Shown here: piece after piece, positions 1 through 64,000 of the stretch
Position numbering within the stretch: position 1 is the first letter of the stretch
Layout of the letters: every line of letters starts with the position of its first letter
Source: Maricaulaceae bacterium
Lineage (GTDB): Bacteria; Pseudomonadota; Alphaproteobacteria; Caulobacterales; Maricaulaceae
NCBI GenBank assembly: GCA_026126205.1
Contig: JAHCJP010000008.1
Span: forward strand, 56,391-120,390
Length of the DNA stretch: 64,000 nt
Direction: 5' to 3'
Made by a program: the position numbers and the translations under genes
Notes under the pieces: generated by a model
Databases searched by the model: none
Told to the model about the DNA's origin: nothing
What the model saw: only the letters and a program-made list of their open reading frames with translations

Positions 1-1719
1 TATGAAGAACGCAAGCGTGTCGTCGATTTGCAGGAGGTCTCTTGGCATGAGCAGCAAGCAACCGAATGCTATCATGGCGGACGCAACGAGCAGTTCTGGT
101 TTGGTCCCGCTTTCGAAGACGATTGGATCGATTACGATCTATCAAGCGCCTATCCGACCGCAATGGGACTGATCCGCAAACCTGATTGGAAACGGGCGTT
201 CGTCACCACTCGCATTTCGAAGTTCCAACCCGATGTTCTCGGCGTCGCCAATGTTGAGTTCGAATTTCCCGAGCATGTCCGTTTTCCGACCTTGCCTGTG
301 CGAACCGACAATGGCCTGATCTTTCCCCGCAAGGGCGTCAGCGATTGCGCCTCTCCTGAAATCGTTTTGGCTCAAGCGCTGGGCGCCAAGCTCAAGATCA
401 GACACGGCGTTGTTGTTCCATACAGTTCGGATGAAGCCGTATTCGGTGATTTCATTGCCGACTGCATCCGTCAGCGTTCATCATTTCCGAAGGGTTCGCT
501 CGGAAACCTGTTCTGGAAAGAGCTGAGCAATGCCAGCTACGGCAAAACTGCTCAGGGATTGAGAGAAAAGCGCGTCTTCGACCTGAGGGATCGCACCACC
601 AAGCCCCTTCCTCCAAGCAAGATTACTAATCCCTACTTCGCCGCTTTCATCACCTCCTTCGTGAGAGCCGTCCTTGGCGAGATCATGAATGGGCTTCCGC
701 ATAGTTGCTGCGTATTTAGCTGTACGACCGACGGCTTCTTAACCAATGCCACTCAGCGAGAAATGGACCATGCGACGCAGGGGCGACTTGTCGCTCTCTA
801 TAGCCAAGGCCGTCAGAAGCTGACAGGCGATCCGACTGTCTTGGAGATCAAGCACAGGGTTCGCCAGCCTCTAGGTTGGAGAACCAGAGGTCAGGCGACC
901 CTTAAGCCAGGCACCGTTCCTGACGCAGGTAACGCCAATTTCGTTCTGGCAAAGGGCGGCATTCACCTGCCTGAGTACATCGAGGATACGGCTCTCGAAA
1001 ACAGCAAGATCGTTAACCTGTTTCTCAACCGATCGCCCGATGACAAGATTACATTTCGCCACAAAACAGGCGTGCGGGATATCGTCACTTTTGATGCCGA
1101 TCTTGTCGACAAAAGCCTGACGAGGCGATTGAGCATGGAGTTTGATTGGAAGCGCAAGCCGAATGCCGCTGTACAATGCGCCTCCCCTAACCATGTCGCT
1201 TTTTCCACGAAACCATGGGACACCGTCGATGAGTTCATCCTGATGCGCCAATATTGGGAGGACTTTGCGATCAAGTCCCCATTCTGCCTCAAGTCGATTG
1301 CCGACTATCGGCAGTTCGCCATCTACGTGATGACCCATTCCACTCTCGGCAAGGCGGATAGCAAATATCTACGCCGTGACGGGGGTGACTTGAAACGACT
1401 TCGTCAATCGCTCGGCGCTGCATGGCGGCATTCGAAAGCGGGCTTGACATGGCAACAGCACCAAATCTCGAATGGCAAGTTCGCTGAAATCCTTACGGAG
1501 GCAGGCATCCCCTGCAATCGGGCAGATATTGAAAATGCTTCACGCAAGCCGTTTGCACCGAAGAAGTCCCCACCGACGCCTGACGTATATGAAGCCTTGA
1601 CAAAACTGGCTCTTCAGTTTCCCACCCTTGAGGTCGATGCCTTCATTGCTAATAATAACGGTGCGATTGACCTTGTTTCCACAATCAACTCGCCCTGCCC
1701 CTTCACCTCAAGGCTATGA
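1..1719 (+). CDS. Family-B DNA polymerase, C-terminal part (5' end cut by the window edge); primer-independent PolB (piPolB)-like
   Basis: Frame 1 is open from position 1, with no stop before the TTG at 28. PolB palm motifs occur in the correct order: DYDLSSAYPTAM (motif A, Dx2SLYPS type), KELSNASYGKTAQG (motif B, Kx3NSxYG type), FSCTTDGF (motif C, DTDS type). WRTRGQ then sits where classical PolBs carry KxY, resembling the KTRG signature described for pipolin piPolBs. Confidence 0.7.
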   Translation, partial: YEERKRVVDLQEVSWHEQQATECYHGGRNEQFWFGPAFEDDWIDYDLSSAYPTAMGLIRKPDWKRAFVTTRISKFQPDVLGVANVEFEFPEHVRFPTLPVRTDNGLIFPRKGVSDCASPEIVLAQALGAKLKIRHGVVVPYSSDEAVFGDFIADCIRQRSSFPKGSLGNLFWKELSNASYGKTAQGLREKRVFDLRDRTTKPLPPSKITNPYFAAFITSFVRAVLGEIMNGLPHSCCVFSCTTDGFLTNATQREMDHATQGRLVALYSQGRQKLTGDPTVLEIKHRVRQPLGWRTRGQATLKPGTVPDAGNANFVLAKGGIHLPEYIEDTALENSKIVNLFLNRSPDDKITFRHKTGVRDIVTFDADLVDKSLTRRLSMEFDWKRKPNAAVQCASPNHVAFSTKPWDTVDEFILMRQYWEDFAIKSPFCLKSIADYRQFAIYVMTHSTLGKADSKYLRRDGGDLKRLRQSLGAAWRHSKAGLTWQQHQISNGKFAEILTEAGIPCNRADIENASRKPFAPKKSPPTPDVYEALTKLALQFPTLEVDAFIANNNGAIDLVSTINSPCPFTSRL

Positions 1720-1958
1720 AGCCCTGAACATCTCCCTTTGATAAATCGGACTTATAGACCCTCAATTTACCGAAAATGGAGTTACGGCCAATAGTTTATC
1801 TGGCAATATGACGCTGTGGTCATCCTTGCGAAATTGGCTGCCTGTAGAGCGGTGGCGCCAGTTATTCACCCTCACCCATTTTAAAATAGCATTTTTATTT
1901 ATTGCATTGTTGCGTTTTTCTTACAAATTTGCTCATAATATGCGATTAGATTTATTAA

Positions 1959-1989
1959 TTACCGCTATGAATATCCTTACCGCTGTGAA
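1959..1989. repeat. Two tandem 13-bp direct repeats (TTACCGCTATGAA / TTACCGCTGTGAA), 18-bp register, iteron-like
   Basis: Read directly: 1959-1971 and 1977-1989 match at 12 of 13 positions. They lie in the AT-rich tract between the PolB gene and the Rep-like gene. Confidence 0.5.
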
Positions 1990-2096
1990 AGTTAATATAA
2001 AATAGCTGTAAAAACAACAAATACATGCGGCTCAAGTTTTCTGATTTCATAAATATATGGTCTTCATCATATCTTTATGGGGTTCTATTGCTCACA

Positions 2097-2594
2097 ATGC
2101 ACCGCTCTCTTGCTCGTTCAATCCAGCGATCCGTTCGCCAGTGGTTCAATATCGATGACTGGCATCATCCCTTTGCGGCGACTCTGACGCTGAAACAGCG
2201 GATCGGGGGAGATGGCGGCGTGTCATCCGCTGACGAGGGCCTGACACCAGAGAGCGCCTCTCGAAACCTGCGTCATTGGCTCAATGTGATGAACAAGCAG
2301 GTCTACGGCTCCGCCGCTCAGAGGCATGGGAAGAGCCTGTCTGTTATTCCCGTGTTGGAGGGCGACCGAGACAAGCGCCTGCATTACCACCTTGCCATTG
2401 ATTGCCCAAGGGACGACCTGATCGAGGCCTTCCCCGCAATGATCGTCACTTCATGGCGGAAGACGCTGTGGGGATACGGTCAAACCGACGTGAAGCCCTG
2501 TGACAGGGGTTGGCTCACGTATATCACGAAGCTGAGGGACAAACCCGACTTCGGATCATCCATAGACTGGTTGAACTGCCACACCCCCCACTGA
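2097..2594 (+). CDS. Small HUH-superfamily Rep-like protein (rolling-circle initiator/relaxase-like), tentative
   Basis: Motifs appear in canonical HUH order: FAATLTLK (motif 1, FxTLT-like), LHYHLAID (HUH) and LTYITKLRDK (YxxK catalytic Tyr). The track ORF begins at 2025 and the ATG at 2097 is an alternative. Neither has a clear SD, so the start is uncertain. Confidence 0.45.
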   Translation: MHRSLARSIQRSVRQWFNIDDWHHPFAATLTLKQRIGGDGGVSSADEGLTPESASRNLRHWLNVMNKQVYGSAAQRHGKSLSVIPVLEGDRDKRLHYHLAIDCPRDDLIEAFPAMIVTSWRKTLWGYGQTDVKPCDRGWLTYITKLRDKPDFGSSIDWLNCHTPH

Positions 2595-2605
2595 TCGGGG
2601 GGTGT
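2581..2605 (+). other. Perfect 9-bp stem-loop (ACACCCCCC-actgatc-GGGGGGTGT) spanning the stop codon of the Rep-like gene
   Basis: The two arms are exact reverse complements and the 7-nt loop contains the TGA stop (2592-2594). No T-tract follows. It may be a terminator-like hairpin or a candidate Rep nick-site hairpin. Confidence 0.45.
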
Positions 2606-2780
2606 CGTTGATCGTTGGGTATAGACCCCTTTCACGTCACCAATCGTTTGCTGCCCCACCAGGAACCGCTCTCCAAGGCGGGTCTTGATGGATATTTATA
2701 CCCAATAGAACCAGTTAGTTAGACACTATGATAAATCAAAATGCCCCATAACACCTAAAGCGTACAGGAGAATAGCAATT

Positions 2781-3107
2781 ATGAACAATAGAACACTGAC
2801 GAATTTCAATGTTCCATCACGAACGCGCAAAAGGTTCGATGAGGTCTGCCATGCCAGTGGCAGAACGAGAACATCGGTCCTTGTTGAACTGATGGAGAAT
2901 TTCATACTGCAACAGGGACAGGTTCTCGCTGAGCGGGCAAAGCGGTTTAAGGAGGTTGACCATTCGATCCGAGAAAATCGTCGTATAATCGGCTTCAAGG
3001 ATTTTCTCACCGAACAGCCCGTCGATGAACGAACGGCCGTTCAGGGGCGTTCAAATTCGAATCTAGCCCTGCCTGATCCGATGTTTTCCGATGGGCGGAA
3101 GGAATGA
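2781..3107 (+). CDS. Ribbon-helix-helix (CopG/Arc/MetJ-type) DNA-binding protein
   Basis: The N-terminus NFNVPSRTRKRFDEVCHASGRTRTSVLVELMENFI fits the beta-strand, helix, helix pattern of RHH repressors. AGGAG lies 8-9 nt upstream of the ATG. Confidence 0.7.
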   Translation: MNNRTLTNFNVPSRTRKRFDEVCHASGRTRTSVLVELMENFILQQGQVLAERAKRFKEVDHSIRENRRIIGFKDFLTEQPVDERTAVQGRSNSNLALPDPMFSDGRKE

Positions 3108-3420
3108 TGGTGATCTCGAAATCCAGAAGCCGCGGGCGAAACAGGATTCGATCAGGATTGTACAATATGCTCCCGCTCAATCAGTTGGAATTTACGAGGG
3201 AACGGCATTGAACCTGTTACCGAACGCGAATGCTCTTTCTAGGCAAGGAAATGGCTTGATCATGATCCAATGATTTTCCCGCCCTACGAAACATTTTGCG
3301 CCCCCCATGTTCGCTCTTAAGAATTAGCTCTGCACGGAAAAACGCACGAGGGCGCTTGCCCTGCATAAATGCGAGTGCCCTTATTGCGTTCCGCCCGCCA
3401 GAAGAGGTCAGCAACCCCTC

Positions 3421-4050
3421 ATGAATCTGATCAGGTCGAAAAAGCGCGTTGCGGACCATGGGGAGGTGTTCACGCCGCCTTGGCTGGTCGAGAAAATGCT
3501 CGACCTCGTTCAGGGTGAGACAGAACGCATTGATGCGCGTTTTCTCGAACCAGCATGCGGTAGCGGAAACTTTCTCGTCCCTATCTTTCAGCGCAAACTT
3601 GCAGCGGTTGAGCTGAAGTGCGGGAAATCCGAGTTCGACAAGCGGCACTATGCGCTGCTTGGGCTGATGTGCTGCTATGGCATCGAGCTTCTGGCAGACA
3701 ACATCGACGAATGCCGCGCGAACATGCTCGAGGTGTTTGCTGCCTACCTGGATATTGATGAAACCGACGACCTCTACCGCGCCGCATCCTTCGTGCTATC
3801 ACTCAATCTCGTTCATGGTGACGCGATGACGATGAAGGATATGACGGGACAACCGATCAACGTGGTTGAATGGGGTTATCTCGGCAAAGGCAAGTTTCAG
3901 CGCCGCGATTTCCGTCTTGATGTGCTGACAGGCATGTCCAGTTTCGCAGCGGAAGACTCCCTCTTCGCGCATCTGGGCAAGCACGAGATATTCACGCCAA
4001 CATCGACCTATCCGCCTATGACCGTGCGTGATCTGGCTGGCATGGCATGA
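3421..4050 (+). CDS. Methyltransferase-like protein with the SAM-binding half only (motifs X, I and II/III present, no catalytic NPPY)
   Basis: GEVFTPPWLV (motif X) and FLEPACGSGNFL (motif I, xPxCGxGxF) are present. YGIELLADNI and LVHGDAM resemble motifs II and III. The ORF ends 209 aa in, with no (N/D/S)PP(Y/F/W) anywhere. Confidence 0.65.
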   Translation: MNLIRSKKRVADHGEVFTPPWLVEKMLDLVQGETERIDARFLEPACGSGNFLVPIFQRKLAAVELKCGKSEFDKRHYALLGLMCCYGIELLADNIDECRANMLEVFAAYLDIDETDDLYRAASFVLSLNLVHGDAMTMKDMTGQPINVVEWGYLGKGKFQRRDFRLDVLTGMSSFAAEDSLFAHLGKHEIFTPTSTYPPMTVRDLAGMA

Positions 4051-4060
4051 CAGAGGCACG

Positions 4061-5641
4061 ATGAGCTTTCAGGCGAACTTCACCCTTCGTGGCAGAAATC
4101 CCGATGTGTTGACCTGCATCGCCAACCTGTCGAATGATGAAGTTTTCACGCCACCTGAGTTCGCCAACCGCATGCTCGACACGCTCGCTGAAGCGTGGGC
4201 AGAGCGTCATGATGGTGCAGATATCTGGTCAGACAGCTCGGTTCGGTTTCTCGATCCGTTCACCAAGTCTGGTGTTTTTCTACGCGAAATCGCCACTCGC
4301 CTGATCAATGGGTTGGAAGCTGATATCCCTGACCTGCAAGAGCGTGTCGATCACATTCTGACCAAGCAGATTTATGGGATTGCGATCACGCGCCTGACCA
4401 GCTTGCTTGCCCGCCGCAGCCTCTACTGCTCGAAGTTTGCCAATGGACCGCATTCCGTTTCGACGAAGTTCGAGAATGAGAGCGGCAATATTTGGTTTGA
4501 GCGGACTGAGCACACATGGATCGGACAAAAATGCAATTTCTGTGGAGCGCCTCGCTCGCTTTTTGACCGCGATGTAGAGCTGGAAAACCACGCTTACGCC
4601 TTCATTCACACCAATGATATCAAGCACCGTCTTTCGGGGCTGTTCGGAGATGACATGCAGTTTGATGTGATTATCGGAAATCCGCCCTACCAGATGACAG
4701 GCGGAGCAGGCGGTTCGAGCGATTCTTCGATCTATCATCTGTTTGCCCAGCAGGCCTTTAAGCTCGAACCACGCTTTGTAAGCATGGTGATACCCTCTCG
4801 TTGGATGGCTGGCGGTCGCGGTCTTGATGAGTTTCGTGGGGAAATGTTGAACAGTGGTCACATACGGAATCTGGTCGATTTCCCAGACTCAAGCACAGCG
4901 TTTCCTGGAGTGCAGATCAAGGGGGGGGTCTGCTTTTTTCTGTGGGACAGTCAGCATTCAGGCACGTGTGAGGTTACACGCGTTGCGAATGGTAAGGAAC
5001 ATGTACAGCGCGCTCGGGTTTTGGGTGAGTTTGATGTTTTCATTCGGGATGAGCGCGGCTTAAGCATTCTTCGAAAAGTTCTTTCAAAGAAAGAGGCATC
5101 GATTGTTGACCTTATTTCGGGTGATACGCCCTTCGGCATTGCCACAAACTTCAAAGATTGGAACGAAAAGGATGGCGACGACAAGATTCCACTTCATCTA
5201 ATTGCCCAAAACAAGCGATCTATCGGTTTCATGAAAAGGAGTTTGATCACAAAAAATGTTGGATATCTCGACACATGGAAAGTTTTTGTTCCGAAAGCAT
5301 ATGGCGCTGGTGAATCTTTCCCCCATCAGATACTTGGACGAGAGATAGTCGCCGCGCCTCCGTCGGCATGCACTCAGACTTATCTTGTCGTCTCACCGTT
5401 CTCTTCTGAGAAAGCTGCTCGCAGTTTTGCAAGCTATTATCAAACTCGCCTTTTTCGATTCCTTGTTTCTCTCCGTAAGATCACCCAAGATGCATTGCGC
5501 TCAACTTACACTTGGGTCCCAAAACAAGCGTGGGATCAAACTTGGAGCGATAGAATTTTGTATGAAAAATACGGGATCACTCCAGAAGAGGTTTCTTACA
5601 TTGAAAGCATGATACGTCCGATGGATAGCGCAGATGGCTAA
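4061..5641 (+). CDS. N6-adenine DNA methyltransferase, gamma class (Eco57I-family-like modification subunit)
   Basis: DEVFTPPEFANRML (motif X), FLDPFTKSGVFL (motif I variant) and FDVIIGNPPYQM (motif IV) are present, followed by a long C-terminal putative target-recognition region. The start is taken at ATG 4061, 10 nt after the upstream stop. The track start at 4028 would overlap the upstream gene by 23 nt. Confidence 0.85.
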   Translation: MSFQANFTLRGRNPDVLTCIANLSNDEVFTPPEFANRMLDTLAEAWAERHDGADIWSDSSVRFLDPFTKSGVFLREIATRLINGLEADIPDLQERVDHILTKQIYGIAITRLTSLLARRSLYCSKFANGPHSVSTKFENESGNIWFERTEHTWIGQKCNFCGAPRSLFDRDVELENHAYAFIHTNDIKHRLSGLFGDDMQFDVIIGNPPYQMTGGAGGSSDSSIYHLFAQQAFKLEPRFVSMVIPSRWMAGGRGLDEFRGEMLNSGHIRNLVDFPDSSTAFPGVQIKGGVCFFLWDSQHSGTCEVTRVANGKEHVQRARVLGEFDVFIRDERGLSILRKVLSKKEASIVDLISGDTPFGIATNFKDWNEKDGDDKIPLHLIAQNKRSIGFMKRSLITKNVGYLDTWKVFVPKAYGAGESFPHQILGREIVAAPPSACTQTYLVVSPFSSEKAARSFASYYQTRLFRFLVSLRKITQDALRSTYTWVPKQAWDQTWSDRILYEKYGITPEEVSYIESMIRPMDSADG

Positions 5642-8165
5642 ACCCATCTCCGAAATCCTTGCGCCCAAGCCCGATGTGCACCCGCGCATCTATGCCTATG
5701 CGATCAAAAGCAGTTCGCATGATGGCTTGCTGAAAATCGGGCAGACCACACGCGATGTGAAGCAGCGCATTCTGGAGCAGGTGAAGACTGCGGCTATCGA
5801 GTTCAAGATCGAGCTGGATGAGCCTGCTGCGCGTGATGATGGCTCGATCATCTCAGATCACGCTGTCAGGGCCGCGCTCATAAAAAAGGGTTTCGAAAAT
5901 CCTCAGCTCGAATGGATGCGCTGCTCTGTTGCTGACGTTCAAACCGTCCTGAACGAGCTTCGGACGGGCCAGAAGCTTTCTGCCAACCGCAACGAGACGT
6001 TTCCGCCGCGACAAGAGCAAACCGAAGCCGTCGATAAAACATACGACTATTTCACGTCGATCTGGCGTGAAGATGAAACGAAGGCGCCGCGCTTTCTCTG
6101 GAATGCGAAAATGCGTTTCGGAAAAACATTCGCCACATATCAGCTTGCCAAAAAACTTGGCGCCAAGCGCGTCCTTGTCGTCACGTTCAAGCCTGCCGTT
6201 GAAGACGCTTGGCAGACAGACCTTGAATCGCATGTGGATTTCGAAGGCTGGCAATATCTGTCGCGCAAGTCTGAGAATGACCCCACCCAGATCGATGCCA
6301 ACAAGCCCGTTGTTTTCTTTGGATCGTTTCAAGACCTGCTCGGTCGTGACAAGGTGACGGGAGCGATCAAACCGCGCAACGAATGGCTGCACACGATCAA
6401 CTGGGATCTAGTCGTTTTCGACGAGTATCACTTTGGCGCATGGCGCGACACGGTGAAGGAACTGTTCGAGGGCGAAGACGATGCAAAGCGCGAAGAGAGG
6501 TTCGAATATGACGCTGGGCTGGACGAGGTAAACGACGACCTCAGCGACATTTCCGCGAACGAAGCGATCTTCCTGCCCATCACGACCCGCGCATATCTCT
6601 ATCTGTCTGGGACACCGTTCAGGGCACTGGCGACAGGCGAGTTCATCGAAGAGCAAATCTTTAACTGGACCTACACCGACGAGCAGCGCGCAAAAGCCGA
6701 TTTCGCCACCAAGCATCCCGACAAGCGCAATCCCTATGCCTCTTTGCCGCAGATGCGATTGCTCACCTATCAGATGCCTGACGAACTATTGGCAATCGCC
6801 AGTGCTGGTGAGTTCGACGAGTTCGATCTGAACGAGTTTTTCGCCGCCAAAGGGGCAGGCAAGAATGCTGCCTTCACGCACAAAAGCGACGTTCTGAAAT
6901 GGCTTGAAATCATTCGTGGCGCATATGTGCCGCAGACTGTGGATGCGCTGAAGACTGGGACGCGGCCGCCATTCCCGTATTCAGACGCAAGATTGCTGCC
7001 CTATCTCCAGCATTCGCTCTGGTTCCTGCCGAATGTCGCGGCCTGTCACGCAATGGCAAACTTGCTCGCTGAAAGGCACAACACGTTCTGGCATGGCTAC
7101 ACGGTCATTCTCGCTGCTGGATCGCAAGCAGGTATCGGCCTCGATGCGGTTCCACCTGTTCGTCACGCTATAGGTAGCGGCTTCGATACCAAAACAATCA
7201 CGCTGTCATGTGGGAAGCTGACAACTGGCGTGACGATCCCGCAGTGGTCATCGATCTTGATGCTGCGCAATCTGAAATCGCCTGAGACCTATTTCCAAGC
7301 TGCTTTCCGTGTGCAGTCTCCGTGGTCGATCAAGAATCCGCACGGTGACAATCCCAACGAAGATGAGATTATCAAGCCTGTGTGCTTCGTGTTCGACTTC
7401 GCCCCGACACGAGCATTGAGACAGCTTTCCGACTACGGCATTGGCTTGTCCCCTGGCGAAGCTAATCCCGAAAACGCTGTGAAAGAGCTTGTCTCGTTTC
7501 TGCCCGTGCTCGCTTACGATGGCGCGAACATGACGCAGATCGATGCTGGCGGCATCCTCGATATTGCGATGGCAGGCACGTCAGGCACGTTGCTGGCGCG
7601 CAAATGGGAATCCGCATTGCTCGTCAACGTCGATAACGACACCTTGCGCCGCGTGCTCGATAATCCAGAAGCGATGGCGGCTGTCGAACGGATCGAAGGC
7701 TGGCGCTCTCTTGGTGACAACATCATCGAGACGATCATCAACAAGAACGAAAAGGTCAAGGAACTAAAGAGTAAAGAGAAGAGCGAGGGGCTGTTAAAAA
7801 CCGAGAAGAAAGAGCTTAGCGAAGAGGAAAAGGAATATAAGTCAAAGCGCAAGCTTGTTCAGGAAAAACTGATCAAGTTCGCTACCCGCATTCCTGCTTT
7901 CATGTATCTCACCGATTTCCGAGAAAACACGCTTCAAGATGTGATCACTAAGCTTGAGCCTGACCTGTTTCAAGCTGTCACTGGCTTGACCGTCAGCGAT
8001 TTTCACCTGCTCGTCCGCTTGAAGGTATTCAACACAGAGCGGATGAACCAAGCTGTCTTCGCTTTCCGCCGCTATGAAGATGCGTCACTGCGCTACACGG
8101 GCATTGAGAGCCATGAAGGACTCACGCATTACGGTCTCTATGACACTGTGACAGCGAAGGAATGA
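5634..8165 (+). CDS. T5orf172 (GIY-YIG-like) domain fused to an SF2 helicase/translocase; putative restriction (Res-like) subunit
   Basis: N-terminus: RIYAYAIKSSSHDGLLKIGQTTRDVKQR...LEWMRC, the T5orf172/MUG113 pattern. Helicase motifs: MRFGKTFAT (I), LVVFDEYHF (II, DExH), YLSGTPF (III) and YFQAAFRVQSP (VI). A Lys/Glu-rich coiled-coil and a C-terminal domain follow. The start overlaps the methylase stop by 8 nt (ATGGCTAA). Confidence 0.85.
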   Translation: MAKPISEILAPKPDVHPRIYAYAIKSSSHDGLLKIGQTTRDVKQRILEQVKTAAIEFKIELDEPAARDDGSIISDHAVRAALIKKGFENPQLEWMRCSVADVQTVLNELRTGQKLSANRNETFPPRQEQTEAVDKTYDYFTSIWREDETKAPRFLWNAKMRFGKTFATYQLAKKLGAKRVLVVTFKPAVEDAWQTDLESHVDFEGWQYLSRKSENDPTQIDANKPVVFFGSFQDLLGRDKVTGAIKPRNEWLHTINWDLVVFDEYHFGAWRDTVKELFEGEDDAKREERFEYDAGLDEVNDDLSDISANEAIFLPITTRAYLYLSGTPFRALATGEFIEEQIFNWTYTDEQRAKADFATKHPDKRNPYASLPQMRLLTYQMPDELLAIASAGEFDEFDLNEFFAAKGAGKNAAFTHKSDVLKWLEIIRGAYVPQTVDALKTGTRPPFPYSDARLLPYLQHSLWFLPNVAACHAMANLLAERHNTFWHGYTVILAAGSQAGIGLDAVPPVRHAIGSGFDTKTITLSCGKLTTGVTIPQWSSILMLRNLKSPETYFQAAFRVQSPWSIKNPHGDNPNEDEIIKPVCFVFDFAPTRALRQLSDYGIGLSPGEANPENAVKELVSFLPVLAYDGANMTQIDAGGILDIAMAGTSGTLLARKWESALLVNVDNDTLRRVLDNPEAMAAVERIEGWRSLGDNIIETIINKNEKVKELKSKEKSEGLLKTEKKELSEEEKEYKSKRKLVQEKLIKFATRIPAFMYLTDFRENTLQDVITKLEPDLFQAVTGLTVSDFHLLVRLKVFNTERMNQAVFAFRRYEDASLRYTGIESHEGLTHYGLYDTVTAKE

Positions 8166-8261
8166 GCGTCAGGCAGCGAGTTAAGTATTCCTACTTTAGG
8201 ATCTGCCTCTCTTCCCGATATCGCAACCTTTTCGTTGCCCATTCGCTCATTCCAAGGGATG

Positions 8262-8297
8262 CCCGTCAAACATAAACGTTGGTTTACTTTTGACGGG
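8262..8297. promoter_or_regulatory. Inverted repeat CCCGTCAAA-N18-TTTGACGGG immediately upstream of the serine recombinase gene (candidate recombinase-binding or operator site)
   Basis: The 9-bp arms at 8262-8270 and 8289-8297 are perfect reverse complements. The repeat ends 10 nt before the ATG at 8308. Confidence 0.35.
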
Positions 8298-8307
8298 ATA
8301 CGGGGCG

Positions 8308-8940
8308 ATGGCTCGTTATGTCGCATATTTCAGGGTGTCGACGGAGAAGCAGGGAAAGTCGGGCCTCGGTCTGGCCGCCCAGCGTTCGTTGATCGAACGG
8401 TTCGTGTCCGATGGTGACGAGGTCGTTGCTGAATACGTCGAGGTGCAATCGGGCAAAAATGACGAGCGGATTGAGCTTTGGAAGGCGATCCACCACGCAA
8501 AGCGGACCGATGCAAAGCTGCTGATTGCGAAACTGGATCGATTTTCACGAAAGGTCAGCTTCATCGCCTCGATCATGGAGCAGGGAATCGGGTTGGTCGT
8601 GGCCGAGATGCCAAACGCAACGGATTTCCAACTGCACATCTTCGCCGCCCTCGCACAGGAAGAGCGTCGGTTGATTTCCGAACGGACCCGCAATGCCCTG
8701 ACCGAAGCGAAGAAGCGGGGCGTGGTTCTGGGGAAGAATGGCAAGGTTCTGGCGGAGCGAAACCGCAAGGCCGCTGATGAACGCGCGGAAGCGCTGCGCC
8801 CCACCGTTATTCCGATGGTTGAACAGGGGCTGTCGATCAGTGGGATCGCCCGCCGCCTGAACATGGAAGGGATCAGGACAGCACGGGGGAGCAGGTTCTA
8901 CCCGCAACAGGTCTCCGACATGATCCGTCGTATGGGATAG
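8308..8940 (+). CDS. Serine recombinase (resolvase/invertase family)
   Basis: MARYVAYFRVSTEKQ carries the catalytic Ser motif. The resolvase core reads LLIAKLDRFSR and the C-terminal HTH reads GLSISGIARRLNMEGIRT. The internal ATG at 8308 was chosen over the track start at 8290. Confidence 0.9.
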   Translation: MARYVAYFRVSTEKQGKSGLGLAAQRSLIERFVSDGDEVVAEYVEVQSGKNDERIELWKAIHHAKRTDAKLLIAKLDRFSRKVSFIASIMEQGIGLVVAEMPNATDFQLHIFAALAQEERRLISERTRNALTEAKKRGVVLGKNGKVLAERNRKAADERAEALRPTVIPMVEQGLSISGIARRLNMEGIRTARGSRFYPQQVSDMIRRMG

Positions 8941-8941
8941 G

Positions 8942-8967
8942 AAAAAGGGGGCTTCCGCCCCCTTTTT
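8942..8967. terminator. Bidirectional rho-independent terminator between convergent genes
   Basis: AAAAA-GGGGGC-ttcc-GCCCCC-TTTTT is a perfect 6-bp GC stem. An A-tract lies upstream and a T-tract downstream. It sits between the recombinase stop (8940) and the stop of the minus-strand gene (8991). Confidence 0.75.
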
Positions 8968-8990
8968 GGTTCACCCGTGCGCTGATGCTG

Positions 8991-9362
8991 TCATTTTGCG
9001 GCTTTGACGAATTTCTGACGGATATCCGCCGCCGCCTTGGTCAGTTGATCGTCGAAATCGCCTTTCAGGACCATTCCCCTGACCGTACACAGCGCCGCCT
9101 CAACGATGTCGAGGTCAGCGCACTGGATCGAGAACATCCCCTTCTTGAGTTCAATCGGTTGGCGCCCGTATTTGATTGGGAGGAAGTACGTTCCCGCTTC
9201 ATCCATCCAGACCCAGGCAGCGCGAGGCTGTGCGCCCTCGATCATCTGGCGGACATAACTGATTTGCTGGTCGATACTGCGGACCAGTTTATGGCGGCGC
9301 TGGACGTTGGCGGACGCCTTGTCGGGGCGGGTGGTGGAGGCGAACTTGAGTTCCATCGACAT
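8991..9362 (-). CDS. Hypothetical protein encoded directly downstream of the integrase
   Basis: The ORF track gives 8991-9530, but that N-terminal extension overlaps the integrase 3' end. MSMELKF at 9362 starts 58 nt after the integrase stop. I recognise no motif in it. Confidence 0.55.
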   Translation of the reverse strand: MSMELKFASTTRPDKASANVQRRHKLVRSIDQQISYVRQMIEGAQPRAAWVWMDEAGTYFLPIKYGRQPIELKKGMFSIQCADLDIVEAALCTVRGMVLKGDFDDQLTKAAADIRQKFVKAAK

Positions 9363-9420
9363 ATCTCCGTGGTTGATATGTCGGGCGTCCCGCCATTCGA
9401 ATTTAAGGTCCACGGGGTTA

Positions 9421-10647
9421 TTACTGACCACCGAACTGCTGGAGGTTGATCGCCATCTCACGGCTGAGAGGGAGATTGCGGGCGTAAAACCGCTCGATCT
9501 GCTCAACCGAGGTTCCAGCGTTCTTCGCAAGATTGTAGATGTTCACCTGCCCGTGTGACAGGATCAAGCGCATGCAGATCGCTGTGTGGCGGAGGGAATA
9601 GATCGTATACTTGAGTCCTGCCTCTGGGTCATTCTTGACACCAGCCCTTTTCAAGACTTCCCGAAACTGGCGCTGCACGATCTTCGAGACTGTCTCACGA
9701 TTGGGATAGTCGGGAAAGAACAGGTAATTGCTAGGCTTGGCGTTGGGGTTGCGGCCTTTGATCCGCTGATAGACACCGACCGCTGCGGGCATCGTGTTGG
9801 CGACCCTGAATCCTGTCTTGCCGTTGCGAATGGTCAGCAGCAACCGCTTGGGATCTTCCGCAACGGCCACTTCATCATGCTTGAGGGCGTAAATTTCTGA
9901 GATGATCGGGCGAACGAACGAATGCGTGACGAACAAAATAAGATCATACAGTTCATCGGTCACGGGAACGCCGCGGACGAGCACATTTTCTCTCGCCATG
10001 GCCTTGGCGGCTCGAAGGACCGCTTGATAGGCGTCGTCCTCTTCCGCCACCAACGGGTGAAACGGGAGATAGGAACGAGGCGTGTCCTTCTGGCGGGTTC
10101 TCGGTGTCGCAGGGACGATATCGATTACGCCATCATCCCGAGCCACCTTCAGCACGTTGCGGAAAGTGGCTGTCAGCATATTGCGGGTTGAGGTCGAAAG
10201 ATCAGGGCGCTGCTTGGACAGTTTGTCCATGAACTCCTGATAGTCTCGGGTTTTCAGATCCCGAATATCCTTATGTCCGAATGCTTTGATCAAACCCCAT
10301 TCAGCGTTGTTCAGAAACAGCTGGGTGTTGCGGGCATAGTTGGCGTTGCGCTCACCGTTTTCGACAAGCCGCTGCCCTTTGCTGATCAACCTCGTTGCGT
10401 AATGGCGGAAGCTGAATTCGCGCTCAACACGCTTCTCAGCCCCGAGCAGTTCAAATGCCAACTCCCTTGCCACCTGCTTGGCTTTGACCCGTGATGTTTC
10501 TTGGGTTGAGCATACAATATACCGCCTGATACGAGGATCGCGGATGCGGGCTTGCCAATAGGGGCTAGCTCTGACTTTATAAATCGCCAATCCGCGATGT
10601 ATCGTGATGATCTTGCCATCGAGGGCGTTTTTGGATTTAGTTGGCAT
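9421..10647 (-). CDS. int: Tyrosine recombinase / phage-type integrase
   Basis: The C-terminal catalytic region has YSLRHTAICMRL (HxxR box) and SVEQIERFYARNL (catalytic Tyr). The N-terminal arm/core-binding region is about 150 aa. The gene is adjacent to the tRNA-derived att sequence. Confidence 0.9.
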   Translation of the reverse strand: MPTKSKNALDGKIITIHRGLAIYKVRASPYWQARIRDPRIRRYIVCSTQETSRVKAKQVARELAFELLGAEKRVEREFSFRHYATRLISKGQRLVENGERNANYARNTQLFLNNAEWGLIKAFGHKDIRDLKTRDYQEFMDKLSKQRPDLSTSTRNMLTATFRNVLKVARDDGVIDIVPATPRTRQKDTPRSYLPFHPLVAEEDDAYQAVLRAAKAMARENVLVRGVPVTDELYDLILFVTHSFVRPIISEIYALKHDEVAVAEDPKRLLLTIRNGKTGFRVANTMPAAVGVYQRIKGRNPNAKPSNYLFFPDYPNRETVSKIVQRQFREVLKRAGVKNDPEAGLKYTIYSLRHTAICMRLILSHGQVNIYNLAKNAGTSVEQIERFYARNLPLSREMAINLQQFGGQ

Positions 10648-10745
10648 GAGTTCCGCTTAGCCCAAAACAGGTTTTCGGTCAAAAGTTATAAAGTGAAGCT
10701 ATAAAGATATCGATAACCTATTGAAATACAAGGTGACTCTAGCCC

Positions 10746-10790
10746 CTCTTAATCAGCGGGTCCTAGGTTCGAATCCTAGTGGGCGCACCA
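10746..10790 (+). tRNA. 3' half of a tRNA gene (anticodon loop to CCA); probable att site, not an intact tRNA
   Basis: The T-arm is CTAGG-TTCGAAT-CCTAG. The 3' acceptor strand TGGGCGC is followed by discriminator A and an encoded CCA (10788-10790). The loop-like CTCTTAA followed by TCAGC and GGGTC would fit a Lys(CUU)-type anticodon arm. There is no complementary 5' anticodon-stem strand, no D-arm and no 5' acceptor strand (GCGCCCA) upstream. Confidence 0.6.
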
Positions 10791-10815
10791 AGTTTCCCCC
10801 GCCGGAGCGCGAAGC

Positions 10816-11343
10816 ATGAATCTCGACCGGATCAGCGCCGGAGAAAACCCGCCGGATGACGTCAACATGATCGTCGAGGTCCCGCTCGGCGGCGACCCGG
10901 TGAAATACGAGCTGGACAAGGCCTCCGGCGTGCTGGTGGTCGACCGCTTCCTGCACACCGCCATGCGCTATCCGTGCAATTACGGCTTCATCCCCCACAC
11001 GCTGTCCGAAGACGGCGACCCGGCGGACGTGCTGTGCCTCGGCACCTCCGCCCTGATCCCCGGCAGCCTGGTGCGGGTGCGCCCGATCGGCGTGCTGCTG
11101 ATGAAGGACGAAAAGGGGCCGGACGAGAAAATCCTCGCCGCGCCGCACGCCTCGGTGACGTCATATTACGACGCGGTGAAGGACCATACCGACGTGCCCC
11201 CCGCCCTGCTGGCGCGGATCACGCACTTCTTCGAGCACTACAAGGACCTGGAGCCCGGCAAATGGGTGAAGGTCAGCGGCTGGGGCGACGCGGCGCTGGC
11301 GCGGACGATGATCGAAAAGGCCATCGCCGCGGCGAAGGGTTGA
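10816..11343 (+). CDS. ppa: Inorganic pyrophosphatase
   Basis: The sequence [19 protein letters not shown]...[33 protein letters not shown] and the 175-aa length match family I soluble PPases. Confidence 0.95.
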
Positions 11344-11386
11344 ACGCGGCCAGCGCTGTAAACCGTCCCTCAGCTTCTTGGCCGAC

Positions 11387-11507
11387 CCCCTCGTCCTTCG
11401 TGGCTCGCCGCCTCTGGCGGCTCGCACCTCAGGATGAGGGGAAGAGCAACAACACCCTCACCCTGAGGAGTCCCGGCCGTCAGGCCGGGCCACGAAGGGC
11501 GAGGGTG
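11387..11507. repeat. Pair of inverted REP-like palindromic units (CCCTCGTCCTTCGTGG...CACCTCAGGATGAGGG type)
   Basis: Unit 1 is 11387-11441 and unit 2 is 11454-11507. The arms of unit 2 are near-exact reverse complements of the arms of unit 1. Each unit encloses its own GC hairpin (GCCGCC-tct-GGCGGC and CCCGGCC-gtca-GGCCGGG). Confidence 0.5.
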
Positions 11508-11522
11508 GCCGATGTTGCACTG

Positions 11523-11550
11523 CCCCCGATCACGCGCGCGTGACCGGGGG
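11523..11550. other. 28-nt near-perfect palindrome (CCCCCGATCACGCGCGCGTGACCGGGGG)
   Basis: One mismatch across 14-nt arms, with a perfect core TCACGCGCGCGTGA at 11530-11543. It lies between ppa and the Vgb-like gene. It is either a terminator-like hairpin or an operator. Confidence 0.4.
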
Positions 11551-11634
11551 CGCTTTGGCGGCGCGGGCCGCGTCCTGTAGGCTGTGCGGATCCGGGCGCC
11601 CCCGCGCCCGCCGAGCAATCGACAGGAGAGACGC

Positions 11635-12645
11635 ATGACGCGCGCCCTTACCGCCGCCTTCGCCGCCCTGCCGCTGGCGCTGACCGGCGCCGCCGCGATG
11701 GCGGACGAGCCGCAGACCATCACCATCGAGGAATGGGACATCCCGTGGGAGAACACCCGCCCGCGCGACCCCTACACCATCGACGCCGAAACGATCTGGT
11801 TCGTCGGCCAGCAGGGGCATTATCTGGCCCATCTCAACGCCGCCACCGGCGAGCTGACCCGCTATGAGCTGCAGCCCGGCGACGGCCCGCACAACCTGAT
11901 CGTCGATGCGGACGGCATTGTCTGGTACGCCGGCAACCGCGCCGCCCATATCGGCCGTTTCGACCCGCAGACGCAGGAATTCGAGCGCATCGCCACGCCG
12001 CAGGACACGGCGCGCGACCCCCACACCCTGGTCTTCGACGCCAACGGCGACATCTGGTTCACCGCGCAGGGCGCCAACTCCATCGGCCGCCTAACGCTGG
12101 AAGGCCGCGGGCTGGACATCATCCCGGTTCCGACCGAGCGTTCCCGCCCCTATGGCATCGACATCGCCCCGGACGGAATGGTCTGGTCGGTGCTGTTCGG
12201 AACCAACAAGCTCGCCGCGGTCGATCCCGAAACGCTGGAGCTGACCGAATACGAAATCCCGCGCGCCGAGGCCCGCCCGCGCCGCCTCGCCATCACCAGC
12301 GACGGCCGCGTCTGGTATGTCGATTACGCCGCCGGCTATCTCGGCGCCTATGACCCGCGGAGCGGCGAATTCGCCGAATGGGCCGCGCCCTCCGGCGCGC
12401 AGTCCCGCCCCTACGCCATGGCCGTGGACGACGAGGACCGCCTCTGGTTCGCCGAAAGCGGCGTGTCGCCGAACCTGTTCGTCGGCTTTGACCCGGCGAC
12501 GGAAAGCTTCTTCTCGGTCACGCCGGTGCCTTCGGGCGGCGGCACGCTGCGCCATATGCAGTATTTCGCGCCGACGGGCGAAATCTGGTTCGGGGCCGAC
12601 ACCCACACCATCGGCCGCGCCATCGTTCAGCCCGGGCGGCGGTGA
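11635..12645 (+). CDS. Secreted beta-propeller protein, virginiamycin B lyase (Vgb)-like repeats
   Basis: The signal peptide is MTRALTAAFAALPLALTGAAAMA. Six to seven repeats follow the pattern GPHNLIVDADGIVWYAG...IGRFDP / DPHTLVFDANGDIWFTA...IGRL. The start is taken at ATG 11635. Confidence 0.7.
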   Translation: MTRALTAAFAALPLALTGAAAMADEPQTITIEEWDIPWENTRPRDPYTIDAETIWFVGQQGHYLAHLNAATGELTRYELQPGDGPHNLIVDADGIVWYAGNRAAHIGRFDPQTQEFERIATPQDTARDPHTLVFDANGDIWFTAQGANSIGRLTLEGRGLDIIPVPTERSRPYGIDIAPDGMVWSVLFGTNKLAAVDPETLELTEYEIPRAEARPRRLAITSDGRVWYVDYAAGYLGAYDPRSGEFAEWAAPSGAQSRPYAMAVDDEDRLWFAESGVSPNLFVGFDPATESFFSVTPVPSGGGTLRHMQYFAPTGEIWFGADTHTIGRAIVQPGRR

Positions 12646-13187
12646 GGCGCATCCTGACCGCCGGGGCGGCGGCGCTGGCGCTGTCCGCTCCGGCGTCCGC
12701 CATGCCGGGCGAGGCCCCCTGGGGCCATTATGGCGGCGCGGCGGGCGGCCCCGGCGCCGCCGACTGCGCCGAGTGTCATTTCGACGCCCCGGCGCGGCGG
12801 CCCTCGGCCTTTATCGAGATCGGCGGCCTGCCCGAACGGGCGCGGGCCGGACGCGCCTATGACCTCACCCTGCGCTTTTCCGCCGCGGCGCGCGTTCGCG
12901 GCTTCCTGATCGGGGCCGAATGCGGCGGCGCGCCCGCCGGCGTTTTCGAGGCGATTGACGGCGCGGTTGAGGCGCAGGGGGCCGAGGCCCGCTCCACCGG
13001 CCATGCCCGCGATACCGGCGGCGACGGCGCCATTGAATGGCGCTTTCGCTGGACGGCGCCGCACGGCGCGGCGGGCGAGGTCGACATCTTCGTCGCCGCC
13101 GTGGCCGGAAACGACGACGATTCCCCGTTCGGCGACGACGTGCACCTGCGCCGTTTCAGCGTGACGGTGACCGGGGAGCAGGAGTAG
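12642..13187 (+). CDS. Putative secreted c-type haem protein (single CXXCH)
   Basis: The signal-like N-terminus is MRRILTAGAAALALSAPASA and a CAECH motif is present. The GTG start overlaps the upstream stop (GTGA), which suggests translational coupling to the propeller gene. Confidence 0.5.
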   Translation: MRRILTAGAAALALSAPASAMPGEAPWGHYGGAAGGPGAADCAECHFDAPARRPSAFIEIGGLPERARAGRAYDLTLRFSAAARVRGFLIGAECGGAPAGVFEAIDGAVEAQGAEARSTGHARDTGGDGAIEWRFRWTAPHGAAGEVDIFVAAVAGNDDDSPFGDDVHLRRFSVTVTGEQE

Positions 13188-13217
13188 TCTCCGCCGCGCG
13201 AAGTCTGCGGGGGCGGC

Positions 13218-13952
13218 ATGAAACTGGCCGGAATGATCGTTCAGGATGTCTGGCGCCTGCTGACCTTCCGCCCGATGGGACCGGGGGTTCGCACCCATTA
13301 CTGGGCCTATCTGGCCTTCGGCCTAGCCGTCACCTGGATCGTCGGGGCCGGCCGCTACTGGGACAATCCGCGCGCCGAACTGTGGCAGCACCTGGGGCTG
13401 GGGTCCGTGGCCTATGTGTTCGCCCTGTCGCTGGTTCTGTGGCTGCTGGTCTGGCCGCTGCGGCCGGAGCGGTGGTCCTACCGCAACGTCCTGCTGTTCG
13501 TAACGCTCACCGCGCCGCCGGCCCTGCTCTACGCAATCCCGGTGGAGCGTTTCATGCCGATGGCGGACGCACGCACGGCCAACATGTGGTTCCTCGCCGT
13601 CGTGGCCGTGTGGCGGGTGGCGCTTTACTGGCGCTTCCTGCGCGTTACGGCGAAACTGCCGCCCGCCGCTTCGCTCACGGCGCTGCTGCTGCCGCTGACC
13701 CTGATCGTGACGGCGCTGACGGCGCTGAATCTCGAACACGCCGTTTTCAACATCATGGCGGGACTATCGGATACCGGCGGCACCTCCGCCGACGCGGCCT
13801 ACCTGGTGGTCATCACCTTGTCCGTGATCTCGCTCATCGGCGCGCCCATCGTCGGCCTGCTCTATCTGGGCCTGATCGCCTCCCGCTGGCGGCAGGCGCG
13901 GGCCAGTGCGGCGGCGGCGGCGTCTGATGATGGACCGCGACAAACCCCCTGA
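13218..13952 (+). CDS. Integral membrane protein, function unknown
   Basis: Several long hydrophobic segments (WAYLAFGLAVTWIVGAG, VAYVFALSLVLWLLVW, LLLPLTLIVTALTAL). Codon usage is strongly GC3-biased and consistent with the host. Confidence 0.6.
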   Translation: MKLAGMIVQDVWRLLTFRPMGPGVRTHYWAYLAFGLAVTWIVGAGRYWDNPRAELWQHLGLGSVAYVFALSLVLWLLVWPLRPERWSYRNVLLFVTLTAPPALLYAIPVERFMPMADARTANMWFLAVVAVWRVALYWRFLRVTAKLPPAASLTALLLPLTLIVTALTALNLEHAVFNIMAGLSDTGGTSADAAYLVVITLSVISLIGAPIVGLLYLGLIASRWRQARASAAAAASDDGPRQTP

Positions 13953-13956
13953 CACC

Positions 13957-14150
13957 GTCATTCCGTGCGCGCTGCAGCATGCAATGCTGCTGCGCAGACA
14001 CGGAACCCGCCGCAGGGCGCGCACGGGAACTTGCGGGGATCGCTGACACGCGACCGGCTTGCAAAGCGATTCCCGCAAGCGTCTTCCTCGCCGCGGCAGG
14101 TTCCGGTTCAGCGGCGCAGCATCGGGATGCTGCACCGCGCCCGGAATGAC
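13957..14150. repeat. Two inverted copies of a roughly 50-nt hairpin repeat (GTCATTCCG...GCAGCAT-loop-ATGCTGC...CGGAA) flanking a third inverted repeat
   Basis: Copy A is 13957-14006 and copy B is 14101-14150. The reverse complement of B aligns with A with few mismatches. Between them, CTTGCGGG (14030-14037) pairs with CCCGCAAG (14072-14079). Confidence 0.5.
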
Positions 14151-14335
14151 GGGGAAGGGACGTAAGCTTGACGCGCCCCTTTCTGCGCCCGGGGGAGGGT
14201 GAGACGGTAACGCGGCTGGGAAGGCGCGGTAAAGGAACGTTCCCGTCATCGGCGCCCCCACCCCCGCTTTAGCGTTTGACCGGCGGGCGGGCGCGCGCTC
14301 CAATGCCGCAACGCAGCAAGGGGGAGGCGCCGCCG

Positions 14336-15247
14336 ATGCCGGAGGCGGAGAAGATCTGGATGGACGGCGGCCTGCGCCCCTGGGGCGAGGCCAATGTGCA
14401 TGTGATGACCCATGCGCTGCATTACGGTTCGTCGGTGTTCGAGGGGCTTCGCGCCTATGACACGCCGGGCGGAACCGCGATCTTCCGCCTGCGCGAGCAT
14501 GTCGAGCGGCTGTTCTATTCGGCGAAGGTGTATCGCATGGCGATCCCCTACACGCCGGACCAGGTGATGGACGCCTGCCGCGCCGCGGTGCGCGAGAACG
14601 GCCTGAAGGCCGCCTATATCCGCCCCATCGTGTTCCGCGGCGCCGGGCCGGCCGGCGTGGCCGCGCGCAGCGGCCCGATCCACACCGTGGTCGCCGCCTT
14701 CGAATGGGGCGCGTATCTGGGCGAGGCGGCGCAAAAGGAAGGCGTGGACGCCTGTATCTCGAGCTGGCGGCGGCTGGCCCCGAACACCATGCCGCCGGGC
14801 GTGAAGGCGGGGGGCAATTACCTCTCCAGCCAGCTCATCGCCTGGGAGGCCAAGGACAACGGCTTTCACGAGGGCATCGGCCTCGGCGCCGACGGCCATG
14901 TCAGCGAGGGGTCGGGCGAGAACCTGTTCCTGGTGATGAACGGCCGCCTGGTCACGCCGCCCGCCGCCGCCTCGATCCTGAAGGGCATAACCCGCGACGC
15001 GGTGATCCGCCTCGCCGCCGGCATGGGGATAGAGACCGTCGAGCAGGCGATCCCGCGCGAGGCGCTGTACGCCGCCGACGAGATGTTCTTCACCGGAACG
15101 GCGGTGGAGATCACCCCGGTGCGCTCCATCGACCGCCTGCCGGTCGGGAATGGAAAGCGGCCGGTGACCGGAAAAATCCAGCAGGCGTTTTTCGGGCTGT
15201 TCGACGGCTCGGCGAAGGACGAACATGGCTGGCTGACGCCGGTGTGA
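14336..15247 (+). CDS. ilvE: Branched-chain amino acid aminotransferase
   Basis: KIWMDGGLRPWGEANVHVMTHALHYGSSVFEGLRAY...FRLREHVERL is typical of class IV aminotransferases. GGGGAGG lies 8 nt upstream of ATG 14336. Confidence 0.9.
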   Translation: MPEAEKIWMDGGLRPWGEANVHVMTHALHYGSSVFEGLRAYDTPGGTAIFRLREHVERLFYSAKVYRMAIPYTPDQVMDACRAAVRENGLKAAYIRPIVFRGAGPAGVAARSGPIHTVVAAFEWGAYLGEAAQKEGVDACISSWRRLAPNTMPPGVKAGGNYLSSQLIAWEAKDNGFHEGIGLGADGHVSEGSGENLFLVMNGRLVTPPAAASILKGITRDAVIRLAAGMGIETVEQAIPREALYAADEMFFTGTAVEITPVRSIDRLPVGNGKRPVTGKIQQAFFGLFDGSAKDEHGWLTPV

Positions 15248-15365
15248 CGCCGCGCGGCGCGCGCCGGGTAAGCCAGAGATGATCCAGGAGGGCGCCAGGG
15301 GGCGCCGCAATGACCATGAAAACACCGCAGAAGGTTATGACAAACACCATCCATGGAGGCGCCGG

Positions 15366-15818
15366 ATGAGCGTTGTGGAGCAACTGAAAACCCGCATCGG
15401 CCAGACCCAGGCCTCGGACTGGCTGCTGGTCGACCAGGCCCGCGTCGACGGCTTCGCCGACCTGACTTTTGATCATAATTTCATACACATAGACCCGGCG
15501 CGGGCGAAGGTGGAGACGCCGTTCGGCGGCACGATCGCGCACGGATTCCTCACCCTGTCGCTGATGTCGCATTTCGCGCAATCGACGGCGCCGGAACCGC
15601 CGAAAGGCGCGGTGCCGATCAACTATGGCTTTGATTCACTTCGGTTTATTTCGCCGGTGCGCGTCGGCTCGCGGGTGCGCGGGGTGTTCACCCCGCTCGA
15701 TGTCGAGGAACGCAAGCCGGGGCAGATTCTGCTGCGTACTCAAGCGGTTGCGGAGATCGAAGGCGGCCATGCCCCGGCGCTGAAGGGCGAATGGCTGACC
15801 CTGTATCTGTTTTCGTAA
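15366..15818 (+). CDS. MaoC-like (R)-specific enoyl-CoA hydratase/dehydratase
   Basis: FADLTFDHNFIHIDPARAK...FGGTIAHGFLTLSL is a hot-dog fold MaoC signature. Confidence 0.85.
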   Translation: MSVVEQLKTRIGQTQASDWLLVDQARVDGFADLTFDHNFIHIDPARAKVETPFGGTIAHGFLTLSLMSHFAQSTAPEPPKGAVPINYGFDSLRFISPVRVGSRVRGVFTPLDVEERKPGQILLRTQAVAEIEGGHAPALKGEWLTLYLFS

Positions 15819-15822
15819 GCGT

Positions 15823-16308
15823 TTATTTTTGCTGGGCCAATTCGTCCGCCCGCCGCTCGAGCCGCGCCAGCAGGTCTTTCAGGGCCGCCACTTCGGCGCC
15901 CGTAAATCCGGCCAGCAGCGCCCGTTCGTATTCCAGCGCCAGCGGCGCGATTTCGGCATAGGTCCGGCGCCCCTGATCGGTCAGCGCCACAAGGGCTGAA
16001 CGCCCGTCGCGGGCATGCCGGCTGCGGCTGACCAGCCCCTTGCCGGCCAGCGATCTGACCGCGCGGCTGACCGTCACTTTATCCATGGCCGTGGCCTCGC
16101 ACAGATCCTGCGCCGCCCGCGCCGCGCCGTCGCCCAGCACCGCGATCACCCGCCATTCCCAGATCGACAGCCCGAAGCGCTGTTGATAGGCGCGCGAAAT
16201 CAGCCGCGAAGCGAGGTTGGAGGCCACCGACAGCCGGTAGGGCAGATAGTCGGGCAGGCGCAGCGCCGCGCCGTTCACCGTGCCGGTTTTCGCCTTGCCT
16301 GCGCTCAC
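15823..16308 (-). CDS. MarR family transcriptional regulator
   Basis: The winged-HTH region reads WRVIAVLGDGAARAAQDLCEATAMDKVTVSRAVRSLAGKGLVSRSRHARDGR. The gene lies directly downstream of hppD on the same strand. Confidence 0.9.
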   Translation of the reverse strand: MSAGKAKTGTVNGAALRLPDYLPYRLSVASNLASRLISRAYQQRFGLSIWEWRVIAVLGDGAARAAQDLCEATAMDKVTVSRAVRSLAGKGLVSRSRHARDGRSALVALTDQGRRTYAEIAPLALEYERALLAGFTGAEVAALKDLLARLERRADELAQQK

Positions 16309-16333
16309 CCCGCCCCCTTCGGGAAACCGCGTG

Positions 16334-17413
16334 CTACGCGGTTTCCTCGGTCTTCAGCACGCCGCGGCGGATCTGGTCCAGCTCGATGGACTCGAACAGC
16401 GCCTTGAAATTGCCCTCGCCAAAGCCCTCATTGCCCTTGCGCTGGATGATCTCGAAGAACACCGGACCGATAACGGTGACGGTGAAGATCTGCAGCAGCA
16501 GGCCCTGCCCGTTCTCCGGATCGCCGTCGATCAGGATGCGGCGCTTGCGCAGCTCCTCCAGCGGCTCGCCGTGACCGGGCACGCGGGCGTCGACGGCCTC
16601 GTAATAGGTTTCCGGCGTGTCCTGGAACACCACGCCGGCGGCGCGCAACGCATCTACGGTCTTGTAGATATTCCCGGTGGTCAGGGCGATGTGCTGGATG
16701 CCCTCGCCATTGTATTCGCGCAGGAATTCGGCGATCTGCGACTGCTCGTCCTGCGACTCGTTCAGCGGGATGCGCAGCTTGCCGCACGGCCCGGTCATCG
16801 CCTTCGAGAACAGGCCGGTATGCTTGCCGGCGATGTCGAAATAGCGGATTTCGCGGAAATTGAAGATGCGCTCGTAGAAGTCGGCCCACACCTTCATCTG
16901 GCCCGGGTGGACGTTATGGGTCAGGTGGTCGAGGATTTTCAGGCCGACGCCGCCATCGTCCTTTGCGCCCGGGATCGGTTCGAACAGGTCGTCATAGATG
17001 GTCTTCTCGCCATAGCGGTCGACCAGATACAGAACCGAACCGCCAATGCCCTCGATCGCCGGAACCAGGTCCGGGTCGGCCCAGACGCCATCCGTGAACG
17101 GCTTCGCGCCGCGCTTCAGCGCTTCTTCATAGGCGAACTGCGCGTCCTTGACGCGAAACGCCATGGCGTTGGCCGAAGGGCCGTGCGCCTTGCGGAACGC
17201 CGCCGCCTGACCCGTATTCTCGCGGTTGAGCAGGAAATTGATGTCGCCCTGCCTGTAGCGGACGATGTCGCGGCTCTTGTGCCTGGCCACCGCGGTGAAG
17301 CCCAGACTGCGGAACAGGGCGTCCAGCGCCTGCGCGTCCGGGCCGGTGTACTCGACGAACTCGAACCCGTCGGTGCCAAGCGGGTTTTCAAACGTCTGCG
17401 GGGTCTGGGCCAT
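16334..17413 (-). CDS. hppD: 4-hydroxyphenylpyruvate dioxygenase
   Basis: FENPLGTDGFEFVEYTGPD...GIQHIALTT...EIIQRKGNEGFGEGNFKALFESIE is present. AGGAG lies upstream of ATG 17413. The 105-aa N-terminal extension in the track ORF is rejected. Confidence 0.92.
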   Translation of the reverse strand: MAQTPQTFENPLGTDGFEFVEYTGPDAQALDALFRSLGFTAVARHKSRDIVRYRQGDINFLLNRENTGQAAAFRKAHGPSANAMAFRVKDAQFAYEEALKRGAKPFTDGVWADPDLVPAIEGIGGSVLYLVDRYGEKTIYDDLFEPIPGAKDDGGVGLKILDHLTHNVHPGQMKVWADFYERIFNFREIRYFDIAGKHTGLFSKAMTGPCGKLRIPLNESQDEQSQIAEFLREYNGEGIQHIALTTGNIYKTVDALRAAGVVFQDTPETYYEAVDARVPGHGEPLEELRKRRILIDGDPENGQGLLLQIFTVTVIGPVFFEIIQRKGNEGFGEGNFKALFESIELDQIRRGVLKTEETA

Positions 17414-17583
17414 GATCTCGCTCCTGCCGGAATCTCGTTTGCTGCGCCGGGCAGGGGGCTTCCCCCCACTCGCCACACGACGCTTTTCTTGCCCCAAGGG
17501 ATGCCGGAAAATAGTATCATTTGCAACTAAATTGTCCTGCTGACGCGCTCGACGCCGCATCCGGCGCGCGCTATCGAGGCGGC

Positions 17584-18273
17584 ATGAAACCGTTGTTTCC
17601 CCCGCCCTCGCCCATTCTGGTTCCCATCGAGGGAACGGACCAGGGCTTTCCCGTGCGCCGCATCCTGTGCGCCGGAAAGAACTATTCCGATCATGTGAAG
17701 GAGATGGGCGGCGACCCGGCCAAGACACCGCCGGTGTTCTTCACCAAGCCCGCCGACGCGGTGGTCGCGAATGGCGCCGCCATCCCCTACCCGCTGGCCA
17801 CCGAAGACCTGCATCACGAGGTGGAGCTGGTCGTGGCCCTGAAATCCGGCGGCCGCAACCTGTCGGAAGTGCAAGCGGAGGCGGCCATTTTTGGCGCCGC
17901 GGCCGGGGTGGACCTGACCCGCCGCGACCTGCAGGCCGCGGCCAAGAAGGCCGGCGCGCCGTGGGACGCCGCCAAGGCCTTCGATGATTCCGCCCCCCTT
18001 GGCGCCATCCGCCCCGGCCCGGCGCCGGCGACCGGCGCGATCACCCTGTCCGTCAATGGCGCGCTTCGCCAGAACGGCGATTTGTCGGAAATGACGCATT
18101 CCGTCCCGGCGCTGGTCGCCGCGCTGTCGCGCCTGTTCGAGTTGAAGGCGGGGGACCTGGTGTTCACGGGCACCCCGGCTGGCGTCGGCCCTCTGAACCC
18201 CGGAGACCGGGTCAGCGCGCGCGTGGCGGACCTGCCGCCGCTGGATTTCAGCATCACGGAGGCGGCGCGATGA
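17584..18273 (+). CDS. Fumarylacetoacetate hydrolase family protein (short, fumarylpyruvate hydrolase-like)
   Basis: RRILCAGKNYSDHVKEMGG...HHEVELVVAL...GDLVFTGTPAGVG is an FAH-fold signature. The protein is 229 aa. Confidence 0.85.
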   Translation: MKPLFPPPSPILVPIEGTDQGFPVRRILCAGKNYSDHVKEMGGDPAKTPPVFFTKPADAVVANGAAIPYPLATEDLHHEVELVVALKSGGRNLSEVQAEAAIFGAAAGVDLTRRDLQAAAKKAGAPWDAAKAFDDSAPLGAIRPGPAPATGAITLSVNGALRQNGDLSEMTHSVPALVAALSRLFELKAGDLVFTGTPAGVGPLNPGDRVSARVADLPPLDFSITEAAR

Positions 18274-18923
18274 AGCTGACCCTTTACGGCTACTGGCGCT
18301 CAAGCGCCGCCTATCGCGTCCGAATCGCGCTGAACGTCAAGGGCGTCAAATACAACCAGGTCTCCGTGAACCTGAAAGACGGCGAACAGCGCGGCGCGAC
18401 GTACAAATCCCGCCAGCCGCAAGGTTTCGTCCCGGCGCTGGAGACGCCGCAGGGAACCCTGATCCAGTCGCCGGCGATTCTGGAATGGATTGAAGAGACC
18501 TGGCCCAGCCCGGCCCTGCTGCCCGCCGATGCGATGCTGCGCGCCCGCGCGCGGGCCTGCGCCGCCGTCATCGGCTGTGACATTCACCCGATCCAGAACC
18601 TGCGCATCCTGCAGTTCATCCGCGCCGAGTATGGTCAGGACGACGCCGGCGTGACCGCCTGGTGCCGGCGCTGGATCTCGGACGGTTTCGCGGCGCTGGA
18701 GCGCATGGCCGAAGCCGATGGCGGCGCGGGGCCGTGGCTGGCGGGCGGCGGGCCGACGCTGGCCGAGGTCTATCTGGTTCCGCAGATGTACAACGCCCGC
18801 CGTTTCGGCGTCGATCTCGCCCCTTATCCGCGGCTGGTGGCTGCTGACACTGCGGCGCAAGCACACCCGGCTTTCGCCGCAGCCGCTCCGGAAATCCAGC
18901 CCGACGCGCCGAAGGAAGGCTAG
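18270..18923 (+). CDS. maiA: Maleylacetoacetate isomerase (zeta-class GST)
   Basis: LYGYWRSSAAYRVRIALNVKG...QPQGFVPAL matches the zeta GST motif SSxxxRVRIAL. The start overlaps the upstream stop (ATGA). Confidence 0.85.
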   Translation: MKLTLYGYWRSSAAYRVRIALNVKGVKYNQVSVNLKDGEQRGATYKSRQPQGFVPALETPQGTLIQSPAILEWIEETWPSPALLPADAMLRARARACAAVIGCDIHPIQNLRILQFIRAEYGQDDAGVTAWCRRWISDGFAALERMAEADGGAGPWLAGGGPTLAEVYLVPQMYNARRFGVDLAPYPRLVAADTAAQAHPAFAAAAPEIQPDAPKEG

Positions 18924-18933
18924 GGTCCGGACC

Positions 18934-20151
18934 CTAGACCGGGACCGCCTCGTCCTTGCCTCTTCGGAAAGGCTGCAGCTTGCCATAGGTCAGCGAGCGC
19001 CAGACCCACTCCATCGGCCCGAAGCGGAAGAAGTGCAGCCACACCGGAGAGATGATCAGCTGCGCCAGCCAGACCAGCATCACGATCTGCACCTGCTCGG
19101 CGCGCTCGATCTCCCCGAACAGGCCAAGCCCTGGCGTGCCGACGAAAATGAAGGTCATCACCAGCGTCTGGGTCAGATAGTTCGTGAACGCCATCCGGCC
19201 TACGGCGGCGAACGGCGCCCGCACCATCTGCAACGCCGCGATCTTGCAGACCAGCATCATCACCGCGGCGTAACCGAACGCCACCAGCAGGCTGGCGACG
19301 TAATTGCCGCCCATATGCTTCCACATTTCACCAAGGGCGAATTCGCTGGCGATGGCGTATTCACCGCCCCACCAGGCCAGCGGCAGGCCGAAACCGAGTC
19401 CCGCGAACGCGGCGACGGTATAGGCGCCTATGCCCCAGCGCGCAGTGAGGAAGCCCCATTTGTAAAGCGCCATGCCAATGAACATCACGCCGATCAGGCG
19501 GCCACCGAACATCACCAGGCCGAAAATCTGCCCCAGCCCTGCGTAAAGCGCATTGTAGCCCATGCGGTCCAGGAAGCCGGCCTGGTATGCGCCCACCACC
19601 TCGCCCAGCTGCTCCGGCGTCGGAGCCATGCCCAGCTGAGTAGCATCAAGTTCGCCCGGGATGAGGCCAAAGGCTGCGAAGGCGCCGACTGTCATCAGTC
19701 CGCTGAGCGCGATCAACGCGAAGCCGAAAATGGTCAGACCCAGCGGCTTCATGCGCCGCGCCAGCACCGCCAGCATGCCGATCAGGGCGTAGGAGGTCAG
19801 GATGTCGCCATACCAGAACACGTAGGCGTGGATCAGGCCGATGGCTAAAAGCCACAGCATGCGGCGGTAGTGAATTTTCAGGCTCGCCCCCGGCTCCTCC
19901 CCCACCATCAACACGATCCCGGCCCCGAACAGGGCCGAGAAAAGAGTGATGAATTTCATCTCGAAGAACACATGCGTGATCAGCCAGGCCGCCTGGTTGG
20001 CGCCGGTGAAATCCATGTGCGCAAGGGGGTACTGATAGGCGGTATTGTACATGGCGAACGCCTGCACGTTCACCATAAGTATCCCCAGCACCGCCAGGCC
20101 GCGCAGAACGTCGAGACTTTCGAACCTGTCCAGCCTGGGATGCGCGGTCAT
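18934..20151 (-). CDS. DUF418 (YeiB-like) membrane protein
   Basis: RFESLDVLRGLAVLGILMVNVQAFAM is followed by multiple TM segments and a C-terminal FRFGPMEWVWRSLTY motif, as in the YeiB family. Confidence 0.8.
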   Translation of the reverse strand: MTAHPRLDRFESLDVLRGLAVLGILMVNVQAFAMYNTAYQYPLAHMDFTGANQAAWLITHVFFEMKFITLFSALFGAGIVLMVGEEPGASLKIHYRRMLWLLAIGLIHAYVFWYGDILTSYALIGMLAVLARRMKPLGLTIFGFALIALSGLMTVGAFAAFGLIPGELDATQLGMAPTPEQLGEVVGAYQAGFLDRMGYNALYAGLGQIFGLVMFGGRLIGVMFIGMALYKWGFLTARWGIGAYTVAAFAGLGFGLPLAWWGGEYAIASEFALGEMWKHMGGNYVASLLVAFGYAAVMMLVCKIAALQMVRAPFAAVGRMAFTNYLTQTLVMTFIFVGTPGLGLFGEIERAEQVQIVMLVWLAQLIISPVWLHFFRFGPMEWVWRSLTYGKLQPFRRGKDEAVPV

Positions 20152-20310
20152 GTAATCCCCCTATCCTGTAATCTGCGGATGCTGCTTGTGTATGTCTCCG
20201 GAAGCAAGCGCCTTAACAAGATTTCACGTTGCTTGCCGCCGGATTTTCTTGCCTTGCGCGCCAGCCAGGCGCATAAGGCGCGCCGGATCGGGCAAGGTCG
20301 CGAGGGGACC

Positions 20311-20541
20311 ATGCTGCATATGCTGATCACCATTATCGAATGGGTCGTCATCGCGGCGATGGCGTTTCTCGGCGTCAGCCACGCCCCGGCGCAAACCGAT
20401 CCGTGCGACACGCCTCCGGCGATCTATCGCATTTCGGACGAGGCGGATCTGATCTCCACCGGATACGCCCCGGCGGATTGCGCCGCAGCGCAGAAACCCG
20501 GCGCCCCGAACGATTCCACCGTGCACTACATCCGCACCTGA
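20311..20541 (+). CDS. Small hypothetical protein with an N-terminal hydrophobic segment
   Basis: 76 aa. GAGGGG lies upstream of the ATG. It is the only non-shadow part of the track ORF 19870-20541. Coding status is uncertain. Confidence 0.3.
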   Translation: MLHMLITIIEWVVIAAMAFLGVSHAPAQTDPCDTPPAIYRISDEADLISTGYAPADCAAAQKPGAPNDSTVHYIRT

Positions 20542-20659
20542 ACCCCGTCCTGATGCGGTGGTTTGTTTCCGCTCCGATCCCGAATATTGTCCGCTAAACG
20601 CCCCGGCGCGGTGGACGCCGCCGGGTGGACGGCGTTAAAGCTGTTCCGGCGAGGGTGAG

Positions 20660-22660
20660 ATGGACTCCAGCAAGACCGAAGGCCGGGAAACGGCACTGAA
20701 CGAACAGCCAGGCGAGCTCGACGCGGTGACGGAAGCCGCCAGCGAAACCGCCCCCGCGCTCATGACCGAACCGGCCCCGGGCCCGGCTGCGCCGGAGCCG
20801 CGCCCGCGCGGCGGATGGCTGGCCGGTCTTGGCGTGGTCTTCGCACTGCTTTGGGCAGGCGGCGCCGGCGCATATCTGTGGGGGTACCATCTTGGCGGCG
20901 ACATCTCGGGCCTGACGCCGGCTCAGCTGGGCGGTTTCGCCGTTTTCGCCGTCGCCCCGGCGCTACTGTTCCTGATGACCGGCTTTCTGGCCCGCGAACT
21001 GGCGCGCACGGCGCACAACGCCAGGCGCATGGACATGGCTCTGGCCCGCCTGATCGCCCCGGCCGCCGCCGCGGAAGGTGAAGTTCACACCCTGTCCTCC
21101 GCCGTCATGCTTGAAGTCGGCCGCGTTAACGCCGCGCTGGAAAGCGCGCTGGCCCGGCTGGCGGCGATGGAAGAAGTGATCGCCCATCACGCCGACGCGC
21201 TGGAACGTTCGGCCGGTGATGCCCGCGAGCGCGCCGAAACCCTGCTGGCCGGCCTGCGCGAGGAGCGCTTGCGGCTCAGCGAGGTTTCCGAATCCCTGGA
21301 CGACAAAGCGGCGCTGATCGCCGAGGCGATATCTGAACAGTCAAAAATGGTCGCCGCCGCGGCGGAACTCGCGGAATCCCAGGCCAGCGAAAGCGAGAAG
21401 CGCATACTGTCCGGCGCCGGCAGGCTGGCCGAGGCTGGCGAAACCGCGCTTGAAAACAGCGAGCGCGCCGCCCGCGCCCTCAAGGTTGGCGGCGACGATC
21501 TGCGCCACCTGGCGGAAGCGCTGCGCGAACGCTCCGAAGGGTTGGACGCCGCCTATCTGCGCCATCGCGACAAGCTGAAGGAGGCGGCTGAAACCCTGCG
21601 CAAGGAGCAGGAGAAGATCGCCGCCGCGCTGGACTTCCACCGTGCTGAAGTGGAGGTGATGGCCAAAACCGCGCGCGAAGGCGCCGACGGGCTGAACGCC
21701 GCCGCCCACAAGGGCGCCGTGGCCTTCCGCGAGACCGTCGACGCCGCCATCGCCCGCGCCAACGACGTCGCCGGAGCCGTTCGCCGGGAGGCCGAGGCGG
21801 CCGACCGCATCCACCAGGAAAGCCTGGAGCGGCTGAAAACCACCGCCGAAGAAGCCCAGGCCGTCTCCGACGCCGCGATGAAGGCGATCGACGCCCAGAC
21901 CCAGCGTTTGAGCCTGCAGGTCGAGAAGATGGGCGAAACCGCTTTCGAAGCCGTGCGCCGAGCCGACGAAAACTTCCAGTCGCGACTGGCCGAAGCTGAC
22001 CGGCTGACCGCCCGCGCTTCCGCCGCCGCCGACGAGGCGGCGGAGGCGGTGCGCGCGCGTCTGGAGACCGTTCTGGAGGCCGCCCGCACGGAAGCCCGCC
22101 GCGTCGAGCAGGAGATCGCTGCGCTTGGCGACCGGCTGGCCGCCTTGCCCGACGCCGCCCGCGTGCGCAGCGAAGAGACGATGAATATCCTGCGTCGCGG
22201 GCTGGAGGGTCTCAACGCCGCGGCCCAGACCGCCGCCGAGGAGGCGCAGGAGATCGACGCCGCCTTCCAGGCGCGCATCCGGCAGAATTACGAACTGCTG
22301 AGCGACTTCATGCTGCGCATGGGCTCCGTCGCCGGCGGAAGGCGCCCGCCGGAACTGAAGGCGGACGAACTGCCTGACCCCCTGAGCCAGCGCCGCAAGC
22401 GCGACGATGAAACCCCGGGCACCGCACCGCCGGTCGGCGAGGCGCCAGCCTCGCCACGCGAGTCGCGCCGTGAACAGCCGGTCGGCTTCCCTGAACGCGG
22501 CCGCGCGCAGGAGCCCGGCTGGCGCTGGAAGGACCTGCTGGCGACCATGACGCCCGGAGAGGCGCCGTCAGGCGAAACGGAAGGTGCGGAAGGCGAAGCG
22601 GCCAAAGCGGCGCGCGACCCCGCCGAGGCTGGCGACCGCACGCCCGAAACCAAGCGCTGA
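20660..22660 (+). CDS. Membrane-anchored, Ala/Glu/Arg-rich coiled-coil protein, function unknown
   Basis: Two TM segments lie near residues 55-115. About 450 aa of heptad-like A/E/R/L-rich sequence follows, ending in a Pro/Glu-rich tail. Confidence 0.7.
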   Translation: MDSSKTEGRETALNEQPGELDAVTEAASETAPALMTEPAPGPAAPEPRPRGGWLAGLGVVFALLWAGGAGAYLWGYHLGGDISGLTPAQLGGFAVFAVAPALLFLMTGFLARELARTAHNARRMDMALARLIAPAAAAEGEVHTLSSAVMLEVGRVNAALESALARLAAMEEVIAHHADALERSAGDARERAETLLAGLREERLRLSEVSESLDDKAALIAEAISEQSKMVAAAAELAESQASESEKRILSGAGRLAEAGETALENSERAARALKVGGDDLRHLAEALRERSEGLDAAYLRHRDKLKEAAETLRKEQEKIAAALDFHRAEVEVMAKTAREGADGLNAAAHKGAVAFRETVDAAIARANDVAGAVRREAEAADRIHQESLERLKTTAEEAQAVSDAAMKAIDAQTQRLSLQVEKMGETAFEAVRRADENFQSRLAEADRLTARASAAADEAAEAVRARLETVLEAARTEARRVEQEIAALGDRLAALPDAARVRSEETMNILRRGLEGLNAAAQTAAEEAQEIDAAFQARIRQNYELLSDFMLRMGSVAGGRRPPELKADELPDPLSQRRKRDDETPGTAPPVGEAPASPRESRREQPVGFPERGRAQEPGWRWKDLLATMTPGEAPSGETEGAEGEAAKAARDPAEAGDRTPETKR

Positions 22661-22665
22661 CCGTT

Positions 22666-23319
22666 TCAGGACTCCGGTGTGCGGCCGTGACGGCCGCCAC
22701 CGGCGCGCGTCCGCGTCCCCGCCCATTCCGCCAGGGACCCGGCAGAATCATGCGCAGCGGCGTCGAAGGCCGCGACAATGGCTCTGATCCGGTCCGCTGA
22801 CGCCGTGCTGCGCCCCCGGAATCCGCGTACCGCGACCACGCGGCGGTCGCGGGCGTCGATCAGGCGCGCGCGCATGCGCACTTCCGCAACCGGAAGCGCC
22901 CCGGCGGCCTCATAGCGCGCTTCGAACGCAATCACCTCGACGTGCAGTTCATAGTCCGGCCGCACACGCTCTTCCGGCCGCACGGCGGCGACGCCGCGTT
23001 GGCTGAAATCAATGGACTCGACGATCAGGTCCTGAAGCATGCGCGGCGCCGGGGAAATCCACCGCGCGCCGGCGATGTAGACGATCTCGCCGTCGCGCGA
23101 CATGGCGATGGCGTCACCGGACAAGGCGCGTGGCATTCGAAGCGCCTCAACGCGGATGATGACGTCGTCCTGTCCATAGCCATCCGCGTCCCCCATCTCC
23201 GGGGATGACAGACGGTAGACCGAGGACGGCGGCGCTTCCGGCAGCAGCGATACGCAGGCGGTGAGCGCCGCGGCGACCGCGGTGACGGCTAACGCGCGCA
23301 AGAGGCTTCCGGTTCTCAT
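22666..23319 (-). CDS. ABC-transport auxiliary lipoprotein (DUF330/YmbA-like) of the Mla/MCE system
   Basis: The lipobox is AAALTAC. It is the last gene of the MCE operon and its start overlaps the MlaD-like stop. Confidence 0.7.
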   Translation of the reverse strand: MRTGSLLRALAVTAVAAALTACVSLLPEAPPSSVYRLSSPEMGDADGYGQDDVIIRVEALRMPRALSGDAIAMSRDGEIVYIAGARWISPAPRMLQDLIVESIDFSQRGVAAVRPEERVRPDYELHVEVIAFEARYEAAGALPVAEVRMRARLIDARDRRVVAVRGFRGRSTASADRIRAIVAAFDAAAHDSAGSLAEWAGTRTRAGGGRHGRTPES

Positions 23320-24272
23320 CTAGGCACCTCCACCTGCCGGCGCGGCTGGCCGCTGATGAATTGTGACGGATTGTCCTCGAACTCGGTCACGACCCGGTCC
23401 AGCGATTCGATCAACCGGCGCAAATCGTGCGAGGCGTAGGTGAGATCATCCAGCCCCTCACCTGCGAAGCGTTCGATCGCCGGGCGAATGGCGACCAGCA
23501 TGGCCAGCGTCTCCTCGCTGGCGCGCCGCACCTCTTCCGAAGCCGCAGTGGTCTCCAGCACCATGGTGGCGAGCTCGTTCTGGGCGAGATTGTCAGCGGT
23601 GGTTCCGAAGCCTTCCAGCGCCACCGCCGCTTCGCTCATATTGGCCGCCGCCTCTTCAATACGATTTATGGCGGCGCGCAGCTCGGTCACGATCGCATCC
23701 TCCTCCCGCACCCGGCCGGAAATGTCGGCGAGGTTGTCGAGAATGCGCGAGAAGCGCTCGATATTCTCGTCGCTCAACAGTTCGTTAGCGCGCAGCAGGG
23801 CCAACTGGGCGGTGTCCAGCGCGCCTTCGCCGCCTTCCAGCAGCCGTTGCAGCCCCGTGGTGCGGGCGTAGATCAGCGGCGGCGAGCGCCCGGGCGGGCT
23901 GTAAAGCCGGTCGGCGTCGGCCGACCCGCCGGTGATCAGTATGTAGGACAGGCCGGTCAGGCCCAGCGGCTCCAGCTGCGCTGCCGAATCGACCCGCACC
24001 GGCGTTTCCGCGGTCACCCGCACGCGCGCAATCACCCGGTTGGGATTCTGTGGATCCAGGCCGATGCGCGTCACCTCACCCACCTGGATGCCGTTGAACC
24101 GCACCTCGGCCGTTTCGCGCAGGCCTCGCACCGGTCCGTCGAAGACGATCTCGTAGAGGTTATAGTCCTGGTCGAAGCTGATCTTGCCCAGCCACAGGGC
24201 GAAGAACCCCCCGGCCGCGATCAGGAACACGGCGAAGAAACCAACCAGCGCGTGATGGGCTTTCGTTTCCAT
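23316..24272 (-). CDS. MCE/MlaD family substrate-binding protein
   Basis: An N-terminal TM is followed by the MCE domain VFDGPVRGLRETAEVRFNGIQVGEVTRIGLD. Confidence 0.85.
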   Translation of the reverse strand: METKAHHALVGFFAVFLIAAGGFFALWLGKISFDQDYNLYEIVFDGPVRGLRETAEVRFNGIQVGEVTRIGLDPQNPNRVIARVRVTAETPVRVDSAAQLEPLGLTGLSYILITGGSADADRLYSPPGRSPPLIYARTTGLQRLLEGGEGALDTAQLALLRANELLSDENIERFSRILDNLADISGRVREEDAIVTELRAAINRIEEAAANMSEAAVALEGFGTTADNLAQNELATMVLETTAASEEVRRASEETLAMLVAIRPAIERFAGEGLDDLTYASHDLRRLIESLDRVVTEFEDNPSQFISGQPRRQVEVPR

Positions 24273-24296
24273 TCCTGCGGCCCCGCCGCCTCCGTC

Positions 24297-25061
24297 CTAA
24301 CCGCCCAGCGCCGCGCGCCCGCGCGGCCCCTTGAAGTACTCCTGTATCCACGGATGGCTGTGCTTCAGCAATTCCGGGATCGGCGCCACGGCAGCGATGC
24401 GTTTATCCGCGATAACCGCCACACGGTCGCAAATGGCGTGCAAACTGTCGAGGTCATGCGTGACCAGAAACACGGTCAGGCCGAGGGTTTCCCTCAGTTC
24501 CTTGATGGTGTTATCGACCACCCCGGCGGCGATGGGGTCCAGCCCCGCCGTCGGTTCGTCAAGGAACAGGATGTCGGGGTCCAGCGCCAGGGCGCGAGCC
24601 AGCGCCGCGCGCTTCTTCATGCCGCCGGACAATTCGGAAGGAAACTTGTCGCGCGCCTCCACCCCCAGACCGGCCAGCGCGATCTTCAGATCCGCGATCT
24701 CGCGCATCAGCTTGGGAGACATCGACACATGCTCGCGCAGCGGCGCGCTGACGTTCTCGCGCACGGTCAGCGAGGAGAACAGCGCCCCGTACTGAAAGGT
24801 CACGCCCCAACGCGTCTCAAGCGCGTGCCGCTCCTCGCGGTCCATTTCGCTGAGCCGGCGGCCTTCAAATAAAATCTCACCGCCATCGGGCTGTTTAAGG
24901 CCGATGATAGTATTCAACAGCACGGACTTGCCGGAGCCTGACCCGCCGACGACGCCCAGTATCTCCCCACGCATCACCTCGAGGTTCAACCCGTCATGAA
25001 CGACGTGGTCGCCGAACCGTGTCACAAGTCCGCGGACCTCGATCAGGACATCGCCGCTCAT
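24297..25061 (-). CDS. ABC transporter ATP-binding protein (MlaF-like)
   Basis: Walker A is GGSGSGKS, the ABC signature is LSGGMKKR and Walker B is ILFLDEPTAGLD. Confidence 0.9.
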   Translation of the reverse strand: MSGDVLIEVRGLVTRFGDHVVHDGLNLEVMRGEILGVVGGSGSGKSVLLNTIIGLKQPDGGEILFEGRRLSEMDREERHALETRWGVTFQYGALFSSLTVRENVSAPLREHVSMSPKLMREIADLKIALAGLGVEARDKFPSELSGGMKKRAALARALALDPDILFLDEPTAGLDPIAAGVVDNTIKELRETLGLTVFLVTHDLDSLHAICDRVAVIADKRIAAVAPIPELLKHSHPWIQEYFKGPRGRAALGG

Positions 25062-26203
25062 ATGTCCAGCTCCAGGTACATCATTGCGAACAGGGCATCG
25101 ATCACGATCACGGCGAAGATCGCCTGCACCACAGAAGCGGTAGTGCGCAGGCCCAGCGATTCCACGTCACCCTTCACCTTCAGCCCCTGGCGGCAGCCGA
25201 TCACGGCGATCACCAGGCCGAACACCGGCGCCTTGGACAGGCCGACCCAGAAATGACTCCAGTCCAGGGTTTCGTTCATGCGCGCGATGAAAAAAGCCGG
25301 AGATATGTCCAGCGTCGACCACGCCACGATCATGCCGCCGAACAGACCGGCGATCATCGCCGCGAAGGTCAGCAGCGGCGCCATGATCACGCAGGCGATA
25401 ACACGGGGGATGACCAGAACCTCGAACGGATCGAGGCCCAGGACGCGCATCGCGTCCACCTCCTGCTGCATCTTCATCGACCCGATTGAGGCGGTGAAAG
25501 CGGAATCAGACCGCCCCGCCAGCAGAATGGCGGTGATCAGCACTCCGAATTCGCGCAGCACCGAAATCCCCACCAGCTCCACGGTGAAAACTGCGGCCCC
25601 GAAGGTCTCCAGCAGGTTCGCGCCCATATAGGCGACCACCGCGCCGATAAAGAACGACAGTACGGCGATGATCGGCAGGGCGTTGACGCCCGCATGCTCC
25701 ATCACATGGACGGTCGGCGTCAGGCGGAAACGCCAGGGCTGCACGATGGACCGGCCGAGCGTGGTCAGCGTCCGCCCGAGGAAGCCAAAGGTGTCGATGG
25801 TCTCCAGCCAGACCTCTTCCAGCCCGGCGCCGATGCGGGCGAACACGGCGACGACGTCACTACGCGGCGCGGGTTTGGCGGCGGCCTGCGGCCCGCCCAG
25901 GCGGCGGGCCACCTCGCGCATCAACCGCCGAGCGGTGGCGTGTTCTCCCTGAAAGTGTGTATCAGCGTCGGGGTTGCTCGCGGCGCGCAGCCCGCGGCCG
26001 AGCAGATAGGCGCCAGAGGTGTCGATGCGTCCCAGATGCGTCAGATCCACAACCAGCTTGGCCGGGTCGGCGGTCTGTTCGATACGGCGCATGGCGTCAT
26101 CAAGCGCGCCAATGGTCGCCACCGTCCAGTCGCCATGTGGCTCCAGAACGGTTTTCGCCCCCTCGTGGCGGATGATGATGTCGGCGCGCTGGCCCTGGAT
26201 CAT
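25058..26203 (-). CDS. MlaE-family ABC permease with an N-terminal STAS-like domain
   Basis: The C-terminal permease has multiple TMs (GRTLTTLG...FGAAVFTVELVGISVLREFGVLITAILLAGRS). The start is taken at MIQGQRADIIIRHEG (26203). Confidence 0.85.
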   Translation of the reverse strand: MIQGQRADIIIRHEGAKTVLEPHGDWTVATIGALDDAMRRIEQTADPAKLVVDLTHLGRIDTSGAYLLGRGLRAASNPDADTHFQGEHATARRLMREVARRLGGPQAAAKPAPRSDVVAVFARIGAGLEEVWLETIDTFGFLGRTLTTLGRSIVQPWRFRLTPTVHVMEHAGVNALPIIAVLSFFIGAVVAYMGANLLETFGAAVFTVELVGISVLREFGVLITAILLAGRSDSAFTASIGSMKMQQEVDAMRVLGLDPFEVLVIPRVIACVIMAPLLTFAAMIAGLFGGMIVAWSTLDISPAFFIARMNETLDWSHFWVGLSKAPVFGLVIAVIGCRQGLKVKGDVESLGLRTTASVVQAIFAVIVIDALFAMMYLELDI

Positions 26204-26222
26204 CGTGACTCTCCGGGCGCCA

Positions 26223-27389
26223 TTAAGGCGCCTTTCGCTGCTCAGGTGAACGCAGCGCCACCGCCAGTGCAAGCCCGCAAACCGTCCCGAGCGCTGCGGG
26301 CACGATCATTCCGGCGAAACCTCCGGCGCCATAACGTTCAAACAACAGCCCCGAAACCGCCGTGGTCGCGGCCAGCAGCACTCCGCCCGCCAGCGCCGCA
26401 TGCACCGCCTGCGCGCGCGCTGCATAACGGTCGGGCACATGTTCCGCGGCGAAGCGCAGGAAGCCCAGATAGGTCGCCGTGAAAGTGGCGGCATGCATGA
26501 TCTGCAACAGAAACAGAACCCAGACCGGCGGCGACAACGCCAGAAGCGCCCACCTGACAATGGACGCGGCGCCTCCGCCGATCAGCAGCGCCGTCGCCGG
26601 CACCCGCACCAGCACCCGCCCGGACACCCACAGGAAAATGATCTCCGCCAGCACCGCCGTGCCCCACAGGGCGCCGATCACCGGCGCGGACACGCCCTGA
26701 TCCGCCCACGCCAGCGTGGAAAAAGCATAGTTGAAGCCGTGCGCGCTCTGGATCAGGCCCGAAGCGAGTACGGCGAGGATCACGGGCGCGGTGAACATCC
26801 GCAACCAGCCATTGGGGCCGCCGCCCGCGTCACCCGGTTCCGGCGCGCGCTCGCCAGCCGGCAGCAGGTAAGCCGTGCCCACGGCCAGCGCCGCGCCGCC
26901 GATCACCCATGCCAATGCCGCCTCGCCGCCATAGACACCGACCAGCGCGCCGCCGGCGAGATTGCCGATCACGAACGTCGCCGAGCCCGCCGCGCGGACA
27001 CGGCCGAAGGCGAAGCCGTCTGTCCGCGCGCTGCGGATCGCGAAGGCGTCGATCAGCGGCGTTTGCCCGCCATAGGCGGCGCCCGCCAGCATCACCAACG
27101 CCATGATCAGGATCTCGCCCGAGGCCGGCGCCAGCAGGAGGTAACCGGCGAGCCCGGCCCAGGAAAAACCGATCAGGGCGTCGCGCCGGCGCGTGGCGGC
27201 GTCCATCCAGGCCGCGCCGAGCGGCGACACCAGCATGCGGCCGATCATGCCGCCCGCTGCGGCGAGACCGATCATCTCCGGGCTGAGGCCCCGGCCTGAC
27301 ATCCACACCGGCAGGTAGGGAAGCGCCGCGCCAAAGGCGAGGAAGAAGGCTCCGTAATGCAGGGCGAAGCGGATGCCGGGAGCGCGCAT
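26223..27389 (-). CDS. MFS transporter (HcaT/MFS_1_like type)
   Basis: About 12 predicted TM segments. The N-terminus reads FALHYGAFFLAFGAALPYLPVWMSGRGLS. Confidence 0.85.
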   Translation of the reverse strand: MRAPGIRFALHYGAFFLAFGAALPYLPVWMSGRGLSPEMIGLAAAGGMIGRMLVSPLGAAWMDAATRRRDALIGFSWAGLAGYLLLAPASGEILIMALVMLAGAAYGGQTPLIDAFAIRSARTDGFAFGRVRAAGSATFVIGNLAGGALVGVYGGEAALAWVIGGAALAVGTAYLLPAGERAPEPGDAGGGPNGWLRMFTAPVILAVLASGLIQSAHGFNYAFSTLAWADQGVSAPVIGALWGTAVLAEIIFLWVSGRVLVRVPATALLIGGGAASIVRWALLALSPPVWVLFLLQIMHAATFTATYLGFLRFAAEHVPDRYAARAQAVHAALAGGVLLAATTAVSGLLFERYGAGGFAGMIVPAALGTVCGLALAVALRSPEQRKAP

Positions 27390-27513
27390 GGCGCCGCCAT
27401 AGCGTGCGGCGCAGATTCGCGATAGGGGGCCATTCGCGCTTGCGTCTTGGCCGCCGCCGCCGCTGCGGCTATGTCCCTTCCATCTTCAATGTCTGTCGAT
27501 ACGGATCTCCCGC

Positions 27514-28803
27514 ATGCTGCAACGCGCCGCCCAGTCTGATCGCGTCATCGGCGCCGTCCTGCCGGCGCGGCCGTTGCGTGTGCTGTTGTCCGGCTATCGT
27601 TCGCATCCGCATGTCGGCGGCCAGGGCGTGTATGTGCGTGAGCTGAGCCGCGCCCTGCATGCGCTCGGCCACCAGGTGACGGTAATATCGGGTCCGCCAT
27701 ATCCCGAATTGCCGGAAGGCGTGAGCCTGATCGAACTGCCCTCCCTGGACCTGTTCGCCGAGACGAACGCGATGCTGGCTCTGCGTTGGCGGCATCTGCG
27801 CTCGAAAGCCGACATGGCCGAATGGCTGGCGCACAACACCGGCGCTTTCGGAGAGCCGCTGGCCTTCGGCTTGCGGCTGGAGCGCTGGCTGCAATTGCGC
27901 GCGCGCGATTTCGACGTGCTGCATGACAACCAGACTCTGGCCAGCCCCTTCCTTCGTATCAACCGGCGTCTGCCCACCGTCGCCACCCTGCATCACCCGG
28001 TCGCGATTGACCGCGACTACGCCTTGGCCGCAGCGCAGACCCGGACCAGCCGCTGGCTCACACGCCGCTGGTACGGCTTCACCCTCATGCAGGCGAAAAC
28101 CGCGCGCGGTCTGCCGCGTCTGCTGGCGGTTTCAGCCGCCTCGCGCGACAGCCATGCGGCGCTGTATGGCGTCGATCCGGCGCGGGTGCGCGTCGCCTTC
28201 AATGGTATTGATCATGCGCTGTTCCATCCCGATCCGGTGGTGAAGCGCGAGCCGGGCCATATCGTGACCGTCGCCAGCGCCGACGCACCGATCAAGGGGC
28301 TGGACGTGTTAATCCGCGCCTTCGCGCAAATCGCACCGGATCGGCCGCGGGCGCGGCTGACTGTAATCGGCAAGCTGCGCGACGGACCGGCGAAGCAGGC
28401 GCTGGACGCGGCGCTGCTGGGCGACAGGGTGCGCTTCGTTTCAGGACTGGCGCATGAGGACGTGCCCGGCTGGTATCGCCGCGCGGCCGTGGTCGCCTGC
28501 CCGGCGCGGTTCGAGGGGTTCGGATTTCCCGCCGCCGAGGCGATGGCCTGCGGCGCGCCGGTGGCGGCCAGCGACGGCGGCGCCCTGCCCGAGGTTGTGG
28601 GCGAATGCGGACTGGTCTCTCCCGCCGGTGACGATGCGGCGCTGGCCGCGAACCTGGCCGCTCTCCTGGATGATCCGGATCACGCTGCCCGGCTGGGCGA
28701 AGCCGCCGCGAAGCGCGTCCGCGACGCCTTCGACTGGACGGACCATGCCCGAGCCGCCACGCGGCTGTATATCGAGGCGATGACGGACGCCGGGCGATGC
28801 TGA
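27514..28803 (+). CDS. Glycosyltransferase family 4 (GT-B)
   Basis: HVGGQGVYVRELSRALHALGHQVTV is at the N-terminus. The C-terminal EGFGFPAAEAMACGAPVAASDGGALPEVV is an EX7E-type motif. Confidence 0.85.
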   Translation: MLQRAAQSDRVIGAVLPARPLRVLLSGYRSHPHVGGQGVYVRELSRALHALGHQVTVISGPPYPELPEGVSLIELPSLDLFAETNAMLALRWRHLRSKADMAEWLAHNTGAFGEPLAFGLRLERWLQLRARDFDVLHDNQTLASPFLRINRRLPTVATLHHPVAIDRDYALAAAQTRTSRWLTRRWYGFTLMQAKTARGLPRLLAVSAASRDSHAALYGVDPARVRVAFNGIDHALFHPDPVVKREPGHIVTVASADAPIKGLDVLIRAFAQIAPDRPRARLTVIGKLRDGPAKQALDAALLGDRVRFVSGLAHEDVPGWYRRAAVVACPARFEGFGFPAAEAMACGAPVAASDGGALPEVVGECGLVSPAGDDAALAANLAALLDDPDHAARLGEAAAKRVRDAFDWTDHARAATRLYIEAMTDAGRC

Positions 28804-29519
28804 CCATCGAGCTTTCCGCCCTCGACCTGCGCCCCGGCATGCGGGTTCTCGATCTTGGCTGCGGCCGCGGCCGGCATCTTCACGCGCTCTACTGGGGCGA
28901 AACCCCGGTACACGCTGTTGGCGCCGACCTGTCTTTCGGAGAGGCCCTTGTCGCAGCACACGGCTTCTTCTCGCTGCCTCCACCCCCGGAGAGCCCGGAC
29001 CGCTCCGCCGCGTTGTCGGCGGCCGACGCCGGCCGCCTGCCCTTCGCCGATGCAAGCTTCGACAGGGTGATCTGCTCGGAGGTTCTGGAGCATGTCGATG
29101 ACCCCGAGGCGGTGCTGGCCGAGATCATTCGGGTGCTGAAACCCGACGGGCTGGTAGCCGTCTCCGTGCCGCGCTGGTGGCCGGAGAAAATATGCTGGGC
29201 GCTGAGCGAAGGCTATCGCACCACGCCGGGCGGGCATGTGCGCATCTTCCGCGACGCCGGGCTGCGCCGCGCAGCGGAGCGCGCCGGCCTGCGCCGCTAC
29301 CGGCGGCACTGGGCGCATGCGCTGCACAGTCCATACTGGTGGCTGCAATGCGCGCTGTGGCGGCGGCGGGAAGGCTCTCGCCTCGTCTCCGCCTACCGCC
29401 GGTTCCTGGAATGGGACCTGATGCGGCGGCCGCTGCTGACCCGGGCGCTGGACGCGCTGCTGAATCCGCTGATGGGCAAGAGCGTCGTGATGTATTTCGA
29501 ACGGAAGGAAAGCGCATGA
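28797..29519 (+). CDS. Class I SAM-dependent methyltransferase (type 11)
   Basis: VLDLGCGRGRH (motif I) and FDRVICSEVLEHVDDPEAVLAEIIRVLKPDG are present. The start overlaps the GT4 stop. Confidence 0.85.
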   Translation: MLTIELSALDLRPGMRVLDLGCGRGRHLHALYWGETPVHAVGADLSFGEALVAAHGFFSLPPPPESPDRSAALSAADAGRLPFADASFDRVICSEVLEHVDDPEAVLAEIIRVLKPDGLVAVSVPRWWPEKICWALSEGYRTTPGGHVRIFRDAGLRRAAERAGLRRYRRHWAHALHSPYWWLQCALWRRREGSRLVSAYRRFLEWDLMRRPLLTRALDALLNPLMGKSVVMYFERKESA

Positions 29520-30604
29520 GCACGCTGATCGACCTGCGCGCCGGCGCGACCCGCATCCTGCAGCTGCAGCGCAAGGACGGCGCGATTCCCTGGGTCGAGG
29601 CTGGAATCTGGGATCCCTGGAACCATGGCGAGTGCGCCATGGCGCTGGCAGTAGCCGGACAGCAGGAAGCCGCCTTCCGCGCACTTGATTGCCTGATGGA
29701 CCGGCAGGAGGCCGACGGAGGCTGGACCGGGGAACTGGGCGCAGGCGTGCCGATGGACGAGACCAACCGGCGTCTCGCCCCGCGCAAGCTCGCCATTGCA
29801 CGCGACACCAACTTCACCGGTTACGCGGCTGTCGCGGTATTGCGCAGCGTGATGGCGCTGAACGCGCCTAGGCGTCTGACCCGTTACGCACCGATGGTCG
29901 CCCGGGCGATGGACTTCGTCCTGTCCTGCCAGACACCTTATGGCGATGTGGTGTGGCGGGCGCCGGAGCCGGGTGAAACGCTCGATGACATTGACGCGCT
30001 GCGCGCCGGGAACGCCTGTCTCTACAAGAGCCTGGAATGCGCAATCCAGATCGCGGCGATGATCGGCGGCGACTGCGCGCCGCTGCGCGCCGCCCGCGCC
30101 CGCATCGCCGAGGCGCTGCGTGACCGCGACTGGCGCTTCGACAGAATGGGTGAGGACCGCCGCCGCTACGCCATGGACTGGTATTATCCGGTGCTGGCCG
30201 GCGTGCATGGCGGCGCCGAGGCGCGCCGGCGCCTGTCGGCCAACTGGCGGCGGTTTGTCGAACCGGGGCTGGGCTGCCGCTGCGTCGCCGACGAGCCGTG
30301 GGTGACGGCGGCCGAGACCGCCGAACTGGCGCTGGCCTGCGCAGCCGCCGGCGCGCCGGAGAAAGGCGCGGAGCTGATACGCGGCCTCGCCCCGCTCAGC
30401 GCCGCCGAGGGCGGCTACTGGATGGGCTGGCAATTCGCCGAAGAGATCGTCTGGCCCTATGAGCGCCCGGGCTGGACCGCCGCGGCCGTGATCCTCGCCG
30501 CAGACGCAATCGAGGGGCTGGCCCCCGGCCATGACCTGCTGGTCCGCAACCGGATCAAGGACGGGCCGGTCACGCGACCCGGCGAAGAAGCTCCAGCGTC
30601 CTGA
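29516..30604 (+). CDS. Prenyltransferase/squalene-oxidase-repeat (alpha-alpha toroid) protein
   Basis: QW-like repeats are present (LQRKDGAIPW, RQEADGGWTGE, CQTPYGDVVW, AAEGGYWMGW). An ATGA overlap links it to the upstream methyltransferase. Confidence 0.6.
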   Translation: MSTLIDLRAGATRILQLQRKDGAIPWVEAGIWDPWNHGECAMALAVAGQQEAAFRALDCLMDRQEADGGWTGELGAGVPMDETNRRLAPRKLAIARDTNFTGYAAVAVLRSVMALNAPRRLTRYAPMVARAMDFVLSCQTPYGDVVWRAPEPGETLDDIDALRAGNACLYKSLECAIQIAAMIGGDCAPLRAARARIAEALRDRDWRFDRMGEDRRRYAMDWYYPVLAGVHGGAEARRRLSANWRRFVEPGLGCRCVADEPWVTAAETAELALACAAAGAPEKGAELIRGLAPLSAAEGGYWMGWQFAEEIVWPYERPGWTAAAVILAADAIEGLAPGHDLLVRNRIKDGPVTRPGEEAPAS

Positions 30605-31175
30605 CGCGACGCACCGGCTCGAACAGGCCGCTGGCGACGGCCAGCTTCCAGATCTCGAAGGGCGGCCGGCCGCCATCCTTCGGGTCTGGAAACACGTCAT
30701 GAATGGCGAGTACGCCGCCGGGCGCCACATGCGGTCCCCAGCCGCGCCAGTCGTCCAGCGCCGCCAGCATGGAATGGCCGCCATCGATGAACACCAGGCC
30801 CAGCGGCGTTTTCCAGCGCCGCGCCACGTCAGCGGAGCGGCCGACGATCGCGATCACCACGTCTTCCAGACCCGCGGCGCGGATGTTGCGCCGGAAGGCT
30901 GGCAGCGTATCCACCGCCCCGGCCTCAGGGTCGTAGAGCTCAGGGTCGTGATAGCCTTCACCCGGCTGATGCTCCTCCGAGCCCCGATGATGGTCGAGGC
31001 TGAACAACACCGTCCCCGCCGCCCGCGCGGCGGGGCCGAGATACAGTGCGGACTTGCCGCAATAGGATCCGATCTCCAGCACCGGGCCCAGCCGCCCGGC
31101 CTCGCGCACGGCGTCGGCCAGCGCCCGCCCCTCATCGGGATCAAGGAAACCCTTGACGGCTTCGGGATCGATCAT
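30570..31175 (-). CDS. Class I SAM-dependent methyltransferase (Methyltransf_24 / O-methyltransferase-like)
   Basis: VLEIGSYCGKSALYL (motif I) and LVFIDGGHS are present. It converges on the prenyltransferase-like gene with a 35-nt 3' overlap. Confidence 0.8.
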   Translation of the reverse strand: MIDPEAVKGFLDPDEGRALADAVREAGRLGPVLEIGSYCGKSALYLGPAARAAGTVLFSLDHHRGSEEHQPGEGYHDPELYDPEAGAVDTLPAFRRNIRAAGLEDVVIAIVGRSADVARRWKTPLGLVFIDGGHSMLAALDDWRGWGPHVAPGGVLAIHDVFPDPKDGGRPPFEIWKLAVASGLFEPVRRVRTLELLRRVA

Positions 31176-31179
31176 GCGG

Positions 31180-31851
31180 TCAGCTTATCCCCGCCCTGCG
31201 CAGTTCGCGACGGCGTTCGGCCAGCAGGTCGGCGGCGTCGGAAAGGCGGGAAAGCTCGCGCGACAACAGCCCTCGATGAGCGTTGAGGCGTTCGATTTCC
31301 TCCGCCCCAAGGCGACGGCGATACCGGGTCTGGACCTCGGCGAACAGATCGCGGGCGCGGCTGACATGAGTAATCGCCAGCTCCACCTGCTCCAGCGACC
31401 GCAGCAGGGAATCGAGATCGCGGGCGTCCGGCTGGCGGGCCGCCGTAAGCGCCGCGGCCGCCGCCCATGTCGACAGCCCCGCGGCCTGACCGATATCGGC
31501 GTGGAGGCGCTCGAAAATCTCGGCCGAATCTGCGTCGGCCAACCTGTGACGATCGGTATAGGCCTCGGCGGGAGACGGCTCGGAAGGGCCGCCGCCGCGC
31601 ATCAGCCTGCCCGCCAGGCGGCGCATGGCGCGCGAAGGCTCCTCGGCCCGGGACCAGCCCTGTTGTTCATAGGTCAGCGACAGGGTTCGCACCGCAGCGG
31701 CCAATTCATGCTCGTATGCGGGAACGGCGGCAGGCGCGGCGATTACAGCCGAAGCTGGCGCTGATGGTCCGGCGGCGCAGCCCGCGGTCAGCATCGCAAA
31801 TGGCGCCAGAAGAGCCGCCATTAAGCCAACACGGAACACGCTAAACGCCAT
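31180..31851 (-). CDS. Hypothetical lipoprotein
   Basis: The signal and lipobox read MAFSVFRVGLMAALLAPFAMLTAGC. The remainder is helical and Arg/Ala-rich. Confidence 0.6.
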   Translation of the reverse strand: MAFSVFRVGLMAALLAPFAMLTAGCAAGPSAPASAVIAAPAAVPAYEHELAAAVRTLSLTYEQQGWSRAEEPSRAMRRLAGRLMRGGGPSEPSPAEAYTDRHRLADADSAEIFERLHADIGQAAGLSTWAAAAALTAARQPDARDLDSLLRSLEQVELAITHVSRARDLFAEVQTRYRRRLGAEEIERLNAHRGLLSRELSRLSDAADLLAERRRELRRAGIS

Positions 31852-31944
31852 ATCTTCGCTTGCCCCACGCCGTAGCCACGCGTGATACTGACGGTCAAAC
31901 CCGCACTCGCAAGGGCGCATTGCACAAATCGGGCCGAACCTGAA

Positions 31945-32916
31945 ATGGATTCCACAGCCGCCGCGCGCCGCGGTTTCTACCCGCCGGCGGAACCCTACCG
32001 TGTCTTCCGCATGCCGGTCGGCGACGGACATGAACTGCACGTGGAGGAATGCGGGCGGCCGGACGGCATTCCGGCGGTCGTTCTACACGGCGGCCCGGGC
32101 GGCGGCATCGCCCCGCCAATGCGGCGCTTCTTCGACCCCGCCCGCTGGCGTGCGGTGCTGTTCGATCAGCGCGGCTGCGGACGCTCGACGCCCCATGCCT
32201 CGCTGAAGGCCAACACCACAGCGCATCTCGTCGCTGATATCGAGGCGCTGCGAACGCACCTGGGGATAGAACGCTGGCTGGTGTTCGGCGGCTCCTGGGG
32301 GTCGACGCTGGCGCTGGCTTACGCCGCCAGGCATCCGGACCGGGTCACAGGCATGATCCTGCGCGGCGTGTTCCTGTGCACAAAGGCGGAGCTGGACTGG
32401 TTCTACCGCAATGGAGCCAACGCCCTGTTTCCGGACGCCTGGGAGAAGCTGACCGCACGCCTGCCGCGTGGTGAGCGCAATAACGTTCTGAAAGCCTATC
32501 ACCGCCGGATGCGGAAATCCGATCCCGCGGCCCGGCGTGCGGACGCGCTGGCCTGGGCGGAGTGGGAGTCCTCGCTGCTGACGCTGGCCGGTGACGGTAC
32601 AGCGGCGGCGGATCCAAAACGGGCGGACACGCTGGCCCGTCTCGAGACGCACTATTTCGTCAATGGCGGCTTCCTGGGCCGTGACGGGGCGTTGCTGGCG
32701 TCGCCGGCAAGATTCAAACACCTGCCCGGCGTGATCGTCCAGGGGCGCTATGATGTCGTCACCCCGCCCCGCACGGCCTGGGCGCTGGCGAAGGCGTGGC
32801 CGAACGCACGGCTTGAGGTCGTTCCCGACGCCGGCCATAGCGCCGCCGAACCGGGCGTGGTGGACGCGCTGGTGCGCGCCACCGACGCCTTTGCGGACCG
32901 GCTAGCCCGGGCCTAA
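31945..32916 (+). CDS. pip: Prolyl aminopeptidase (proline iminopeptidase)
   Basis: VLHGGPGGG, FDQRGCGRSTPHA and GGSWGSTLALAYA (GxSxG nucleophile elbow) are present. Confidence 0.9.
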   Translation: MDSTAAARRGFYPPAEPYRVFRMPVGDGHELHVEECGRPDGIPAVVLHGGPGGGIAPPMRRFFDPARWRAVLFDQRGCGRSTPHASLKANTTAHLVADIEALRTHLGIERWLVFGGSWGSTLALAYAARHPDRVTGMILRGVFLCTKAELDWFYRNGANALFPDAWEKLTARLPRGERNNVLKAYHRRMRKSDPAARRADALAWAEWESSLLTLAGDGTAAADPKRADTLARLETHYFVNGGFLGRDGALLASPARFKHLPGVIVQGRYDVVTPPRTAWALAKAWPNARLEVVPDAGHSAAEPGVVDALVRATDAFADRLARA

Positions 32917-32920
32917 CCCC

Positions 32921-34294
32921 CTAACCGCCGTTATTGCCGAACACTTGCTCGGTCAGGCCAAGGCCCAGGATATCGCTGACGCCGAACACCAGCACGAAGG
33001 CCACGGCCAGCGGCGCAACGAAGCGGATGGTGAAGCGCCAGAAGTTGAACATGCGATCAGATGCGTTCGGCAGCTCCTCCCGCATCAGCTTCTTCGACAC
33101 CACCCAGCCGGTGAACAACGCGATAAGCAGGCCGCCCAGCGGCAGCAGGATCTCGACCGCCTGGTCGAGGAAACCCATGAAATCGCCGGAATAGACCACG
33201 CCGACGCCGACCAGCCAGATGATGCCGCCGAACAGCCAGACGATCATTCCACGGCTGAGCTTGGTGTATTCCTCCGCCCAGGATGCAACCACCTGCAGCA
33301 ACGAGATCGACGAGGTCAGAGCAGCGATGATGGCCAAGGTGAAGAAGGCGCCGCCCGCCCACCGGCCTACGTCGCCCATCAGCGAGAAGGCGGCGGGTAG
33401 CGCTTCGAAGAACAGGCTGGGCCCGGCCGCAGGATCCAGGCCGACGCCGAACACGATCGGGAATATCGCCAAGCCTGCGATGATGGCGATGGCGGTGTCA
33501 GACACCGTCACGATGCCGGCGTTCCCGGCGATGTTCTCTGTCTTTTTCAGGTAAGAGCCATATGTGATCATGATCGCCGAACCGACGCCGATCGAGAAAA
33601 AGGCCTGCCCCAGCGCAGCCAGCACCATCTGGGCGTTCAGTTCGGAGAAGTCCGGCGCGAAGAGATAGGCGAAAGCCGCGTACGGATCACCGTTGACGAA
33701 ACCGAACACCACCATGCCCAGCAACATCAGGAAGAAGATCGGCATCAGAACCGACGTCGCCCGCTCGATGCCGCCGGATATCCCGCGGCTAACGATCCAG
33801 ATCGACACCACCATGAAGGCGGTGTGCCAGAACAGCACCGCCTGCGTGTCAGCAGTAAAGGCGGCGAAGGCGGCCTGAACGTCGCCAGCCGGCATCGCCA
33901 CGAATTCACCAGAGAACAGTTTGACCGCATAGGCCGAGACCCAGCCCGCGACCACCGAGTAGAAACACAGCAGCAGGAAACCGCCGGCCATCCCCACCCA
34001 GCCAGCGATCTGCCACCAGGACGGCGCGCCGGCGTCCTGCGCCATCTTGGCGACCGAACCCACTGCGCTCATCTTTGCGTGGCGACCGACGGCGTATTCG
34101 GCGATCAGGATCGGAAAAGCGACCAGGAAAACGCAAGCCAGATAGACGATCACGAACACCGCGCCGCCATTCTCGCCCGCCATGTATGGAAACCGCCAGA
34201 AATTACCGAGCCCGACGGACGAACCGATCGCCGCCATCAGAAACCCGAAACGAGACGACCATTGGCCGCGCTCGGCCGGAGGAACCGCCGCCAT
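32921..34294 (-). CDS. Sodium-dependent transporter, SNF (neurotransmitter:sodium symporter) family
   Basis: SRFGFLMAAIGSSVGLGNFWRFPYMAGENGG is the NSS family signature. Confidence 0.9.
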   Translation of the reverse strand: MAAVPPAERGQWSSRFGFLMAAIGSSVGLGNFWRFPYMAGENGGAVFVIVYLACVFLVAFPILIAEYAVGRHAKMSAVGSVAKMAQDAGAPSWWQIAGWVGMAGGFLLLCFYSVVAGWVSAYAVKLFSGEFVAMPAGDVQAAFAAFTADTQAVLFWHTAFMVVSIWIVSRGISGGIERATSVLMPIFFLMLLGMVVFGFVNGDPYAAFAYLFAPDFSELNAQMVLAALGQAFFSIGVGSAIMITYGSYLKKTENIAGNAGIVTVSDTAIAIIAGLAIFPIVFGVGLDPAAGPSLFFEALPAAFSLMGDVGRWAGGAFFTLAIIAALTSSISLLQVVASWAEEYTKLSRGMIVWLFGGIIWLVGVGVVYSGDFMGFLDQAVEILLPLGGLLIALFTGWVVSKKLMREELPNASDRMFNFWRFTIRFVAPLAVAFVLVFGVSDILGLGLTEQVFGNNGG

Positions 34295-34392
34295 GAAAAC
34301 TCTCCCCGATCACGGGCGCGTCCGCGCCCTTTGAAATCGGGGCGGAGCCTTCCCCATCACCGCCCTGCGGTCAAGCCGCCCTCGCGGAGGGT

Positions 34393-35538
34393 TTACCCGA
34401 AAAGTCCTGTTCCTCGCGGTGGTTCGGCGTTGCGGTGGATATGGGCGCCGAGGATGAGGCCGAAACCGATCAGCACCGTGAGCATCACGGTGCCGCCATA
34501 GGAAATCAGCGGCAGCGGCACGCCGACCACGGGCAACAGCCCCATGACCATGCCGGCATTGATCAGAACGTACAGCGCGAAGGTGGTTCCCACTCCGATC
34601 ACCACCAGACGCAGGAAGATCGATTTGCAGACTGTGGCGATGGCCACCACGTTGGCCAGCACCAACGCGTAGACGGCCAGCACAGCGATCCCGCCGACGA
34701 AGCCGAACTCCTCGCCCAGCATGGTGAAAATGAAGTCTGTCTGTTTCTCGGGCAGGAAGTTGAGGTGCGATTGCGTGCCCTGCATGTAACCCTTGCCTGT
34801 CAGCCCGCCGGAGCCAAGGGCGATTTTGGACTGCAGGATGTGATAGCCTGCGCCCATCGGATCTTCCTCGGGGTTCAGGAAGGTCATGATCCGCCTGCGC
34901 TGATAGACCTCCAACCCGTAGGCGAGGAACAGCGGCAGGCCGACGGCCGCCGCGCCGGCTCCGGCGGCGATGATTTTCCAGCTCAGCCCGGCCATGAACA
35001 CGATTACGCCGCCCGTGACGATGACCAGCAGGGCGGTGCCGAGGTCCGGCTGTTTCAGGATCAGCGCCGCGGGCAGGGCGATCAGCACCGCCGGGATCAA
35101 CAGGCCGACGGGACCGTTCACTTTGTCAGGGTCGAGGTCATGATAGAAACGCGCCAGCGCCAGCACCAGCGCGATCTTCATCACTTCCGAGGGCTGCATT
35201 CGGACCGGGCCGATCTCCAGCCAGCGCTGGGCGCCGCCTACCGTGTGGCCGAACAGCTCCACCCCCACCAGCAGGACCAGCGCAGCGAGATAGACGGGAT
35301 AGGCCAGCCCCATCCAGAAACGCGGCGGGAACATCGCCACCGCCAGCATCAGCGCGATCCCGGCGGCGAACCGGATCACATGCCGGCTGGCCCAGGGGTC
35401 CCAGGCCCCGTCAGCCACCGAATACAGCATCGCGGTTCCGGTCAGCCCCAGCAGCGCCAGCAGCAGAACGATCGACCAGTTGATCTCATACAGCTTGGCG
35501 ACAACACCGCGCGGCACGGTTTCGCGAAAAATCGCCAT
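34393..35538 (-). CDS. rodA: Peptidoglycan glycosyltransferase RodA (SEDS family)
   Basis: QPSEVMKIALVLALA and FIFTMLGEEFGFVGG are present, and the position downstream of mrdA fits. The start is taken at MAIFRE (35538). Confidence 0.9.
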   Translation of the reverse strand: MAIFRETVPRGVVAKLYEINWSIVLLLALLGLTGTAMLYSVADGAWDPWASRHVIRFAAGIALMLAVAMFPPRFWMGLAYPVYLAALVLLVGVELFGHTVGGAQRWLEIGPVRMQPSEVMKIALVLALARFYHDLDPDKVNGPVGLLIPAVLIALPAALILKQPDLGTALLVIVTGGVIVFMAGLSWKIIAAGAGAAAVGLPLFLAYGLEVYQRRRIMTFLNPEEDPMGAGYHILQSKIALGSGGLTGKGYMQGTQSHLNFLPEKQTDFIFTMLGEEFGFVGGIAVLAVYALVLANVVAIATVCKSIFLRLVVIGVGTTFALYVLINAGMVMGLLPVVGVPLPLISYGGTVMLTVLIGFGLILGAHIHRNAEPPRGTGLFG

Positions 35539-35542
35539 CGCC

Positions 35543-37408
35543 CTACCCCTCCCGCGAACGTTGCGCGCCGATGCGGGCGAGGTCACCTTCCCGCCCGCTG
35601 GGATCACGCTCGATCAGGCGGCGCAGGATGTCCCGCGCCGGCGGCGCGGCGGCGCGTGAACCGCCGCCGCCATGCTCGATAATGGTTGCGACGCAGTATT
35701 TCGGGGCGTCGGAAGGCGCGTAACAGACGAAAAGGCCATGGTCCCGCAAGCGCCAGGGCAGCTGGTCCTGGGTGCGCACGCCCTGTTCGCGCTCCTGCCG
35801 GGTGATGGAATAGACCTGTGAGGTTCCGGTCTTGCCCGCCATGCGCACGCCGGGAATTCCGAGACCGCCGAGCGCGAAGGATGTGCCGCCAGGTTCATGG
35901 CACACCGCCTCCAGCGCGTCGTGCATGCGGGCGAGGTGGGCCGCGTTCACCCCCAGCATCGGCGCCGGCTCGGCTGGAACCCGGTCGCGATAGAGCACTG
36001 GATTCACCGCCCTGCCGCTGGCGAAGCGGGCCGTCATCACCGCCAGATGCAGGGGCGAGGCCAGCATGTAGCCTTGCCCGATGGCGCTGATCAGCGTCTC
36101 GCCCAGCGACCAGCCCTGGCCGAAGCGGGCGCGTTTCCATTGTTCGTCCGGGACGATGCCAGCCCGCACACCGGCGACGCCGATGTCTGGCGCCGGACCC
36201 AGACCGAACCGTTGCAGCATGTCGCGAATGCGGCCGATGCCGAGGCGCTGGGCGACCTCATAGAAATACACGTCGCAGGATGTCTTCACCCCGTCGCGCA
36301 TGTTGACGCGGCCATGGCCCTGCCGCCGCCAGCAGTGGAACTGGCGGTCGCCGAGCGTGATATGGCCGCGGCAAGAAACGGCCTCTTCCGGACGCATCAC
36401 CCCGGCCTCAAGCGCCGCCAGCGCGACGATCATCTTGATCGTCGATCCGGGCGGATAGGTTCCCTGGATCGACTTGTTGAACAGCGGACGGCGCTCGTTG
36501 TTCTGCAGGGCGTTAAAATTCGCCGCGGAAATGCCTGTCACGAACAGGTTGGGATCGAAGCCGGGCGTGGAGACCAGCGCCAGAATCTCGCCGGTGTTGA
36601 CGTCCATCGCCACTGTCGCGCCGCTTTCGCCGCTCATACGTTCGGTGGCGAAGCGCTGGATATCAGCGTCGAGGGTCAGGCGGATATCGTCGCCCGGCGT
36701 CGGTGGAATCGACTGATCCGGCAATTCGCGAATCACGCGACCGAAGGCGTTGACCTCCACCTTCAGCGAGCCAGCCGCGCCGCGAAGCTCCTCGTCCCGC
36801 GCCAACTCGACACCGGCCCGTCCGATCCTGAAACCGGGGTGGCGCAAAAGACGATCATTTCCGGCCTGTTCCTCGCTGGCGGGCTGAACATAGCCAAGGA
36901 CATGCGAAAACGCCGGGCCAAAGGGGTAATCGCGAACCTCGGCCACGTCCGGTGACACTCCAGCCAGCTCCGGCGCATGTAGATTGATGGCGGCGAAAGT
37001 CTCCCAGTCCAGGTCCTCGGCCACTAGCACCGGCCGGAAGCCCGGCCCCCGACGCGCGGTGTCGATAATGCGGCGCTGCTGGTCCTCGCTTAATGGCATG
37101 AGGCCCGCCAGCCTGCGAACCGCCGCGCTCACGTCTCCCGCCTGCTCTGGGGTCAGCATCACGCGATAGCTGTCACGATTATCGGCCACCGGCTCTCCGA
37201 ACCGGTCCAGCACGCGGCCGCGTGGCGGCGGGATCAGCCTGAAGCTGAACTGGTTGCCGTCAGAGAGGACCCGGTAACGTTCGCTTTCAAGAATCTGCAG
37301 CGTGTAGAGCCGCGCCCCGAGCGCACCGAACGCCAGCAGCCCGGCTCCTGAGAGCAACAACGCCCGCCGCGTGAATTTCAGATCGTATTCCTGGCGGTCA
37401 CGGCGCAT
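35543..37408 (-). CDS. mrdA: Penicillin-binding protein 2 (elongasome transpeptidase)
   Basis: The active site SxxK reads PPGSTIKM. STPGFDPNLF and KTGTSQV (KTG box) are also present. Confidence 0.92.
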   Translation of the reverse strand: MRRDRQEYDLKFTRRALLLSGAGLLAFGALGARLYTLQILESERYRVLSDGNQFSFRLIPPPRGRVLDRFGEPVADNRDSYRVMLTPEQAGDVSAAVRRLAGLMPLSEDQQRRIIDTARRGPGFRPVLVAEDLDWETFAAINLHAPELAGVSPDVAEVRDYPFGPAFSHVLGYVQPASEEQAGNDRLLRHPGFRIGRAGVELARDEELRGAAGSLKVEVNAFGRVIRELPDQSIPPTPGDDIRLTLDADIQRFATERMSGESGATVAMDVNTGEILALVSTPGFDPNLFVTGISAANFNALQNNERRPLFNKSIQGTYPPGSTIKMIVALAALEAGVMRPEEAVSCRGHITLGDRQFHCWRRQGHGRVNMRDGVKTSCDVYFYEVAQRLGIGRIRDMLQRFGLGPAPDIGVAGVRAGIVPDEQWKRARFGQGWSLGETLISAIGQGYMLASPLHLAVMTARFASGRAVNPVLYRDRVPAEPAPMLGVNAAHLARMHDALEAVCHEPGGTSFALGGLGIPGVRMAGKTGTSQVYSITRQEREQGVRTQDQLPWRLRDHGLFVCYAPSDAPKYCVATIIEHGGGGSRAAAPPARDILRRLIERDPSGREGDLARIGAQRSREG

Positions 37409-37417
37409 TGCAGCAGC

Positions 37418-37930
37418 CTACAATATTCCGGTGCGTGGAGCTCGGCCCCGCAACACCAACATCGCCACCAGCGGAAACATCAGAGCCGTCGACACCGCTT
37501 CGATCAGCAACGAGCGCACTGGCGCAAGCGCGCCAACCGCAAGGCTGCCCACCACCCAGGCCACGACGACCGAAATCGCCAGAACACCCGAAAAGCGCAG
37601 CCACAAAGGCAACACCTCGCGGACCGGCGAATCTTCTTTCCGGTCGCGCAAGATCGCCATCGCTGTCAGATAAGCCAGCGCCCAAACGCCCATCGGACCG
37701 CCGGTCAGCACGTCCTGCGCGACACCGATGGCGAAGATGGCGATAGGGGGCATGAAGCGCGGCCGTAGCGACGCCCACAGGAATATCGACATCAGCGGAA
37801 GCAACGGCATCAGGTCCGGCCCGCCGGTGATCCGCGCTGGCGTGGCGTGAAAGATCAGCGCGGCCAGCGTGACAAATACGCTGAGAGCAATGGTCCAGTA
37901 CGGTGGGCGGCGGTCGATCGGCGTCCTCAT
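37418..37930 (-). CDS. mreD: Rod shape-determining protein MreD
   Basis: A small polytopic membrane protein between mreC and mrdA. Its start overlaps the mreC stop. Confidence 0.8.
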   Translation of the reverse strand: MRTPIDRRPPYWTIALSVFVTLAALIFHATPARITGGPDLMPLLPLMSIFLWASLRPRFMPPIAIFAIGVAQDVLTGGPMGVWALAYLTAMAILRDRKEDSPVREVLPLWLRFSGVLAISVVVAWVVGSLAVGALAPVRSLLIEAVSTALMFPLVAMLVLRGRAPRTGIL

Positions 37931-38889
37931 GACTCCTCCTCGTCCTCCTCCACGACCGATTGCGGTTGCGGCGCCGGCTCCGCCTGCACCACCGGGGCCG
38001 GCGACTCCAGGCGCAAGGGTTCGAACGTCAGCGCATCCCGGTCCTGTTCAGGCGGGGGCACGCGCTCGTATGGGAACACCCAGACGAAATCGACCGGCGC
38101 GAGATCCGAGAACAGTTGCACCCGCCAGCGCCCGTGCCGGTCGCGTATCGCCTGACCGACCGGCAGGCCGCGCGGCAGCACGCCGTCGTCGCCGGACGTG
38201 ACGATGCGGTCTCCGTCGATCAGGTCGGCTTCACGTCCGATATACTCCATGACCGGAAACGGCGTGTTGTCGCCAGCCAGAACGGCGCGCGCGTTGCTGC
38301 GGTCGGCCATTACCGGAACCCGGCTGTTCAGATCAGTCAGCAGCAGGACGCGTGAGGACCGGCGACCGGTCTCCACCACCCGGCCCACAAGCCCGTAGAC
38401 ATTCAGAACCGGATGCCCCGCCTGCACGCCCCGGTTTTCACCCGCCCCGATCAGGCGCGAACGTACGAAAGGCCCCTGCGGGTCGGCGATCACCCAAGCG
38501 CCGACACGTTCGCGCGCGACGGGCGCGTCAAGGTTCAGGGCCTCTTCATACACCTCCACCTGATCGCGAAGCCTGAAGGCCAGGTCGCGCCAGTAGCGGG
38601 CCTCGTTCAGCTCCTGCCGCAAACGCGCATTTTCGTCGGCCAGGGCCGCCTGGTTGCGAAAATACGGGCCGACATTGCGAATCCGCCGCAGCGGGTCCCC
38701 TGCAAGCGCGAGCATGGGAGATGCCAAGTCGACGACAGTAGCGCGGAATACGCTGAACACCTGCGGGCGCACATCAGGACGATCAAAAACGATGAGACCG
38801 ATGCTGGCGAGAAACAGAAGCGCGCTGAGCGTGCGGGAAAACCGCACGCCCTCATCCTGATTGCTGCGTCCGCCACGTCGAAGCGCCAC
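37927..38889 (-). CDS. mreC: Rod shape-determining protein MreC
   Basis: An N-terminal TM and coiled-coil (ENARLRQELNEARYW) are followed by beta-barrel domains and a Pro/Glu-rich tail. Confidence 0.88.
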   Translation of the reverse strand: MALRRGGRSNQDEGVRFSRTLSALLFLASIGLIVFDRPDVRPQVFSVFRATVVDLASPMLALAGDPLRRIRNVGPYFRNQAALADENARLRQELNEARYWRDLAFRLRDQVEVYEEALNLDAPVARERVGAWVIADPQGPFVRSRLIGAGENRGVQAGHPVLNVYGLVGRVVETGRRSSRVLLLTDLNSRVPVMADRSNARAVLAGDNTPFPVMEYIGREADLIDGDRIVTSGDDGVLPRGLPVGQAIRDRHGRWRVQLFSDLAPVDFVWVFPYERVPPPEQDRDALTFEPLRLESPAPVVQAEPAPQPQSVVEEDEEES

Positions 38890-38932
38890 GGTTTTTCTCC
38901 CCGCGCTCGCCGTCTACGGCCTTGCGGCCGGA

Positions 38933-40018
<1,086 letters not shown>

Positions 40019-40081
40019 TCAATGGATTTTCCCTTGTGCGACGGCGCGGGCGCGAAAGCAAGCGTGCGGCGCCTTCGCCTG

Positions 40082-40801
40082 TCAGGAGTCTTCAGGGCCG
40101 GCAGTTTCGCGCGACCGGGGCAGCCGACGCCGCGCCACCAGCATGATTGCAATCCACACAGCAACCGCCAGCAGCATCGCGCCGGCAAGTAGCAGTCCCT
40201 GCCCTGCCGCCATGGCCATGATGCTCTGACCGGTCAGGGCGACGACCAGGATTTTCGGCGCAATGCCGATGCCCGTGCCGGTAAAGAAAGCCCAGTAGGG
40301 CGTCGGGGACACCCCGAAAGCCATGTTAACGACGATGAACGGCCCGGCCGGCACGATGCGCACCATGGCGCTGGCCCACAGCCCGTTGCGGCCGACGATG
40401 TCCGACACCCGGTTGGCCCAGTCGCCGCCATAACGGCGCAGGATGTCTGCCCCGAACAGGCGGCCGAGCCAGAAGTTCACCCCAGCCGACACTTGGGTGG
40501 CGATCCAGGCGAATAAGAACCCCTGCACCGGCCCGAAAGCCAGCACTGCTGCGGCCATCAGAGCGAATTGCGGCGCGCCGACGAATGACAGCAGAGTGAA
40601 AATCAGGATCGTCGCCGGCAGGGCGTACCATTGGCTGGCGGCGTCCGCGAACCATCGCCCCGCCTCACCTGCGTCGATCCCGAACAGGTAGCGTCCGGCG
40701 ATGAAGATCGCTCCCACAACCATGAAAAGGCCGATAGACACCACCACAGCACGCGCGGCGCGAGCGTCCATGCTGGTAGCGAATTTCCAGAACTTGTTCA
40801 C
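40082..40801 (-). CDS. TVP38/TMEM64 (DedA-related, VTT domain) membrane protein
   Basis: The VTT-like core reads FVGAPQFALMAAAVLAFGPVQGFLFAWIATQVSAGVNFWLGR. The GTG start overlaps the upstream stop (GTGA). Confidence 0.75.
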   Translation of the reverse strand: MNKFWKFATSMDARAARAVVVSIGLFMVVGAIFIAGRYLFGIDAGEAGRWFADAASQWYALPATILIFTLLSFVGAPQFALMAAAVLAFGPVQGFLFAWIATQVSAGVNFWLGRLFGADILRRYGGDWANRVSDIVGRNGLWASAMVRIVPAGPFIVVNMAFGVSPTPYWAFFTGTGIGIAPKILVVALTGQSIMAMAAGQGLLLAGAMLLAVAVWIAIMLVARRRLPRSRETAGPEDS

Positions 40802-41307
40802 TCTTTGCCCTTGAACAGCGGATCGCGCTCGCCGGACGCGATGCGGGCGAGCTTCGCCCGCTTGCGGGCCATAAGCGCAAGGTGCGCGTCCAGCAACTCC
40901 AGAATTTCTCTCGCCTCGGCGGCGTCAACTTCGCCGGGAGACCCGCCTGTTTCACCGAGCGCGTCCATTAGCGCGGATATCTTGCGGGCATGGCGGCGGC
41001 TGGCCTCACTGGCCAGCGTCAGCCAGGTGGCGTCGCCGACTTCCACCTCCAGCGGCATGAACAGGCCTCCGGCGCGCAGCGCCAGGTCCTTGGCCGCGGT
41101 GCTGGCGCGGGCCGCTTCGGTCAGCTTCGCCACCCGGGCGTAGGAGATTTCATTCGAGGAGTCGGGGTCGGAGAGCGCATAGACCCGGGTGCGGGACATC
41201 TCCAGAATGTCCATCACCGCCGGTACGCCGCCGGCCTCCTCGAACAGGCGCGCGACCACCGCTTTCGGCTCTCCGTACGGACGCGACTTGACCGGCTTGA
41301 AAGTCAT
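40798..41307 (-). CDS. Hypothetical protein
   Basis: 169 aa with host-like codon bias. I recognise no motif. It is translationally coupled to the downstream membrane protein. Confidence 0.55.
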   Translation of the reverse strand: MTFKPVKSRPYGEPKAVVARLFEEAGGVPAVMDILEMSRTRVYALSDPDSSNEISYARVAKLTEAARASTAAKDLALRAGGLFMPLEVEVGDATWLTLASEASRRHARKISALMDALGETGGSPGEVDAAEAREILELLDAHLALMARKRAKLARIASGERDPLFKGKE

Positions 41308-41392
41308 CCCCGGCGCTCCTTCAACGAAAGCGGGAACGGTAATTCATCCTGCGGGGCGGGAAAACCAATCTGTCCGCCGTCTTTCCAAACTT

Positions 41393-42313
41393 TCATCTTG
41401 CGACGGACAGCTGCGTCAGGGCGGCGTCCACATCCGGCCCGGGCAGGCGCGGCCAGTCCGCGCAGCGGTTGCGAAACCAGGTCAGTTGCCGTTTGGCGTA
41501 GCGGCGCGTGCCGGTGATGCTGTGCGTACGCGCCTGCTCAGGCGTCAGCTCCCCCCTCAACTGTGCGAAAAGCGGCGCCACGCCCAGCGCCTTCATGGCG
41601 GGCAGGTCTGCGCTCAGCCCCCGCGCCATCAGCTCCCGCGCCTCGTCCAGCGCGCCTTCGGTCAGCATGAGGTCGAAGCGCGCGGCGATGCAGGTGCGCA
41701 ATTCATCCCGGTCCGGCTCAATCACCAGCCCCGCCCAATCGTCGCGGAGCAGCGCCGGAACAGTTGCAGCCTGCCACTCACTCAGCGGCCGCCCCGTTGT
41801 CCAGATGACTTCCAGAACGCGCCTCAACCGCTGGCGGTCAGCTCCCTTCACCTTAGCGGCGGCGGCGGGGTCCACTCGTTCGGCCTCCGTGCGCAGGGCC
41901 TCCGACCCGCCTTCGTCATCAAGCTTCGCAACGCGGTTGCGAACAGCCTGCGATGCCGGGGGAATCTCCGCCAACCCCTCGGTCAGCGCCGAAAAATACA
42001 GGCCCGTGCCCCCCGCGAATACCGGAACCCGCCCACGCGCCCGGATATCCTTGATCAGCCGCGCCGCCTCGCCCGCCCACCAGCCGGCCGACCCGCGCTC
42101 CGCCGGGTCCAGAACGCCGAACAAATGATGAGGAACGTCGCGCCTCTCCGCGGATTTCGGCTGGGCGGAAAGGATTTCAAGGCCGCGATAGACCTGCATG
42201 GAATCGGCGTTGACCACCTCGCCGCCTAGCCGCGCTGCGATGGCGACGGCCAGCTTGGTCTTGCCCGAGGCGGTCGGCCCGCCGATGAGAATGACCGGCG
42301 TTTGCGCGCTCAA
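41393..42313 (-). CDS. miaA: tRNA dimethylallyltransferase
   Basis: The P-loop is GGPTASGKT, followed by ADSMQVYRGLEILSAQP. Confidence 0.92.
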   Translation of the reverse strand: MSAQTPVILIGGPTASGKTKLAVAIAARLGGEVVNADSMQVYRGLEILSAQPKSAERRDVPHHLFGVLDPAERGSAGWWAGEAARLIKDIRARGRVPVFAGGTGLYFSALTEGLAEIPPASQAVRNRVAKLDDEGGSEALRTEAERVDPAAAAKVKGADRQRLRRVLEVIWTTGRPLSEWQAATVPALLRDDWAGLVIEPDRDELRTCIAARFDLMLTEGALDEARELMARGLSADLPAMKALGVAPLFAQLRGELTPEQARTHSITGTRRYAKRQLTWFRNRCADWPRLPGPDVDAALTQLSVAR

Positions 42314-43719
42314 GGCCGGATCGTCTGCAGCACGAACTGCCCGCCGCGGTTCAGCACGAATAGCACCGCGGCGCGGGACGGACCGGAAGCCTCCTGCGCA
42401 AGGCGGCGAGCGTCCTGCGGCGTCTCCACCGGCGTCCAGGCGATTTCCTCGATCACATCCCCCGGGCGTATCTTGCCGGCGGCGTCACTTTGCGGGTCGA
42501 CGGCGGTCACCAGCACGCCGCGCGCGTCCGCGTGCACACGCCAGCGGCGGCGCGCGGCGTCATCCAGCGGAGCCAAGGTGAGGCCAAAAACAGTCACGCC
42601 GCCGGAGGGCTGCGGCGACGGCTGCGCAGGCTCACGCGCGCCGCCACGCGTCTGTGTTGAGGACGGCGTCTCCGTCAGCCGGGCCACGGTTGCATTCAAC
42701 GTCATCGGCTCGCCCCGGCGCAGGATCTCCACCCGCACCCGGCGGCCGATCTGGGTCTCGGCCACCATGCGCGGCAGGGATCGGCTGTCGGGCACGGCGC
42801 GGCCGTCGAACCGCAGGATCAGGTCACCGGGACGCAGCCCCGCTTGTTCACCGGGACCACCCGCCTCAATGCGGCTGACGATAGCGCCGCGCGGCGCGTC
42901 TAGGCCGTACCCCCCGGCCAGCGCCGCGGTCACCGGCTGCACGCTGACGCCCAGCCAGCCGCGCCGGGTCTCGCCGAACTCCAGCAGTTGCGCCACAACC
43001 GGGCGGACGATCGAGGACGGCGCGGCGAAACTGATCCCGACATTGGCCCCGGTAGGCGAGTAGATGGCTGTATTCACGCCGATCACCCGCCCGTCCATGT
43101 TGAACAGCGGCCCGCCGGAATTGCCCTGGTTGATGGCGACGTCGGTCTGGATGTAATCATCGAAGCGGCCGCCGATCTCGCGCCCGCGCGCCGAGATCAC
43201 GCCTGCGGTCAATGAGCCGCCGAGTCCGAACGGGTTGCCGATGGCGATCACCCATTCGCCGACGCGCGCGGCGTCGGAATCGCCAAAGCTGACGAATGGC
43301 AGAGGGTCCGGAGAAGCGATGCGCAACACCGCAATGTCCGTCGCCGCGTCACGGCCGACGATTTCGGCCGGGAATACCCGGCCGTCCTGCAGCGTCACCT
43401 CCACCTCGTCGGCGCCATCGATGACATGGTTATTGGTCACAACCACGCCGTTGGCTTCGATGATGAAGCCAGAGCCAAGCGAGTTTGCGATGCGCGGGCT
43501 GTCGCCGAACAGTTCGTTGAAACGCTCCAGCGGCGAACCCTGCGGAAAGGACGGCAGCCGCTCCGAGCGGCCAAGGCGCTGGGCGGCGGCGATATTGACC
43601 ACAGCTGGGGACAGACGCTCATTCAGTTCGGCGAACCCCGCCGGCGCGCGTTGCGGCTGCGCCAGCACCGGCGAGGCGGCGACGGCAATCAGCATGGCGG
43701 CGGCGATCAAGACGCGCAT
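42310..43719 (-). CDS. degP: Periplasmic serine endoprotease DegP/DegQ (HtrA family)
   Basis: TNNHV (His), TDVAINQGNSGGPLF (Ser) and two PDZ domains are present. The signal peptide starts at MRVLIAAAML. Confidence 0.92.
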   Translation of the reverse strand: MRVLIAAAMLIAVAASPVLAQPQRAPAGFAELNERLSPAVVNIAAAQRLGRSERLPSFPQGSPLERFNELFGDSPRIANSLGSGFIIEANGVVVTNNHVIDGADEVEVTLQDGRVFPAEIVGRDAATDIAVLRIASPDPLPFVSFGDSDAARVGEWVIAIGNPFGLGGSLTAGVISARGREIGGRFDDYIQTDVAINQGNSGGPLFNMDGRVIGVNTAIYSPTGANVGISFAAPSSIVRPVVAQLLEFGETRRGWLGVSVQPVTAALAGGYGLDAPRGAIVSRIEAGGPGEQAGLRPGDLILRFDGRAVPDSRSLPRMVAETQIGRRVRVEILRRGEPMTLNATVARLTETPSSTQTRGGAREPAQPSPQPSGGVTVFGLTLAPLDDAARRRWRVHADARGVLVTAVDPQSDAAGKIRPGDVIEEIAWTPVETPQDARRLAQEASGPSRAAVLFVLNRGGQFVLQTIRP

Positions 43720-43798
43720 CGGCGGCTTTCCCCAGTCCTGCAACGGTTAACCAAGACGTCATGTAGCCCCGGTGGAGCGCCGGGACAACCGCTCGCCG

Positions 43799-43987
43799 CT
43801 AGCGCAGCATGAACGCCACCAGCGCCACACCGCCCGCCAGCGCGATCACCCCGGCGATCCTCAGCGAAGAGTCAGGCGATTGCAGGGCCATCGCCATGAA
43901 GCGCTTCATCGCGCCGGGGGCGAGGGCGTAGGCAGCGCCTTCCAGCGCCATGGCCACGCCCAGCCCGATCAGCAATGCCTCCAGCAC
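43799..43987 (-). CDS. DUF2065 (YjeT-like) small membrane protein
   Basis: 62 aa with two hydrophobic helices. It occupies the conserved position downstream of hflC. Confidence 0.7.
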   Translation of the reverse strand: MLEALLIGLGVAMALEGAAYALAPGAMKRFMAMALQSPDSSLRIAGVIALAGGVALVAFMLR

Positions 43988-43993
43988 TTGCGG

Positions 43994-44896
43994 TCAGCGT
44001 CCTGGTCCGCCTGCACCCCGTTCGCTGCGGAAGTAACGGAAGAACTCGCTGTCCGGCGGAATCACGATCGGCGTCCCGGCGCGCAGCGCCTCCTCATAAG
44101 CCGTCATTGAGCGGTAGAAGGAGAAGAACTCCGCATCCCGGCCATAGGCGGCGGCGTAGATCGCGTTGCGGCGACCGTCGCCCTCGCCGCGGATCCGTTC
44201 GGCCTCGGCCCGCGCCTCGGCGCGGATGACTGTGGCCTGACGATCGGCGTCGGCGCGGATTTCTCGGGCGCGTTGTTCGCCCTCGGCGCGGATCTGTTCG
44301 GCCCGCTGGCGGCGTTCGGACGACATGCGCTGGAAAACGCGGCTGGCGATCTGCTGCGGCAGGTCAGCGCGGCGGATGCGCACGTCGATCACCTCGATGC
44401 CAAGGCCCTGTTCGTTCACCTGGGTGTCCACAGCCTGGCGTATGCGCACCATCAGCGCGGCGCGCTGACCGGAGATCACATCGCGCGAGGGGATAGAGCC
44501 GATCACTCCCCGCAGGCTCGATTCCAGGATCGGACCCAGGCGGCCGCGGGCGCCGTCTTCATTGCGCAGGCGCTGATAGAAGATAAGCGGATCAACGATG
44601 CGATAGCGCAGGAAGGCGTCGACCACCAGGCGTTCCTGGTCGTCGGACTGGATTTCTTCCGAAGCCAGTTCGAAATCGAGATTGCGCTTGTCGAAAAACA
44701 GCACGTTCTCGATGAACGGCAGCTTGAAGTGCAGGCCCGGATTGCTGTGGCCCTGCTGGTTGATCACCCGCACCGGCTCGCCGAGGCGCAGCACCACGGC
44801 CTGTTCGATTTCGCTGACCCGGAACATGCTGTTCAGGCCGACGAAACCGGCGGCGATCAAGATGATGACGAGTATCATGCTGATGGAGCGGGTCAT
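43994..44896 (-). CDS. hflC: Protease modulator HflC
   Basis: The SPFH/band-7 domain is followed by an RAEGE-rich region. Its start overlaps the hflK stop. Confidence 0.92.
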   Translation of the reverse strand: MTRSISMILVIILIAAGFVGLNSMFRVSEIEQAVVLRLGEPVRVINQQGHSNPGLHFKLPFIENVLFFDKRNLDFELASEEIQSDDQERLVVDAFLRYRIVDPLIFYQRLRNEDGARGRLGPILESSLRGVIGSIPSRDVISGQRAALMVRIRQAVDTQVNEQGLGIEVIDVRIRRADLPQQIASRVFQRMSSERRQRAEQIRAEGEQRAREIRADADRQATVIRAEARAEAERIRGEGDGRRNAIYAAAYGRDAEFFSFYRSMTAYEEALRAGTPIVIPPDSEFFRYFRSERGAGGPGR

Positions 44897-46092
44897 TGGC
44901 CGGCCTCCCTCTGGGTGCGCTGGACACGGTCCTGGCCCAACCGGTCAAGCGGCAGGTAGGGCACCGCGCCGCCGCCAGAGTCGAGAATCAGCAGATCGGA
45001 CCGGCCGATCACCAGCTCCATGGTCTCCAGGAACATCCGCCGCCGGGTCACGTCCGGCGCCAAGCGGTATTCGTCGTAGATGCTGTTGAAGCGGGCGGCC
45101 TGGCCCTCGGCTTCGGCGACCACCCGGTCGCGATAGCCCTGCGCGTTTTGCAGTTCGCGGGCCGCGTCGCCCCGTGCTTCCGGGATGATGCGATTGGAAT
45201 AGGCCGTGGCGTCCAGCGCCAGCCGCTCGGCGTCCTGGGCCGCGGCGATGACGTCGCGGAAAGCCTCAATCACCTCGCCGGGCGGGTCGGCCTTCTGCAG
45301 CTGCACCTCCAGGATCTGCACCCCGGTGTTATAGCTATTGAGGGTCTCCTGCATGATGGCGCGCACGCGGCGAGCGACGTTCTGGCGTTCGCGGGTGATC
45401 AGCGGCTCCAGCTCGGTGGAGCCGACTACCTCGCGCATGGCGCTTTCGGCGACGGCCTTGATCGCCGCTTCCGGCCGGCGGACGTTGAACAGGAAGTCGC
45501 GCACGCCGTCCGGGCGCTCTGGATTGCCGTAGTCGACACGCCACTGAACCGTGAAGTTGATGTCGACGATGTTCTCGTCGCGGGTCAGCATCAGCGCCTC
45601 CTGCGCCACGGTCTGCCCGGTACGCGGATTGACGCCGACGATGATGCTGTGAACCGTCGTCACCTCGGGCAGCAGCACCGTCTCCACCGGCCAGGGCAGT
45701 TTCAGATGGAAGCCCGGCCCGGTCGTGCGCTGATACTCGCCGAAGCGCAGGATCACGCCGGCCTGTTCGGGGCGAACCTGATACCAGCCGGAATTCGGCC
45801 AGCCGACCCAGAGCAGCGCCGCCAGCACCAGGATCATGCCGAGGCCGGAGGCCCCGAATCCCTTGCCGCCGCCCTTGCCGCCGCCGCTTCCACGCCCGCC
45901 GCCGCCGAAAGCGCGGCGCAGGCCGCGCTGCATGCTGGCGATCAGCTCGTCAAGGTCCGGCGGCTCCTGCCCGCCACCGCCCCCGCCGCCCTGGCCGCCA
46001 GGCCGGCCCCAGGGATTGTTCGGGTCACGGCCGCCGCCGGGGCCAGAGCCCCAGGGGCCGCCATTGCCGCCGCTTTTGTCGTTCCAAGGCAT
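44893..46092 (-). CDS. hflK: Protease modulator HflK
   Basis: A Gly-rich N-terminus (MPWNDKSGGNGGPWG) and a TM are followed by an SPFH domain. Confidence 0.9.
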   Translation of the reverse strand: MPWNDKSGGNGGPWGSGPGGGRDPNNPWGRPGGQGGGGGGGQEPPDLDELIASMQRGLRRAFGGGGRGSGGGKGGGKGFGASGLGMILVLAALLWVGWPNSGWYQVRPEQAGVILRFGEYQRTTGPGFHLKLPWPVETVLLPEVTTVHSIIVGVNPRTGQTVAQEALMLTRDENIVDINFTVQWRVDYGNPERPDGVRDFLFNVRRPEAAIKAVAESAMREVVGSTELEPLITRERQNVARRVRAIMQETLNSYNTGVQILEVQLQKADPPGEVIEAFRDVIAAAQDAERLALDATAYSNRIIPEARGDAARELQNAQGYRDRVVAEAEGQAARFNSIYDEYRLAPDVTRRRMFLETMELVIGRSDLLILDSGGGAVPYLPLDRLGQDRVQRTQREAGQ

Positions 46093-46168
46093 CGGATATC
46101 GCACTCCTGAACGGATGTCGGATTTGTATTAGGACGCGAGCGCCCCAAGGTTCAAGACAAACCGGCTG

Positions 46169-46666
46169 TCAGCGGCGCCTTTCCAGCACCCGGAATACGA
46201 AGGCGCAGTCATCCGCCGGGCCGGCCGCATGCGCCTCGCATGTAGCCTCGGTCCAGCCGCCTTCAGCGAAGGACGGGAAATGCGCGTCGCCTTTCGGCTC
46301 GGCCTGCACCTCGGTCAGATACAACCGGTCGGCCAGCGGCAGGGCGGCGGCGTATATCTGCGCCCCGCCGATCACGCACGCTTCCGCCGCCCCGCTTCGC
46401 GACGCATGGTCCAACGCGGCCTTCAGGTTCGTGAAGACGCGCGCGCCCGGCGCGTCATAGCCCGCATCGCGGCTGATCACGATATTCTCCCGCCCCGGCA
46501 GCGGGTGGCGTGGCAGGCTCTCCCAGGTCCGCCGGCCCATGATCACCGGCTTGCCCGTCGTCACCCGTTTGAAGATCGCCAGGTCGGATTTCAGCCGCCA
46601 CGGCAGCCCGCCCGCGCGGCCGATGACGCCGTTGCGCGCCCGCGCGGCGACCAGAGTGATTTTCAT
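46169..46666 (-). CDS. folA: Dihydrofolate reductase
   Basis: MKITLVAARARNGVIGRAGGLPWRLKSDLAIFKRVTTGKPVIMGRRTWESLP is present. The upstream extension in the track ORF is rejected. Confidence 0.9.
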   Translation of the reverse strand: MKITLVAARARNGVIGRAGGLPWRLKSDLAIFKRVTTGKPVIMGRRTWESLPRHPLPGRENIVISRDAGYDAPGARVFTNLKAALDHASRSGAAEACVIGGAQIYAAALPLADRLYLTEVQAEPKGDAHFPSFAEGGWTEATCEAHAAGPADDCAFVFRVLERRR

Positions 46667-46898
46667 CCGTCCAGCCTCGCCCGTTTGCGCCATGATGTGC
46701 TCAGTCATTTTGCGCCCCGGTGTTGGCACGGATTCGCAGCCGTCGCGAGCGCGGTATCAGGCGCATGAACAAATCGTAATGTGCTGCTTTTTTGTAACCA
46801 TCTATCATATCAAAAGAATTTGATCGGGCCGCAGGGTTTGTTTTCTGGGCCGCCGCCGATAGGCTTGAACCAGCCAAGAATTCTGAGGGGAAATCGCG

Positions 46899-47204
46899 AT
46901 GAAACTGCATGCACTGCTCGCCGCCGGCCTTCTGATCGGCGTATCCGCCTGCGCCACCACCAATGGCCAGACGTCCGCACCTGCCGCCGAAGCCGCCCCC
47001 GTGCGCACCGCCGAGGCCGACCCCGCCGCCGACCGCGATTATGACCCGGACCGCATCCGCTGTGAGAACCAGCAAGTTCTGGGCAGCCGCCTGCCCGCCC
47101 GCCGCGTCTGCCGGACCGAGGCGGAATGGCGCGCCTTGCGCGAAGGCTCTCAGGAAGCCGTGCGTGAAATCCAGCGCATGCCGATCCCTGAGACCAGCAA
47201 CTAG
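46899..47204 (+). CDS. Small lipoprotein, function unknown
   Basis: The signal and lipobox read MKLHALLAAGLLIGVSAC. There is a C-terminal Cys pair (RCENQQ...RRVCRTEAEW). A strong terminator follows. Confidence 0.65.
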   Translation: MKLHALLAAGLLIGVSACATTNGQTSAPAAEAAPVRTAEADPAADRDYDPDRIRCENQQVLGSRLPARRVCRTEAEWRALREGSQEAVREIQRMPIPETSN

Positions 47205-47231
47205 AACACCCGGCTGGCTCGTTCCGGCCAC

Positions 47232-47273
47232 AAGCGCCTCTGGCGGATACCGTCAGAGGCGCTTCGTATTTGT
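47232..47273 (+). terminator. Rho-independent terminator after the lipoprotein gene
   Basis: AAGCGCCTCTG (47232-47242) pairs with CAGAGGCGCTT (47254-47264) in a perfect 11-bp stem with an 11-nt loop. CGTATTTGT follows. Confidence 0.7.
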
Positions 47274-47306
47274 CATTGATGTTTCACAATTCAGCTGCGC
47301 CAGCCG

Positions 47307-48161
47307 TTAGACCGCCACCGGCGCCTTGATGGCCGGGTGCGGATCATACCCCTCCAGCATTATGTCTTCATACTCGAAGGCGAACAGGTCGTCCGCTCCT
47401 TCCCTGAGATGCAGGGCCGGCAGGGAGCGGGGGCTGCGCGACAGCTGTTCCTCCACCTGTTCGCGGTGGTTCAGATAGATATGGGCGTCGCCGAATGTGT
47501 GGATGAACTCACCGGGCTGAAGCCCCGTCACATGCGCCACCATGTGGGTCAGCAGGGCGTAGCTGGCGATGTTGAACGGCACGCCCAGGAACATGTCGGC
47601 GCTGCGCTGGTAAAGCTGGCAGGACAGGCGGCCTTCGGAGACGTTGAACTGATACAGCGTGTGACAGGGCGGCAAGGCCATGTGCGGCACGTCGGCCGGA
47701 TTCCAGCCCGAGACGATCAGCCGCCGCGAGGCCGGGTTGCGCCGGATCTCGGCCAGAATATTGGAAAGCTGGTCGATCTCAGACCCGTCCGGACCCTGCC
47801 AGCGCCGCCATTGCTTGCCGTAGACGGGGCCGAGATCGCCGCGCGAGTCGGCCCATTCGTCCCAGATCGTCACCCCCCGCTCCTGCAGCCAGCGCACATT
47901 GGTCTCGCCGCGCAGGAACCACAGAAGCTCGATGGCGACGGACTTGAAATGCACCTTCTTGGTGGTCAGCAGCGGAAAGCCGTGCGCGAGGTCGCAGCGG
48001 ATCTGGCGGCCGAAAACGCTGATCGTGCCGATGCCCGTCCGGTCGTCCTGCCGCGCGCCGGCGTGCAGAATGTCGCGCAGCAGGTCCAGATACGCCGTTT
48101 CGATGGCCGAGGGCGCGGCCTCCAGGCTCGCCACTTGCTCGACATGTTGCGCCTGACCCAT
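47307..48161 (-). CDS. thyA: Thymidylate synthase
   Basis: [12 protein letters not shown] and [13 protein letters not shown] (catalytic Cys) are present, with a C-terminal APVAV. The start is taken at MGQAQH (48161). Confidence 0.95.
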
Positions 48162-48325
48162 TCCGTGCGCCTCCTCGGCGGCAAACGTGCTGCGATTCGC
48201 AAGCCCGTCATCGTGCCTGATTCGCCTTTCCACAGCTTGCTTCGCCCACGCCGTCATTTTCCCCCTTGCCCGCCGCGCGCCGCGCGCTAGATTGCCGGCA
48301 AGGCTGGAACATATGGAGAACGTAA

Positions 48326-48700
48326 ATGATCGGCTATGTGACCCTTGGAACCAACGATCTTGAGCGCGCGGCGAAGTTCTACGACGCCATCTGCGCCGAA
48401 TTCGGCGTCGGACGGATGATGGAGTTCGACACCTTCATCGCCTGGGGCAAGCCCGGCGGCGGCTGCGGCGTCGCCGCCACCAAACCCCATGATGGCCAGC
48501 CCGCCACTGTCGGCAACGGCGTCATGGCCGCCTTCGAGTGCGACAGCCCGGAAATGGTCGACCGCGTCTATAAGAAGGCTATCGAACTGGGCGCGCAGGA
48601 CGAGGGTGCGGCCGGCCCCCGCTTCGACGGCTTTTACGCCGGCTATTTCCGCGACCCGGACGGCAACAAGCTGAACGCCTTCTGCATGACGCAGGGTTAG
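48326..48700 (+). CDS. VOC (glyoxalase/bleomycin-resistance) family protein
   Basis: [20 protein letters not shown]...[11 protein letters not shown] is present. The protein is 124 aa. Confidence 0.85.
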
Positions 48701-48761
48701 GGCCGGCGCCCGCTCCGCTCGGTCACCTTTCATTCAGCCGTGTGTGCGCTATATTAAGCGT

Positions 48762-49081
48762 GTCCGCCCTCGGGCGGACTATGACGATAAACGCGCGCGT
48801 AATAACCGGACTGGACCCGGGTGCGATGCCCGGCGGCTCCACCAACACCTTTCTCCCATTGGGGAGACTTATGGGGCCGAAACAGGATCGACAGACGGGT
48901 AAAGGTGTTTGCTTTCGTCCGAATGGGCTCCGTCAAAAGCCCGCTATCAAAGTTGCCAACGACAACTTTGCTGAAGAGGTCGCTCTCGCCGCGTAAGCGG
49001 TGCGAGATATCTCGCTCTAAAGTCCCGGGGCCTTAGCGACCCCGGGCGGGGTCCGGGGGGCGCCTGGCAACAGAAGCCCCC
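48762..49081 (+). ncRNA. ssrA: Circularly permuted (two-piece) tmRNA gene: acceptor piece about 48762-48844, spacer 48845-48872, coding piece about 48873-49081
   Basis: The tag reading frame GCC AAC GAC AAC TTT GCT GAA GAG GTC GCT CTC GCC GCG TAA (48955-48996) encodes ANDNFAEEVALAA. The tmRNA 5' end GGGGCCGAAACAGGATCGAC is at 48873. The T-arm CCGGG-TGCGATG-CCCGG and CGGCTCC-A-CCA (ending at 48844) lie upstream of that 5' end. The 5' GGGGCCG pairs with CGGCTCC, including the G3:U70 alanine identity pair. The outer ends of the two pieces are estimated from terminal hairpins, not determined. Confidence 0.85.
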
Positions 49082-49193
49082 CACTTCATCCTGCCCTGCC
49101 CTTCCCTTCCCTGACATTTTCCGACATTCGCGCCTGCACCCTCGTGCGCCGCGCGCAGCTCTGGCAAGTTTCGCCAAACGCCGGAGCGCGCCC

Positions 49194-50588
49194 ATGCGTC
49201 TGTTGACCGCCATTCTGCTGTTCGCTCTCGTCGCGCACGCCGCGGCGCAGGATGATAGTGTGCCTGCTCTGAACGCCGCCGGGACGGCGGCGATGGAGGC
49301 CGGCCGGCATGACGAGGCGGCGGAGCATTTCGGTCGCGCCTTGCAGGCCATGGAAGCGTATGGCGGTTATAGTCACGCCGCGATGATCATCGTCGGCGAC
49401 AACCGCGCCGTCGCCCTGTTCGCCGCTGGACGCGCAGCCGAGGGCGCGGCGGCCTTCGCGGCGCTGAACGCCCGGCGTGACGCGATGGACGAGGCCGACC
49501 CCGCCGGGCATGCGCGCTATATCCAGAACCGGGCCAACGACTACCGGGCGCTGAACCGCAACGCAGAGGCCGCCGCCCTGCTCGCCCGTCTGGCGGCGCT
49601 GCAGCGCGACCACCTGCCGGAACAGCGAAACGAAGCCGCGGACACGCTGGCGATGGCGGCGTTTCTGGCCGACGCCGCCGGGAACTATGCATACGCCGTC
49701 GAACTATACCGCGCCCTTGTAAGCCTGCGTACCGAACTGCACGGGCCGGAGCATCCGCAAAGCCTCGCCGACAGGGGCAATCTCGGCCTCGCCCTGCACC
49801 GCGCCGGCGAAAACGCCGAGGCCCGCGCCGTTCTGGAAAACCTGCTGCCCGCGCTGGCTGACGATGAAGTGCGGGAAAGCTTCATGCTGACCAGTCTCGC
49901 CGCCATCGCCCGCACAGACGAGCGTCATGAGGAGGCCGAGTCGCTTTACCGCCGGGCGCTGGAAATCCGGGAAAATGGCCACGCGCCGGAACAGCTGGCC
50001 GCCGCTCTGAACAATCTGGCCACGGCGCTCTACGACCAGCACCGCGCGCTGGAGGCTGAACCGCTCCACCGCCGCGCGCTGACGATCTATGAGAACATCC
50101 TCGCCGAAAACCATCCGACGCTGGCGCTGGCGCGCATCAATCTCGCCGCGGCGCTGGACGATCTCGGCCGGACCGAAGAAGCCGAAGCGCTCTATCGCGC
50201 CGGGCTGGCGGCGCAGGAAGCGGCCTTCGGGCCGGACCACCCCGCCCTCTCCCCCACGCTGGGCAATCTCGGCATGCTGCGCGCCGCGGCAGGCGATGCG
50301 GCCGAGGCCGCCGCCCTGTTCGCCCGCGTCACGCAGATCCGCCGCGCGCACTATCCGCCCGGCGAGGTTTCCCGGGCGGCGGCTGAGACTGTTCAAGCCC
50401 GCCACATGCTGGCCAGCAGCGGCGACATCGGCGCCGCACTGGCGCTCAGCCGCGCGGCCACCGACGGTCTGATTGAGCGCACGGCGCTGCAGGACGGCCC
50501 GGCGCGAACGCGCGGCATGGGCCGCTTCGCGCGTCATTTCGAGGTGCGGGTCGACGCCCTGTGGGCGGCGGCGCAGGCGGCGGACTGA
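49194..50588 (+). CDS. Secreted tetratricopeptide-repeat (TPR_10/12-like) protein
   Basis: The signal peptide is MRLLTAILLFALVAHAAAQ. Repeats of the form A..LNNLA..Y....R..EAE.LYRRAL follow. Confidence 0.8.
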   Translation: MRLLTAILLFALVAHAAAQDDSVPALNAAGTAAMEAGRHDEAAEHFGRALQAMEAYGGYSHAAMIIVGDNRAVALFAAGRAAEGAAAFAALNARRDAMDEADPAGHARYIQNRANDYRALNRNAEAAALLARLAALQRDHLPEQRNEAADTLAMAAFLADAAGNYAYAVELYRALVSLRTELHGPEHPQSLADRGNLGLALHRAGENAEARAVLENLLPALADDEVRESFMLTSLAAIARTDERHEEAESLYRRALEIRENGHAPEQLAAALNNLATALYDQHRALEAEPLHRRALTIYENILAENHPTLALARINLAAALDDLGRTEEAEALYRAGLAAQEAAFGPDHPALSPTLGNLGMLRAAAGDAAEAAALFARVTQIRRAHYPPGEVSRAAAETVQARHMLASSGDIGAALALSRAATDGLIERTALQDGPARTRGMGRFARHFEVRVDALWAAAQAAD

Positions 50589-50592
50589 ATCT

Positions 50593-51708
50593 TCAGGTCA
50601 CCAACCGCCGCATCGCCCATTCCACTGGCCCGCGCGCGAAGCGGCGGCGCCACAAAGTAGCGAAGATGACGGCCAGCACGAAGAAGGCGACGACGCAGGC
50701 CAGCAGCGTCCATTTCGATTCCCAGCTTTCCGGCAGAAACCACTGGATGGCCGTGACACCCACGAACACATGCGCCAGGTACAGCGTCAGCGCCATCTGG
50801 CCGGCGTGGATCACCGGCTGCAGGAAGCGCCGCCGCGCCGCCGAGGCGGTCAGCTTCAGCGACAGGCCCAGAACCGCCATGCCGACGCCAAGGCCGAACA
50901 GGATGTATAGCGGGGCCGGCGGATAGGCCGAGGTTCCGAAAATGTCGGCGACATAGTTAAGCGCGAAGCCGGCGTCTTCGGCGGGGATCGCCTTGACGAA
51001 ACCCAGGCCGATCAAAGCAAAGTTGGCCAGAGCCGCAACGGCGATCAGCGCCGCGCCGCCCAGCATCAGCCGCCACTGGTTGGCGGCGTTTGACAGGTCG
51101 ATGCGCCCCACCGCCATGCCGCAAAGGAAGAAGGCGAACCAGGGCGTGACCGGGTGATGCCCGGTGAAGAACAGGTCCTGTATGGCGTTCGGAACGGTGT
51201 CGAAACGCGGCGAGGCCCAATAGTTCAGGTCCAGCGCCGGCGGCAGCACGAAATACAACGCCACGAACCCTAGCGCCGTCGCCGCGGCCAGCGCCACCAG
51301 CCAGCGCGCGTTCAGCGTGAACACCAGCGCCGCGAACGCCAGGTAGACGCCGTAGAAATGCAGGATGTCATAGCTCCAGCGGGCGCGGAACGAGACCCCG
51401 ACGATGAACAGGAAAGCCGCGCGTTTCAGCAGAGAAAACCGTGCCTTCCGCCGTTCTTCCACTGTGCGTTCGCGACGCCAGCGCATGGTGAGCAGCGATA
51501 CGCCCACCCCGGCCACGAACACGAAGGTGGCGGCGGCGCGGCCGCTGAACAGGCCGATGAATTCGCGTAGCCAGGCCGGATCGGACTCGGCGGCGGAGAT
51601 GTAGATGCCGAAATTCACCACCGTCATGCCGAAAATGGCGATGGCGCGGGCGAGATCTATGCCTTCTAGGCGCGCGGAAGGAGGCGTTGAGACGCCGGCC
51701 TCGGCCAT
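50593..51708 (-). CDS. DUF418/DUF1624-type polytopic membrane protein (YeiB/acyltransferase-like)
   Basis: LEGIDLARAIAIFGMTVVNFG is followed by about 10 TM segments and a C-terminal RRRFARGPVEWAMRRL, which resembles the end of the gene at 18934-20151. Confidence 0.75.
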   Translation of the reverse strand: MAEAGVSTPPSARLEGIDLARAIAIFGMTVVNFGIYISAAESDPAWLREFIGLFSGRAAATFVFVAGVGVSLLTMRWRRERTVEERRKARFSLLKRAAFLFIVGVSFRARWSYDILHFYGVYLAFAALVFTLNARWLVALAAATALGFVALYFVLPPALDLNYWASPRFDTVPNAIQDLFFTGHHPVTPWFAFFLCGMAVGRIDLSNAANQWRLMLGGAALIAVAALANFALIGLGFVKAIPAEDAGFALNYVADIFGTSAYPPAPLYILFGLGVGMAVLGLSLKLTASAARRRFLQPVIHAGQMALTLYLAHVFVGVTAIQWFLPESWESKWTLLACVVAFFVLAVIFATLWRRRFARGPVEWAMRRLVT

Positions 51709-51711
51709 GAC

Positions 51712-52224
51712 CTAGTCCTCCTCGCGCGAGGGACACGGCCGGTTCGATGCCGGACGGATGCGATCCCCGCCCCGCCCACGTCCCACGGGATCGGCGCCGA
51801 ACCCCATGTCGACATCGGTGACGCGCGGGCCGCCGCGCCCGCGCCCGGCGGGATCGGCGCGCGGGCCGCGGTCATCATCGGTGATGCGCGTTTCGCCGCG
51901 TCCCTGTCCCGCCGGGTCGGCGTCGGGCCCGCTGTCGGTATCGCTGACGGCGCCGGTCCCGCGCCCCTGCCCGGCCGGGTCGGCCTCCGGGCCGCTATCC
52001 GTATCGGAGACGCCCTGCGGCCCGCGGCCATAGCCAGCGGGGTCGGCGTTGGCGCCGCGGTCGCTGTCGGTGATTCCGGTGCGGCAGGCCGCGCCCTCGG
52101 CGCTCCAGCGGCGCGGGTGCGCTTGCGCCCCGGCGACCAGAGCCGTCGCCCCGAACGGCAAGATCGCCGCGCCAGCGACGCGCGCCATGAATGAGCGTCT
52201 GGATGGTTTGCGTCCGCCGGCCAT
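51712..52224 (-). CDS. Tat-signal protein composed of five Asp/Gly/Arg-rich repeats of about 20 aa
   Basis: The twin-arginine signal is SRRSFMARVAGAAILPFGATALVAGAQA. Five repeats follow: (I/V)(T/S)DxDxGxxADPxGxGRG at residues 51-153, DNA 51766-52074. Confidence 0.7.
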   Translation of the reverse strand: MAGGRKPSRRSFMARVAGAAILPFGATALVAGAQAHPRRWSAEGAACRTGITDSDRGANADPAGYGRGPQGVSDTDSGPEADPAGQGRGTGAVSDTDSGPDADPAGQGRGETRITDDDRGPRADPAGRGRGGPRVTDVDMGFGADPVGRGRGGDRIRPASNRPCPSREED

Positions 52225-52348
52225 TTCCGCCCCCTGAAACCTGAGATCGGAGCGGCTTCAGCCCGGACTGGCTGGAATCGGCGAAAGCGTCCCCGCCGCC
52301 ACTACAGCGCCTGATCGCGCGAAAACGCAAGCGTCTGTTTTGCAGCGC

Positions 52349-52510
52349 CTATTCCTCTGCCTCTGTCGGCTTCGCGTGCTTGGCGCGGCGTACATAAGCG
52401 CCCTTCTTCGCTGCCATAGGCCCGGCGGGGCGGGCACGGCTGCGCAGGCCCTTGGCCGCGGGATTGCGCGGTTTCGGCGCCTTGCCGGATGGCTTGCGCC
52501 GCTTGATCAT
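52349..52510 (-). CDS. Possible 53-aa highly basic micro-protein (below the ORF-track cutoff)
   Basis: Translated by hand: MIKRRKPSGKAPKPRNPAAKGLRSRARPAGPMAAKKGAYVRRAKHAKPTEAEE. Its ATG overlaps the mscS stop (ATGA at 52507-52510). Confidence 0.35.
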   Translation of the reverse strand: MIKRRKPSGKAPKPRNPAAKGLRSRARPAGPMAAKKGAYVRRAKHAKPTEAEE

Positions 52511-53706
52511 TCCACCTTGTCCCCGCCCGGCGCAGCGAGCGCCCTCGCATGCCGTTGAACCTTCGGCGGCACGAAAACCTCGGCCCCGTCATCCATGTAG
52601 ATGGTCTGCGACGGGAAGGCGAAGCCGGTTCCGGCTTCCTCCACGATGCGCTTGATGGCGAAGGCCAGTTCCTCCTTCAGGCGCAGCCACTCTCCCCAGT
52701 TCGTAGTGATGGTGAAGCAGTAGAGCATGAAGTCGATCGAGGACGGCCCGAAACTGTCCACACGCATGAAGGTCGCCACCTCTGGCGGCTTGGCGAACTC
52801 GGGGTGCTCCAGCACGAAATCCAGCACATGGTCGCGGATGTACTGAAGCTGCGCCGTGGTGGTTTTGTATTCCACGCCGATCACCCAGTAGATGCGGCGA
52901 TGGGTCATGCGGGTGAAATTGGTCACCGCATTGTCGGCCAGGCGCGCGTTGGGCACGTAAACCGGGCTGCGATCAAACCGGCGCACGACCGTGGAGCGGA
53001 AGTTGATCTTCTCCACCGTGCCCTCGACCACGCCGTCGACCTTGATCCAGTCGCCGGGAAGGAAGCGCCGTTCGGTCAGGATCAGGATGCCGGCGATCAG
53101 GTTCTTGAACAGGTCCTGCGCGCCAAGACCCACGGCGACGCCAAACAGGCCGAGGCCGGCGAGGATCGGGCCAACGGGGATGCTCCAGATCTCCAGCACC
53201 GCCGCGGCGCCGACAATGATGAAGATCGCCCGCATCGCCTTGACGATCCAGTCGATCATCACCGGCGTCAGGGCGCGGTTCAGCCCCGGTATCGCTTTCG
53301 ACACCGGGGTGACGGCGTTGTGCAGCGCCCAGAAGATCGTCACCGCGATCAGCGACTGGATGATGCGTTCGCCCGGCGATCCCGGCCCGGCCAGATCCAG
53401 CAGCGACAGGCCGATGAACAGGCCGATGACGACAGGAACCAGCTTGAAAGGTTCGGCGAAGGCGTCGACCAGCGCCTCGTCGATCTTCGTCGGCGTGCGC
53501 CGGGCCAGCCGGCGCAGCAGATTGACCAGCCAGCGCGCCACGACGCCGCGCAGCAACAGGCCGGCGGCCAGCGCCACCAGCGCCATCAGCCCGTCGCCAA
53601 CACTGGCGCCGAAGAAGCTGGTGTTCCACACCGCCACCACCTGCTCCCACAGGCGCGCGGTCAGGTCCGCCGCATCCGCGATCAACTCGTCCGCCTGTTG
53701 CGTCAC
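52507..53706 (-). CDS. Mechanosensitive ion channel (MscS family)
   Basis: GDWIKVDGVVEGTVEKINFRSTVVRRFDRSPVYVPNARLADNAVTNFT is present. I prefer the GTG at 53706, which forms a GTGA overlap with the prfC stop and has AAGGAG 8 nt upstream. The track start at 53748 lies inside prfC. Confidence 0.88.
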   Translation of the reverse strand: MTQQADELIADAADLTARLWEQVVAVWNTSFFGASVGDGLMALVALAAGLLLRGVVARWLVNLLRRLARRTPTKIDEALVDAFAEPFKLVPVVIGLFIGLSLLDLAGPGSPGERIIQSLIAVTIFWALHNAVTPVSKAIPGLNRALTPVMIDWIVKAMRAIFIIVGAAAVLEIWSIPVGPILAGLGLFGVAVGLGAQDLFKNLIAGILILTERRFLPGDWIKVDGVVEGTVEKINFRSTVVRRFDRSPVYVPNARLADNAVTNFTRMTHRRIYWVIGVEYKTTTAQLQYIRDHVLDFVLEHPEFAKPPEVATFMRVDSFGPSSIDFMLYCFTITTNWGEWLRLKEELAFAIKRIVEEAGTGFAFPSQTIYMDDGAEVFVPPKVQRHARALAAPGGDKVE

Positions 53707-55307
53707 CGATTGCGCTCCTTGGCTTTCTGAAAGGCTATATCCGGCCACTTCTCCTCCGAGTAGCCAACCTCCCAGGCGCTCTTGGCCAGGAACACCGGAT
53801 CGCCGTCGATGTCCTCGGCCATGGCGCTCTTGTGGCGGTCGGCGAAGGCCTCGATCTTGTCCGCCGGGCCGGACAGCCAGCGAGCGGTGTCATGGGGGGC
53901 GTTCTCGAACGCCACCTCGACCCCGTATTCCGTCGCCACGCGCTCGGCCATCACCTCGATCTGCAGCTGGCCCACCGCGCCGACGATGAAATCGCCGCCG
54001 ATCACCGGGCGGAACAATTGCGTCACGCCCTCTTCGGCCAGCGATTCCAGCGCCTTCTTCAGGTGCTTGGCCTTCAGCGGGTCTTTCAGCCGCGCCCGGC
54101 GCAGGATTTCCGGGGCGAAGTTCGGAATGCCGGAAAAGCGGATGTTTCCGCTCTCGCTCAGGCTGTCGCCCACCCGCAGCACGCCGTGATTGGGCACGCC
54201 GATCACGTCTCCGGCATAGGCCTCGTCGGCGATCTCGCGGTCCTGGGCGAAGAACAGGATCGGCGCGGCGACGGTCAGCGCCCTGCCCTTGTCGGTCTTC
54301 AGCTTCATGCCGCGTTTGAACTGGCCGGAGGCGAGGCGCAGGAACGCCACCCGGTCACGGTGGTTGGGATCCATGTTCGCCTGCACCTTGAAGATGAAAC
54401 CCGAAACCTCCCTGCCCGCCGGCTCCACCATGCCTTCACGGCCGTTGATCACGGCCTTTTCCGCCTGCGGCCCCGGCGCGTGGGCGGCCAGCGCGTCGAT
54501 CAGCTCCCTGATCCCGAACCGGCGCAGGGCGGAGCCGAAATAAACCGGCGTCATATGGCCTTCACGATAGGCCTGCGGATTGAAAGCCGGGCAGGCCTCG
54601 CGCGCCAGCATCGCGCCCTCGATCAGCGCCCCGGCCTCGGCGGCGTCCATGTGCGCGGCCAGCGCCGCGGCCTCCAGCGGCAGTTGCTGCGCGGGCGGGG
54701 CGGCCTCCTGCCCTTCCTCCGGGCGGCGGTAGGCGAGAAAGCGGTCGGCAGTGAGATCGGCCACGCCCTTGAAGCGCTGGCCAGAGCCGCAGGGCCATTG
54801 CATCGGCGCCGCGTCCAGCGCCAGCTTGTCCTGGATGTCGTCCAGCAGCGCCTCGGGCTCCAGCGCCTCGCGGTCCATCTTGTTGATGAAGGTCAGGATC
54901 GGGATGTCGCGCAGGCGGCAGACCTCGACCAGTTTCAGGGTGCGCGGCTCCACCCCCCGCGCCGCGTCCAGCACCATCACCGCGCTGTCCGCCGCCGTCA
55001 GCGTGCGATAGGTGTCTTCGGAGAAGTCCTCGTGGCCCGGCGTGTCGAGCAGGTTGAACAGCAGCCCGGCGTGTTCATAGGTCATCACCGAGGCGGAGAC
55101 GGAAATCCCCCGCTCCTGCTCTATCTTCATCCAGTCTGACCGCGTGCGGCGGTTCTGGCCGCGGGCGCGCACCTGCCCGGCCGCGCGGATCGACCCCGCG
55201 GCGAGAAGGATGTTCTCGGTCAGCGTCGTCTTGCCCGCGTCAGGGTGCGAGATGATCGCGAATGTGCGGCGGCGGGCCCATTCGCCCGTCTGTGCGTCGG
55301 CGGACAT
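53703..55307 (-). CDS. prfC: Peptide chain release factor 3
   Basis: The GTPase motifs are AIISHPDAGKTTLTE, DTPGHEDF and NKMD. The 534-aa length is typical of RF3. Confidence 0.95.
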   Translation of the reverse strand: MSADAQTGEWARRRTFAIISHPDAGKTTLTENILLAAGSIRAAGQVRARGQNRRTRSDWMKIEQERGISVSASVMTYEHAGLLFNLLDTPGHEDFSEDTYRTLTAADSAVMVLDAARGVEPRTLKLVEVCRLRDIPILTFINKMDREALEPEALLDDIQDKLALDAAPMQWPCGSGQRFKGVADLTADRFLAYRRPEEGQEAAPPAQQLPLEAAALAAHMDAAEAGALIEGAMLAREACPAFNPQAYREGHMTPVYFGSALRRFGIRELIDALAAHAPGPQAEKAVINGREGMVEPAGREVSGFIFKVQANMDPNHRDRVAFLRLASGQFKRGMKLKTDKGRALTVAAPILFFAQDREIADEAYAGDVIGVPNHGVLRVGDSLSESGNIRFSGIPNFAPEILRRARLKDPLKAKHLKKALESLAEEGVTQLFRPVIGGDFIVGAVGQLQIEVMAERVATEYGVEVAFENAPHDTARWLSGPADKIEAFADRHKSAMAEDIDGDPVFLAKSAWEVGYSEEKWPDIAFQKAKERNR

Positions 55308-55403
55308 GCATGCGTCTTTGGCTGGCGGGTCAGGCCCGGCTGCCTAGCCGCTATGGCCGCCCATGGCAAGGCGCGAGGGCGGGGAGCGACGCTCCCGCCC
55401 CCC

Positions 55404-57428
55404 TCAGGGCACGCAGTCGCGGACAGCCGTGACAAGATCCAGAGACGACCCCTCGCGGATCAGCACAGCCACGAACGCATCGCTCAGGCGATCCGCCTCG
55501 CTCGGCTCGTCCTCGGGATGGATCATGTCGCGCAGGAACAACACCGCGCATTCGGCGGCGGCGTCCGCCCCCTCCCCGGTGATGCGGCCGGGGATCAGCC
55601 CGCCGATCACGTCGAAGGCCTCATCGTGCTGCGAGTTCGGCCCCGCATCCAGATTTCTGACATTGCCTAACCCAAAGCTCATGATGGCTGCGTTTCGAAA
55701 GGCCCGCCAGAACTCGTCGCTTTCGTCCTCTCCGGGTTCGGGTTGTTCGCGGCGTATGGCGTTGAGCGTCTGCATAGCCATGTCGAAATCGCTCCGGAAT
55801 TCGCTCGGGTCGAACGTGCCGTTCAGAATGGCGCGATCCTGTTCCGTGGGCGCGTCGGGATCGGGTATTAATCCTGCAAGACCATGATCATAGGGAAAAT
55901 TCGGCGTCACATCGGCGGGGTTGCGTATGTCGTGATCGCCGTGGACCGTCTCCACCGGATTCGTCTCTTCCGTTCCTGGCCCCCGAGGCATCGGCGCGCA
56001 CCGCGTACGGCCCGGGCTGCCGAACGGGGAATTGAACAGGCTGTGCTCGCCCTCGATCGTAAGGAATATCCCGCCATTGTCCGGATTGACCGTCAGCACG
56101 GCCGGCTGGCTCAGATCCTGCGGAACCGTCGTCGCCCCGCCGCCGCCGAAAGCCGTGAGTTCGCCACTGTAGACGACTGTAAACTCCGCGCCTTCCAGGC
56201 TTCCCTCGAACCCGAACGGGTAGAGCCGGTTGACGCCGGCGCTCCCGGCGCCCGCGCCACCGAGATAGCCGACGGTCTGAACGCGCGAGGTGCCATCCGG
56301 GCCCGGAATGAAGTGGCCGTCGCCGGCGCTGACGAGCATGGCGCCGTGCCCGTCAATCAAGAAATTCTCGCGCTCATTCCCTGACGAGCCGTCGCGGTTC
56401 TCGACCTCATGGTCGCCGCGCGCGCGGCACTGATAGGACAGCCAGTCTCCCTCCTGCAGGCCGTCGGATATCGAGATGCCCTGCCGGAGAACCGCATCAA
56501 GGGCCGTGTTCGTGCCGCTCAAATCCTGCCAGACGGTGTCGCCGTCATTCACGGGACGGGCGAAGCCGCCGGCCTCGCCATCGGGCTCAACCGGACGCTG
56601 GACATCCAGCGCCAGCCGCAACTGACCCGGATAGAAGGGAATGCCGAACGCCGCCGGCACGCGCAGGCGCACGGCGAAGAAGCGGATCTCGCCCGTGGCC
56701 CAGTTCTCGACGACGGCCCGGTCCGCCTCGGGCGCCAGGCAGACGCCGTCCGCCCCCGTCTCGCACACGGTCGGCCCCAGCGCGTTCAGCGCCGTGAAGC
56801 CGGTCACGCGCGGCGCCACATGCAGTTCCGCCGCCGGCGCGCCGATATTCACCGCCGCCGCCACCAGCAGCGCCGCACGCGGCCCGGTCGGGCCCACGCG
56901 CGCCACACCATCGCCCGAAAGGGTGTCGCCGATCATGATGATGTCCGGCTGCGGGTCGGCCGAGAAGTTCACCAGAAAGTCGTTCACGCCGGGCAGAAAG
57001 ATCGGCCGCTGCGACGGCGCGCCGGCGTCGCTCGCGAGATTGCAACGGATGTGCGTCCGCGCCCGGCCGGACGTGGCGCCAAAATCCTGAGCCGAAATCA
57101 GCAGCCGCTGCGTGGCGCCCGCCGCCAGCGGCCAGCGCGGCCCGTCATAGGCAATCAGATCGCCGTCTTCATCGACCGGTTCGACGCGAATCCCGACGAT
57201 CTCGTCGCCGACCAGTATAGTGCCGATCGCTTCGCGGCAGAGGAGATCGTCCTCGCCCGTGTTGATGATCGTGCCGAAGAAGCTCAGCCTATCGCCGACC
57301 TCGCCGGATCGCGCCGTCGGCAGCACCGCCAGCCGAAGCGGACTGACCTGGGCGGCGGCCATCGACCCGGCCATGAACAGACACATGACGGCTCCCGCCG
57401 CCGCAATTCCCTTGCGAAGCGCGCGCAT
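55404..57428 (-). CDS. Large exported protein, function unknown
   Basis: The signal peptide is MRALRKGIAAAGAVMCLFMAGSMAAAQ. Codon bias is host-like. I recognise no motif. Confidence 0.65.
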   Translation of the reverse strand: MRALRKGIAAAGAVMCLFMAGSMAAAQVSPLRLAVLPTARSGEVGDRLSFFGTIINTGEDDLLCREAIGTILVGDEIVGIRVEPVDEDGDLIAYDGPRWPLAAGATQRLLISAQDFGATSGRARTHIRCNLASDAGAPSQRPIFLPGVNDFLVNFSADPQPDIIMIGDTLSGDGVARVGPTGPRAALLVAAAVNIGAPAAELHVAPRVTGFTALNALGPTVCETGADGVCLAPEADRAVVENWATGEIRFFAVRLRVPAAFGIPFYPGQLRLALDVQRPVEPDGEAGGFARPVNDGDTVWQDLSGTNTALDAVLRQGISISDGLQEGDWLSYQCRARGDHEVENRDGSSGNERENFLIDGHGAMLVSAGDGHFIPGPDGTSRVQTVGYLGGAGAGSAGVNRLYPFGFEGSLEGAEFTVVYSGELTAFGGGGATTVPQDLSQPAVLTVNPDNGGIFLTIEGEHSLFNSPFGSPGRTRCAPMPRGPGTEETNPVETVHGDHDIRNPADVTPNFPYDHGLAGLIPDPDAPTEQDRAILNGTFDPSEFRSDFDMAMQTLNAIRREQPEPGEDESDEFWRAFRNAAIMSFGLGNVRNLDAGPNSQHDEAFDVIGGLIPGRITGEGADAAAECAVLFLRDMIHPEDEPSEADRLSDAFVAVLIREGSSLDLVTAVRDCVP

Positions 57429-57588
57429 GTCGCCCCCGTGGTTCAAGTCCCTCGAGTGGAGATTGCAGATCAATCACTGGTATGTCGAGCGATAATGCGC
57501 CCTGTTCAGAAAAAAGCCCATCTGATATTTATCAATTCACACCTTAACCTATGGATTGATCAAGGGTTTTCATAAGATAGAGCTTGCT

Positions 57589-57927
57589 CTACCCCGCCTC
57601 CACCGGTTCGGTCAGGAAATGCCGGCCTGCCCGGTCCTCGATCTCCACCACCCAGATGTCGGGATCGCTATCCGCCCGCTTCGCGGCGTAGGCGGCGATC
57701 TCGGCCTCGGGAACCGGCGCCGCGCCCAGCGGCTGCGTCCACACCCGCCGCCCCTCGAAATCCCGCGCCGGTGCGTAAAGCAGCGCCGTGCGCTCCGGCA
57801 AGACGACCACCACGAGCGCCGCCCCGGCGTCATCATCGCCCCGCCGCGCCACATAGGCCGACGCCCCGCCGGCTTCGGCCCGGCGGATCAGCGCCTGCAC
57901 CCAGAACCGGGCCTTCAACTCCCCCAT
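57589..57927 (-). CDS. DUF1491 family protein
   Basis: FWVQALIRRAEAGGASAYVARRGDDDAG...IWVVEIEDRAG is the small conserved alphaproteobacterial protein pattern, recognised from memory. Confidence 0.65.
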   Translation of the reverse strand: MGELKARFWVQALIRRAEAGGASAYVARRGDDDAGAALVVVVLPERTALLYAPARDFEGRRVWTQPLGAAPVPEAEIAAYAAKRADSDPDIWVVEIEDRAGRHFLTEPVEAG

Positions 57928-57993
57928 GATTCGTTTCGCTCTTGCTGGCCGCCCAATTGCTTAATAGAGTGTTAAGCGGGGTTGGAGCGTATC

Positions 57994-59586
57994 ATGACGA
58001 TACGGCGTGGGGTAACGGCTTTAGCCGGCATCTGTCTGTTTTTCTTCACGTTCGCTGCGGCGTCTGCGGCGTCAGCACCGCGCGTGCAGGAGCAGGCGCT
58101 GGCCATGCTCGACGCCGGCGCCGATACGCTGGTCCTGGCGCGCGGCCGCGAAACGGCCGACATCCGCTTCACGCTTCCCGCCAATATCACCGCCCGTGAA
58201 GTCCGCCTGGTGCTGGCCGCGCGACCGGTCGAACACGGCGCTGGCGCGCTGGAGCTGCGCGTCAACGGCGCCCTGGCCGGCGCCGCCAGCGATGCGCCGC
58301 GAGGGGGTCTTGTCATAGACGCCGGCCTGCTGCGCCCCGGCGAGAATATCCTGACCTTGTCCCTGGCGTCCGCGGACGGCGCCTGGATAGTCGATGGTCG
58401 GCGCTCGCGCCTGCGGCTCGGGTTCGAGTCCGCTCGGCCGCTGGCCAGCCTGGATGAATTCGAGACCGCCCTGGCCGCGGATTTCGGCGGGCCGCGCCGC
58501 ATCAGCATCGACGCCGGCGGTCATCCGGACCGGCTGGCGCTGGAGGCGCTGGCCGCCCAGGGAACCGCGCTGCGCGCCGGGCGCACGCCGCTGTTCGGAA
58601 CCACCGGCGCCGATCTGCGCATCCGCTTCGACAGCAACGCCGGCGCCGCCCAGCGCGGCCCCAGCGTGCGTCTTGTGCAGCCGGAAACCCCGGATGGAAT
58701 CGTGGAAATCCTGATCACCGGGCGCGACGCCGGAGAGACCATGGCCGCCGCCCGTCTGTTCGCCGCCCGCGCATTCACCGGCGCCGGCGACAGTTTCGAC
58801 ATCGCCCAGGCCTTGCGCGCCCCGTCACTCGGCCGCGAGGCGGATGATAGCGCCGCGGTCTCCGGCCTGCGGGGTTTCGCCGCCAGCGCCGCGCCATTCG
58901 GCCGCAACCGCGGCGCCGCGGCGGCGGTGGCGATGGCCGCTGATGACCGTATCGAACGCGACGCCGGCCTGTCGGTGCTCGCCCGCGCCGCACTGGCGAC
59001 CGGCGAGGCCTGGATTTACGCTTGGTATGGCGAACACGCCAGCAACGCCCCGCCGCAGCTTCACCTGCTTGCGCTTGGCCCGCAGGCGGCGGGCGAGCGC
59101 GCCGTGATGAGCCGCGCCCCTGCCGAGATGCGCGCCGCGCTGCGCGCCGCAGATCCGGCGCAAGGCCGCCGCAGCTGGCTGCGCTTCGGCTCCGCCGCCT
59201 ACGCCGACGAGGGCGAGCCCTTGGCGCAGCTCGCCGCGGCAGCGCCGCCCACGGGTGTGGCCGCGATGTTCCGGGATCCCGCCGAAACAGACCGCTGGAT
59301 AGCGGCGTTTACCGCCGCCGATGGCGACCAGTTCGCCCATGCCGCCCGGTCGCTGGCGCGCTCGGACCTGTGGCGGGCGCTTGAAGGACGCGCGGCCGTG
59401 TGGAGCGCGCGCGGCGTAACCAGCTATGATTATTCCCTTTCCGGCGATGGCGCCGGCTGGGCGCACCAGCTGTCCGGTCTGACGCCGGGGCCGCGCAATA
59501 TTGCACTGCTGCTGTTCATCCTGGCCTTCGCCTTCACGCTGCGCGCCGTGCTGCGTCGCCGCGTTCACCGCTCGTCAAGCCTATAG
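57994..59586 (+). CDS. Exported protein with a C-terminal TM anchor; BcsB-like architecture (tentative)
   Basis: The signal peptide is MTIRRGVTALAGICLFFFTFAAASAASA. IRFTLPANITAREVRLVLAARP...LELRVNG resembles the BcsB jelly-roll opening. The C-terminal TM is IALLLFILAFAFTLRAVLRRR. GGAG lies 6 nt upstream of ATG 57994. Confidence 0.55.
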   Translation: MTIRRGVTALAGICLFFFTFAAASAASAPRVQEQALAMLDAGADTLVLARGRETADIRFTLPANITAREVRLVLAARPVEHGAGALELRVNGALAGAASDAPRGGLVIDAGLLRPGENILTLSLASADGAWIVDGRRSRLRLGFESARPLASLDEFETALAADFGGPRRISIDAGGHPDRLALEALAAQGTALRAGRTPLFGTTGADLRIRFDSNAGAAQRGPSVRLVQPETPDGIVEILITGRDAGETMAAARLFAARAFTGAGDSFDIAQALRAPSLGREADDSAAVSGLRGFAASAAPFGRNRGAAAAVAMAADDRIERDAGLSVLARAALATGEAWIYAWYGEHASNAPPQLHLLALGPQAAGERAVMSRAPAEMRAALRAADPAQGRRSWLRFGSAAYADEGEPLAQLAAAAPPTGVAAMFRDPAETDRWIAAFTAADGDQFAHAARSLARSDLWRALEGRAAVWSARGVTSYDYSLSGDGAGWAHQLSGLTPGPRNIALLLFILAFAFTLRAVLRRRVHRSSSL

Positions 59587-59656
59587 CGCTATCGTTCTTC
59601 CCCTCACGGGACAGCGGGGCTATGCGCCCCCGCGAACAGAACGGGACGGGGAATTC

Positions 59657-60541
59657 ATGCGAATTCTGTCAGGGGCGCTGGCCGCGGCGCTGGCCGCCGG
59701 CGCAGCCGGCGCGCAGGACGCCCGCGAGGCTTTCGCTGATCGCGCCGCCGCCATCGCGCTGGATGACCGCTGCGGCTTCTTCAGCACCCCTGAGCGCGCC
59801 GCGCTGGAAGCAGCGTGGCTGCAATCGCGCGGCGTGCTGCTGCGCGAGGGCCGCACCCGCGCCGAACTCGAGGAGGCCGGCGCCCATATCGTCCGCCGCA
59901 TGGCCGCCACGCCCTGTGATGATCCGCAGGCGCTGGGCCGCGCCGCCGTGGTGCGCGGCGCCTATGAAGGCTACCGCCGCCTGTCCAGCATGGAGTTCCC
60001 TGGCGACGCGCGCAGCTGGCGCGCGGAACGCAACCTCACCGCCGACACCTGGCCGCTGGCGCAGGCGATTGACGACGGCGGCGCGGTGTTCGGCCTCGCC
60101 GCAGCCGCCGCCGGGGTGGAGCTGAGCCTGCTTTGTACGCCGCCCACCGGCGCTACTCCGGCCTCGGCCGTGATTGTCGCGCGCGCCGCGCAGCGCTCAC
60201 CCGGGCTGCATGATCCCTCTCTGGGCGGCCTGCTGGCCGATCCCGAGCGGCCCGGCTGGGTCCGCTGGGCGCCCCCGGAACACGCCGAGGCCCTGTTCTG
60301 GGCCAACCGGCGGCAGTTGAACGGACGCTCTGCGCGCTTCGCCTTCCCGGACGCGGCGCGCGACGCCATTGCGGCGCTGGACCCGCGCGAGGCGATCCGC
60401 ATCGACATCTTCGACGGCGCCGGCCGCCGTATCGCCCGGCACTATGTCGAGGTGGGGGATTTCGCCGCGGGGCTCGCTTTTCTCGCCGCCGGCGCCTCGC
60501 CGGCCCGCGAGGCTCCGTCGCTAGGCGGCGCCGGCCGCTGA
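59657..60541 (+). CDS. Hypothetical secreted protein
   Basis: The signal peptide is MRILSGALAAALAAGAAGAQD. Codon bias is host-like. Confidence 0.6.
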   Translation: MRILSGALAAALAAGAAGAQDAREAFADRAAAIALDDRCGFFSTPERAALEAAWLQSRGVLLREGRTRAELEEAGAHIVRRMAATPCDDPQALGRAAVVRGAYEGYRRLSSMEFPGDARSWRAERNLTADTWPLAQAIDDGGAVFGLAAAAAGVELSLLCTPPTGATPASAVIVARAAQRSPGLHDPSLGGLLADPERPGWVRWAPPEHAEALFWANRRQLNGRSARFAFPDAARDAIAALDPREAIRIDIFDGAGRRIARHYVEVGDFAAGLAFLAAGASPAREAPSLGGAGR

Positions 60542-62257
60542 GGCCGGAGCGGATAGCAGTTCACGCCCGGCTTCCTGCGCCTTGCGGATGCGCTCATGCA
60601 CCTCCAGCGGCGTCACGCCGTCATCATCGCCGGCGCCGGTCTGCGGCCGATCCATCACGGGCAAGCGAACGGTCACCGTGGTGCCCTCGCCCGGCCGGCT
60701 CTCGATCGTCATCTCGCCGCCATGCAGCATCGCCAGCGAACGCACCAGCGATAGCCCCAGACCCGAGCCGCGCTGATCAACGTCGCGCGCGCTGGCGGCC
60801 TGACGGAACGGCTGGCCAAGGGCTTTCAGATCCTCTTCGGCGATGCCGACGCCACTGTCGCCTACGGCAAGCACCAGATCGCCGCCGTCGGCGCGCGCCA
60901 TCAACACCACGGCGCCGCCGCGCGGGGTGAACTTCACGGCGTTGGACAGCAGGTTCAGCAGGATCTGGCGCAGCGCCTTGCGATCGGCCGTCACCGTCAG
61001 CGGCCCGGCGGCGTCCGACTGCAGGGTCAGGCCGGCGTCCTCCGCCCGCTGCCGCATCAGCTTCGTGCACAGCGCCGCCACCTCGGCCGCGTCGAAGGTT
61101 TCGCTATGCAGTTCGTAACGATCGGCCTCGATCCGGGACATGTCCAGAACGTCGCCGATCAGGTCCAGCAGGTGACGGCCGCTTTCATGGATCAGATCGG
61201 CGTATTCGGCGTAGCGCGCCGGCATCGGGCCGAACAGCCGCGCCTTCATCACGTCTGAAAACCCGATGATCGCGTTCAGCGGCGTGCGGATCTCATGGCT
61301 GACGGCGGCGAGAAACTCGGTCTTGGCCTGCGCCTCGGCCCGGGCGGCGTCACGCTCGCGCGCCAGCGCCTCGGTCTGCTGCGCCGCTTCGGCTTCCGCA
61401 GCGTTGACCGGCCGCAGCAGCGTCACGGCGCCGAACGGCGCCGCGGCCGCCGTGATCATCACCTCGGCTTTGCGTCCGCCCGGTCCGCGGACTGCGGCTT
61501 GTGACGGCGCACCGCCGGGCGCCGGCGGTTTCAGGGCCGCCCGCGCCGCTTCGTCATAGCCCAATTCGGCCAGCGGCAAGCCGTCCAGCTGACGTGGCAA
61601 ACCGGGCGACAGGGTTCGTAAACCGGCGGACCCGGCGAGAATCCGTCCATCCGGGCCGACGGCGGCCAGCGCCGCCGGCGCAGCGTCGAAAGCCTGGCGG
61701 CGCAGGCGGCTGGCGCCGGCTTCGGCGCGGCTGGCGTCATAGGCGCGCAACAGCCGCAAGCCGCCGAAACCGAAACCCAGCGCCGCGGTCAGCGCCGCCG
61801 CCGGGGCCAGAAGCCCCCATGCGGGCTGCGCCGGGGTCAGCATGCCGAAGGCCTGTAACGCTGCTGCTGCAGGCGCCGCCAACAGCGACAGCACCGCCGC
61901 CTCGATCACATGGCGGCGGGTTCCGCCGGCGGCGGCCACAGCCGGCGCCAGCAGGAAAGCGAAGACGGCGGGGCCGGAAAGCCCGCCCAGCACCGCAGCG
62001 GCGGCGAAAGCCGCCCCGGTCCAGGCCAGCAGCAGGCAGAAGCGAATGAAGTCGTTGCCAAGCTGGCGCGCGAACAGCAGGCCGATCAACCCCGGCGCGG
62101 CGGCGACAGCCAACCCGGCGTACACCGCCGCGGCCTGCGGCGCGGCGGCCAGCAGCGCGGGCGCCGTCAGCGCCAGCCCGGCCAGCCACACGCCATGCGC
62201 GATCCGCGTCAGCAGCGGGGCAGGCATCGTTGGTGAGTAGTCCAGAAAGTGGCGCAT
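60521..62257 (-). CDS. Membrane sensor histidine kinase, PleC/DivJ/PdhS-like catalytic core
   Basis: The H-box is FLAAVSHEIRTPLNAIIGFSD. ARYAEYADLIHESGRHLLDLIGDVLDMSRIEADRYEL is typical of the PleC/DivJ family. The N and G boxes are LLNLLSNAVKFTP and DSGVGI...GSGLGLSLV. The start is uncertain, with candidates at 62335, 62257 and 62227. Confidence 0.88.
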   Translation of the reverse strand: MRHFLDYSPTMPAPLLTRIAHGVWLAGLALTAPALLAAAPQAAAVYAGLAVAAAPGLIGLLFARQLGNDFIRFCLLLAWTGAAFAAAAVLGGLSGPAVFAFLLAPAVAAAGGTRRHVIEAAVLSLLAAPAAAALQAFGMLTPAQPAWGLLAPAAALTAALGFGFGGLRLLRAYDASRAEAGASRLRRQAFDAAPAALAAVGPDGRILAGSAGLRTLSPGLPRQLDGLPLAELGYDEAARAALKPPAPGGAPSQAAVRGPGGRKAEVMITAAAAPFGAVTLLRPVNAAEAEAAQQTEALARERDAARAEAQAKTEFLAAVSHEIRTPLNAIIGFSDVMKARLFGPMPARYAEYADLIHESGRHLLDLIGDVLDMSRIEADRYELHSETFDAAEVAALCTKLMRQRAEDAGLTLQSDAAGPLTVTADRKALRQILLNLLSNAVKFTPRGGAVVLMARADGGDLVLAVGDSGVGIAEEDLKALGQPFRQAASARDVDQRGSGLGLSLVRSLAMLHGGEMTIESRPGEGTTVTVRLPVMDRPQTGAGDDDGVTPLEVHERIRKAQEAGRELLSAPASAAGAA

Positions 62258-62467
62258 CGCCCCGCTTTGCGACTCGGTTGAACGCCGGCCAGCCGACTCT
62301 TTGACCCGTGTGTTAACAAGATGTGAATCCATCACGGGGAAAGGTTAACGTCCGATTCTGTTAAGATTTTCTCTGCAAGACATCGCTTATCAGACGAAGC
62401 CGGTTGGCGGGCGGGACCGGGTTCTGCATTATGCCGCCTGCCAGCCGCCTCGCGCAGGAGAGTTTTC

Positions 62468-63604
62468 GTGATCACCCTCGCCGCCGGATTCGCCGCCCTC
62501 GCCCTCGCCATGGCCGACGATCCGGAGACGCCCGACGCCGCGCCCGCTGCGGAGACGCCCGCTACGGAGACAGAGGCTGCGCCCGCACCGGTGCTGCGCC
62601 TCGACGTGGTCGAAACCGCCGCAGAGGCCGCGCCCGAAACCGACATCGTGCTTATGAACGCCGGCCAGTACGCCGCCTATCACCGCACGCTGAGCGGGCT
62701 GCGCGACGCCGAGATCCGCTCCGCCGCCGACCTCGACAACGCCATGGACAACCTGTCCGCCTTCTTCGGCGAGGAGCGCCTGGCCCAGGCCTGGCTGTCC
62801 TATGCGGCGCTGATCGCCGAACAACATCCCGAGTTCGTCGACGAAGTGCGCGTCCTGGCTGACTATTACGGCCGCGACGCCGCCATCTCCGGCTTCCTGC
62901 GCGACCCGGCCTACGCCTCGGCCTTCGCCGGGGCGCAGGACGCTCAGACATCGGTCTCGGCCGCGCTGGCGGCGGACGCGGACGAGATCCGCGCACTGGG
63001 CGAACGCTACCGGCTCGCCGCCTATTCGCTGCAGTCGCAGCGCTGGGCCGGCGTTCGCGCCCGCGACCGCCAGGACCGGCTGACCGCCATCACGCTGGCC
63101 GGCGAGGCGCCGATCCCGGTCAGCGACGAGATCACCGGCTTGCGCCCGGTGACGATGGAGCCGCTGGGCCCGGCCTCGCTGCGCTACGCCCGCAACGGTG
63201 AAACCACGGGCGAGGACGGGTTCCGCTTCGCCGGCGCCACCCCGGTGCAAACCCCGCCTGCCCTGGGCCTGACCGTGACGGTGGGCGAAACGGCGGAGCT
63301 GGATCGCGCCCGCATCGGCCGCATCCTGTCCATCGCCGCACTGCGTGCGCTGGAGAACGGCGAGGGCGGCGCCGGCGCCGGACTGGAATACCTGCTGAGC
63401 GACCCGGACGCCCGCCGCTGCCTGACCTGGGCGCGCATCAATCTTCAGCAATGCGTCGCCGCCGGGCACTTCAAGTACGAGGACAGTTTCTGCATCGCCC
63501 AGCACCTGCTGATCGACGTCAGCAACTGCATCGAGGCCGCCCACGCCCGCGGGGCCGGGCGCACAGCGCGCGCCGCCGCCGCGCCGGAAGAAGCCGCGAA
63601 CTGA
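62468..63604 (+). CDS. Hypothetical secreted protein with a Pro/Ala/Glu/Thr-rich linker
   Basis: A GTG start is followed by the signal-like MITLAAGFAALALAMA. Codon bias is host-like. I recognise no motif. Confidence 0.6.
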   Translation: MITLAAGFAALALAMADDPETPDAAPAAETPATETEAAPAPVLRLDVVETAAEAAPETDIVLMNAGQYAAYHRTLSGLRDAEIRSAADLDNAMDNLSAFFGEERLAQAWLSYAALIAEQHPEFVDEVRVLADYYGRDAAISGFLRDPAYASAFAGAQDAQTSVSAALAADADEIRALGERYRLAAYSLQSQRWAGVRARDRQDRLTAITLAGEAPIPVSDEITGLRPVTMEPLGPASLRYARNGETTGEDGFRFAGATPVQTPPALGLTVTVGETAELDRARIGRILSIAALRALENGEGGAGAGLEYLLSDPDARRCLTWARINLQQCVAAGHFKYEDSFCIAQHLLIDVSNCIEAAHARGAGRTARAAAAPEEAAN

Positions 63605-63779
63605 AATCCGTCCCGGAATGAAGCAGATTTGGCCTTTCCGCGGCGTTTGCGGCGGATTTTAGCGTCTGCATTTACGCTCCATTACCCCTTATCCCGGCTT
63701 TCGCTGGCGATTCCCGTTATCCTTACCTAGGGTCCGTCCTGCCCGATGCGGCGCGTGGGACGACACGGGGACCGACGCA

Positions 63780-64000
63780 ATGATGTTCTTGCTGCGATCG
63801 ATTTTCTGGCTGGCGGTGGTCGGCGCTTTCGTGCCGCGCGACTTCGCCGGCGTGACCGAACATGTTCCCCTGCCGGACTTCGCCGCGGCGCCGCCCAGCT
63901 TTTCCAGCGTCGACGATTTCTGCGGACAATGGCCGCTGGTGTGCCTGGCGGGCGCCGAGGCCGGCCGGCTGAGCATGGCCGCCGCCGAGACCGCCGCCGC
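63780..64000 (+). CDS. Hypothetical membrane/secreted protein, 3' end beyond the window
   Basis: The frame is open from ATG 63780 to the window edge (MMFLLRSIFWLAVVGAFVPRDFAG...). It is absent from the track because there is no stop codon. Confidence 0.35.
   Translation, partial: MMFLLRSIFWLAVVGAFVPRDFAGVTEHVPLPDFAAAPPSFSSVDDFCGQWPLVCLAGAEAGRLSMAAAETAA

Follow-up and report, generated by a model that had tools for sequence, protein, structure and literature searches.

A probable pipolin integrated at a tRNA-Lys gene upstream of ppa in a Maricaulaceae chromosome

Pipolins are mobile elements with their own primer-independent DNA polymerase (piPolB). The closest described systems are the alphaproteobacterial pipolins reported in 2024 (PMC11551731), which in the part of that paper dealing with them (section 17, 'Figure 4, pipolin 3') share several characteristics with the element described here: a piPolB, a tyrosine recombinase that replaces the large serine recombinase, a resolvase-like small serine recombinase, integration into the 3' part of a tRNA gene with direct repeats, defence-type cargo, and no phage or conjugation structural genes. 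The same part of the paper assigns the integrases of those pipolins to the IntTn916 family; it mentions neither a Maricaulaceae host nor a tRNA-Lys(CTT)/ppa site and does not discuss the conserved HUH Rep, the 108-aa ORF and the 121-aa integrase partner found here. Escherichia coli pipolins (PMC5695915; PMC7385651) have in common with the element a piPolB with SxTTDG and KH-X8-(K/R)TRG motifs, a tyrosine recombinase, tRNA-gene integration with direct repeats, restriction-modification cargo and a size of 10-20 kb. By description they use another tRNA and unrelated integrases, and no HUH Rep has been reported in them.

The window analysed is a 64,000-nt stretch from a Maricaulaceae bacterium. 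Its positions 1-10790 contain, with a probability that we put at about 0.9, no less than 10.8 kb from the right-hand side of a pipolin that has integrated into a tRNA-Lys gene. A sequence-only reading had proposed such an element, with a switch in composition at about 10.75-10.80 kb and only the right arm visible, and both features hold. At 10.8 kb the G+C content rises from about 0.54 to 0.69, with 500-nt windows at 0.44-0.59 in positions 1-11000 and 0.62-0.75 from 11001 onward. GC3 is 0.51-0.73 in the nine element genes but 0.90 in ppa and 0.88 in the gene after it. Host composition resumes at ppa (inorganic pyrophosphatase; 10816..11343, forward strand; PF00719, E 4e-55), which is the first host gene outside the element. 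Profile matches in Pfam, PHROGs and PADLOC recover the anticipated gene set (PolB, Rep-like protein, restriction-modification-like cargo and two recombinases) in the order PolB (C-terminal part), HUH Rep, 108-aa ORF, three-gene cargo, serine recombinase, 121-aa protein and tyrosine integrase. PolB runs off the left edge, and the left end of the element is outside the window.

The polymerase is represented by its C-terminal 572 codons (1..1719, forward strand; PF03175, E 9e-11). This part is a 100% match to P0001, the full 890-aa PolB of the MAG Maricaulaceae bacterium KIS81_11990, whose first 318 codons are left of the window. The piPolB-like signature expected from the sequence is present as SCTTDG and KH-X8-RTRG, together with the ExoI/II, PolA and PolB motifs. 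SxTTDG and KH-X8-(K/R)TRG are the forms that the PolC and KxY motifs take specifically in piPolBs (PMC5695915); they are carried by P0001, 12 relatives and the Staphylococcus epidermidis plasmid pSE-12228-03 and are lacking in three protein-primed PolBs (pPolBs). A neighbour-joining tree separates the piPolBs, including P0001 and pSE-12228-03, from Bam35-like, PRD1-like and archaeal pPolBs in 200 of 200 bootstraps, thus giving the phylogenetic placement that the first reading had called for. In tblastn comparisons PolB matches pSE-12228-03 with 148 bits (E 7e-34), compared with at most 66 bits for the best match to phage pPolBs. Plasmid relatives were found by tblastn in Pseudosulfitobacter, Staphylococcus and Limosilactobacillus and on six Fusobacterium/Helicobacter plasmids, and in no other genera. 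The first three are the genera named in the passages of PMC11551731 on plasmid pipolins; the six Fusobacterium/Helicobacter plasmids are not named in those passages.

In the whole clade of the window PolB, Arg replaces Lys in the KTRG motif (RTRG), compared with KTRG in E. coli piPolB as described rather than directly aligned. Because K623A, a Lys-to-Ala change at the equivalent position, weakened primer extension by the E. coli enzyme (PMC5695915), primer-independent synthesis is only assumed for the PolB of this element.

The plasmid pSE-12228-03 (NC_005006.1) has a homologous piPolB, with 27% identity over shared alignment columns and the same motif variants, and a small serine recombinase downstream of PolB as in the element. 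It is, however, a plasmid of 8 kb that exists autonomously and encodes a MOBP relaxase but, unlike the element, has neither an integrase nor an att site. Homologues of the Rep, the 108-aa ORF and the 121-aa protein were looked for in it and not found.

A small HUH-type Rep follows PolB (2097..2594, forward strand; 165 aa from a conserved Met, ORF opening at 2025). It matches PF23343 (REP_ORF2-G2P) with 32.9 bits against a cut-off of 27.8, and all 16 of the 16 aligned homologues match the same family. TLT (motif I), E88, H96 and H98 (HxH, the HUH motif) and Y142 and K145 (YxxK) are invariant in the alignment. It shares with the HUH rolling-circle initiators (PF23343, filamentous phage Rep ORF2/G2P) all three RCR motifs (TLT, HxH preceded by an invariant Glu, and YxxK), which makes this Rep a candidate nicking initiator. 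It differs from them in being very small (about 165 aa), in having no helicase domain and in its pairing with a family-B polymerase in place of reliance on host Pol III; nicking is predicted from the motifs. No origin, origin hairpin or nick site was identified for it. Rep adjoins PolB in at least 25 related loci, and the third gene of the trio, o108 (108 aa; 2781..3107, forward strand), was found by tblastn in the same position in about 20 loci with 43-76% identity; searches of Pfam, NCBIfam, PHROG and PADLOC gave no match for it. Within the lineage of the element piPolB and Rep stay paired, a combination that goes unmentioned in the main text of both pipolin papers examined. Among the related loci compared, the core of PolB, Rep, o108 and recombinase travels jointly across many hosts.

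These data also bear on whether the locus might be another PolB-bearing element, such as a casposon, a protein-primed linear plasmid, a tectivirus-like prophage or a generic tRNA island with a captured PolB. PF03175 includes protein-primed PolBs as well, and there are weak tblastn matches to tectivirus and Muninn virus polymerases. Such an identity is nevertheless scarcely credible, given the piPolB variants of PolC and KxY in place of DTD/KxY, the separation from pPolBs in the tree and the joint retention of the core genes. Moreover, neither the 10.8 kb nor complete relatives of 11-14 kb contain genes for Cas1, a terminal protein, a capsid or packaging, and the ends would be a direct repeat of tRNA sequence produced by a tyrosine integrase instead of terminal inverted repeats. 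A family-B polymerase of its own is a trait that the element shares with casposons and other self-synthesizing elements, but the polymerase of the element belongs to the piPolB group and not to the pPolB group; the element also differs from them in having no Cas1 integrase, terminal inverted repeats or target-site duplication.

The cargo of the pipolin sits between the replication and recombination modules and consists of three genes on the forward strand. The first (3421..4050, 209 aa) encodes a methyltransferase-like protein with partial MmeI_Mtase and N6_Mtase matches and PADLOC matches to MTase_II / REase_MTase_IIG. It resembles the N-terminal SAM-binding part of Eco57I/MmeI-type N6-adenine methyltransferases, with FTPP and EPACGSGNFL motifs but no NPPY. 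Since its full-length homologues measure 209-243 aa, sequence comparison points to a true family of proteins of about 205-245 aa and not to a truncation; it was not found in any related locus compared. The second gene (4028..5641, 537 aa) encodes an Eco57I-family DNA methyltransferase (PF07669, E 2e-36) with a GNPPY motif; in PADLOC it matches MTase_II (5e-51) and positions 1007-1359 of REase_MTase_IIG PDLC03626. Positions 180-676 of this same fused type IIG model are matched by the third gene (5634..8165, 843 aa), which combines a T5orf172 (GIY-YIG-like nuclease) domain with an SF2 helicase (ResIII; PF10544, PF04851; phrog_16 helicase) and encodes a putative restriction subunit. The related locus L015 has a homologue of the second gene with 48% identity and an inverted copy of the third that is 91% identical. 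Judged by domain content, the methyltransferase / GIY-YIG-helicase block would be variable defence cargo of restriction-modification type, its activity being predicted.

Both recombinases proposed earlier are present. The small serine recombinase of resolvase/invertase type (8308..8940, forward strand; about 210 aa, ORF opening at 8290) matches PF00239 (E 1e-24) and phrog_125 DNA invertase (5e-31), and the catalytic-serine motif YFRVSTEKQ can be read from its sequence. Identity is 52-91% in related loci and 26% (E 2e-12) to the recombinase of pSE-12228-03. An inverted-repeat search located an imperfect palindrome, I2, at 8262..8297 (CCCGTCAAACATAAAC-gttg-GTTTACTTTTGACGGG), 11 nt upstream of the serine recombinase start codon. 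Its 16-nt arms are 88% complementary, and 7 elements with diverged flanks all share the same left arm. I2 is a candidate binding/crossover (res-like) site for the recombinase, or an operator.

The tyrosine integrase (9421..10647, reverse strand; 408 aa) is transcribed away from the att site. It matches phrog_1 integrase (E 7e-20) and, with 20.5 bits, falls below the PF00589 cut-off of 27.1. The alignment has a conserved R (FVRP), GKTG, YSLRH and a C-terminal RFY, with Tyr replacing the first His of HxxR. Identity is 67% to the integrases of L003 and L049, 58% to L021 and 51-52% to L071/L072, and a tRNA 3' half is adjacent in each. Directly downstream of the integrase lies P0241 (8991..9356, reverse strand), a conserved and weakly DUF6641-like protein of 121 aa with 277 homologues (about 117-136 aa among the 120 listed), which accompanies the integrase in many loci. 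Its AF2 model has a pLDDT of 92.8 and no fold match in PDB or BFVD. From gene position, one might guess at a directionality factor or regulator.

The right end (attR) has the layout integrase, arm repeats, 14-nt box, 19-nt spacer, 45-nt core and ppa. Two direct arm-type repeats read from the sequence, 10685-10693 (GTTATAAAG) and 10698-10706 (GCTATAAAG), lie between the integrase start and the core and are candidate arm-binding sites for the integrase. Equivalent (G/C)TTATAAA(C/G) pairs occur at the same place in L003, L021 and L072, and in circular contigs also beyond the core on its far side. The box (10713..10726, ATAACCTATTGAAA) is identical in L003 and L049 and reads ATAACCTACTGAAA in L072 and AACCAATTGAAA in L027; the spacer between box and core (10727-10745) measures 19 nt in the window and likewise in L003 and L072. 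In L003, L049 and L021 an integrase of the same family (58-67% identity) is accompanied by the same arrangement of arm, box and core.

The core itself (CTCTTAATCAGCGGGTCCTAGGTTCGAATCCTAGTGGGCGCACCA; 10746..10790, forward strand) is a 45-nt copy of the tRNA-Lys(CTT) 3' half, from anticodon loop to CCA, and is where the element ends on the right. The copy begins precisely at the anticodon loop and stops 25 nt short of ppa; the window contains it a single time, against a chance expectation of 0 matches. ARAGORN calls no full tRNA at this position and the bases upstream encode no 5' half, so the core is a tRNA fragment. It is identical at 43 of 45 positions to the 3' half of the intact tRNA-Lys(ctt) of the relative L033, the two differences being a compensatory T-stem pair, which agrees with the tRNA-derived end first recognised from the sequence. 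In L033 this tRNA lies 238 nt upstream of ppa with no element in between, while synteny with L033, L034 and L032 continues downstream of ppa; the L033 interval thus represents the empty site that had been sought. A second att copy had also been predicted. It is seen in relatives: in the closest by PolB (L001, L015, L044), PolB is preceded at 1.7-3.6 kb by an intact tRNA-Lys, and the complete elements of L002, L027 and L098 (about 11-14 kb) have a tRNA paired with a direct repeat of 42, 50 or 57 nt. For the window element itself, the copy would belong to the left end beyond the window.

The sequence comes from a MAG, so the switch near 10.8 kb could mark an assembly or binning chimera in which an episomal pipolin has been joined to an unrelated GC-rich chromosome. 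Related pipolins occur as small contigs with circular assembly signatures, a mis-join via shared tRNA sequence is conceivable, and one through the shared 45 nt would look the same as integration. We regard this as very improbable, however, in that the join falls exactly at the predicted site, where the arm runs into half of the tRNA-Lys(CTT) species found upstream of ppa in the syntenic relative. The integrase-arm-core-host layout is also repeated in L049, a 222-kb contig, and integrase, arm and core are present in L003, a chromosome-level assembly.

A less remote alternative is an immobile pipolin-derived island, i.e. a fixed remnant that has lost its left att site or left module and is only inherited vertically. 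The position of the left end outside the window leaves room for this, and decayed or tandem remnants do exist in the lineage, as indicated by L003, where the PolB match begins at residue 134 and only 96 nt of a neighbouring element's arm lie beyond the att site. Immobility is still unlikely for the locus studied here: the visible core genes (PolB, Rep, serine recombinase, integrase) are full length with intact catalytic motifs, the core is undecayed relative to a functional tRNA-Lys, and the composition, still far from that of the host, argues for recent arrival.

For an integrated and mobile pipolin, relatives suggest a life cycle. The contigs L021 and L071 have circular assembly signatures (terminal overlaps of 77 and 127 nt), and in each an integrase of the same family lies next to a tRNA 3' half that has repeats on either side; attP is visible in L021 and L072. 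In L003 and L049, with the same integrase family, the end order is integrase, arm and tRNA-Lys 3' half. The tyrosine integrase would recombine two partners, the host tRNA-Lys(CTT) gene formerly just upstream of ppa and an attP core, probably the 45-nt copy of the tRNA-Lys(CTT) 3' half between arm-type repeats; the reconstituted tRNA would then be at the left end (attL), outside the window. Excision would be the reverse reaction and yield a circular double-stranded form, of which the signatures come from relatives. The small serine recombinase may resolve multimers, a role proposed for pipolins in the sections of PMC11551731 concerned; the conserved palindrome lies on its own promoter-proximal side.

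The element is a further clear example of a described class and not a new kind of system, because tRNA-integrating alphaproteobacterial pipolins are already known from the sections of PMC11551731 cited above. The strictly conserved PolB-Rep-o108 trio and the intact HUH/YxxK motifs suggest how its circle might be copied by its own piPolB: the small HUH Rep would nick an origin, and the strand-displacing, self-priming polymerase would copy both strands.

The left end of the window, positions 1-10790, is very likely (about 90%) the right part of a pipolin integrated in a tRNA-Lys gene. The sequence-only reading had proposed a pipolin-like integrated element of which only the right arm is visible, and this is upheld by the motifs of its putatively primer-independent family-B DNA polymerase (piPolB), the att architecture, an empty site and the gene content. 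The G+C content is 0.44-0.59 across 1-11000 and 0.62-0.75 beyond (500-nt windows), and GC3 is 0.51-0.73 in the nine genes to the left of 10.8 kb compared with 0.90 in ppa and 0.88 in the next gene, so the sharp switch described at about 10.75-10.80 kb is found with both measures. The PolB gene (1-1719, forward strand; ORF listing and profile searches) runs off the left edge. The fragment is 100% identical to a complete protein of 890 amino acids (P0001) from a Maricaulaceae MAG (KIS81_11990), of which 318 codons lie to the left of the window; ppa and the 121-amino-acid protein of the window belong to that contig as well.

The block ends, as had been described, in a 45-nt tRNA-derived sequence (10746-10790, forward strand) just before ppa (10816-11343, forward strand). 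It is the 3' half of tRNA-Lys(CTT), with the anticodon loop (CTCTTAA), the T arm, the acceptor end and CCA, and it occurs once in the window and not at all in shuffled sequences. In terms of tRNA-type direct repeats this is the right copy, and the left copy would lie outside the window. ARAGORN called no tRNA at the 45-mer, and Rfam (E <= 1) gave no tRNA match for it, which is expected because the fragment is half a tRNA; the sole Rfam match was a chance 5.8S at 5248-5347. A complete tRNA at 10.7 kb overlooked by ARAGORN was rejected, as the upstream bases have no match to a tRNA 5' half. Further along, ARAGORN found a permuted (two-piece) tmRNA gene at 48752-49087 with the tag peptide ANDNFAEEVALAA. 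A second island beside this gene at 48.7 kb was also rejected: the composition shows no dip there, so nothing points to another integrated element at this site, which is commonly used for integration.

The piPolB group was defined by SxTTDG replacing YxDTDS and KH-X8-KTRG replacing KxY, and primer-independent (de novo) DNA synthesis was demonstrated for the E. coli enzyme alone (PMC5695915). The PolC motif of P0001 is SCTTDG, with the first Asp changed to Thr, and S(C/V)TTDG is present in 12 of 12 relatives and in the published plasmid pipolin pSE-12228-03. P0001 also has KH-RVRQPLGW-RTRG, in which the KH pair and the 8-residue spacing are exact and TRG is retained. The change from K to R is shared across the alphaproteobacterial clade, with RTRG or RARG throughout, and pSE-12228-03 keeps KTRG; RTRG is a conservative variant. 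The ExoI/II, PolA and PolB motifs are intact. Three protein-primed polymerases (Bam35-like, PRD1-like and Muninn virus) carry DTD and are without KH/KTRG. A distance-based neighbour-joining tree of 17 sequences and 860 columns, with a single published piPolB included, separates the window clade and pSE-12228-03 from these three in 200 of 200 bootstrap replicates. The piPolB-like signature is therefore confirmed, and by motifs and tree the window polymerase is identified as a piPolB.

Relatives of the polymerase were found among 72,556 plasmids in Pseudosulfitobacter, Staphylococcus (pSE-12228-03, E 7e-34), Limosilactobacillus, Fusobacterium and Helicobacter. The first three are named as plasmid-pipolin genera in passages of the 2024 pipolin survey (PMC11551731), and the six Fusobacterium and Helicobacter plasmids are not named as pipolins in those passages. 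The best match among 50,697 phages was 66 bits. A sequence search of PDB with the polymerase gave no match, and no NCBIfam model covers PolB, Rep, the integrase or the ORFs of unknown function.

The tyrosine integrase (9421-10647, reverse strand) has 408 amino acids and its gene starts 98 nt from the tRNA-derived core. It matches phrog_1 (E 7e-20) with a Pfam score below the cut-off, and the sole PDB match was a weak one to an Int N-terminal domain (2kiw, E 0.07). The alignment shows conservation of Arg, Lys, xxR and the C-terminal Tyr, with Tyr in place of the first His of HxxR. According to passages of the survey, the integrases of tRNA-integrating alphaproteobacterial pipolins are of the IntTn916 class (PMC11551731). 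Candidate arm repeats of the GTTATAAA type are present in the element, and 10685-10790 has the same layout of integrase, arm repeats, box and core as two related loci, L003 and L049, with integrases 67% identical to that of the window. In both, the integrase start is followed by (G/C)TTATAAA(C/G) repeats, the box ATAACCTATTGAAA, 19 nt and a tRNA-Lys 3' half that begins at the anticodon loop; in L049 host DNA follows this half, within a 222-kb contig. That the junction at about 10.8 kb is instead a chimera of metagenome assembly is unlikely, because it sits where integration predicts and the same layout is found in long and chromosome-level contigs.

An empty site was found in L033, a 61.5-kb metagenome contig with a ppa 75% identical to that of the window and the same downstream gene order (Vgb-lyase-like, aminotransferase IV, MaoC, MarR and glyoxalase). 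Here ppa is preceded, at a distance of 238 nt and in the same orientation, by an intact tRNA-Lys(ctt), and no element separates the two; the sequence-only reading had proposed looking for such a site in related genomes. The last 45 nt of this tRNA differ from 10746-10790 in two positions, which form a compensatory T-stem pair. Left ends are seen in relatives where an intact tRNA-Lys lies upstream of PolB in the same orientation: by 1.8 kb in L001 (PolB identity 78-81%), by 3.6 kb in L015 (77-81%), where the G+C falls directly past the tRNA, and by 1.7 kb in L044 (75-77%), where the anticodon is ctt. Three related loci have both ends present: L002 with tRNA-Gly and a 42-nt repeat (element of about 11 kb), L027 with tRNA-Phe and a 50-nt repeat (about 14 kb) and L098 with tRNA-Gly(ccc) and a 57-nt repeat (about 12.5 kb). 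The empty site, these left ends and the loci with both ends lend indirect support to flanking direct repeats in the window element.

Some further att-like sequences were observed. L003 (features at 2417-2460 and 21468-21620) and L015 are two pipolin loci on one chromosome (OZ248511.1). The PolB match of L003 begins at residue 134, and a separate tRNA-Lys(ctt) 3' half fragment is found 7.5 kb upstream of PolB. Past the tRNA-Lys(ttt) half on its integrase side, L003 continues with a 96-nt stretch, an attP-like or tandem remnant, that shares 98% identity with the 96 nt directly after the intact tRNA-Lys of L015. In L005 a tandem tRNA-Gly(gcc) duplicate (17928-18326), with 92 nt repeated 324 nt apart, lies at the integrase end of a related element and may be a footprint of repeated integration.

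Terminal overlaps are the assembler signature of circular molecules. Two contigs that carry piPolB have such overlaps, L021 1-8837 (CAKZOO010000012.1; 8837 bp) of 77 nt and L071 1-8430 (8430 bp) of 127 nt, and their integrases are 58% and 52% identical to that of the window. These are probably episomal pipolins. L021 was assigned to a 'Flavobacteriaceae' MAG, possibly by mis-binning. In L021 and in L072 (region 200-520), a near-duplicate of L071 from another sample, the order is integrase, arm repeats, box region, a tRNA 3' half (Lys(ttt) in L021 and Asn(gtt) in L072) and then further arm repeats, an arrangement that resembles the expected attP. Recombination between such an attP and a tRNA gene would give the order tRNA, P' arm, left genes, PolB and so on to integrase, P arm, core and host. 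This geometry is self-consistent, since its left side is seen in L044 and L015 and its right side in the window. An immobilised pipolin remnant is improbable, because every visible core gene and the 45-nt core sequence are intact.

The motifs and the tree of the polymerase, together with the gene content and the ends of the block, contradict the possibility that it is a casposon, a prophage or a protein-primed plasmid. Casposons have Cas1 and terminal inverted repeats, whereas the element here ends in a tRNA-derived direct-repeat core beside a tyrosine integrase, and Cas1 had no match in any ORF. Neither phage structural nor T4SS matches were found in the visible part of the element.

The small serine recombinase (8308-8940, forward strand; about 210 amino acids) matches PF00239 with E 1e-24 over residues 11-145 and reads AYFRVSTEKQ, which is the catalytic serine motif YxRVSTxxQ. 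This match and the phrog_1 match of the integrase bear out that the block has one serine and one tyrosine recombinase. A palindrome (8262-8297) is situated 11 nt upstream of the ATG of the serine recombinase, and its 16-nt left arm, CCCGTCAAACATAAAC, is invariant in seven elements despite diverged flanks. It is proposed as a candidate recombinase-binding or res-like site, or an operator. The 121-amino-acid protein (8991-9356, reverse strand) has 277 homologues, and the 120 listed are 67-100% identical with near-constant length. It has a weak DUF6641 signal, and its AlphaFold model, although confident (pLDDT 92.8), had no fold match in PDB or BFVD. The serine recombinase, the 121-amino-acid protein and an integrase recur together (tblastn, 100 loci). 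The roles of this protein and of the palindrome are what we infer rather than observe.

Three cargo genes match PADLOC methyltransferase and type IIG models: a 209-amino-acid methyltransferase-N-like protein (3421-4050), an Eco57I-family methyltransferase (4028-5641) and a protein with T5orf172 and ResIII domains (5634-8165), all on the forward strand. The methyltransferase and helicase genes match positions 1007-1359 and 180-676 of one fused type IIG model, PDLC03626, and the cargo nuclease is T5orf172 / GIY-YIG-like. There was no curated NCBIfam equivalog at its cut-off for the cargo. The restriction-modification-like module of the sequence-only reading is accordingly found at the domain level, and at that level the label is justified. 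Of the Eco57I/MmeI-type methyltransferase motifs, the 209-amino-acid protein has FTPP and the SAM-binding one and lacks NPPY. Its family is free-standing, about 205-245 amino acids long, with 232 representatives at E <= 1e-30; a truncated pseudogene was rejected because full-length homologues have 209-243 amino acids. The SAM motif of the methyltransferase just after it looks degenerate (DPFTKSGVFL), and the two may together form a methyltransferase that is split or has two subunits.

The three cargo genes are missing from the loci that share the core genes except L015 (tblastn, 100 loci). L015 19155-21683 encodes a T5orf172-ResIII protein 91% identical to that at 5634-8165 but inverted, compared with about 80% identity for the PolBs and 48% for the adjacent methyltransferases. 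This pattern points to one cargo gene having recently been exchanged between Maricaulaceae and Sphingomonadaceae elements. The closest available relative of the window replication module is L039 1-12689 (ENA ERZ27296343 k141_1877963), with identities of 89% (protein) and 88% (DNA) for PolB, 80-87% for the serine recombinase and 82-83% for the 121-amino-acid protein. Its integrase is unrelated (27% identity) and is found beside tRNA-Gly(gcc). A near-identical PolB with an unrelated integrase at another tRNA indicates that the recombination module and the target have been swapped, which fits the 'integrase dynamics' described in passages of PMC11551731. The swap of integrase and target and the cargo exchange across bacterial families illustrate the modular exchange proposed in 2024.

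To our knowledge pipolins are the only known elements whose family-B polymerase needs no primer to initiate DNA synthesis, and they have recently been recognised as defence islands. In passages of PMC11551731, piPolB is the sole hallmark of the pipolin family and defence cargo is a general rule. Section 17 of the same survey describes alphaproteobacterial pipolins in which a tyrosine recombinase, in place of the large serine recombinase, leads to tRNA integration with direct repeats and a small resolvase-like recombinase is retained (PMC11551731). The element carries the hallmark and belongs to this already described class. If this copy is active, the tyrosine integrase would recombine the tRNA-half attP with tRNA-Lys(CTT), excision would give a circle, piPolB would replicate the circle, probably initiated by the HUH Rep, and the small serine recombinase would resolve multimers, with restriction-modification-like defence cargo carried along.

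As a clean example with good support, the element adds a new host and site to a recently defined family: it extends the pipolin catalogue to a Maricaulaceae host and the tRNA-Lys(CTT)/ppa site. The window and its relatives together comprise integrated copies, an empty site and contigs that bear signatures of circular assembly. They also show one integrase family in unusual completeness, from its arm repeats and conserved box to the fixed spacing and the start of the core at the anticodon loop.

PolB is followed by a Rep-like gene (2097-2594, forward strand) and an ORF of 108 amino acids, o108 (2781-3107, forward strand), and this trio is found in at least 25 loci (tblastn of window proteins, 100 loci). 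Homologues of Rep still adjoin PolBs of just 36-42% identity. PF23343 is matched by all 16 Rep homologues (best E 6e-10), and for the window protein the score is 32.9 bits, above the cut-off of 27.8. Invariant in the 16 homologues are TLT (T31), E88, H96 and H98 (HUH), Y142 and K145 (YxxK), which by their pattern correspond to the three rolling-circle motifs I (xTLT), II (HUH) and III (YxxK). PDB searches with Rep, by single sequence and by profile, gave no relative, and the single-sequence structure model was unusable (pLDDT 40). No Rep homologue was found in pSE-12228-03 or in the Pseudosulfitobacter plasmid. In the AT-rich spacer between PolB and Rep (300-380 nt; 1880-2025) there are direct 13-nt repeats, TTACCGCTATGAA (1959-1971) and TTACCGCTGTGAA (1977-1989), 18 nt apart, which could be a promoter or origin-like site; conservation of the spacer is doubtful because it is just about 70 nt in L015.

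A tentative and still rather doubtful proposal is that the replication module in this alphaproteobacterial pipolin lineage would be a fixed set of piPolB, a minimal HUH Rep of 165 amino acids and the 108-amino-acid ORF, and not piPolB alone. The main text of the 2024 survey (PMC11551731) does not contain the words 'rolling' or 'HUH', the 2017 paper (PMC5695915) has no HUH Rep-type gene among the accessory replication functions it lists, and neither of these two pipolin papers mentions in its main text the combination of an HUH initiator with a self-priming PolB. If the proposal is true, synthesis would be of the Rep-nicked rolling-circle or strand-displacement kind, with the family-B polymerase itself priming the complementary strand. 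Pipolins would then have a defined origin, replacing the proposed origin-independent initiation. The conserved unit of piPolB, Rep and o108 is a testable lead on pipolin replication.

Follow-up and report, generated by a model that had tools for sequence, protein, structure and literature searches.

The window analysed here, a stretch of 64,000 nucleotides, opens inside a gene for a family-B DNA polymerase, whose frame 1 on the plus strand is open from the first base to a stop codon at positions 1717 to 1719. Positions 1 to 1719 hold the last 572 codons and the stop, and the first 318 of the 890 codons lie upstream of the window. The N-terminal 318 residues beyond the left window edge are supplied by a database protein (P0001; 890 aa, 100% identical). 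The first-pass annotation of this DNA had placed the exonuclease half outside the window, and the recovered N-terminus agrees with this; it is intact and carries ExoI (IIGFDTEY, with D49/E51), ExoII (GHFTRAD, with D144), and ExoIII (YALNDAV, with Y246/D250). All of these residues are invariant in an alignment of 69 homologues, and the N-terminal half is neither missing nor disrupted. In the full-length protein, the exonuclease motifs and polymerase motifs A, B, and C follow one another in canonical order with their catalytic residues present. The polymerase matches the Pfam family DNA_pol_B_2 (PF03175, E 9e-11) and no model in NCBIfam or PADLOC, and a sequence search of the full-length protein against the PDB returned nothing at E<=1. 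A word-indexed search recovered 1286 homologues, and 2362 representatives of 50% clusters match the polymerase at E<=1e-3. Compared with the 89%-identical gene in the related locus L031, dN/dS is 0.12 over the whole gene (polymerase part, 0.09; tail, 0.18), and the gene is under purifying selection.

The three polymerase motifs are all there, ordered as originally described. Motif A (DLSSAYPT, positions 136 to 159, plus strand, residues 364-371) includes the catalytic D364 and a steric-gate-type Y369, motif B (KELSNASYG) occupies positions 517 to 543 (plus strand, residues 491-499), and motif C (SCTTDGF, first reported as TTDGF) occupies positions 718 to 738 (plus strand, residues 558-564). 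In the 69-sequence alignment D364 and Y369 of motif A, K491, N495, Y498, and G499 of motif B, and T560, T561, D562, and G563 of motif C are invariant, with the catalytic residues (D364, K491/Y498, and D562) retained in homologues down to 46% identity. Primer-independent-type family-B polymerases (piPolBs) have two published hallmarks, a motif C of the form SxTTDG, in which the first Asp is replaced by Thr, and the motif KH-X8-KTRG (PMC5695915). The TTDG that had been singled out as unusual is therefore present but is itself the piPolB-defining hallmark rather than an extra oddity, and SxTTDG is found in nearly all of the 269 homologues examined.

At positions 850 to 891 (plus strand), an extended primer-terminus motif, KH-X8-RTRG, stands in place of KxY; it comprises K602, H603, R612, T613, R614, and G615, with exactly eight residues in the X8 stretch (KH-RVRQPLGW-RTRG). 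The proposal that KxY is replaced here by a KTRG-type motif within LGWRTRGQ (nt 871-894, residues 609-616) is borne out by alignment. Both BLASTP against the Staphylococcus plasmid-pipolin polymerase and a nine-sequence MAFFT alignment match KH-X8-RTRGQ column for column with KH-X8-KTRGQ/N, and KTRG enzymes from Staphylococcus, Aeromonas, Vibrio, Marinobacter, and Solimonas are in register with RTRG. The spacing from K602 to R612 is 10 residues, equal to that from K613 to K623 in Escherichia coli (numbering from PMC5695915). Across the 69 aligned sequences K602, R614, and G615 do not vary, and R612 is conserved in at least 90% of them. RTRG is present in 111/120 close homologues, while 150 diverse cluster representatives include 66 with RTRG and 44 with KTRG, so RTRG does replace KxY but is not special, Lys and Arg being alternates at its first position. 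Since either residue occurs there across the family, the KH-X8-KTRG hallmark is present as [K/R]TRG. These comparisons indicate homology between RTRG and the KTRG position, Arg being a conservative change and no special deviation, and show that most members of a large clade carry RTRG. The Arg at R612 may have a functional effect, since the characterised E. coli enzyme has KTRG and, among the mutants made (K613A, K623A, and R625A), K623A is impaired (PMC5695915).

The AlphaFold model of the polymerase (pLDDT 88.8, pTM 0.84) has phi29 DNA polymerase entries (PDB 2PYJ, 2EX3, and 1XHX) as its best structural matches in the PDB, with E ~1e-15 and TM scores of 0.65-0.68 normalised to phi29; the Foldseek alignment with the phi29 chain (572 aa) spans ~720 columns. 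The spacing between motifs is similar in the two enzymes (127 aa between motifs A and B vs 134 in phi29, and 71 between B and C vs 75), these intervals being where TPR1 and TPR2 would be housed, and a beta-hairpin is predicted at residues 509-520, where TPR2 would lie. By hhalign, the family alignment matches the phi29 sequence (the same as PDB 1XHX apart from the D12A and D66A changes that the deposited chain carries) weakly, at E 0.1, over a region that spans motifs A and B and stops short of RTRG/KxY; it pairs DLSSAYPT with phi29 DVNSLYPAQ and KELSNASYG with phi29 KLMLNSLYG.

Downstream of RTRG is a C-terminal tail of 275 aa (positions 892 to 1716, plus strand), close to the ~270 residues first reported; comparison of homologues identifies it as a family-conserved part of the enzyme rather than an add-on. 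Its length is 245-315 aa in nearly all cluster representatives, and a block RLSMEFDWKRK...CLK within it is conserved as far as Staphylococcus. In the AlphaFold models the tail is confidently folded as a beta-rich part (to ~residue 725) followed by an all-alpha domain (~727-890). The tail has no structural match in the PDB or BFVD, in agreement with the lack of recognisable similarity noted before. The ~160-aa all-alpha domain could adapt a phi29-like polymerase to initiation free of a terminal protein, or could provide a docking site for a partner, for example the Rep-like protein encoded next door.

This neighbouring gene (positions 2025 to 2594, plus strand) encodes a small HUH protein resembling rolling-circle Rep proteins (Pfam PF23343 REP_ORF2-G2P, E 1.2e-7), the likely start of which is M25 (nt 2097). 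Its motifs I (TLT), II (HYH), and III (YxxK) show no variation across 10 loci. The gene also lies directly 3' of piPolB in loci L002, L003, L006, L015, L018, and L031. A strict linkage of the two genes was considered and rejected, as homologues of the Rep-like protein also occur in small integrase-bearing islands free of the polymerase (L032, L033, and L036), which implies that this family can work without piPolB. The next gene (positions 2781 to 3107, plus strand) encodes a 108-aa core-module protein that has homologues of 45-76% identity after the Rep-like gene in eight loci and no match in Pfam, PADLOC, or PHROG. Scans of positions 1600-3500 for repeats, promoters, and terminators gave nothing beyond chance, and thus no candidate origin.

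Positions 3421 to 8165 (plus strand) hold a restriction-modification (RM) cargo module, identified with Pfam and PADLOC (MTase_II and REase_MTase_IIG). It consists of a 209-aa N-terminal fragment of a methyltransferase (3421-4050), an Eco57I-type methyltransferase (4028-5641), and a T5orf172/GIY-YIG-like plus ResIII helicase-nuclease (5634-8165), all on the plus strand. The 843-aa cargo protein has a counterpart with 91% identity in L015, where the gene is inverted. Core genes resume with a small serine recombinase of the resolvase type (positions 8290 to 8940, plus strand; Pfam Resolvase, E 1e-24), which has homologues of 52-84% identity in 14 related loci, and a conserved 154-aa protein (positions 8985 to 9449, plus strand) with homologues in eight related loci and no family match in Pfam, PADLOC, or PHROG. 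At the right end, a tyrosine recombinase (integrase) is encoded on the minus strand (positions 9421 to 10647); its match to Pfam Phage_integrase is weak (E 4e-4, below the gathering score), and it is 67% identical to the integrase in the same place in L003. Across the related loci the core genes are shared, whereas the cargo differs or is inverted.

The GC content is 51-56% over 1-10 kb and 62-73% beyond, and the island ends at ~10.79 kb. A 44-nt tRNA-Lys-like 3' fragment at positions 10747 to 10790 (plus strand), running from the anticodon loop to CCA, probably forms the right-hand attachment repeat and island boundary. ARAGORN found no complete tRNA and Rfam gave no match there; the fragment was identified by alignment with tRNA-Lys(UUU) of loci L001 and L015, with compensatory changes in the T-stem. 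The related locus L003 has the same arrangement, in which an exact 40-nt 3' fragment of tRNA-Lys comes after the integrase, and intact tRNA-Lys genes lie upstream of piPolB in L001 and L015. Past the fragment, the host gene ppa begins at position 10816. Of the two island boundaries, the window thus shows the right one, the left end lying beyond its edge. A search of the island DNA against complete E. coli genomes gave no close match.

A low-GC island that combines piPolB with RM cargo, a tRNA-Lys 3' fragment, a conserved HUH Rep-like gene, and both a serine and a tyrosine recombinase points to a pipolin; published alphaproteobacterial pipolins have both recombinase types and defence cargo. Positions 1 to 1719 are thus very likely the 3' part of an intact piPolB gene, the hallmark of a pipolin integrated at the 3' end of tRNA-Lys in a high-GC alphaproteobacterium. 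The two published hallmarks, the register of RTRG with KTRG, and the intact N-terminus support, at the level of sequence, the piPolB candidacy proposed in the first-pass annotation. By its sequence and predicted structure the enzyme is of the primer-independent type, and by analogy with the E. coli enzyme it would be capable of de novo synthesis.

On the model of E. coli biochemistry (PMC5695915), the integrase would excise the element and piPolB would copy the resulting circle. The polymerase would bind an initiating dNTP on the single-stranded template and make the first dinucleotide primer-free, and the short nascent 5' end would be held by the basic K602...R612-T-R614-G strand. Elongation would then be processive, with strand displacement, proofreading, and bypass of small lesions (PMC5695915). 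More speculatively, the HUH Rep-like neighbour may provide a nick-based start for one strand. In this alphaproteobacterial clade the two proteins could form a primase-free replicon, in which the leading strand would begin at a nick made by Rep in the excised circle, piPolB would extend that strand with displacement, and the displaced strand would then be primed de novo by piPolB; we regard this arrangement as conjectural and unlikely. With a Rep-like initiator adjoining piPolB, replication of the element may not need de novo priming, and even in E. coli replication and damage tolerance are both still debated as the role of piPolBs.

A genuine piPolB could instead serve mainly in DNA-damage tolerance, by re-priming past lesions, or in defence, with any replication of the element begun by the HUH Rep-like protein or the host machinery. 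Survival of mitomycin C and UV treatment improves when the E. coli piPolB is expressed, pipolins have been described as defence islands, and the conserved Rep-like gene that adjoins piPolB here has relatives in polymerase-free islands, all of which are consistent with such a role. However, piPolB is the only replication gene common to all pipolins, and PADLOC contains no model that matches the polymerase. We consider this somewhat improbable as the main role; it concerns biological role rather than mechanism and is compatible with the identification of the gene as piPolB.

It is far less probable that the polymerase is decaying or catalytically impaired and the island around it degenerating. 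The lack of the first Asp in motif C, the R in place of K, and the methyltransferase fragment on the island could be taken as signs of decay, and truncated or split versions occur among the relatives (the match in L003 starts at residue 134, and L034 has the gene in pieces of 601 aa and 288 aa). However, TTDG is shared with the E. coli enzyme, an active, proofreading, and processive polymerase (PMC5695915). The ORF here is full length, the catalytic residues are all invariant across the 69 homologues even at 46% identity, dN/dS is 0.09-0.18, and RTRG predominates in a large clade. Least probable of all, and hardly tenable, is a protein-primed PolB (pPolB) of the phi29, Bam35, casposon, or linear-plasmid type that needs a terminal protein: the phi29 entries are the best structural matches and the sole Pfam match is to an "organellar and viral" PolB family that includes pPolBs, but YxDTDS and KxY are absent, with SxTTDG and KH-X8-[K/R]TRG in their place, no terminal-protein-like gene and no terminal inverted repeat are seen in the 10.8 kb of island sequence that the window covers, and an element that a tyrosine recombinase has integrated into a tRNA gene would be circular once excised, so that end-priming would not be needed.

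A piPolB within a pipolin remains the preferred reading. To our knowledge, piPolBs are the only family-B polymerases that start DNA chains without any primer, and characterisation so far is limited to one of them, the E. coli enzyme with its KTRG motif. Whole-genome amplification free of primers is one use of these enzymes, and the Arg-type alphaproteobacterial branch has been reported as the closest to mitochondrial plasmid enzymes. The finding mainly confirms a known piPolB family in a known kind of island. Within that family, the large alphaproteobacterial branch of Arg type ([R]TRG) is cleanly represented by this intact gene, which is a reasonable candidate for asking whether K or R matters for priming, what the C-terminal domain does, and whether the Rep-like protein cooperates with the polymerase.

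Among known systems, phi29 DNA polymerase shares alignable motifs A and B but has YCDTDS and KTY (KxY) where SCTTDG and RTRG are found here, depends on a terminal protein, and has a length of 575 aa; the ~160 extra C-terminal residues of the piPolB correspond to the all-alpha domain that has no PDB counterpart. The Staphylococcus plasmid-pipolin type polymerase, encoded by the S. epidermidis plasmid pSE-12228-03 (WP_164924958.1), is 27% identical over 620 residues (E 2e-40), with all motifs in register, including KH...KTRG with KH...RTRG, and with a common C-terminal block, RLSM(D/E)FD.KR...C(I/L)K. It differs in belonging to a Firmicute clade, in its KTRG motif, in its length (1109 aa, with a longer N-terminus), and in being carried by an extrachromosomal plasmid rather than an integrated island.

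The piPolB of the E. coli 3-373-03_S1_C2 pipolin (KDU42669; Redrejo-Rodriguez et al. 2017, PMC5695915) has the same motif set (ExoI-III, Pol A/B, SxTTDG, and KH-X8-xTRG). In that paper's residue numbers, D59/E61, D368, K613/H614, and K623/R625 lie close to the positions of D49/E51, D364, K602/H603, and R612/R614 here. The E. coli pipolin likewise has integrases, a tRNA target, and RM cargo; however, its polymerase belongs to an enterobacterial rather than an alphaproteobacterial clade and has Lys instead of Arg at the first KTRG position, its target is tRNA-Leu rather than the tRNA-Lys-like site, and the core neighbours reported for Enterobacteria are IntSXT/IntP2/DUF2787/WYL in contrast to the HUH Rep-like protein and small serine recombinase found here. 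The clusters of ten KTRG-type representatives included Aeromonas, Solimonas, and Marinobacter and no E. coli, and none of the 15 matches from an Aeromonas-seeded homologue search was from E. coli.

Alphaproteobacterial pipolins have been catalogued by Mateo-Caceres and Redrejo-Rodriguez (2024, PMC11551731), where the ExplorePipolin criterion for piPolB is a match to a curated HMM at E<1e-50. The HUH Rep-like neighbour conserved here is not mentioned in the main text of that study, and the window contains no large serine recombinase or yifB target of the kind described there. The island nevertheless resembles the catalogued elements in having piPolB near a small resolvase-like serine recombinase, in its likely integration into a tRNA gene, as in their tyrosine recombinase variant, which does so with direct repeats, and in carrying defence (RM) cargo of the type that is exchanged between elements.

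The polymerase gene lies in frame 1 of the forward strand, open from base 1 of the window to a stop codon at 1717-1719, while the two remaining frames and any antisense ORFs of this region are broken or short. Translation reproduces the order of motifs described in the first-pass annotation, all on the forward strand: DLSSAYPT (motif A, nt 136-159), KELSNASYG (motif B, nt 517-543), SCTTDGF (motif C, nt 718-738), and LGWRTRGQ (nt 871-894). The product matches the 'organellar and viral' family-B polymerase domain of Pfam over the gathering score (E 9e-11). The exonuclease half, which had been placed outside the window, was recovered from a 100% identical, 890-aa database protein (P0001) that is flagged as the window's own product and comes from a 122.8-kb contig. 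Residues 319-890 of this protein are encoded within the window, and the 318 N-terminal residues encoded upstream contain ExoI (IIGFDTEY), ExoII (GHFTRAD), and ExoIII (YALNDAV), so the gene is intact. Database names of its relatives are mostly 'hypothetical protein' or 'DNA polymerase'.

Primer-independent family-B polymerases (piPolBs) have a motif C of the form SxTTDG, not YxDTDS, and an extended KH-X8-KTRG motif in place of KxY (PMC5695915). The window polymerase has SCTTDG and KH-RVRQPLGW-RTRG, the same pattern as in the E. coli enzyme, with the eight-residue spacer kept and Lys changed to Arg at the first position of KTRG. The TTDG of motif C, earlier described as unusual, is indeed present, but as a hallmark of the piPolB family it is no extra peculiarity. 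By residue number, D49/E51, D364, K602, and R612/R614 lie close to D59/E61, D368, K613, and K623/R625 of E. coli piPolB, in which K613 is required for priming and translesion synthesis, and K623 and R625 for primer extension and synthesis past the dinucleotide (PMC5695915).

The homology of RTRG and KTRG was tested against piPolB relatives other than the E. coli enzyme. In BLASTP (E 2e-40), LEIKH...WRTRGQ aligns with LEVKH...VKTRGN of the polymerase of S. epidermidis plasmid pSE-12228-03, and Staphylococcus plasmids are among the plasmid-pipolins (PMC11551731), pipolins being piPolB-encoding mobile elements. When relatives from Aeromonas, Vibrio, Marinobacter, Solimonas, Methylobacterium, Bradyrhizobium, and Qipengyuania are aligned with the window polymerase in MAFFT, [K/R]TRGQ falls into one column block. 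Because both alignments are in register, RTRG is homologous to the KTRG position, and the first-pass reasoning on the piPolB assignment was right. RTRG occurs in 111 of the 120 closest homologues. HMMER, run exhaustively over 1.84 billion cluster representatives, recovered 2362 relatives at E<=1e-3, and the best 150 of these include 66 with RTRG and 44 with KTRG; Arg dominates nearer the query and Lys in the more distant, largely gammaproteobacterial relatives. RTRG is not unusual, and the motif is best written [K/R]TRG.

An AlphaFold2 model of the full-length polymerase, built on a 69-sequence alignment, has a mean pLDDT of 88.8 and a pTM of 0.84. The top-ranking PDB matches are without exception entries of phi29 DNA polymerase (E ~1e-15, phi29-normalised TM 0.65-0.68), followed by archaeal and eukaryotic PolBs (E ~1e-9 to 1e-10); sequence and structure searches found no piPolB structure in the PDB copy used. 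In the model, KH and RTRG lie on two strands of one beta-hairpin (599-610 and 615-621), a predicted position that fits their placement on the KxY-carrying palm strand (PMC5695915). The spacings between motifs A and B and between B and C are as in phi29, where TPR1 and TPR2 sit, which gives only indirect support for both in the window polymerase; a profile-sequence alignment against phi29 alone is weak and covers motifs A-B only.

The C-terminal tail was earlier described as about 270 residues without recognisable similarity. The length stands (275 residues after RTRG), but the tail is conserved within the family: in nearly every full-length representative 245-315 residues follow [K/R]TRG, HMMER alignments extend to query residue ~865-890 even at 33% identity, and an RLSMEFDWKRK...PW...C(L/I)K block is recognisable in the Staphylococcus enzyme. 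The tail is part of the family and no appendage. Modelled alone with 26 sequences (pLDDT 83.8; >90 across most of the helical part), it forms four beta strands and helices, followed by an all-alpha domain (~727-890). Part of the beta region probably corresponds to the thumb, and Foldseek found no match to the tail in PDB (best E 2.4) or BFVD (best E 0.33). In the metagenomic locus L034 (165-2842), the polymerase is called as adjacent ORFs of 601 aa (PolB domain) and 288 aa, split near the [K/R]TRG/tail junction, a break that may come from a frameshift or mean that the C-terminal region is naturally separate there.

GC content is 51-56% over the initial ~10.7 kb of the window, versus 62-73% in the remainder. 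Downstream of the polymerase are, in order, a Rep-like gene (2025-2594, +, likely start 2097), a gene for a conserved protein of 108 aa (orf108), a restriction-modification module, a small serine recombinase, a gene for a conserved protein of 154 aa (orf154), and a tyrosine recombinase (integrase) on the minus strand. The module comprises a methyltransferase fragment, a 537-aa Eco57I-type methyltransferase (4028-5641, +), and a T5orf172/ResIII protein (5634-8165). The fragment, a 209-aa ORF (3421-4050, +) overlapping the start of the Eco57I-type gene, matches N6-adenine/MmeI-type methyltransferases in their N-terminal part only; it may be what a frameshift left behind, or else a second, partial methyltransferase.

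A 44-nt sequence (10747-10790), 100 bases beyond the integrase, aligns with tRNA-Lys(UUU) from the anticodon loop to CCA with compensatory T-stem changes; no complete tRNA was found there, and the host's inorganic pyrophosphatase gene begins at 10816. The same layout recurs in the related locus L003 (20126-21511, corresponding to 9421-10830 of the window), where an exact 40-nt tRNA-Lys 3' fragment, but no whole tRNA, comes after an integrase that is 67% identical; the conserved arm sequence TATAAAG...TAACCTATTGAAATA is common to both loci. The loci L001 and L015 have an intact tRNA-Lys, placed 1.8-3.6 kb upstream of piPolB. The element is therefore a pipolin-type integrative island with its right attachment repeat inside the window, and with an intact tRNA-Lys outside the window presumably forming the left end. 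A permuted (two-piece) tmRNA gene (48752-49087, +; tag peptide ANDNFAEEVALAA), expected in an alphaproteobacterial host, is far outside the island and not its integration site.

The Rep-like protein (165-189 aa; Pfam PF23343 REP_ORF2-G2P) is of the HUH rolling-circle type, with invariant motifs I (TLT), II (HYH), and III (YxxK). Its gene lies directly downstream of piPolB in six related loci (L002, L003, L006, L015, L018, and L031) and near the split polymerase gene of L034, and homologues occur in small integrase-bearing islands without a polymerase (L032, L033 next to guaA, and L036). Neither HUH nor rolling-circle genes are mentioned in the main text of the 2024 pipolin survey (PMC11551731). 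The gap from piPolB to the conserved part of the Rep-like gene (1720-2096) is ~380 nt, versus ~70-100 nt in L015, L003, L018, L002, and L031; nothing more than a weak 65-aa ORF and a pair of short direct repeats at chance level lies in the added stretch.

Hallmark motifs, fold, and island context are established at the level of sequence and predicted structure. By analogy with the E. coli enzyme, the window polymerase would synthesise DNA with proofreading and strand displacement, bypass small lesions, and form the first dinucleotide without a primer on a single-stranded template, the short nascent chain being stabilised by the basic KH...[K/R]TRG strand. Such a start could let the element replicate as an excised circle and possibly let synthesis be re-primed after damage. 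That the biological role is damage tolerance or another service, as opposed to element replication, we consider the less probable reading at roughly one chance in four, and the Rep-like neighbour makes the question more interesting.

We would expect activity to be kept in the Arg form of the motif, since the substitution preserves the charge and Arg is what a large clade naturally has, with purifying selection acting on it. A degenerate enzyme is quite improbable, given that the ORF is intact and that an enzyme with TTDG has proven activity. Across 69 aligned full-length homologues (identity down to 46%), the Exo carboxylates D49, E51, D144, and D250, motif A D364 and Y369, motif B K491, Y498, and G499, motif C T560, T561, D562, and G563, and K602, R614, and G615 are invariant, and R612 is kept in at least 90%. 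Further, when compared with the 89%-identical gene of the metagenomic contig L031, the polymerase part has a dN/dS of 0.09 and the tail one of 0.18 (a rough estimate from a single pair), showing that both are under purifying selection. A protein-primed PolB is all but excluded by the motifs and by the integrated, recombinase-bounded context.

Across related Sphingomonadales loci, the core genes (piPolB, Rep-like, orf108, serine recombinase, and orf154) recur while cargo and integrase vary. The T5orf172/ResIII protein is 91% identical to one encoded in inverted orientation in L015 (19155-21683), a pipolin of Sphingomonadaceae bacterium RE-M21a, whose polymerase is only ~77-81% identical to that of the window, suggesting that the restriction-modification cargo was recently exchanged between these elements. 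After P0002 (90%), the second-closest homologue is P0003 (89%), encoded by L031, which has different cargo and another integrase with tRNA-Gly(GCC) alongside (11156-12629). Near-identical polymerases thus differ in integrase and target (window/L003 versus L031). L003 and L015 are both on OZ248511.1, a small (1.70-Mb) sphingomonad chromosome that therefore carries two piPolB loci; the L003 polymerase matches only query residues 134-890 and may be N-terminally truncated.

As a family, piPolBs have been known since 2017, their first description already included a Rhodobacterales representative, and thus the alphaproteobacterial branch (PMC5695915), and putative pipolins have been reported in 11,431 assemblies (PMC11551731). 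The window gene is a well-preserved new member, ordinary for the specialist; only the Rep-like gene conserved beside it and the C-terminal domain with its orphan fold go slightly beyond the pipolin literature consulted. Pipolins have been described as bimodular platforms whose defence cargo is exchangeable and whose integrases are swapped, those of Alphaproteobacteria having small serine recombinases and optional tyrosine recombinases (PMC11551731), and the window element and its relatives match this picture.

Follow-up and report, generated by a model that had tools for sequence, protein, structure and literature searches.

Within the window, a stretch of 64,000 nucleotides from a Maricaulaceae bacterium, three genes follow one another on the plus strand: g1 (3421–4050; 209 amino acids, with its TGA stop at 4048–4050), g2 (4061–5641 from its ATG; 526 amino acids) and g3 (5634–8165; 843 amino acids). 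The 10-nt spacer between g1 and g2 contains a GAGG at 4053–4056 on the same strand, read from the sequence as a ribosome-binding site, and an in-frame GTG lies upstream of the g2 ATG, at 4028. The start of g3 overlaps the stop of g2 by 8 nt (ATGGCTAA, 5634–5641). These coordinates confirm the layout given in the original prediction, which had also proposed a single operon, and conservation of gene order and start/stop overlaps across loci agrees with that proposal. Among loci of the close set from which both genes were extracted, the 8-nt g2/g3 overlap was seen again in 55; in 42, the g1 stop overlapped the g2 start by 4 nt, instead of the 10-nt gap found here. The arrangement points to a conserved, translationally coupled operon.

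The operon lies in an island of 53% GC, compared to 68% in the surroundings. On one side is a PolB/Rep module, with a plus-strand gene for a family-B DNA polymerase (28–1719, cut by the window start; Pfam DNA_pol_B_2, 9e-11) that resembles the piPolB of pipolins. On the other side are a small serine recombinase, or resolvase (8290–8940, plus strand; Pfam Resolvase, 1e-24), and, at the island edge, a tyrosine recombinase, or integrase (9421–10647, minus strand; weak Pfam Phage_integrase match), just past which GC rises from about 53% to about 68%. A tRNA 3'-end-like stretch of about 50 nt on the plus strand, recognized from its letters (GGTTCGAATCC...CACCA, 10741–10790), is probably an att repeat at the island boundary; ARAGORN and Rfam found no full tRNA there. 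The low GC and the flanking modules match what had been expected of mobile-element cargo placed between replication and recombination functions. Pipolins are platforms for defence systems (PMC11551731), and by comparison with their features the island looks like a pipolin.

Domain identities were assigned from Pfam, PADLOC and NCBIfam calls and from AF2 models of g3 and g1. The most unusual part of the system is g1, a small, always-present methyltransferase-like protein that has kept its cofactor-binding motifs but lacks the catalytic one. It carries motifs X (HGEVFTPP), I (EPACGSGNFL), II (YGIEL) and III (HGDA), followed by a hairpin with conserved EWGY...KGKFQRRDF and by a disordered tail in which L181-F182 is invariant. 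Its Pfam match covers only the N-terminal part of N6_Mtase/MmeI_Mtase, its PADLOC matches are likewise confined to methyltransferase N-terminal motifs, and over motifs X to I it is 40% identical to the N-terminal 60 residues of g2. The motif [DNS]PP[YFWH] occurred in none of 125 g1 homologues, compared to all of 69 g2 homologues. The initial description of g1 as a catalytically incomplete methyltransferase paralogue, with EVFTPP and EPACGSGNFL but no NPPY, thus extends to the whole family. Across homologues at 37–100% identity, the residues of the four SAM-binding motifs are invariant, as is W151, with E150 at least 90% conserved; among the matches listed, homologues are mostly about 205–250 amino acids long. 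Its synonymous sites have shifted with the GC content of the host, but the protein has stayed conserved. In a profile alignment the EW...KGK..R..F segment falls opposite the post-NPPY region of g2, and the catalytic loop therefore appears to have been deleted. The AF2 model (pLDDT 84) consists of strands beta1–beta3 plus the hairpin. A Foldseek search, suggested for this protein at the outset, did return the gamma-class adenine methyltransferases CamA, DrdV, PglX and LlaBIII, but weakly (best E 0.08) and over only about 100–130 residues. Overall, g1 is half a methyltransferase fold, which we predict to be non-catalytic and to bind SAM.

The motifs first noted in g2 are all present: EVFTPPE (X), DPFTKSGVF (I) and GNPPYQ, the last within FDVIIGNPPYQ. 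A Cys/His-rich insert occupies about residues 113–195, and a target-recognition region lies at the C terminus. The protein matches Pfam Eco57I (PF07669) at 1.8e-36, the PADLOC model MTase_II PDLC03375 at 4.5e-51, and the C-terminal part of the PADLOC IIG model PDLC03626 at 4.2e-41. NPPY is invariant in 69/69 homologues. Residues 291–440 are hypervariable, with a median identity of 34%, whereas residues 1–130 have a median of 76%, and g1 and g3 are conserved like this N terminus. By its motifs and matches, g2 is a gamma-class N6-adenine methyltransferase, complete as originally proposed; it belongs to the Eco57I family, and its recognition region is hypervariable. Because motif II (YGIAI/FGIGI) lacks the usual acidic residue and motif I is TaqI-like with a single Gly, SAM binding by g2 may be unusual.

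For g3, every motif quoted in the original prediction was found (LLKIGQTTRDVKQR...LEWMRC, GKT, DEYH, SGTPF and QAAFRVQ), and Pfam, residue conservation and an AF2 model (pLDDT 79) agree with the domain order it gave. The T5orf172/GIY-YIG-type nuclease domain comes first (5679–5969, plus strand, about residues 16–112; Pfam PF10544 over 20–109, T5orf172 at 2.5e-7). In a set of 43 homologues reaching down to 31% identity, Y20 and K34 of this domain are invariant and G36, T38, R45, D75 and E93 are at least 90% conserved, a constellation that we take, by analogy with the superfamily, to be of the GIY-YIG catalytic type. The T5orf172-domain nucleases of phage–satellite conflicts are active enzymes. 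Nucleases with this domain feature in the literature on those conflicts (PMC8263062). Next comes a two-lobed SF2 (Snf2-like/ResIII) ATPase-translocase, placed by motifs and Foldseek (5991–7433, plus strand, about residues 120–600; Pfam ResIII, 8e-6), in which K164 (GKT), D263-E264-H266 (DEYH), G326-T327 (SGT), and Q555 and R559 (QAAFRVQ) are invariant. Its best Foldseek matches were Snf2-family remodelers, ZorD, RadD, SauUSI and HsdR EcoR124I (E 1e-8 to 1e-10). In structure, g3 is closest to SF2 motors that translocate on double-stranded DNA, including the restriction and defence enzymes SauUSI, HsdR EcoR124I and ZorD. In the AF2 model a C-terminal domain of helices follows, including a long coiled coil rich in K and E (7551–8108, plus strand, about residues 640–825; helices at 697–750 and 752–822), which we propose to be a docking module for g2. 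Consistent with the initial reading, Pfam found no PD-(D/E)xK-type domain in g1–g3, and no separate specificity subunit is present within the operon.

The trio recurs widely. Counting only loci with enough upstream DNA, we found g1-g2-g3 in the same order in 64/65 close and 45/46 distant loci across many phyla. Since it recurs with order and strand kept in 109 of 111 independent loci, the co-occurrence on which the idea of a functional unit had been staked is more than chance. One locus, L147, looks intact and has g2-g3 without an adjacent g1; another, L054, has a truncated g2, a 337-aa fragment beginning at NPPY. Homologues of g3 alone form more than 8000 clusters. The trio is a member of a very large family and no one-off. 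In the natural g3-g2 fusions P0360 and P0372, the g3 C-terminal domain runs directly into the g2 N terminus (...ANLSNEEVFTP...). Plasmids of Enterococcus and Lactococcus carry a two-gene variant, a g1-like gene plus a nuclease-helicase-methyltransferase fusion; g3 is 29–34% identical to these single-chain proteins over about 600 residues. For the 1456-aa Firmicutes plasmid fusions, similarity to g3 stops near residue 663, and the g1-like gene lies immediately upstream (36–44% identity, E 1e-34 to 6e-39). The module is also found on plasmids of several genera. In some loci, as judged from the sequences, RhuM-, Fic-, DUF1016/YhcG-, DinD- and ImmA-like genes and toxin-antitoxin pairs sit between the subunits.

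We checked the trio for membership in restriction-modification (R-M) Types I, ISP, III and IIG, and it fell outside all four, in keeping with the claim that no textbook type fits. Like Type I systems (HsdR/HsdM/HsdS), it has several subunits, with an ATP-dependent translocating nuclease and a gamma-class methyltransferase; g3 has HsdR EcoR124I among its structural matches, and in both systems the motor and methyltransferase parts are conserved and the specificity determinant varies. Type I systems are reported to have DUF1016, RhuM/DinD and Fic/DOC genes interposed between their core genes, comparable to the RhuM-, Fic-, DUF1016- and DinD-like genes of some trio loci. Unlike Type I, the trio has no HsdS, its recognition domain being inside g2, and no HsdM_N-type methyltransferase; its nuclease is not PD-(D/E)xK, and g1 is without a Type I counterpart. 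Type ISP enzymes combine the same parts, a nuclease N-terminal to an SF2 translocase, a gamma-class adenine methyltransferase and a recognition domain, and the likeness extends to the fused g3-g2 relatives on Lactococcus and Enterococcus plasmids and to the weak match of the g1 model to the LlaBIII methyltransferase domain. However, Type ISP enzymes hold all their parts in one polypeptide and have an Mrr-family (PD-(D/E)xK) nuclease, whereas the trio is three polypeptides with a GIY-YIG/T5orf172 nuclease and an extra, predicted SAM-binding subunit. Searches with g3, a g3 profile and the Lactococcus fusion gave no significant match to the solved LlaGI and LlaBIII chains. Type III (Mod/Res) shares with the trio a helicase-nuclease subunit, g3 matching the ResIII Pfam family, and a methyltransferase with its own recognition domain. 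In Type III, the beta-class Mod has its recognition domain in the centre and the PD-(D/E)xK nuclease of Res is C-terminal, whereas the trio has a gamma-class methyltransferase with a C-terminal recognition region and an N-terminal GIY-YIG nuclease.

Neither the PADLOC system models nor the literature we searched describe the same trio, and the literature search found no experiments on any family member; the trio is thus apparently a widespread, uncharacterised three-gene R-M-type operon. However, a three-gene analogue, the nearest to the trio, has been published: the DnmA(YeeA)-YeeB-YeeC clusters of Bacillus subtilis, with homologues in Vibrio crassostreae. Each consists of three genes and includes a single-chain, gamma-class N6-adenine methyltransferase that carries its own recognition domain, together with an SF2 helicase and a nuclease-type T5orf172/GIY-YIG domain; neither has a separate specificity subunit, and both lie in low-GC, horizontally acquired regions. 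They differ in that the helicase and the T5orf172 domain are, by description, separate proteins in the DnmA clusters (YeeB and YeeC), whereas the trio joins the two in one polypeptide with the nuclease N-terminal; in that DnmA is MmeI-like and g2 is Eco57I-family (PF07669); and in that the third gene of the trio is g1, of which the available text on the DnmA clusters makes no mention. Morgan et al. proposed that DnmA-YeeB-YeeC is Type I-like with single-strand modification. The B. subtilis cluster gave no restriction or phage protection, with DnmA acting as a regulatory orphan methyltransferase, and deleting dnmA or yeeB in V. crassostreae is reported to increase sensitivity to some phages (PMC9973331).

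We think it likely that g1-g2-g3 encodes one ATP-dependent R-M-type defence complex, carried as cargo by the pipolin-like island. Our best reading is a translocating R-M system, for which we infer restriction, methylation and a role for g1 as an obligate, non-catalytic SAM-binding subunit. In g2, the variable C-terminal region would recognize a short DNA sequence and the NPPY active site would make N6-methyladenine, marking host DNA; if the analogy with the Eco57I, MmeI and Type ISP families holds, methylation may be confined to a single strand of an asymmetric site. Docked onto g2 via its C-terminal helical domain, g3 would respond to unmodified sites by translocating along double-stranded DNA with its Snf2-like SF2 motor and cleaving with its N-terminal T5orf172/GIY-YIG nuclease, a presumed basis for anti-phage activity. 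As a truncated methyltransferase fold, g1 would still bind SAM without methylating, and most likely contacts g2, or g2 and g3 once assembled, using its conserved hairpin and the LF motif of its flexible tail. It may either support methyltransferase activity or make the decision to modify or to restrict depend on how much SAM is available.

A different reading of the operon, as an epigenetic or orphan-methyltransferase module or a relic in which g2 is regulatory and g3 inactive or non-restricting, draws on the B. subtilis cluster, whose DnmA is described as a regulatory orphan without phage protection or plasmid restriction by the cluster. We consider it unlikely: across hundreds of species from many phyla, g3 keeps its nuclease-type and ATPase residues without change or almost so, the g2 recognition region diversifies in R-M style, the module moves on plasmids and islands with other defence-type genes, and loss of the analogue's homologues in V. 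crassostreae is reported to raise phage sensitivity. It seems quite improbable that the trio is no more than a split and diverged form of one of the existing classes, Type ISP, Type I or Type III, and needs no separate description. The functional logic is common to all of them, PDLC03626 (1359 positions) matches both the g3 helicase and the g2 C terminus, and g3 resembles the single-chain plasmid proteins over about 600 residues, but the GIY-YIG/T5orf172 rather than Mrr/PD-(D/E)xK nuclease, the missing HsdS, the gamma-class rather than beta-class methyltransferase, the conserved g1 without a counterpart in any of the three types, and the failure to detect LlaGI and LlaBIII by sequence all stand against it.

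The other alternatives concern g1. With its SAM-binding motifs intact and a conserved E150-W151 at the motif IV position in linear order, although the profile alignment places this segment after NPPY, g1 might be a second methyltransferase that is active through a non-canonical catalytic motif, acting on the second strand or another substrate as in two-methyltransferase Type IIS systems. This is very doubtful, given that it has no Pro-Pro motif or target-recognition domain, the modelled fold ends after the hairpin, the alignment implies a deleted catalytic loop, and 209 residues is far short of the complete 526-residue methyltransferase in the same operon. The identity between g1 and the g2 N terminus, the absent catalytic motif and the existence of methyltransferase remnants in the family (L054) would also fit a g1 without function, the 5' piece of a methyltransferase gene that was duplicated and is now decaying, leaving g2 and g3 as the real system. 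But such a remnant would hardly be kept in 109/111 loci, mostly at one length among the matches listed, with invariant motif residues, coupling to g2, a place beside the fused two-gene variant in Firmicutes, a confidently predicted fold and a protein sequence that withstood synonymous drift, and we give this explanation almost no weight. A non-catalytic subunit, as we prefer to read g1, has parallels in METTL3-METTL14-type pairs, in which a catalytic methyltransferase and a conserved non-catalytic paralogue are separate proteins; the g2-g1 pairing is putative. The inactive partner of such pairs usually does not bind SAM, whereas g1 keeps every SAM-binding motif and has shed the catalytic loop together with the remainder of the fold.

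Three genes make up the operon, all on the + strand: g1, encoding a half-methyltransferase (3421-4050, 209 aa, TGA stop at 4048-4050), g2, encoding an Eco57I-family N6-adenine methyltransferase (4061-5641, ATG start, 526 aa), and g3, encoding a T5orf172/GIY-YIG domain joined to an SF2 ATPase and a helical C-terminal domain (5634-8165, 843 aa). The ORF table and the raw sequence bear out the packed same-strand layout of the original prediction, with a 10-nt g1/g2 spacer that contains GAGG and a g2 stop/g3 start overlap that reads ATGGCTAA. Each motif it had quoted for the three proteins was also found. Promoter and terminator scans gave matches at chance level. By Pfam, g2 matches the Eco57I methylase domain (E 1.8e-36, 126 bits, cut-off 25.3) and, under the cut-off, MmeI_Mtase (18 bits); g3 matches T5orf172 (PF10544; E 2.5e-7, 31.5 bits, cut-off 20) and ResIII (E 8e-6); and g1 has only weak N-terminal matches to N6_Mtase, over profile positions 23-66 only, and to MmeI_Mtase. 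NCBIfam has no name for any of the three, and current annotation is piecemeal, using 'N-6 DNA methylase', 'Eco57I ... domain-containing protein', and 'DEAD/DEAH box helicase' or 'GIY-YIG nuclease'. A PADLOC run, one of the checks proposed at the outset, returned no dedicated system model for g1-g3. It matched g2 to the Type II methyltransferase model PDLC03375 (E 4.5e-51), and in the 1359 positions of the 'Type IIG' model PDLC03626, g3 covers 180-676 and g2 covers 1007-1359. Because g3 and g2 match separate parts of this single model, it first hinted at fused relatives.

Homology searches with g1 and with g3 each returned at least 8000 clusters at 90% identity, and at 50% identity the g3 homologues form about 4000 clusters. 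Species-representative genomes, when scanned, contained at least 592 matching stretches. In the best 80 of these, g3 is 77-82% identical to g3 of the window, and the hosts of these 80 belong to Pseudomonadota, Chloroflexota, Acidobacteriota, Planctomycetota, Actinomycetota, Bacillota, Verrucomicrobiota, Nitrospirota, Bacteroidota, Cyanobacteriota, Armatimonadota and candidate phyla. With an alignment of distant g3 homologues as the query, a second scan recovered loci with g3 at 37-80% identity; a metagenome scan queried with a single distant g3 homologue gave no match. Plasmids that carry the trio, identified in a search with g3, come from Sphingopyxis, Rhizobium, Deinococcus, Corynebacterium and other genera. 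Carriers of the family include Sinorhizobium meliloti strains, Sandarakinorhabdus limnophila, and plasmids of Sphingopyxis macrogoltabida and Enterococcus faecium. Complete E. coli genomes gave no match, and only five phage records matched. A protein identical to g1 (100%) was found in a Maricaulaceae MAG; with the alpha-type tmRNA of the window, this marks the host as an alphaproteobacterium.

The neighbourhoods in Sandarakinorhabdus, Sinorhizobium meliloti and Uliginosibacterium hold the same three genes in the same order. In the close and the distant set of homologous loci, we counted only those with at least 2.7 kb upstream of g3. The co-occurrence that the original prediction had named as a check is nearly complete: 64 of 65 loci in the close set and 45 of 46 in the distant set have g1 and g2 upstream of g3, with strand and order unchanged. 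Of the two exceptions, L054 has decayed and its g2 is truncated at the 5' end, whereas L147 (1513-8430) is alone among the intact-looking loci in lacking a neighbouring g1. At L147, g2-g3 adjoins an unrelated C5-methyltransferase system: a C5-cytosine methyltransferase fusion gene and a possible nuclease gene stand immediately upstream. Among close-set loci from which both genes of a junction could be extracted, the 8-nt g2/g3 overlap recurs in 55 and a 4-nt g1/g2 overlap in 42, and these conserved overlaps argue for translational coupling. We conclude that the trio is a conserved unit and not a local accident.

The small first gene encodes the least familiar part of this unit. Over roughly the first 60 residues of the methyltransferase core of g2, g1 is 40% identical to it, and profile-profile comparison of the two gives a probability of 88.6%. 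In a mixed alignment of g1 homologues at 37-100% identity, for which a third homology search started out from a distant locus, the invariant or near-invariant positions are motif X (HGEVFT), motif I (E-P-A-C-G-x-G-N-F-L), Y86-G87 followed by Glu/Asp at 89, G133-D134-A135, W151, R161 and D163. Catalytic motif IV, (D/N/S)PP(Y/F/W/H), occurs in 0 of 125 homologues, so that the absence of NPPY noted at the outset holds for all of them. An AF2 model built from database homologues (pLDDT 84, pTM 0.81) has the first three strands and helices of a Rossmann fold, a beta-hairpin (147-165) bearing a conserved EW...KGKFQRRDF segment, and a low-confidence tail (172-189) that includes the invariant L181-F182. 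An invariant pair in a disordered tail would be the pattern typical of a docking peptide. Foldseek, also proposed as a check, matched the model weakly to CamA (E 0.08) and then to DrdV, PglX and LlaBIII, in every case to the SAM-binding half of gamma-class adenine methyltransferases. g1 is best described as a putative SAM-binding, non-catalytic half-methyltransferase, with SAM binding predicted from the established roles of its motifs. Two weaker resemblances fall below significance: residues 134-208 (window 3820-4047), with the hairpin segment EWGYLGKGKFQRRDFRLDVL, to PDB 4mjf, a 263-aa hypothetical protein (E 0.19), and the g1 tail (FQRRDFRLDVLT...HEIFTP) to the g2 N-terminus (FTLRGRNPDVLT...DEVFTP; hhalign probability 2-5%).

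By its motifs, g2 is a complete gamma-class N6-adenine methyltransferase. EVFTPPE, (F)LDPxTKSGxF and GNPPYQ are invariant in 69 of 69 homologues, and the order X-I-II-IV followed by a recognition region is that of the gamma class. Motif I has a single Gly and resembles the M.TaqI version. At motif II, Gly or Ala takes the place of the expected terminal acidic residue throughout the family (FGIGIT/YGIAIT), so that SAM binding by g2 may be unusual and its pocket not fully self-sufficient. Between motif II and NPPY lies a conserved insert (residues about 113-195, window 4397-4645) that holds Cys122, Cys157-x2-Cys160 and several His and may form a zinc-binding element. Apart from a short RapA motif II match, the PDB sequence searches gave methyltransferase motif X-I matches only. 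Median identity in the close set is 79% for g3, 73% for g1 and 53% for g2, and within g2 it falls from 76% over residues 1-130 to 34% over residues 291-440. R-M systems show this pattern, in which the enzymatic scaffold stays constant and the DNA-recognition region diversifies.

The AF2 model of g3 (pLDDT 79, from 43 diverse homologues) opens with a small alpha/beta domain at the N-terminus (residues about 16-112); besides two RecA-like lobes (about 120-600), it has a long K/E-rich coiled coil and a helical C-terminal domain (about 640-825). Across these 43 homologues, down to 31% identity, Y20 and K34 of the T5orf172 domain are invariant and G36, T38, R45, D75 and E93 are at least 90% conserved, a set that we read as the Tyr, Arg and Glu of GIY-YIG-type enzymes and that predicts nuclease activity. 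The PF10544 match, together with the conserved Tyr, Arg and putative metal-binding Glu, places the domain in the GIY-YIG/T5orf172 nuclease superfamily, as had been claimed. In the same homologues the ATPase residues K164, D263, E264, H266, G326, T327, Q555 and R559 are invariant. A Foldseek search of the PDB with full-length g3, dominated by the SF2 core, matched Snf2-family chromatin remodelers, ZorD, RadD, SauUSI and HsdR of EcoR124I (E 1e-8 to 1e-10), all double-strand DNA translocases and several of them restriction or defence motors. PDB sequence and profile searches with g3 found nothing beyond a short RapA motif II match. The g3 homologues P0242 (residues about 850-1094) and P0297 (about 860-1122) carry an extra C-terminal domain with a GDGDF...WDxK pattern, which suggests a second, PD-(D/E)xK nuclease besides the N-terminal T5orf172. 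In another homologue, P0248, a 250-aa N-terminal extension was considered as a g1-g3 fusion and rejected, the extension being low-complexity sequence.

Fused relatives of the trio do exist. In P0360 and P0372, which are direct g3-g2 fusions, the g3 C-terminal domain runs into the g2 N-terminus. The plasmid search also found 1456-aa proteins of Enterococcus, Lactococcus and other Firmicutes that are 29-34% identical to g3 over its residues about 8-663. On an Enterococcus durans plasmid (L167, 4250-9359) and on Lactococcus cremoris plasmid p1196B (L169, 2036-7100), these form a two-gene variant in which a g1-like gene precedes the 1456-aa fusion. The Enterococcus durans protein runs from T5orf172 through helicase and a long linker to an NPPY-bearing methyltransferase of Eco57I type. 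In its Lactococcus cremoris counterpart, another N-terminal domain replaces T5orf172. Immediately upstream of both is a 230-248-aa 'N-6 DNA methylase' gene that is a clear g1 homologue (36-44% identity, E 1e-34 to 6e-39). The fusions speak for physical association of g3 with g2, in which the C-terminal domain of g3 would be the tether, and they show that g1 is kept as a separate partner whatever the arrangement of the other parts.

At about 15 loci, extra genes stand between g1 and g2 or between g2 and g3, including L007 (3745-5427), L013 (3165-5048), L011 (2996-4949), L080 (4823-7000), L045 (3727-5400), L009 (6134-7000), L014 (3583-4459) and L069 (4514-5400). Judged by eye, the inserted genes look like ImmA/IrrE-like with DUF4411-like, KilA/Bro-like, DUF1016/YhcG-like, AlbA_2-like, RhuM-like with Fic, VapBC, MazF and DinD-like genes. 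Type I systems are reported to hold DUF1016, RhuM/DinD and Fic/DOC genes between their core genes, and the inserts resemble these. We also considered the inserts as duplicated g2 specificity genes, as in a shufflon, and rejected this, as they are unrelated accessory genes.

The 77-82% identity of g3 across phyla could reflect very recent transfer. As the sole cause, this is incompatible with a g3 GC3 that ranges from 0.36 to 0.89 (L007-L086) and tracks the host flanks; g3 gene GC correlates with flank GC at r = 0.76. Nucleotide identity to the window is only 70-84%. The genes have therefore been resident in their hosts for long and have ameliorated there, with strong purifying selection acting on the proteins throughout. 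On g3 this selection is unusually strong for a gene of mobile defence.

We next compared the trio with established systems. Its predicted working, a site-recognising gamma-class methyltransferase coupled with an ATP-driven motor-nuclease, is like that of Type I and Type ISP. However, an HsdS with two target-recognition domains, as in Type I, is absent; recognition would fall to the variable C-terminal part of g2. The claimed lack of a separate specificity subunit stands, with no such extra ORF in the operon and no Methylase_S match in any of g1-g3. Type I HsdR combines a PD-(D/E)xK nuclease with an SF2 motor, whereas g3 has the SF2 motor with a T5orf172/GIY-YIG nuclease domain instead, and HsdR of EcoR124I is just one among its many SF2 structural matches. 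In Type ISP a single polypeptide carries nuclease, helicase, coupler, methyltransferase and recognition functions, and its N-terminal nuclease is an Mrr-family PD-(D/E)xK; the trio splits these activities over three genes, begins g3 with a T5orf172 domain bearing GIY-YIG-type residues, and has fused relatives that, unlike Type ISP, come with a g1-like partner gene. Neither LlaGI nor LlaBIII was matched in PDB sequence searches with g3, a g3 profile or the Lactococcus fusion; by Foldseek both matched g1 weakly and were absent from the g3 top 50. PDB searches with g1-g3, the g3 and g1 profiles and the Lactococcus fusion, which gave nothing useful, did not confirm the link expected to the LlaGI/LlaBIII structures. 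In Type III, Mod is beta-class and Res has its PD-(D/E)xK at the C-terminus, whereas g2 is gamma-class and the predicted GIY-YIG nuclease of g3 is N-terminal. The Type IIG/IIL enzymes Eco57I and MmeI join nuclease and methyltransferase in one chain and have no NTPase; g2 has no nuclease domain, and the trio includes an SF2 ATPase with intact Walker motifs. PADLOC and NCBIfam found no BREX, DISARM, MADS or Hma signature (PglZ/BrxC, DrmB, Mad and Hma proteins) in g1-g3. The matches of g1 and g2 to PglX and mad2 are weak and at motif level (E 1e-3 to 5e-7), and the island neighbours of the trio are replication and recombination genes.

The nearest described analogue is DnmA(YeeA)-YeeB-YeeC, which has the same domain content: as described, it consists of an MmeI-like methyltransferase without nuclease, flanked by an SF2 helicase and a T5orf172/GIY-YIG protein that each have a gene of their own. 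Going by this description, the trio is set apart by its fused nuclease and motor, its Eco57I-family methyltransferase and its third gene, g1. Morgan et al. proposed DnmA-YeeB-YeeC as a Type I-like, single-strand-modifying system, and PMC9973331 describes it as inactive in B. subtilis and reports that deleting its homologues in Vibrio crassostreae raised sensitivity to some phages. The association of domains in g3 is not new, because it is covered by Makarova et al. In the literature searched for this architecture, neither the trio nor g1 is described.

The original reading of an atypical R-M-like candidate defence module is supported. We consider it likely that the trio is an R-M-type defence system, and the operon in the window belongs to a very widespread variant of ATP-dependent restriction-modification that has apparently not been characterised before. 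What sets this variant apart is g1, an apparently obligate half-methyltransferase subunit predicted to bind SAM and to be catalytically dead. A bolder idea, which we think possible though rather doubtful, is that g1 represents a new kind of R-M subunit: a dead SAM-binding half-methyltransferase, obligatory in both split and fused translocating forms, that acts as a cofactor sensor or switch between methylation and ATP-driven restriction. Such a switch might, for instance, license methylation by g2, or release g3 when phage SAM-degrading enzymes deplete SAM. If this were true, the family would have a mechanism of its own and count as a distinct R-M type instead of a Type I or Type ISP variant.

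Systems of this kind are familiar, but the architecture, the extra subunit and the prevalence of this one justify experimental work. Such work would add a common yet overlooked R-M architecture and an ATP-dependent restriction enzyme built on a GIY-YIG-type nuclease, and it raises the question of what a SAM-binding, non-catalytic methyltransferase half contributes to host/non-host discrimination. In practical terms, specificity would be modular, lying in a single swappable region of g2 beside highly conserved g1 and g3, which could aid methylome interpretation and enzyme engineering.

The trio occupies the cargo position originally assigned to it, with a family-B DNA polymerase gene (28-1719, cut by the window start) and a Rep ORF2/G2P-like gene (2025-2594) on one side, and a resolvase (8290-8940) and a tyrosine integrase (9421-10647, - strand) on the other. 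A tRNA 3' end fragment of about 50 nt (10741-10790) marks the island boundary, and GC is 53% from position 1 to about 10,700 and 68% in the remainder of the window. Pipolins combine piPolB and one or more recombinases with tRNA-gene integration and direct repeats; this low-GC island (window 1-10790), with its PolB-type gene, resolvase, tyrosine integrase and tRNA 3' fragment, looks like the right-hand part of one, its left end and the intact tRNA lying outside the window. In these features it would fit the description of alphaproteobacterial pipolins, which integrate into tRNA genes and carry defence systems (PMC11551731). A repeat search within the window found only short two-copy matches at chance level and no island-bounding repeat. 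Two further ORFs have no Pfam match, one of 179 aa beside the integrase (8991-9530, - strand) and one of 108 aa upstream of g1 (2781-3107, + strand), and their positions would suit an excisionase or regulator. The only RNA gene called in the window is a two-piece (permuted) alphaproteobacterial tmRNA gene at 48724-49085, with the tag peptide ANDNFAEEVALAA.
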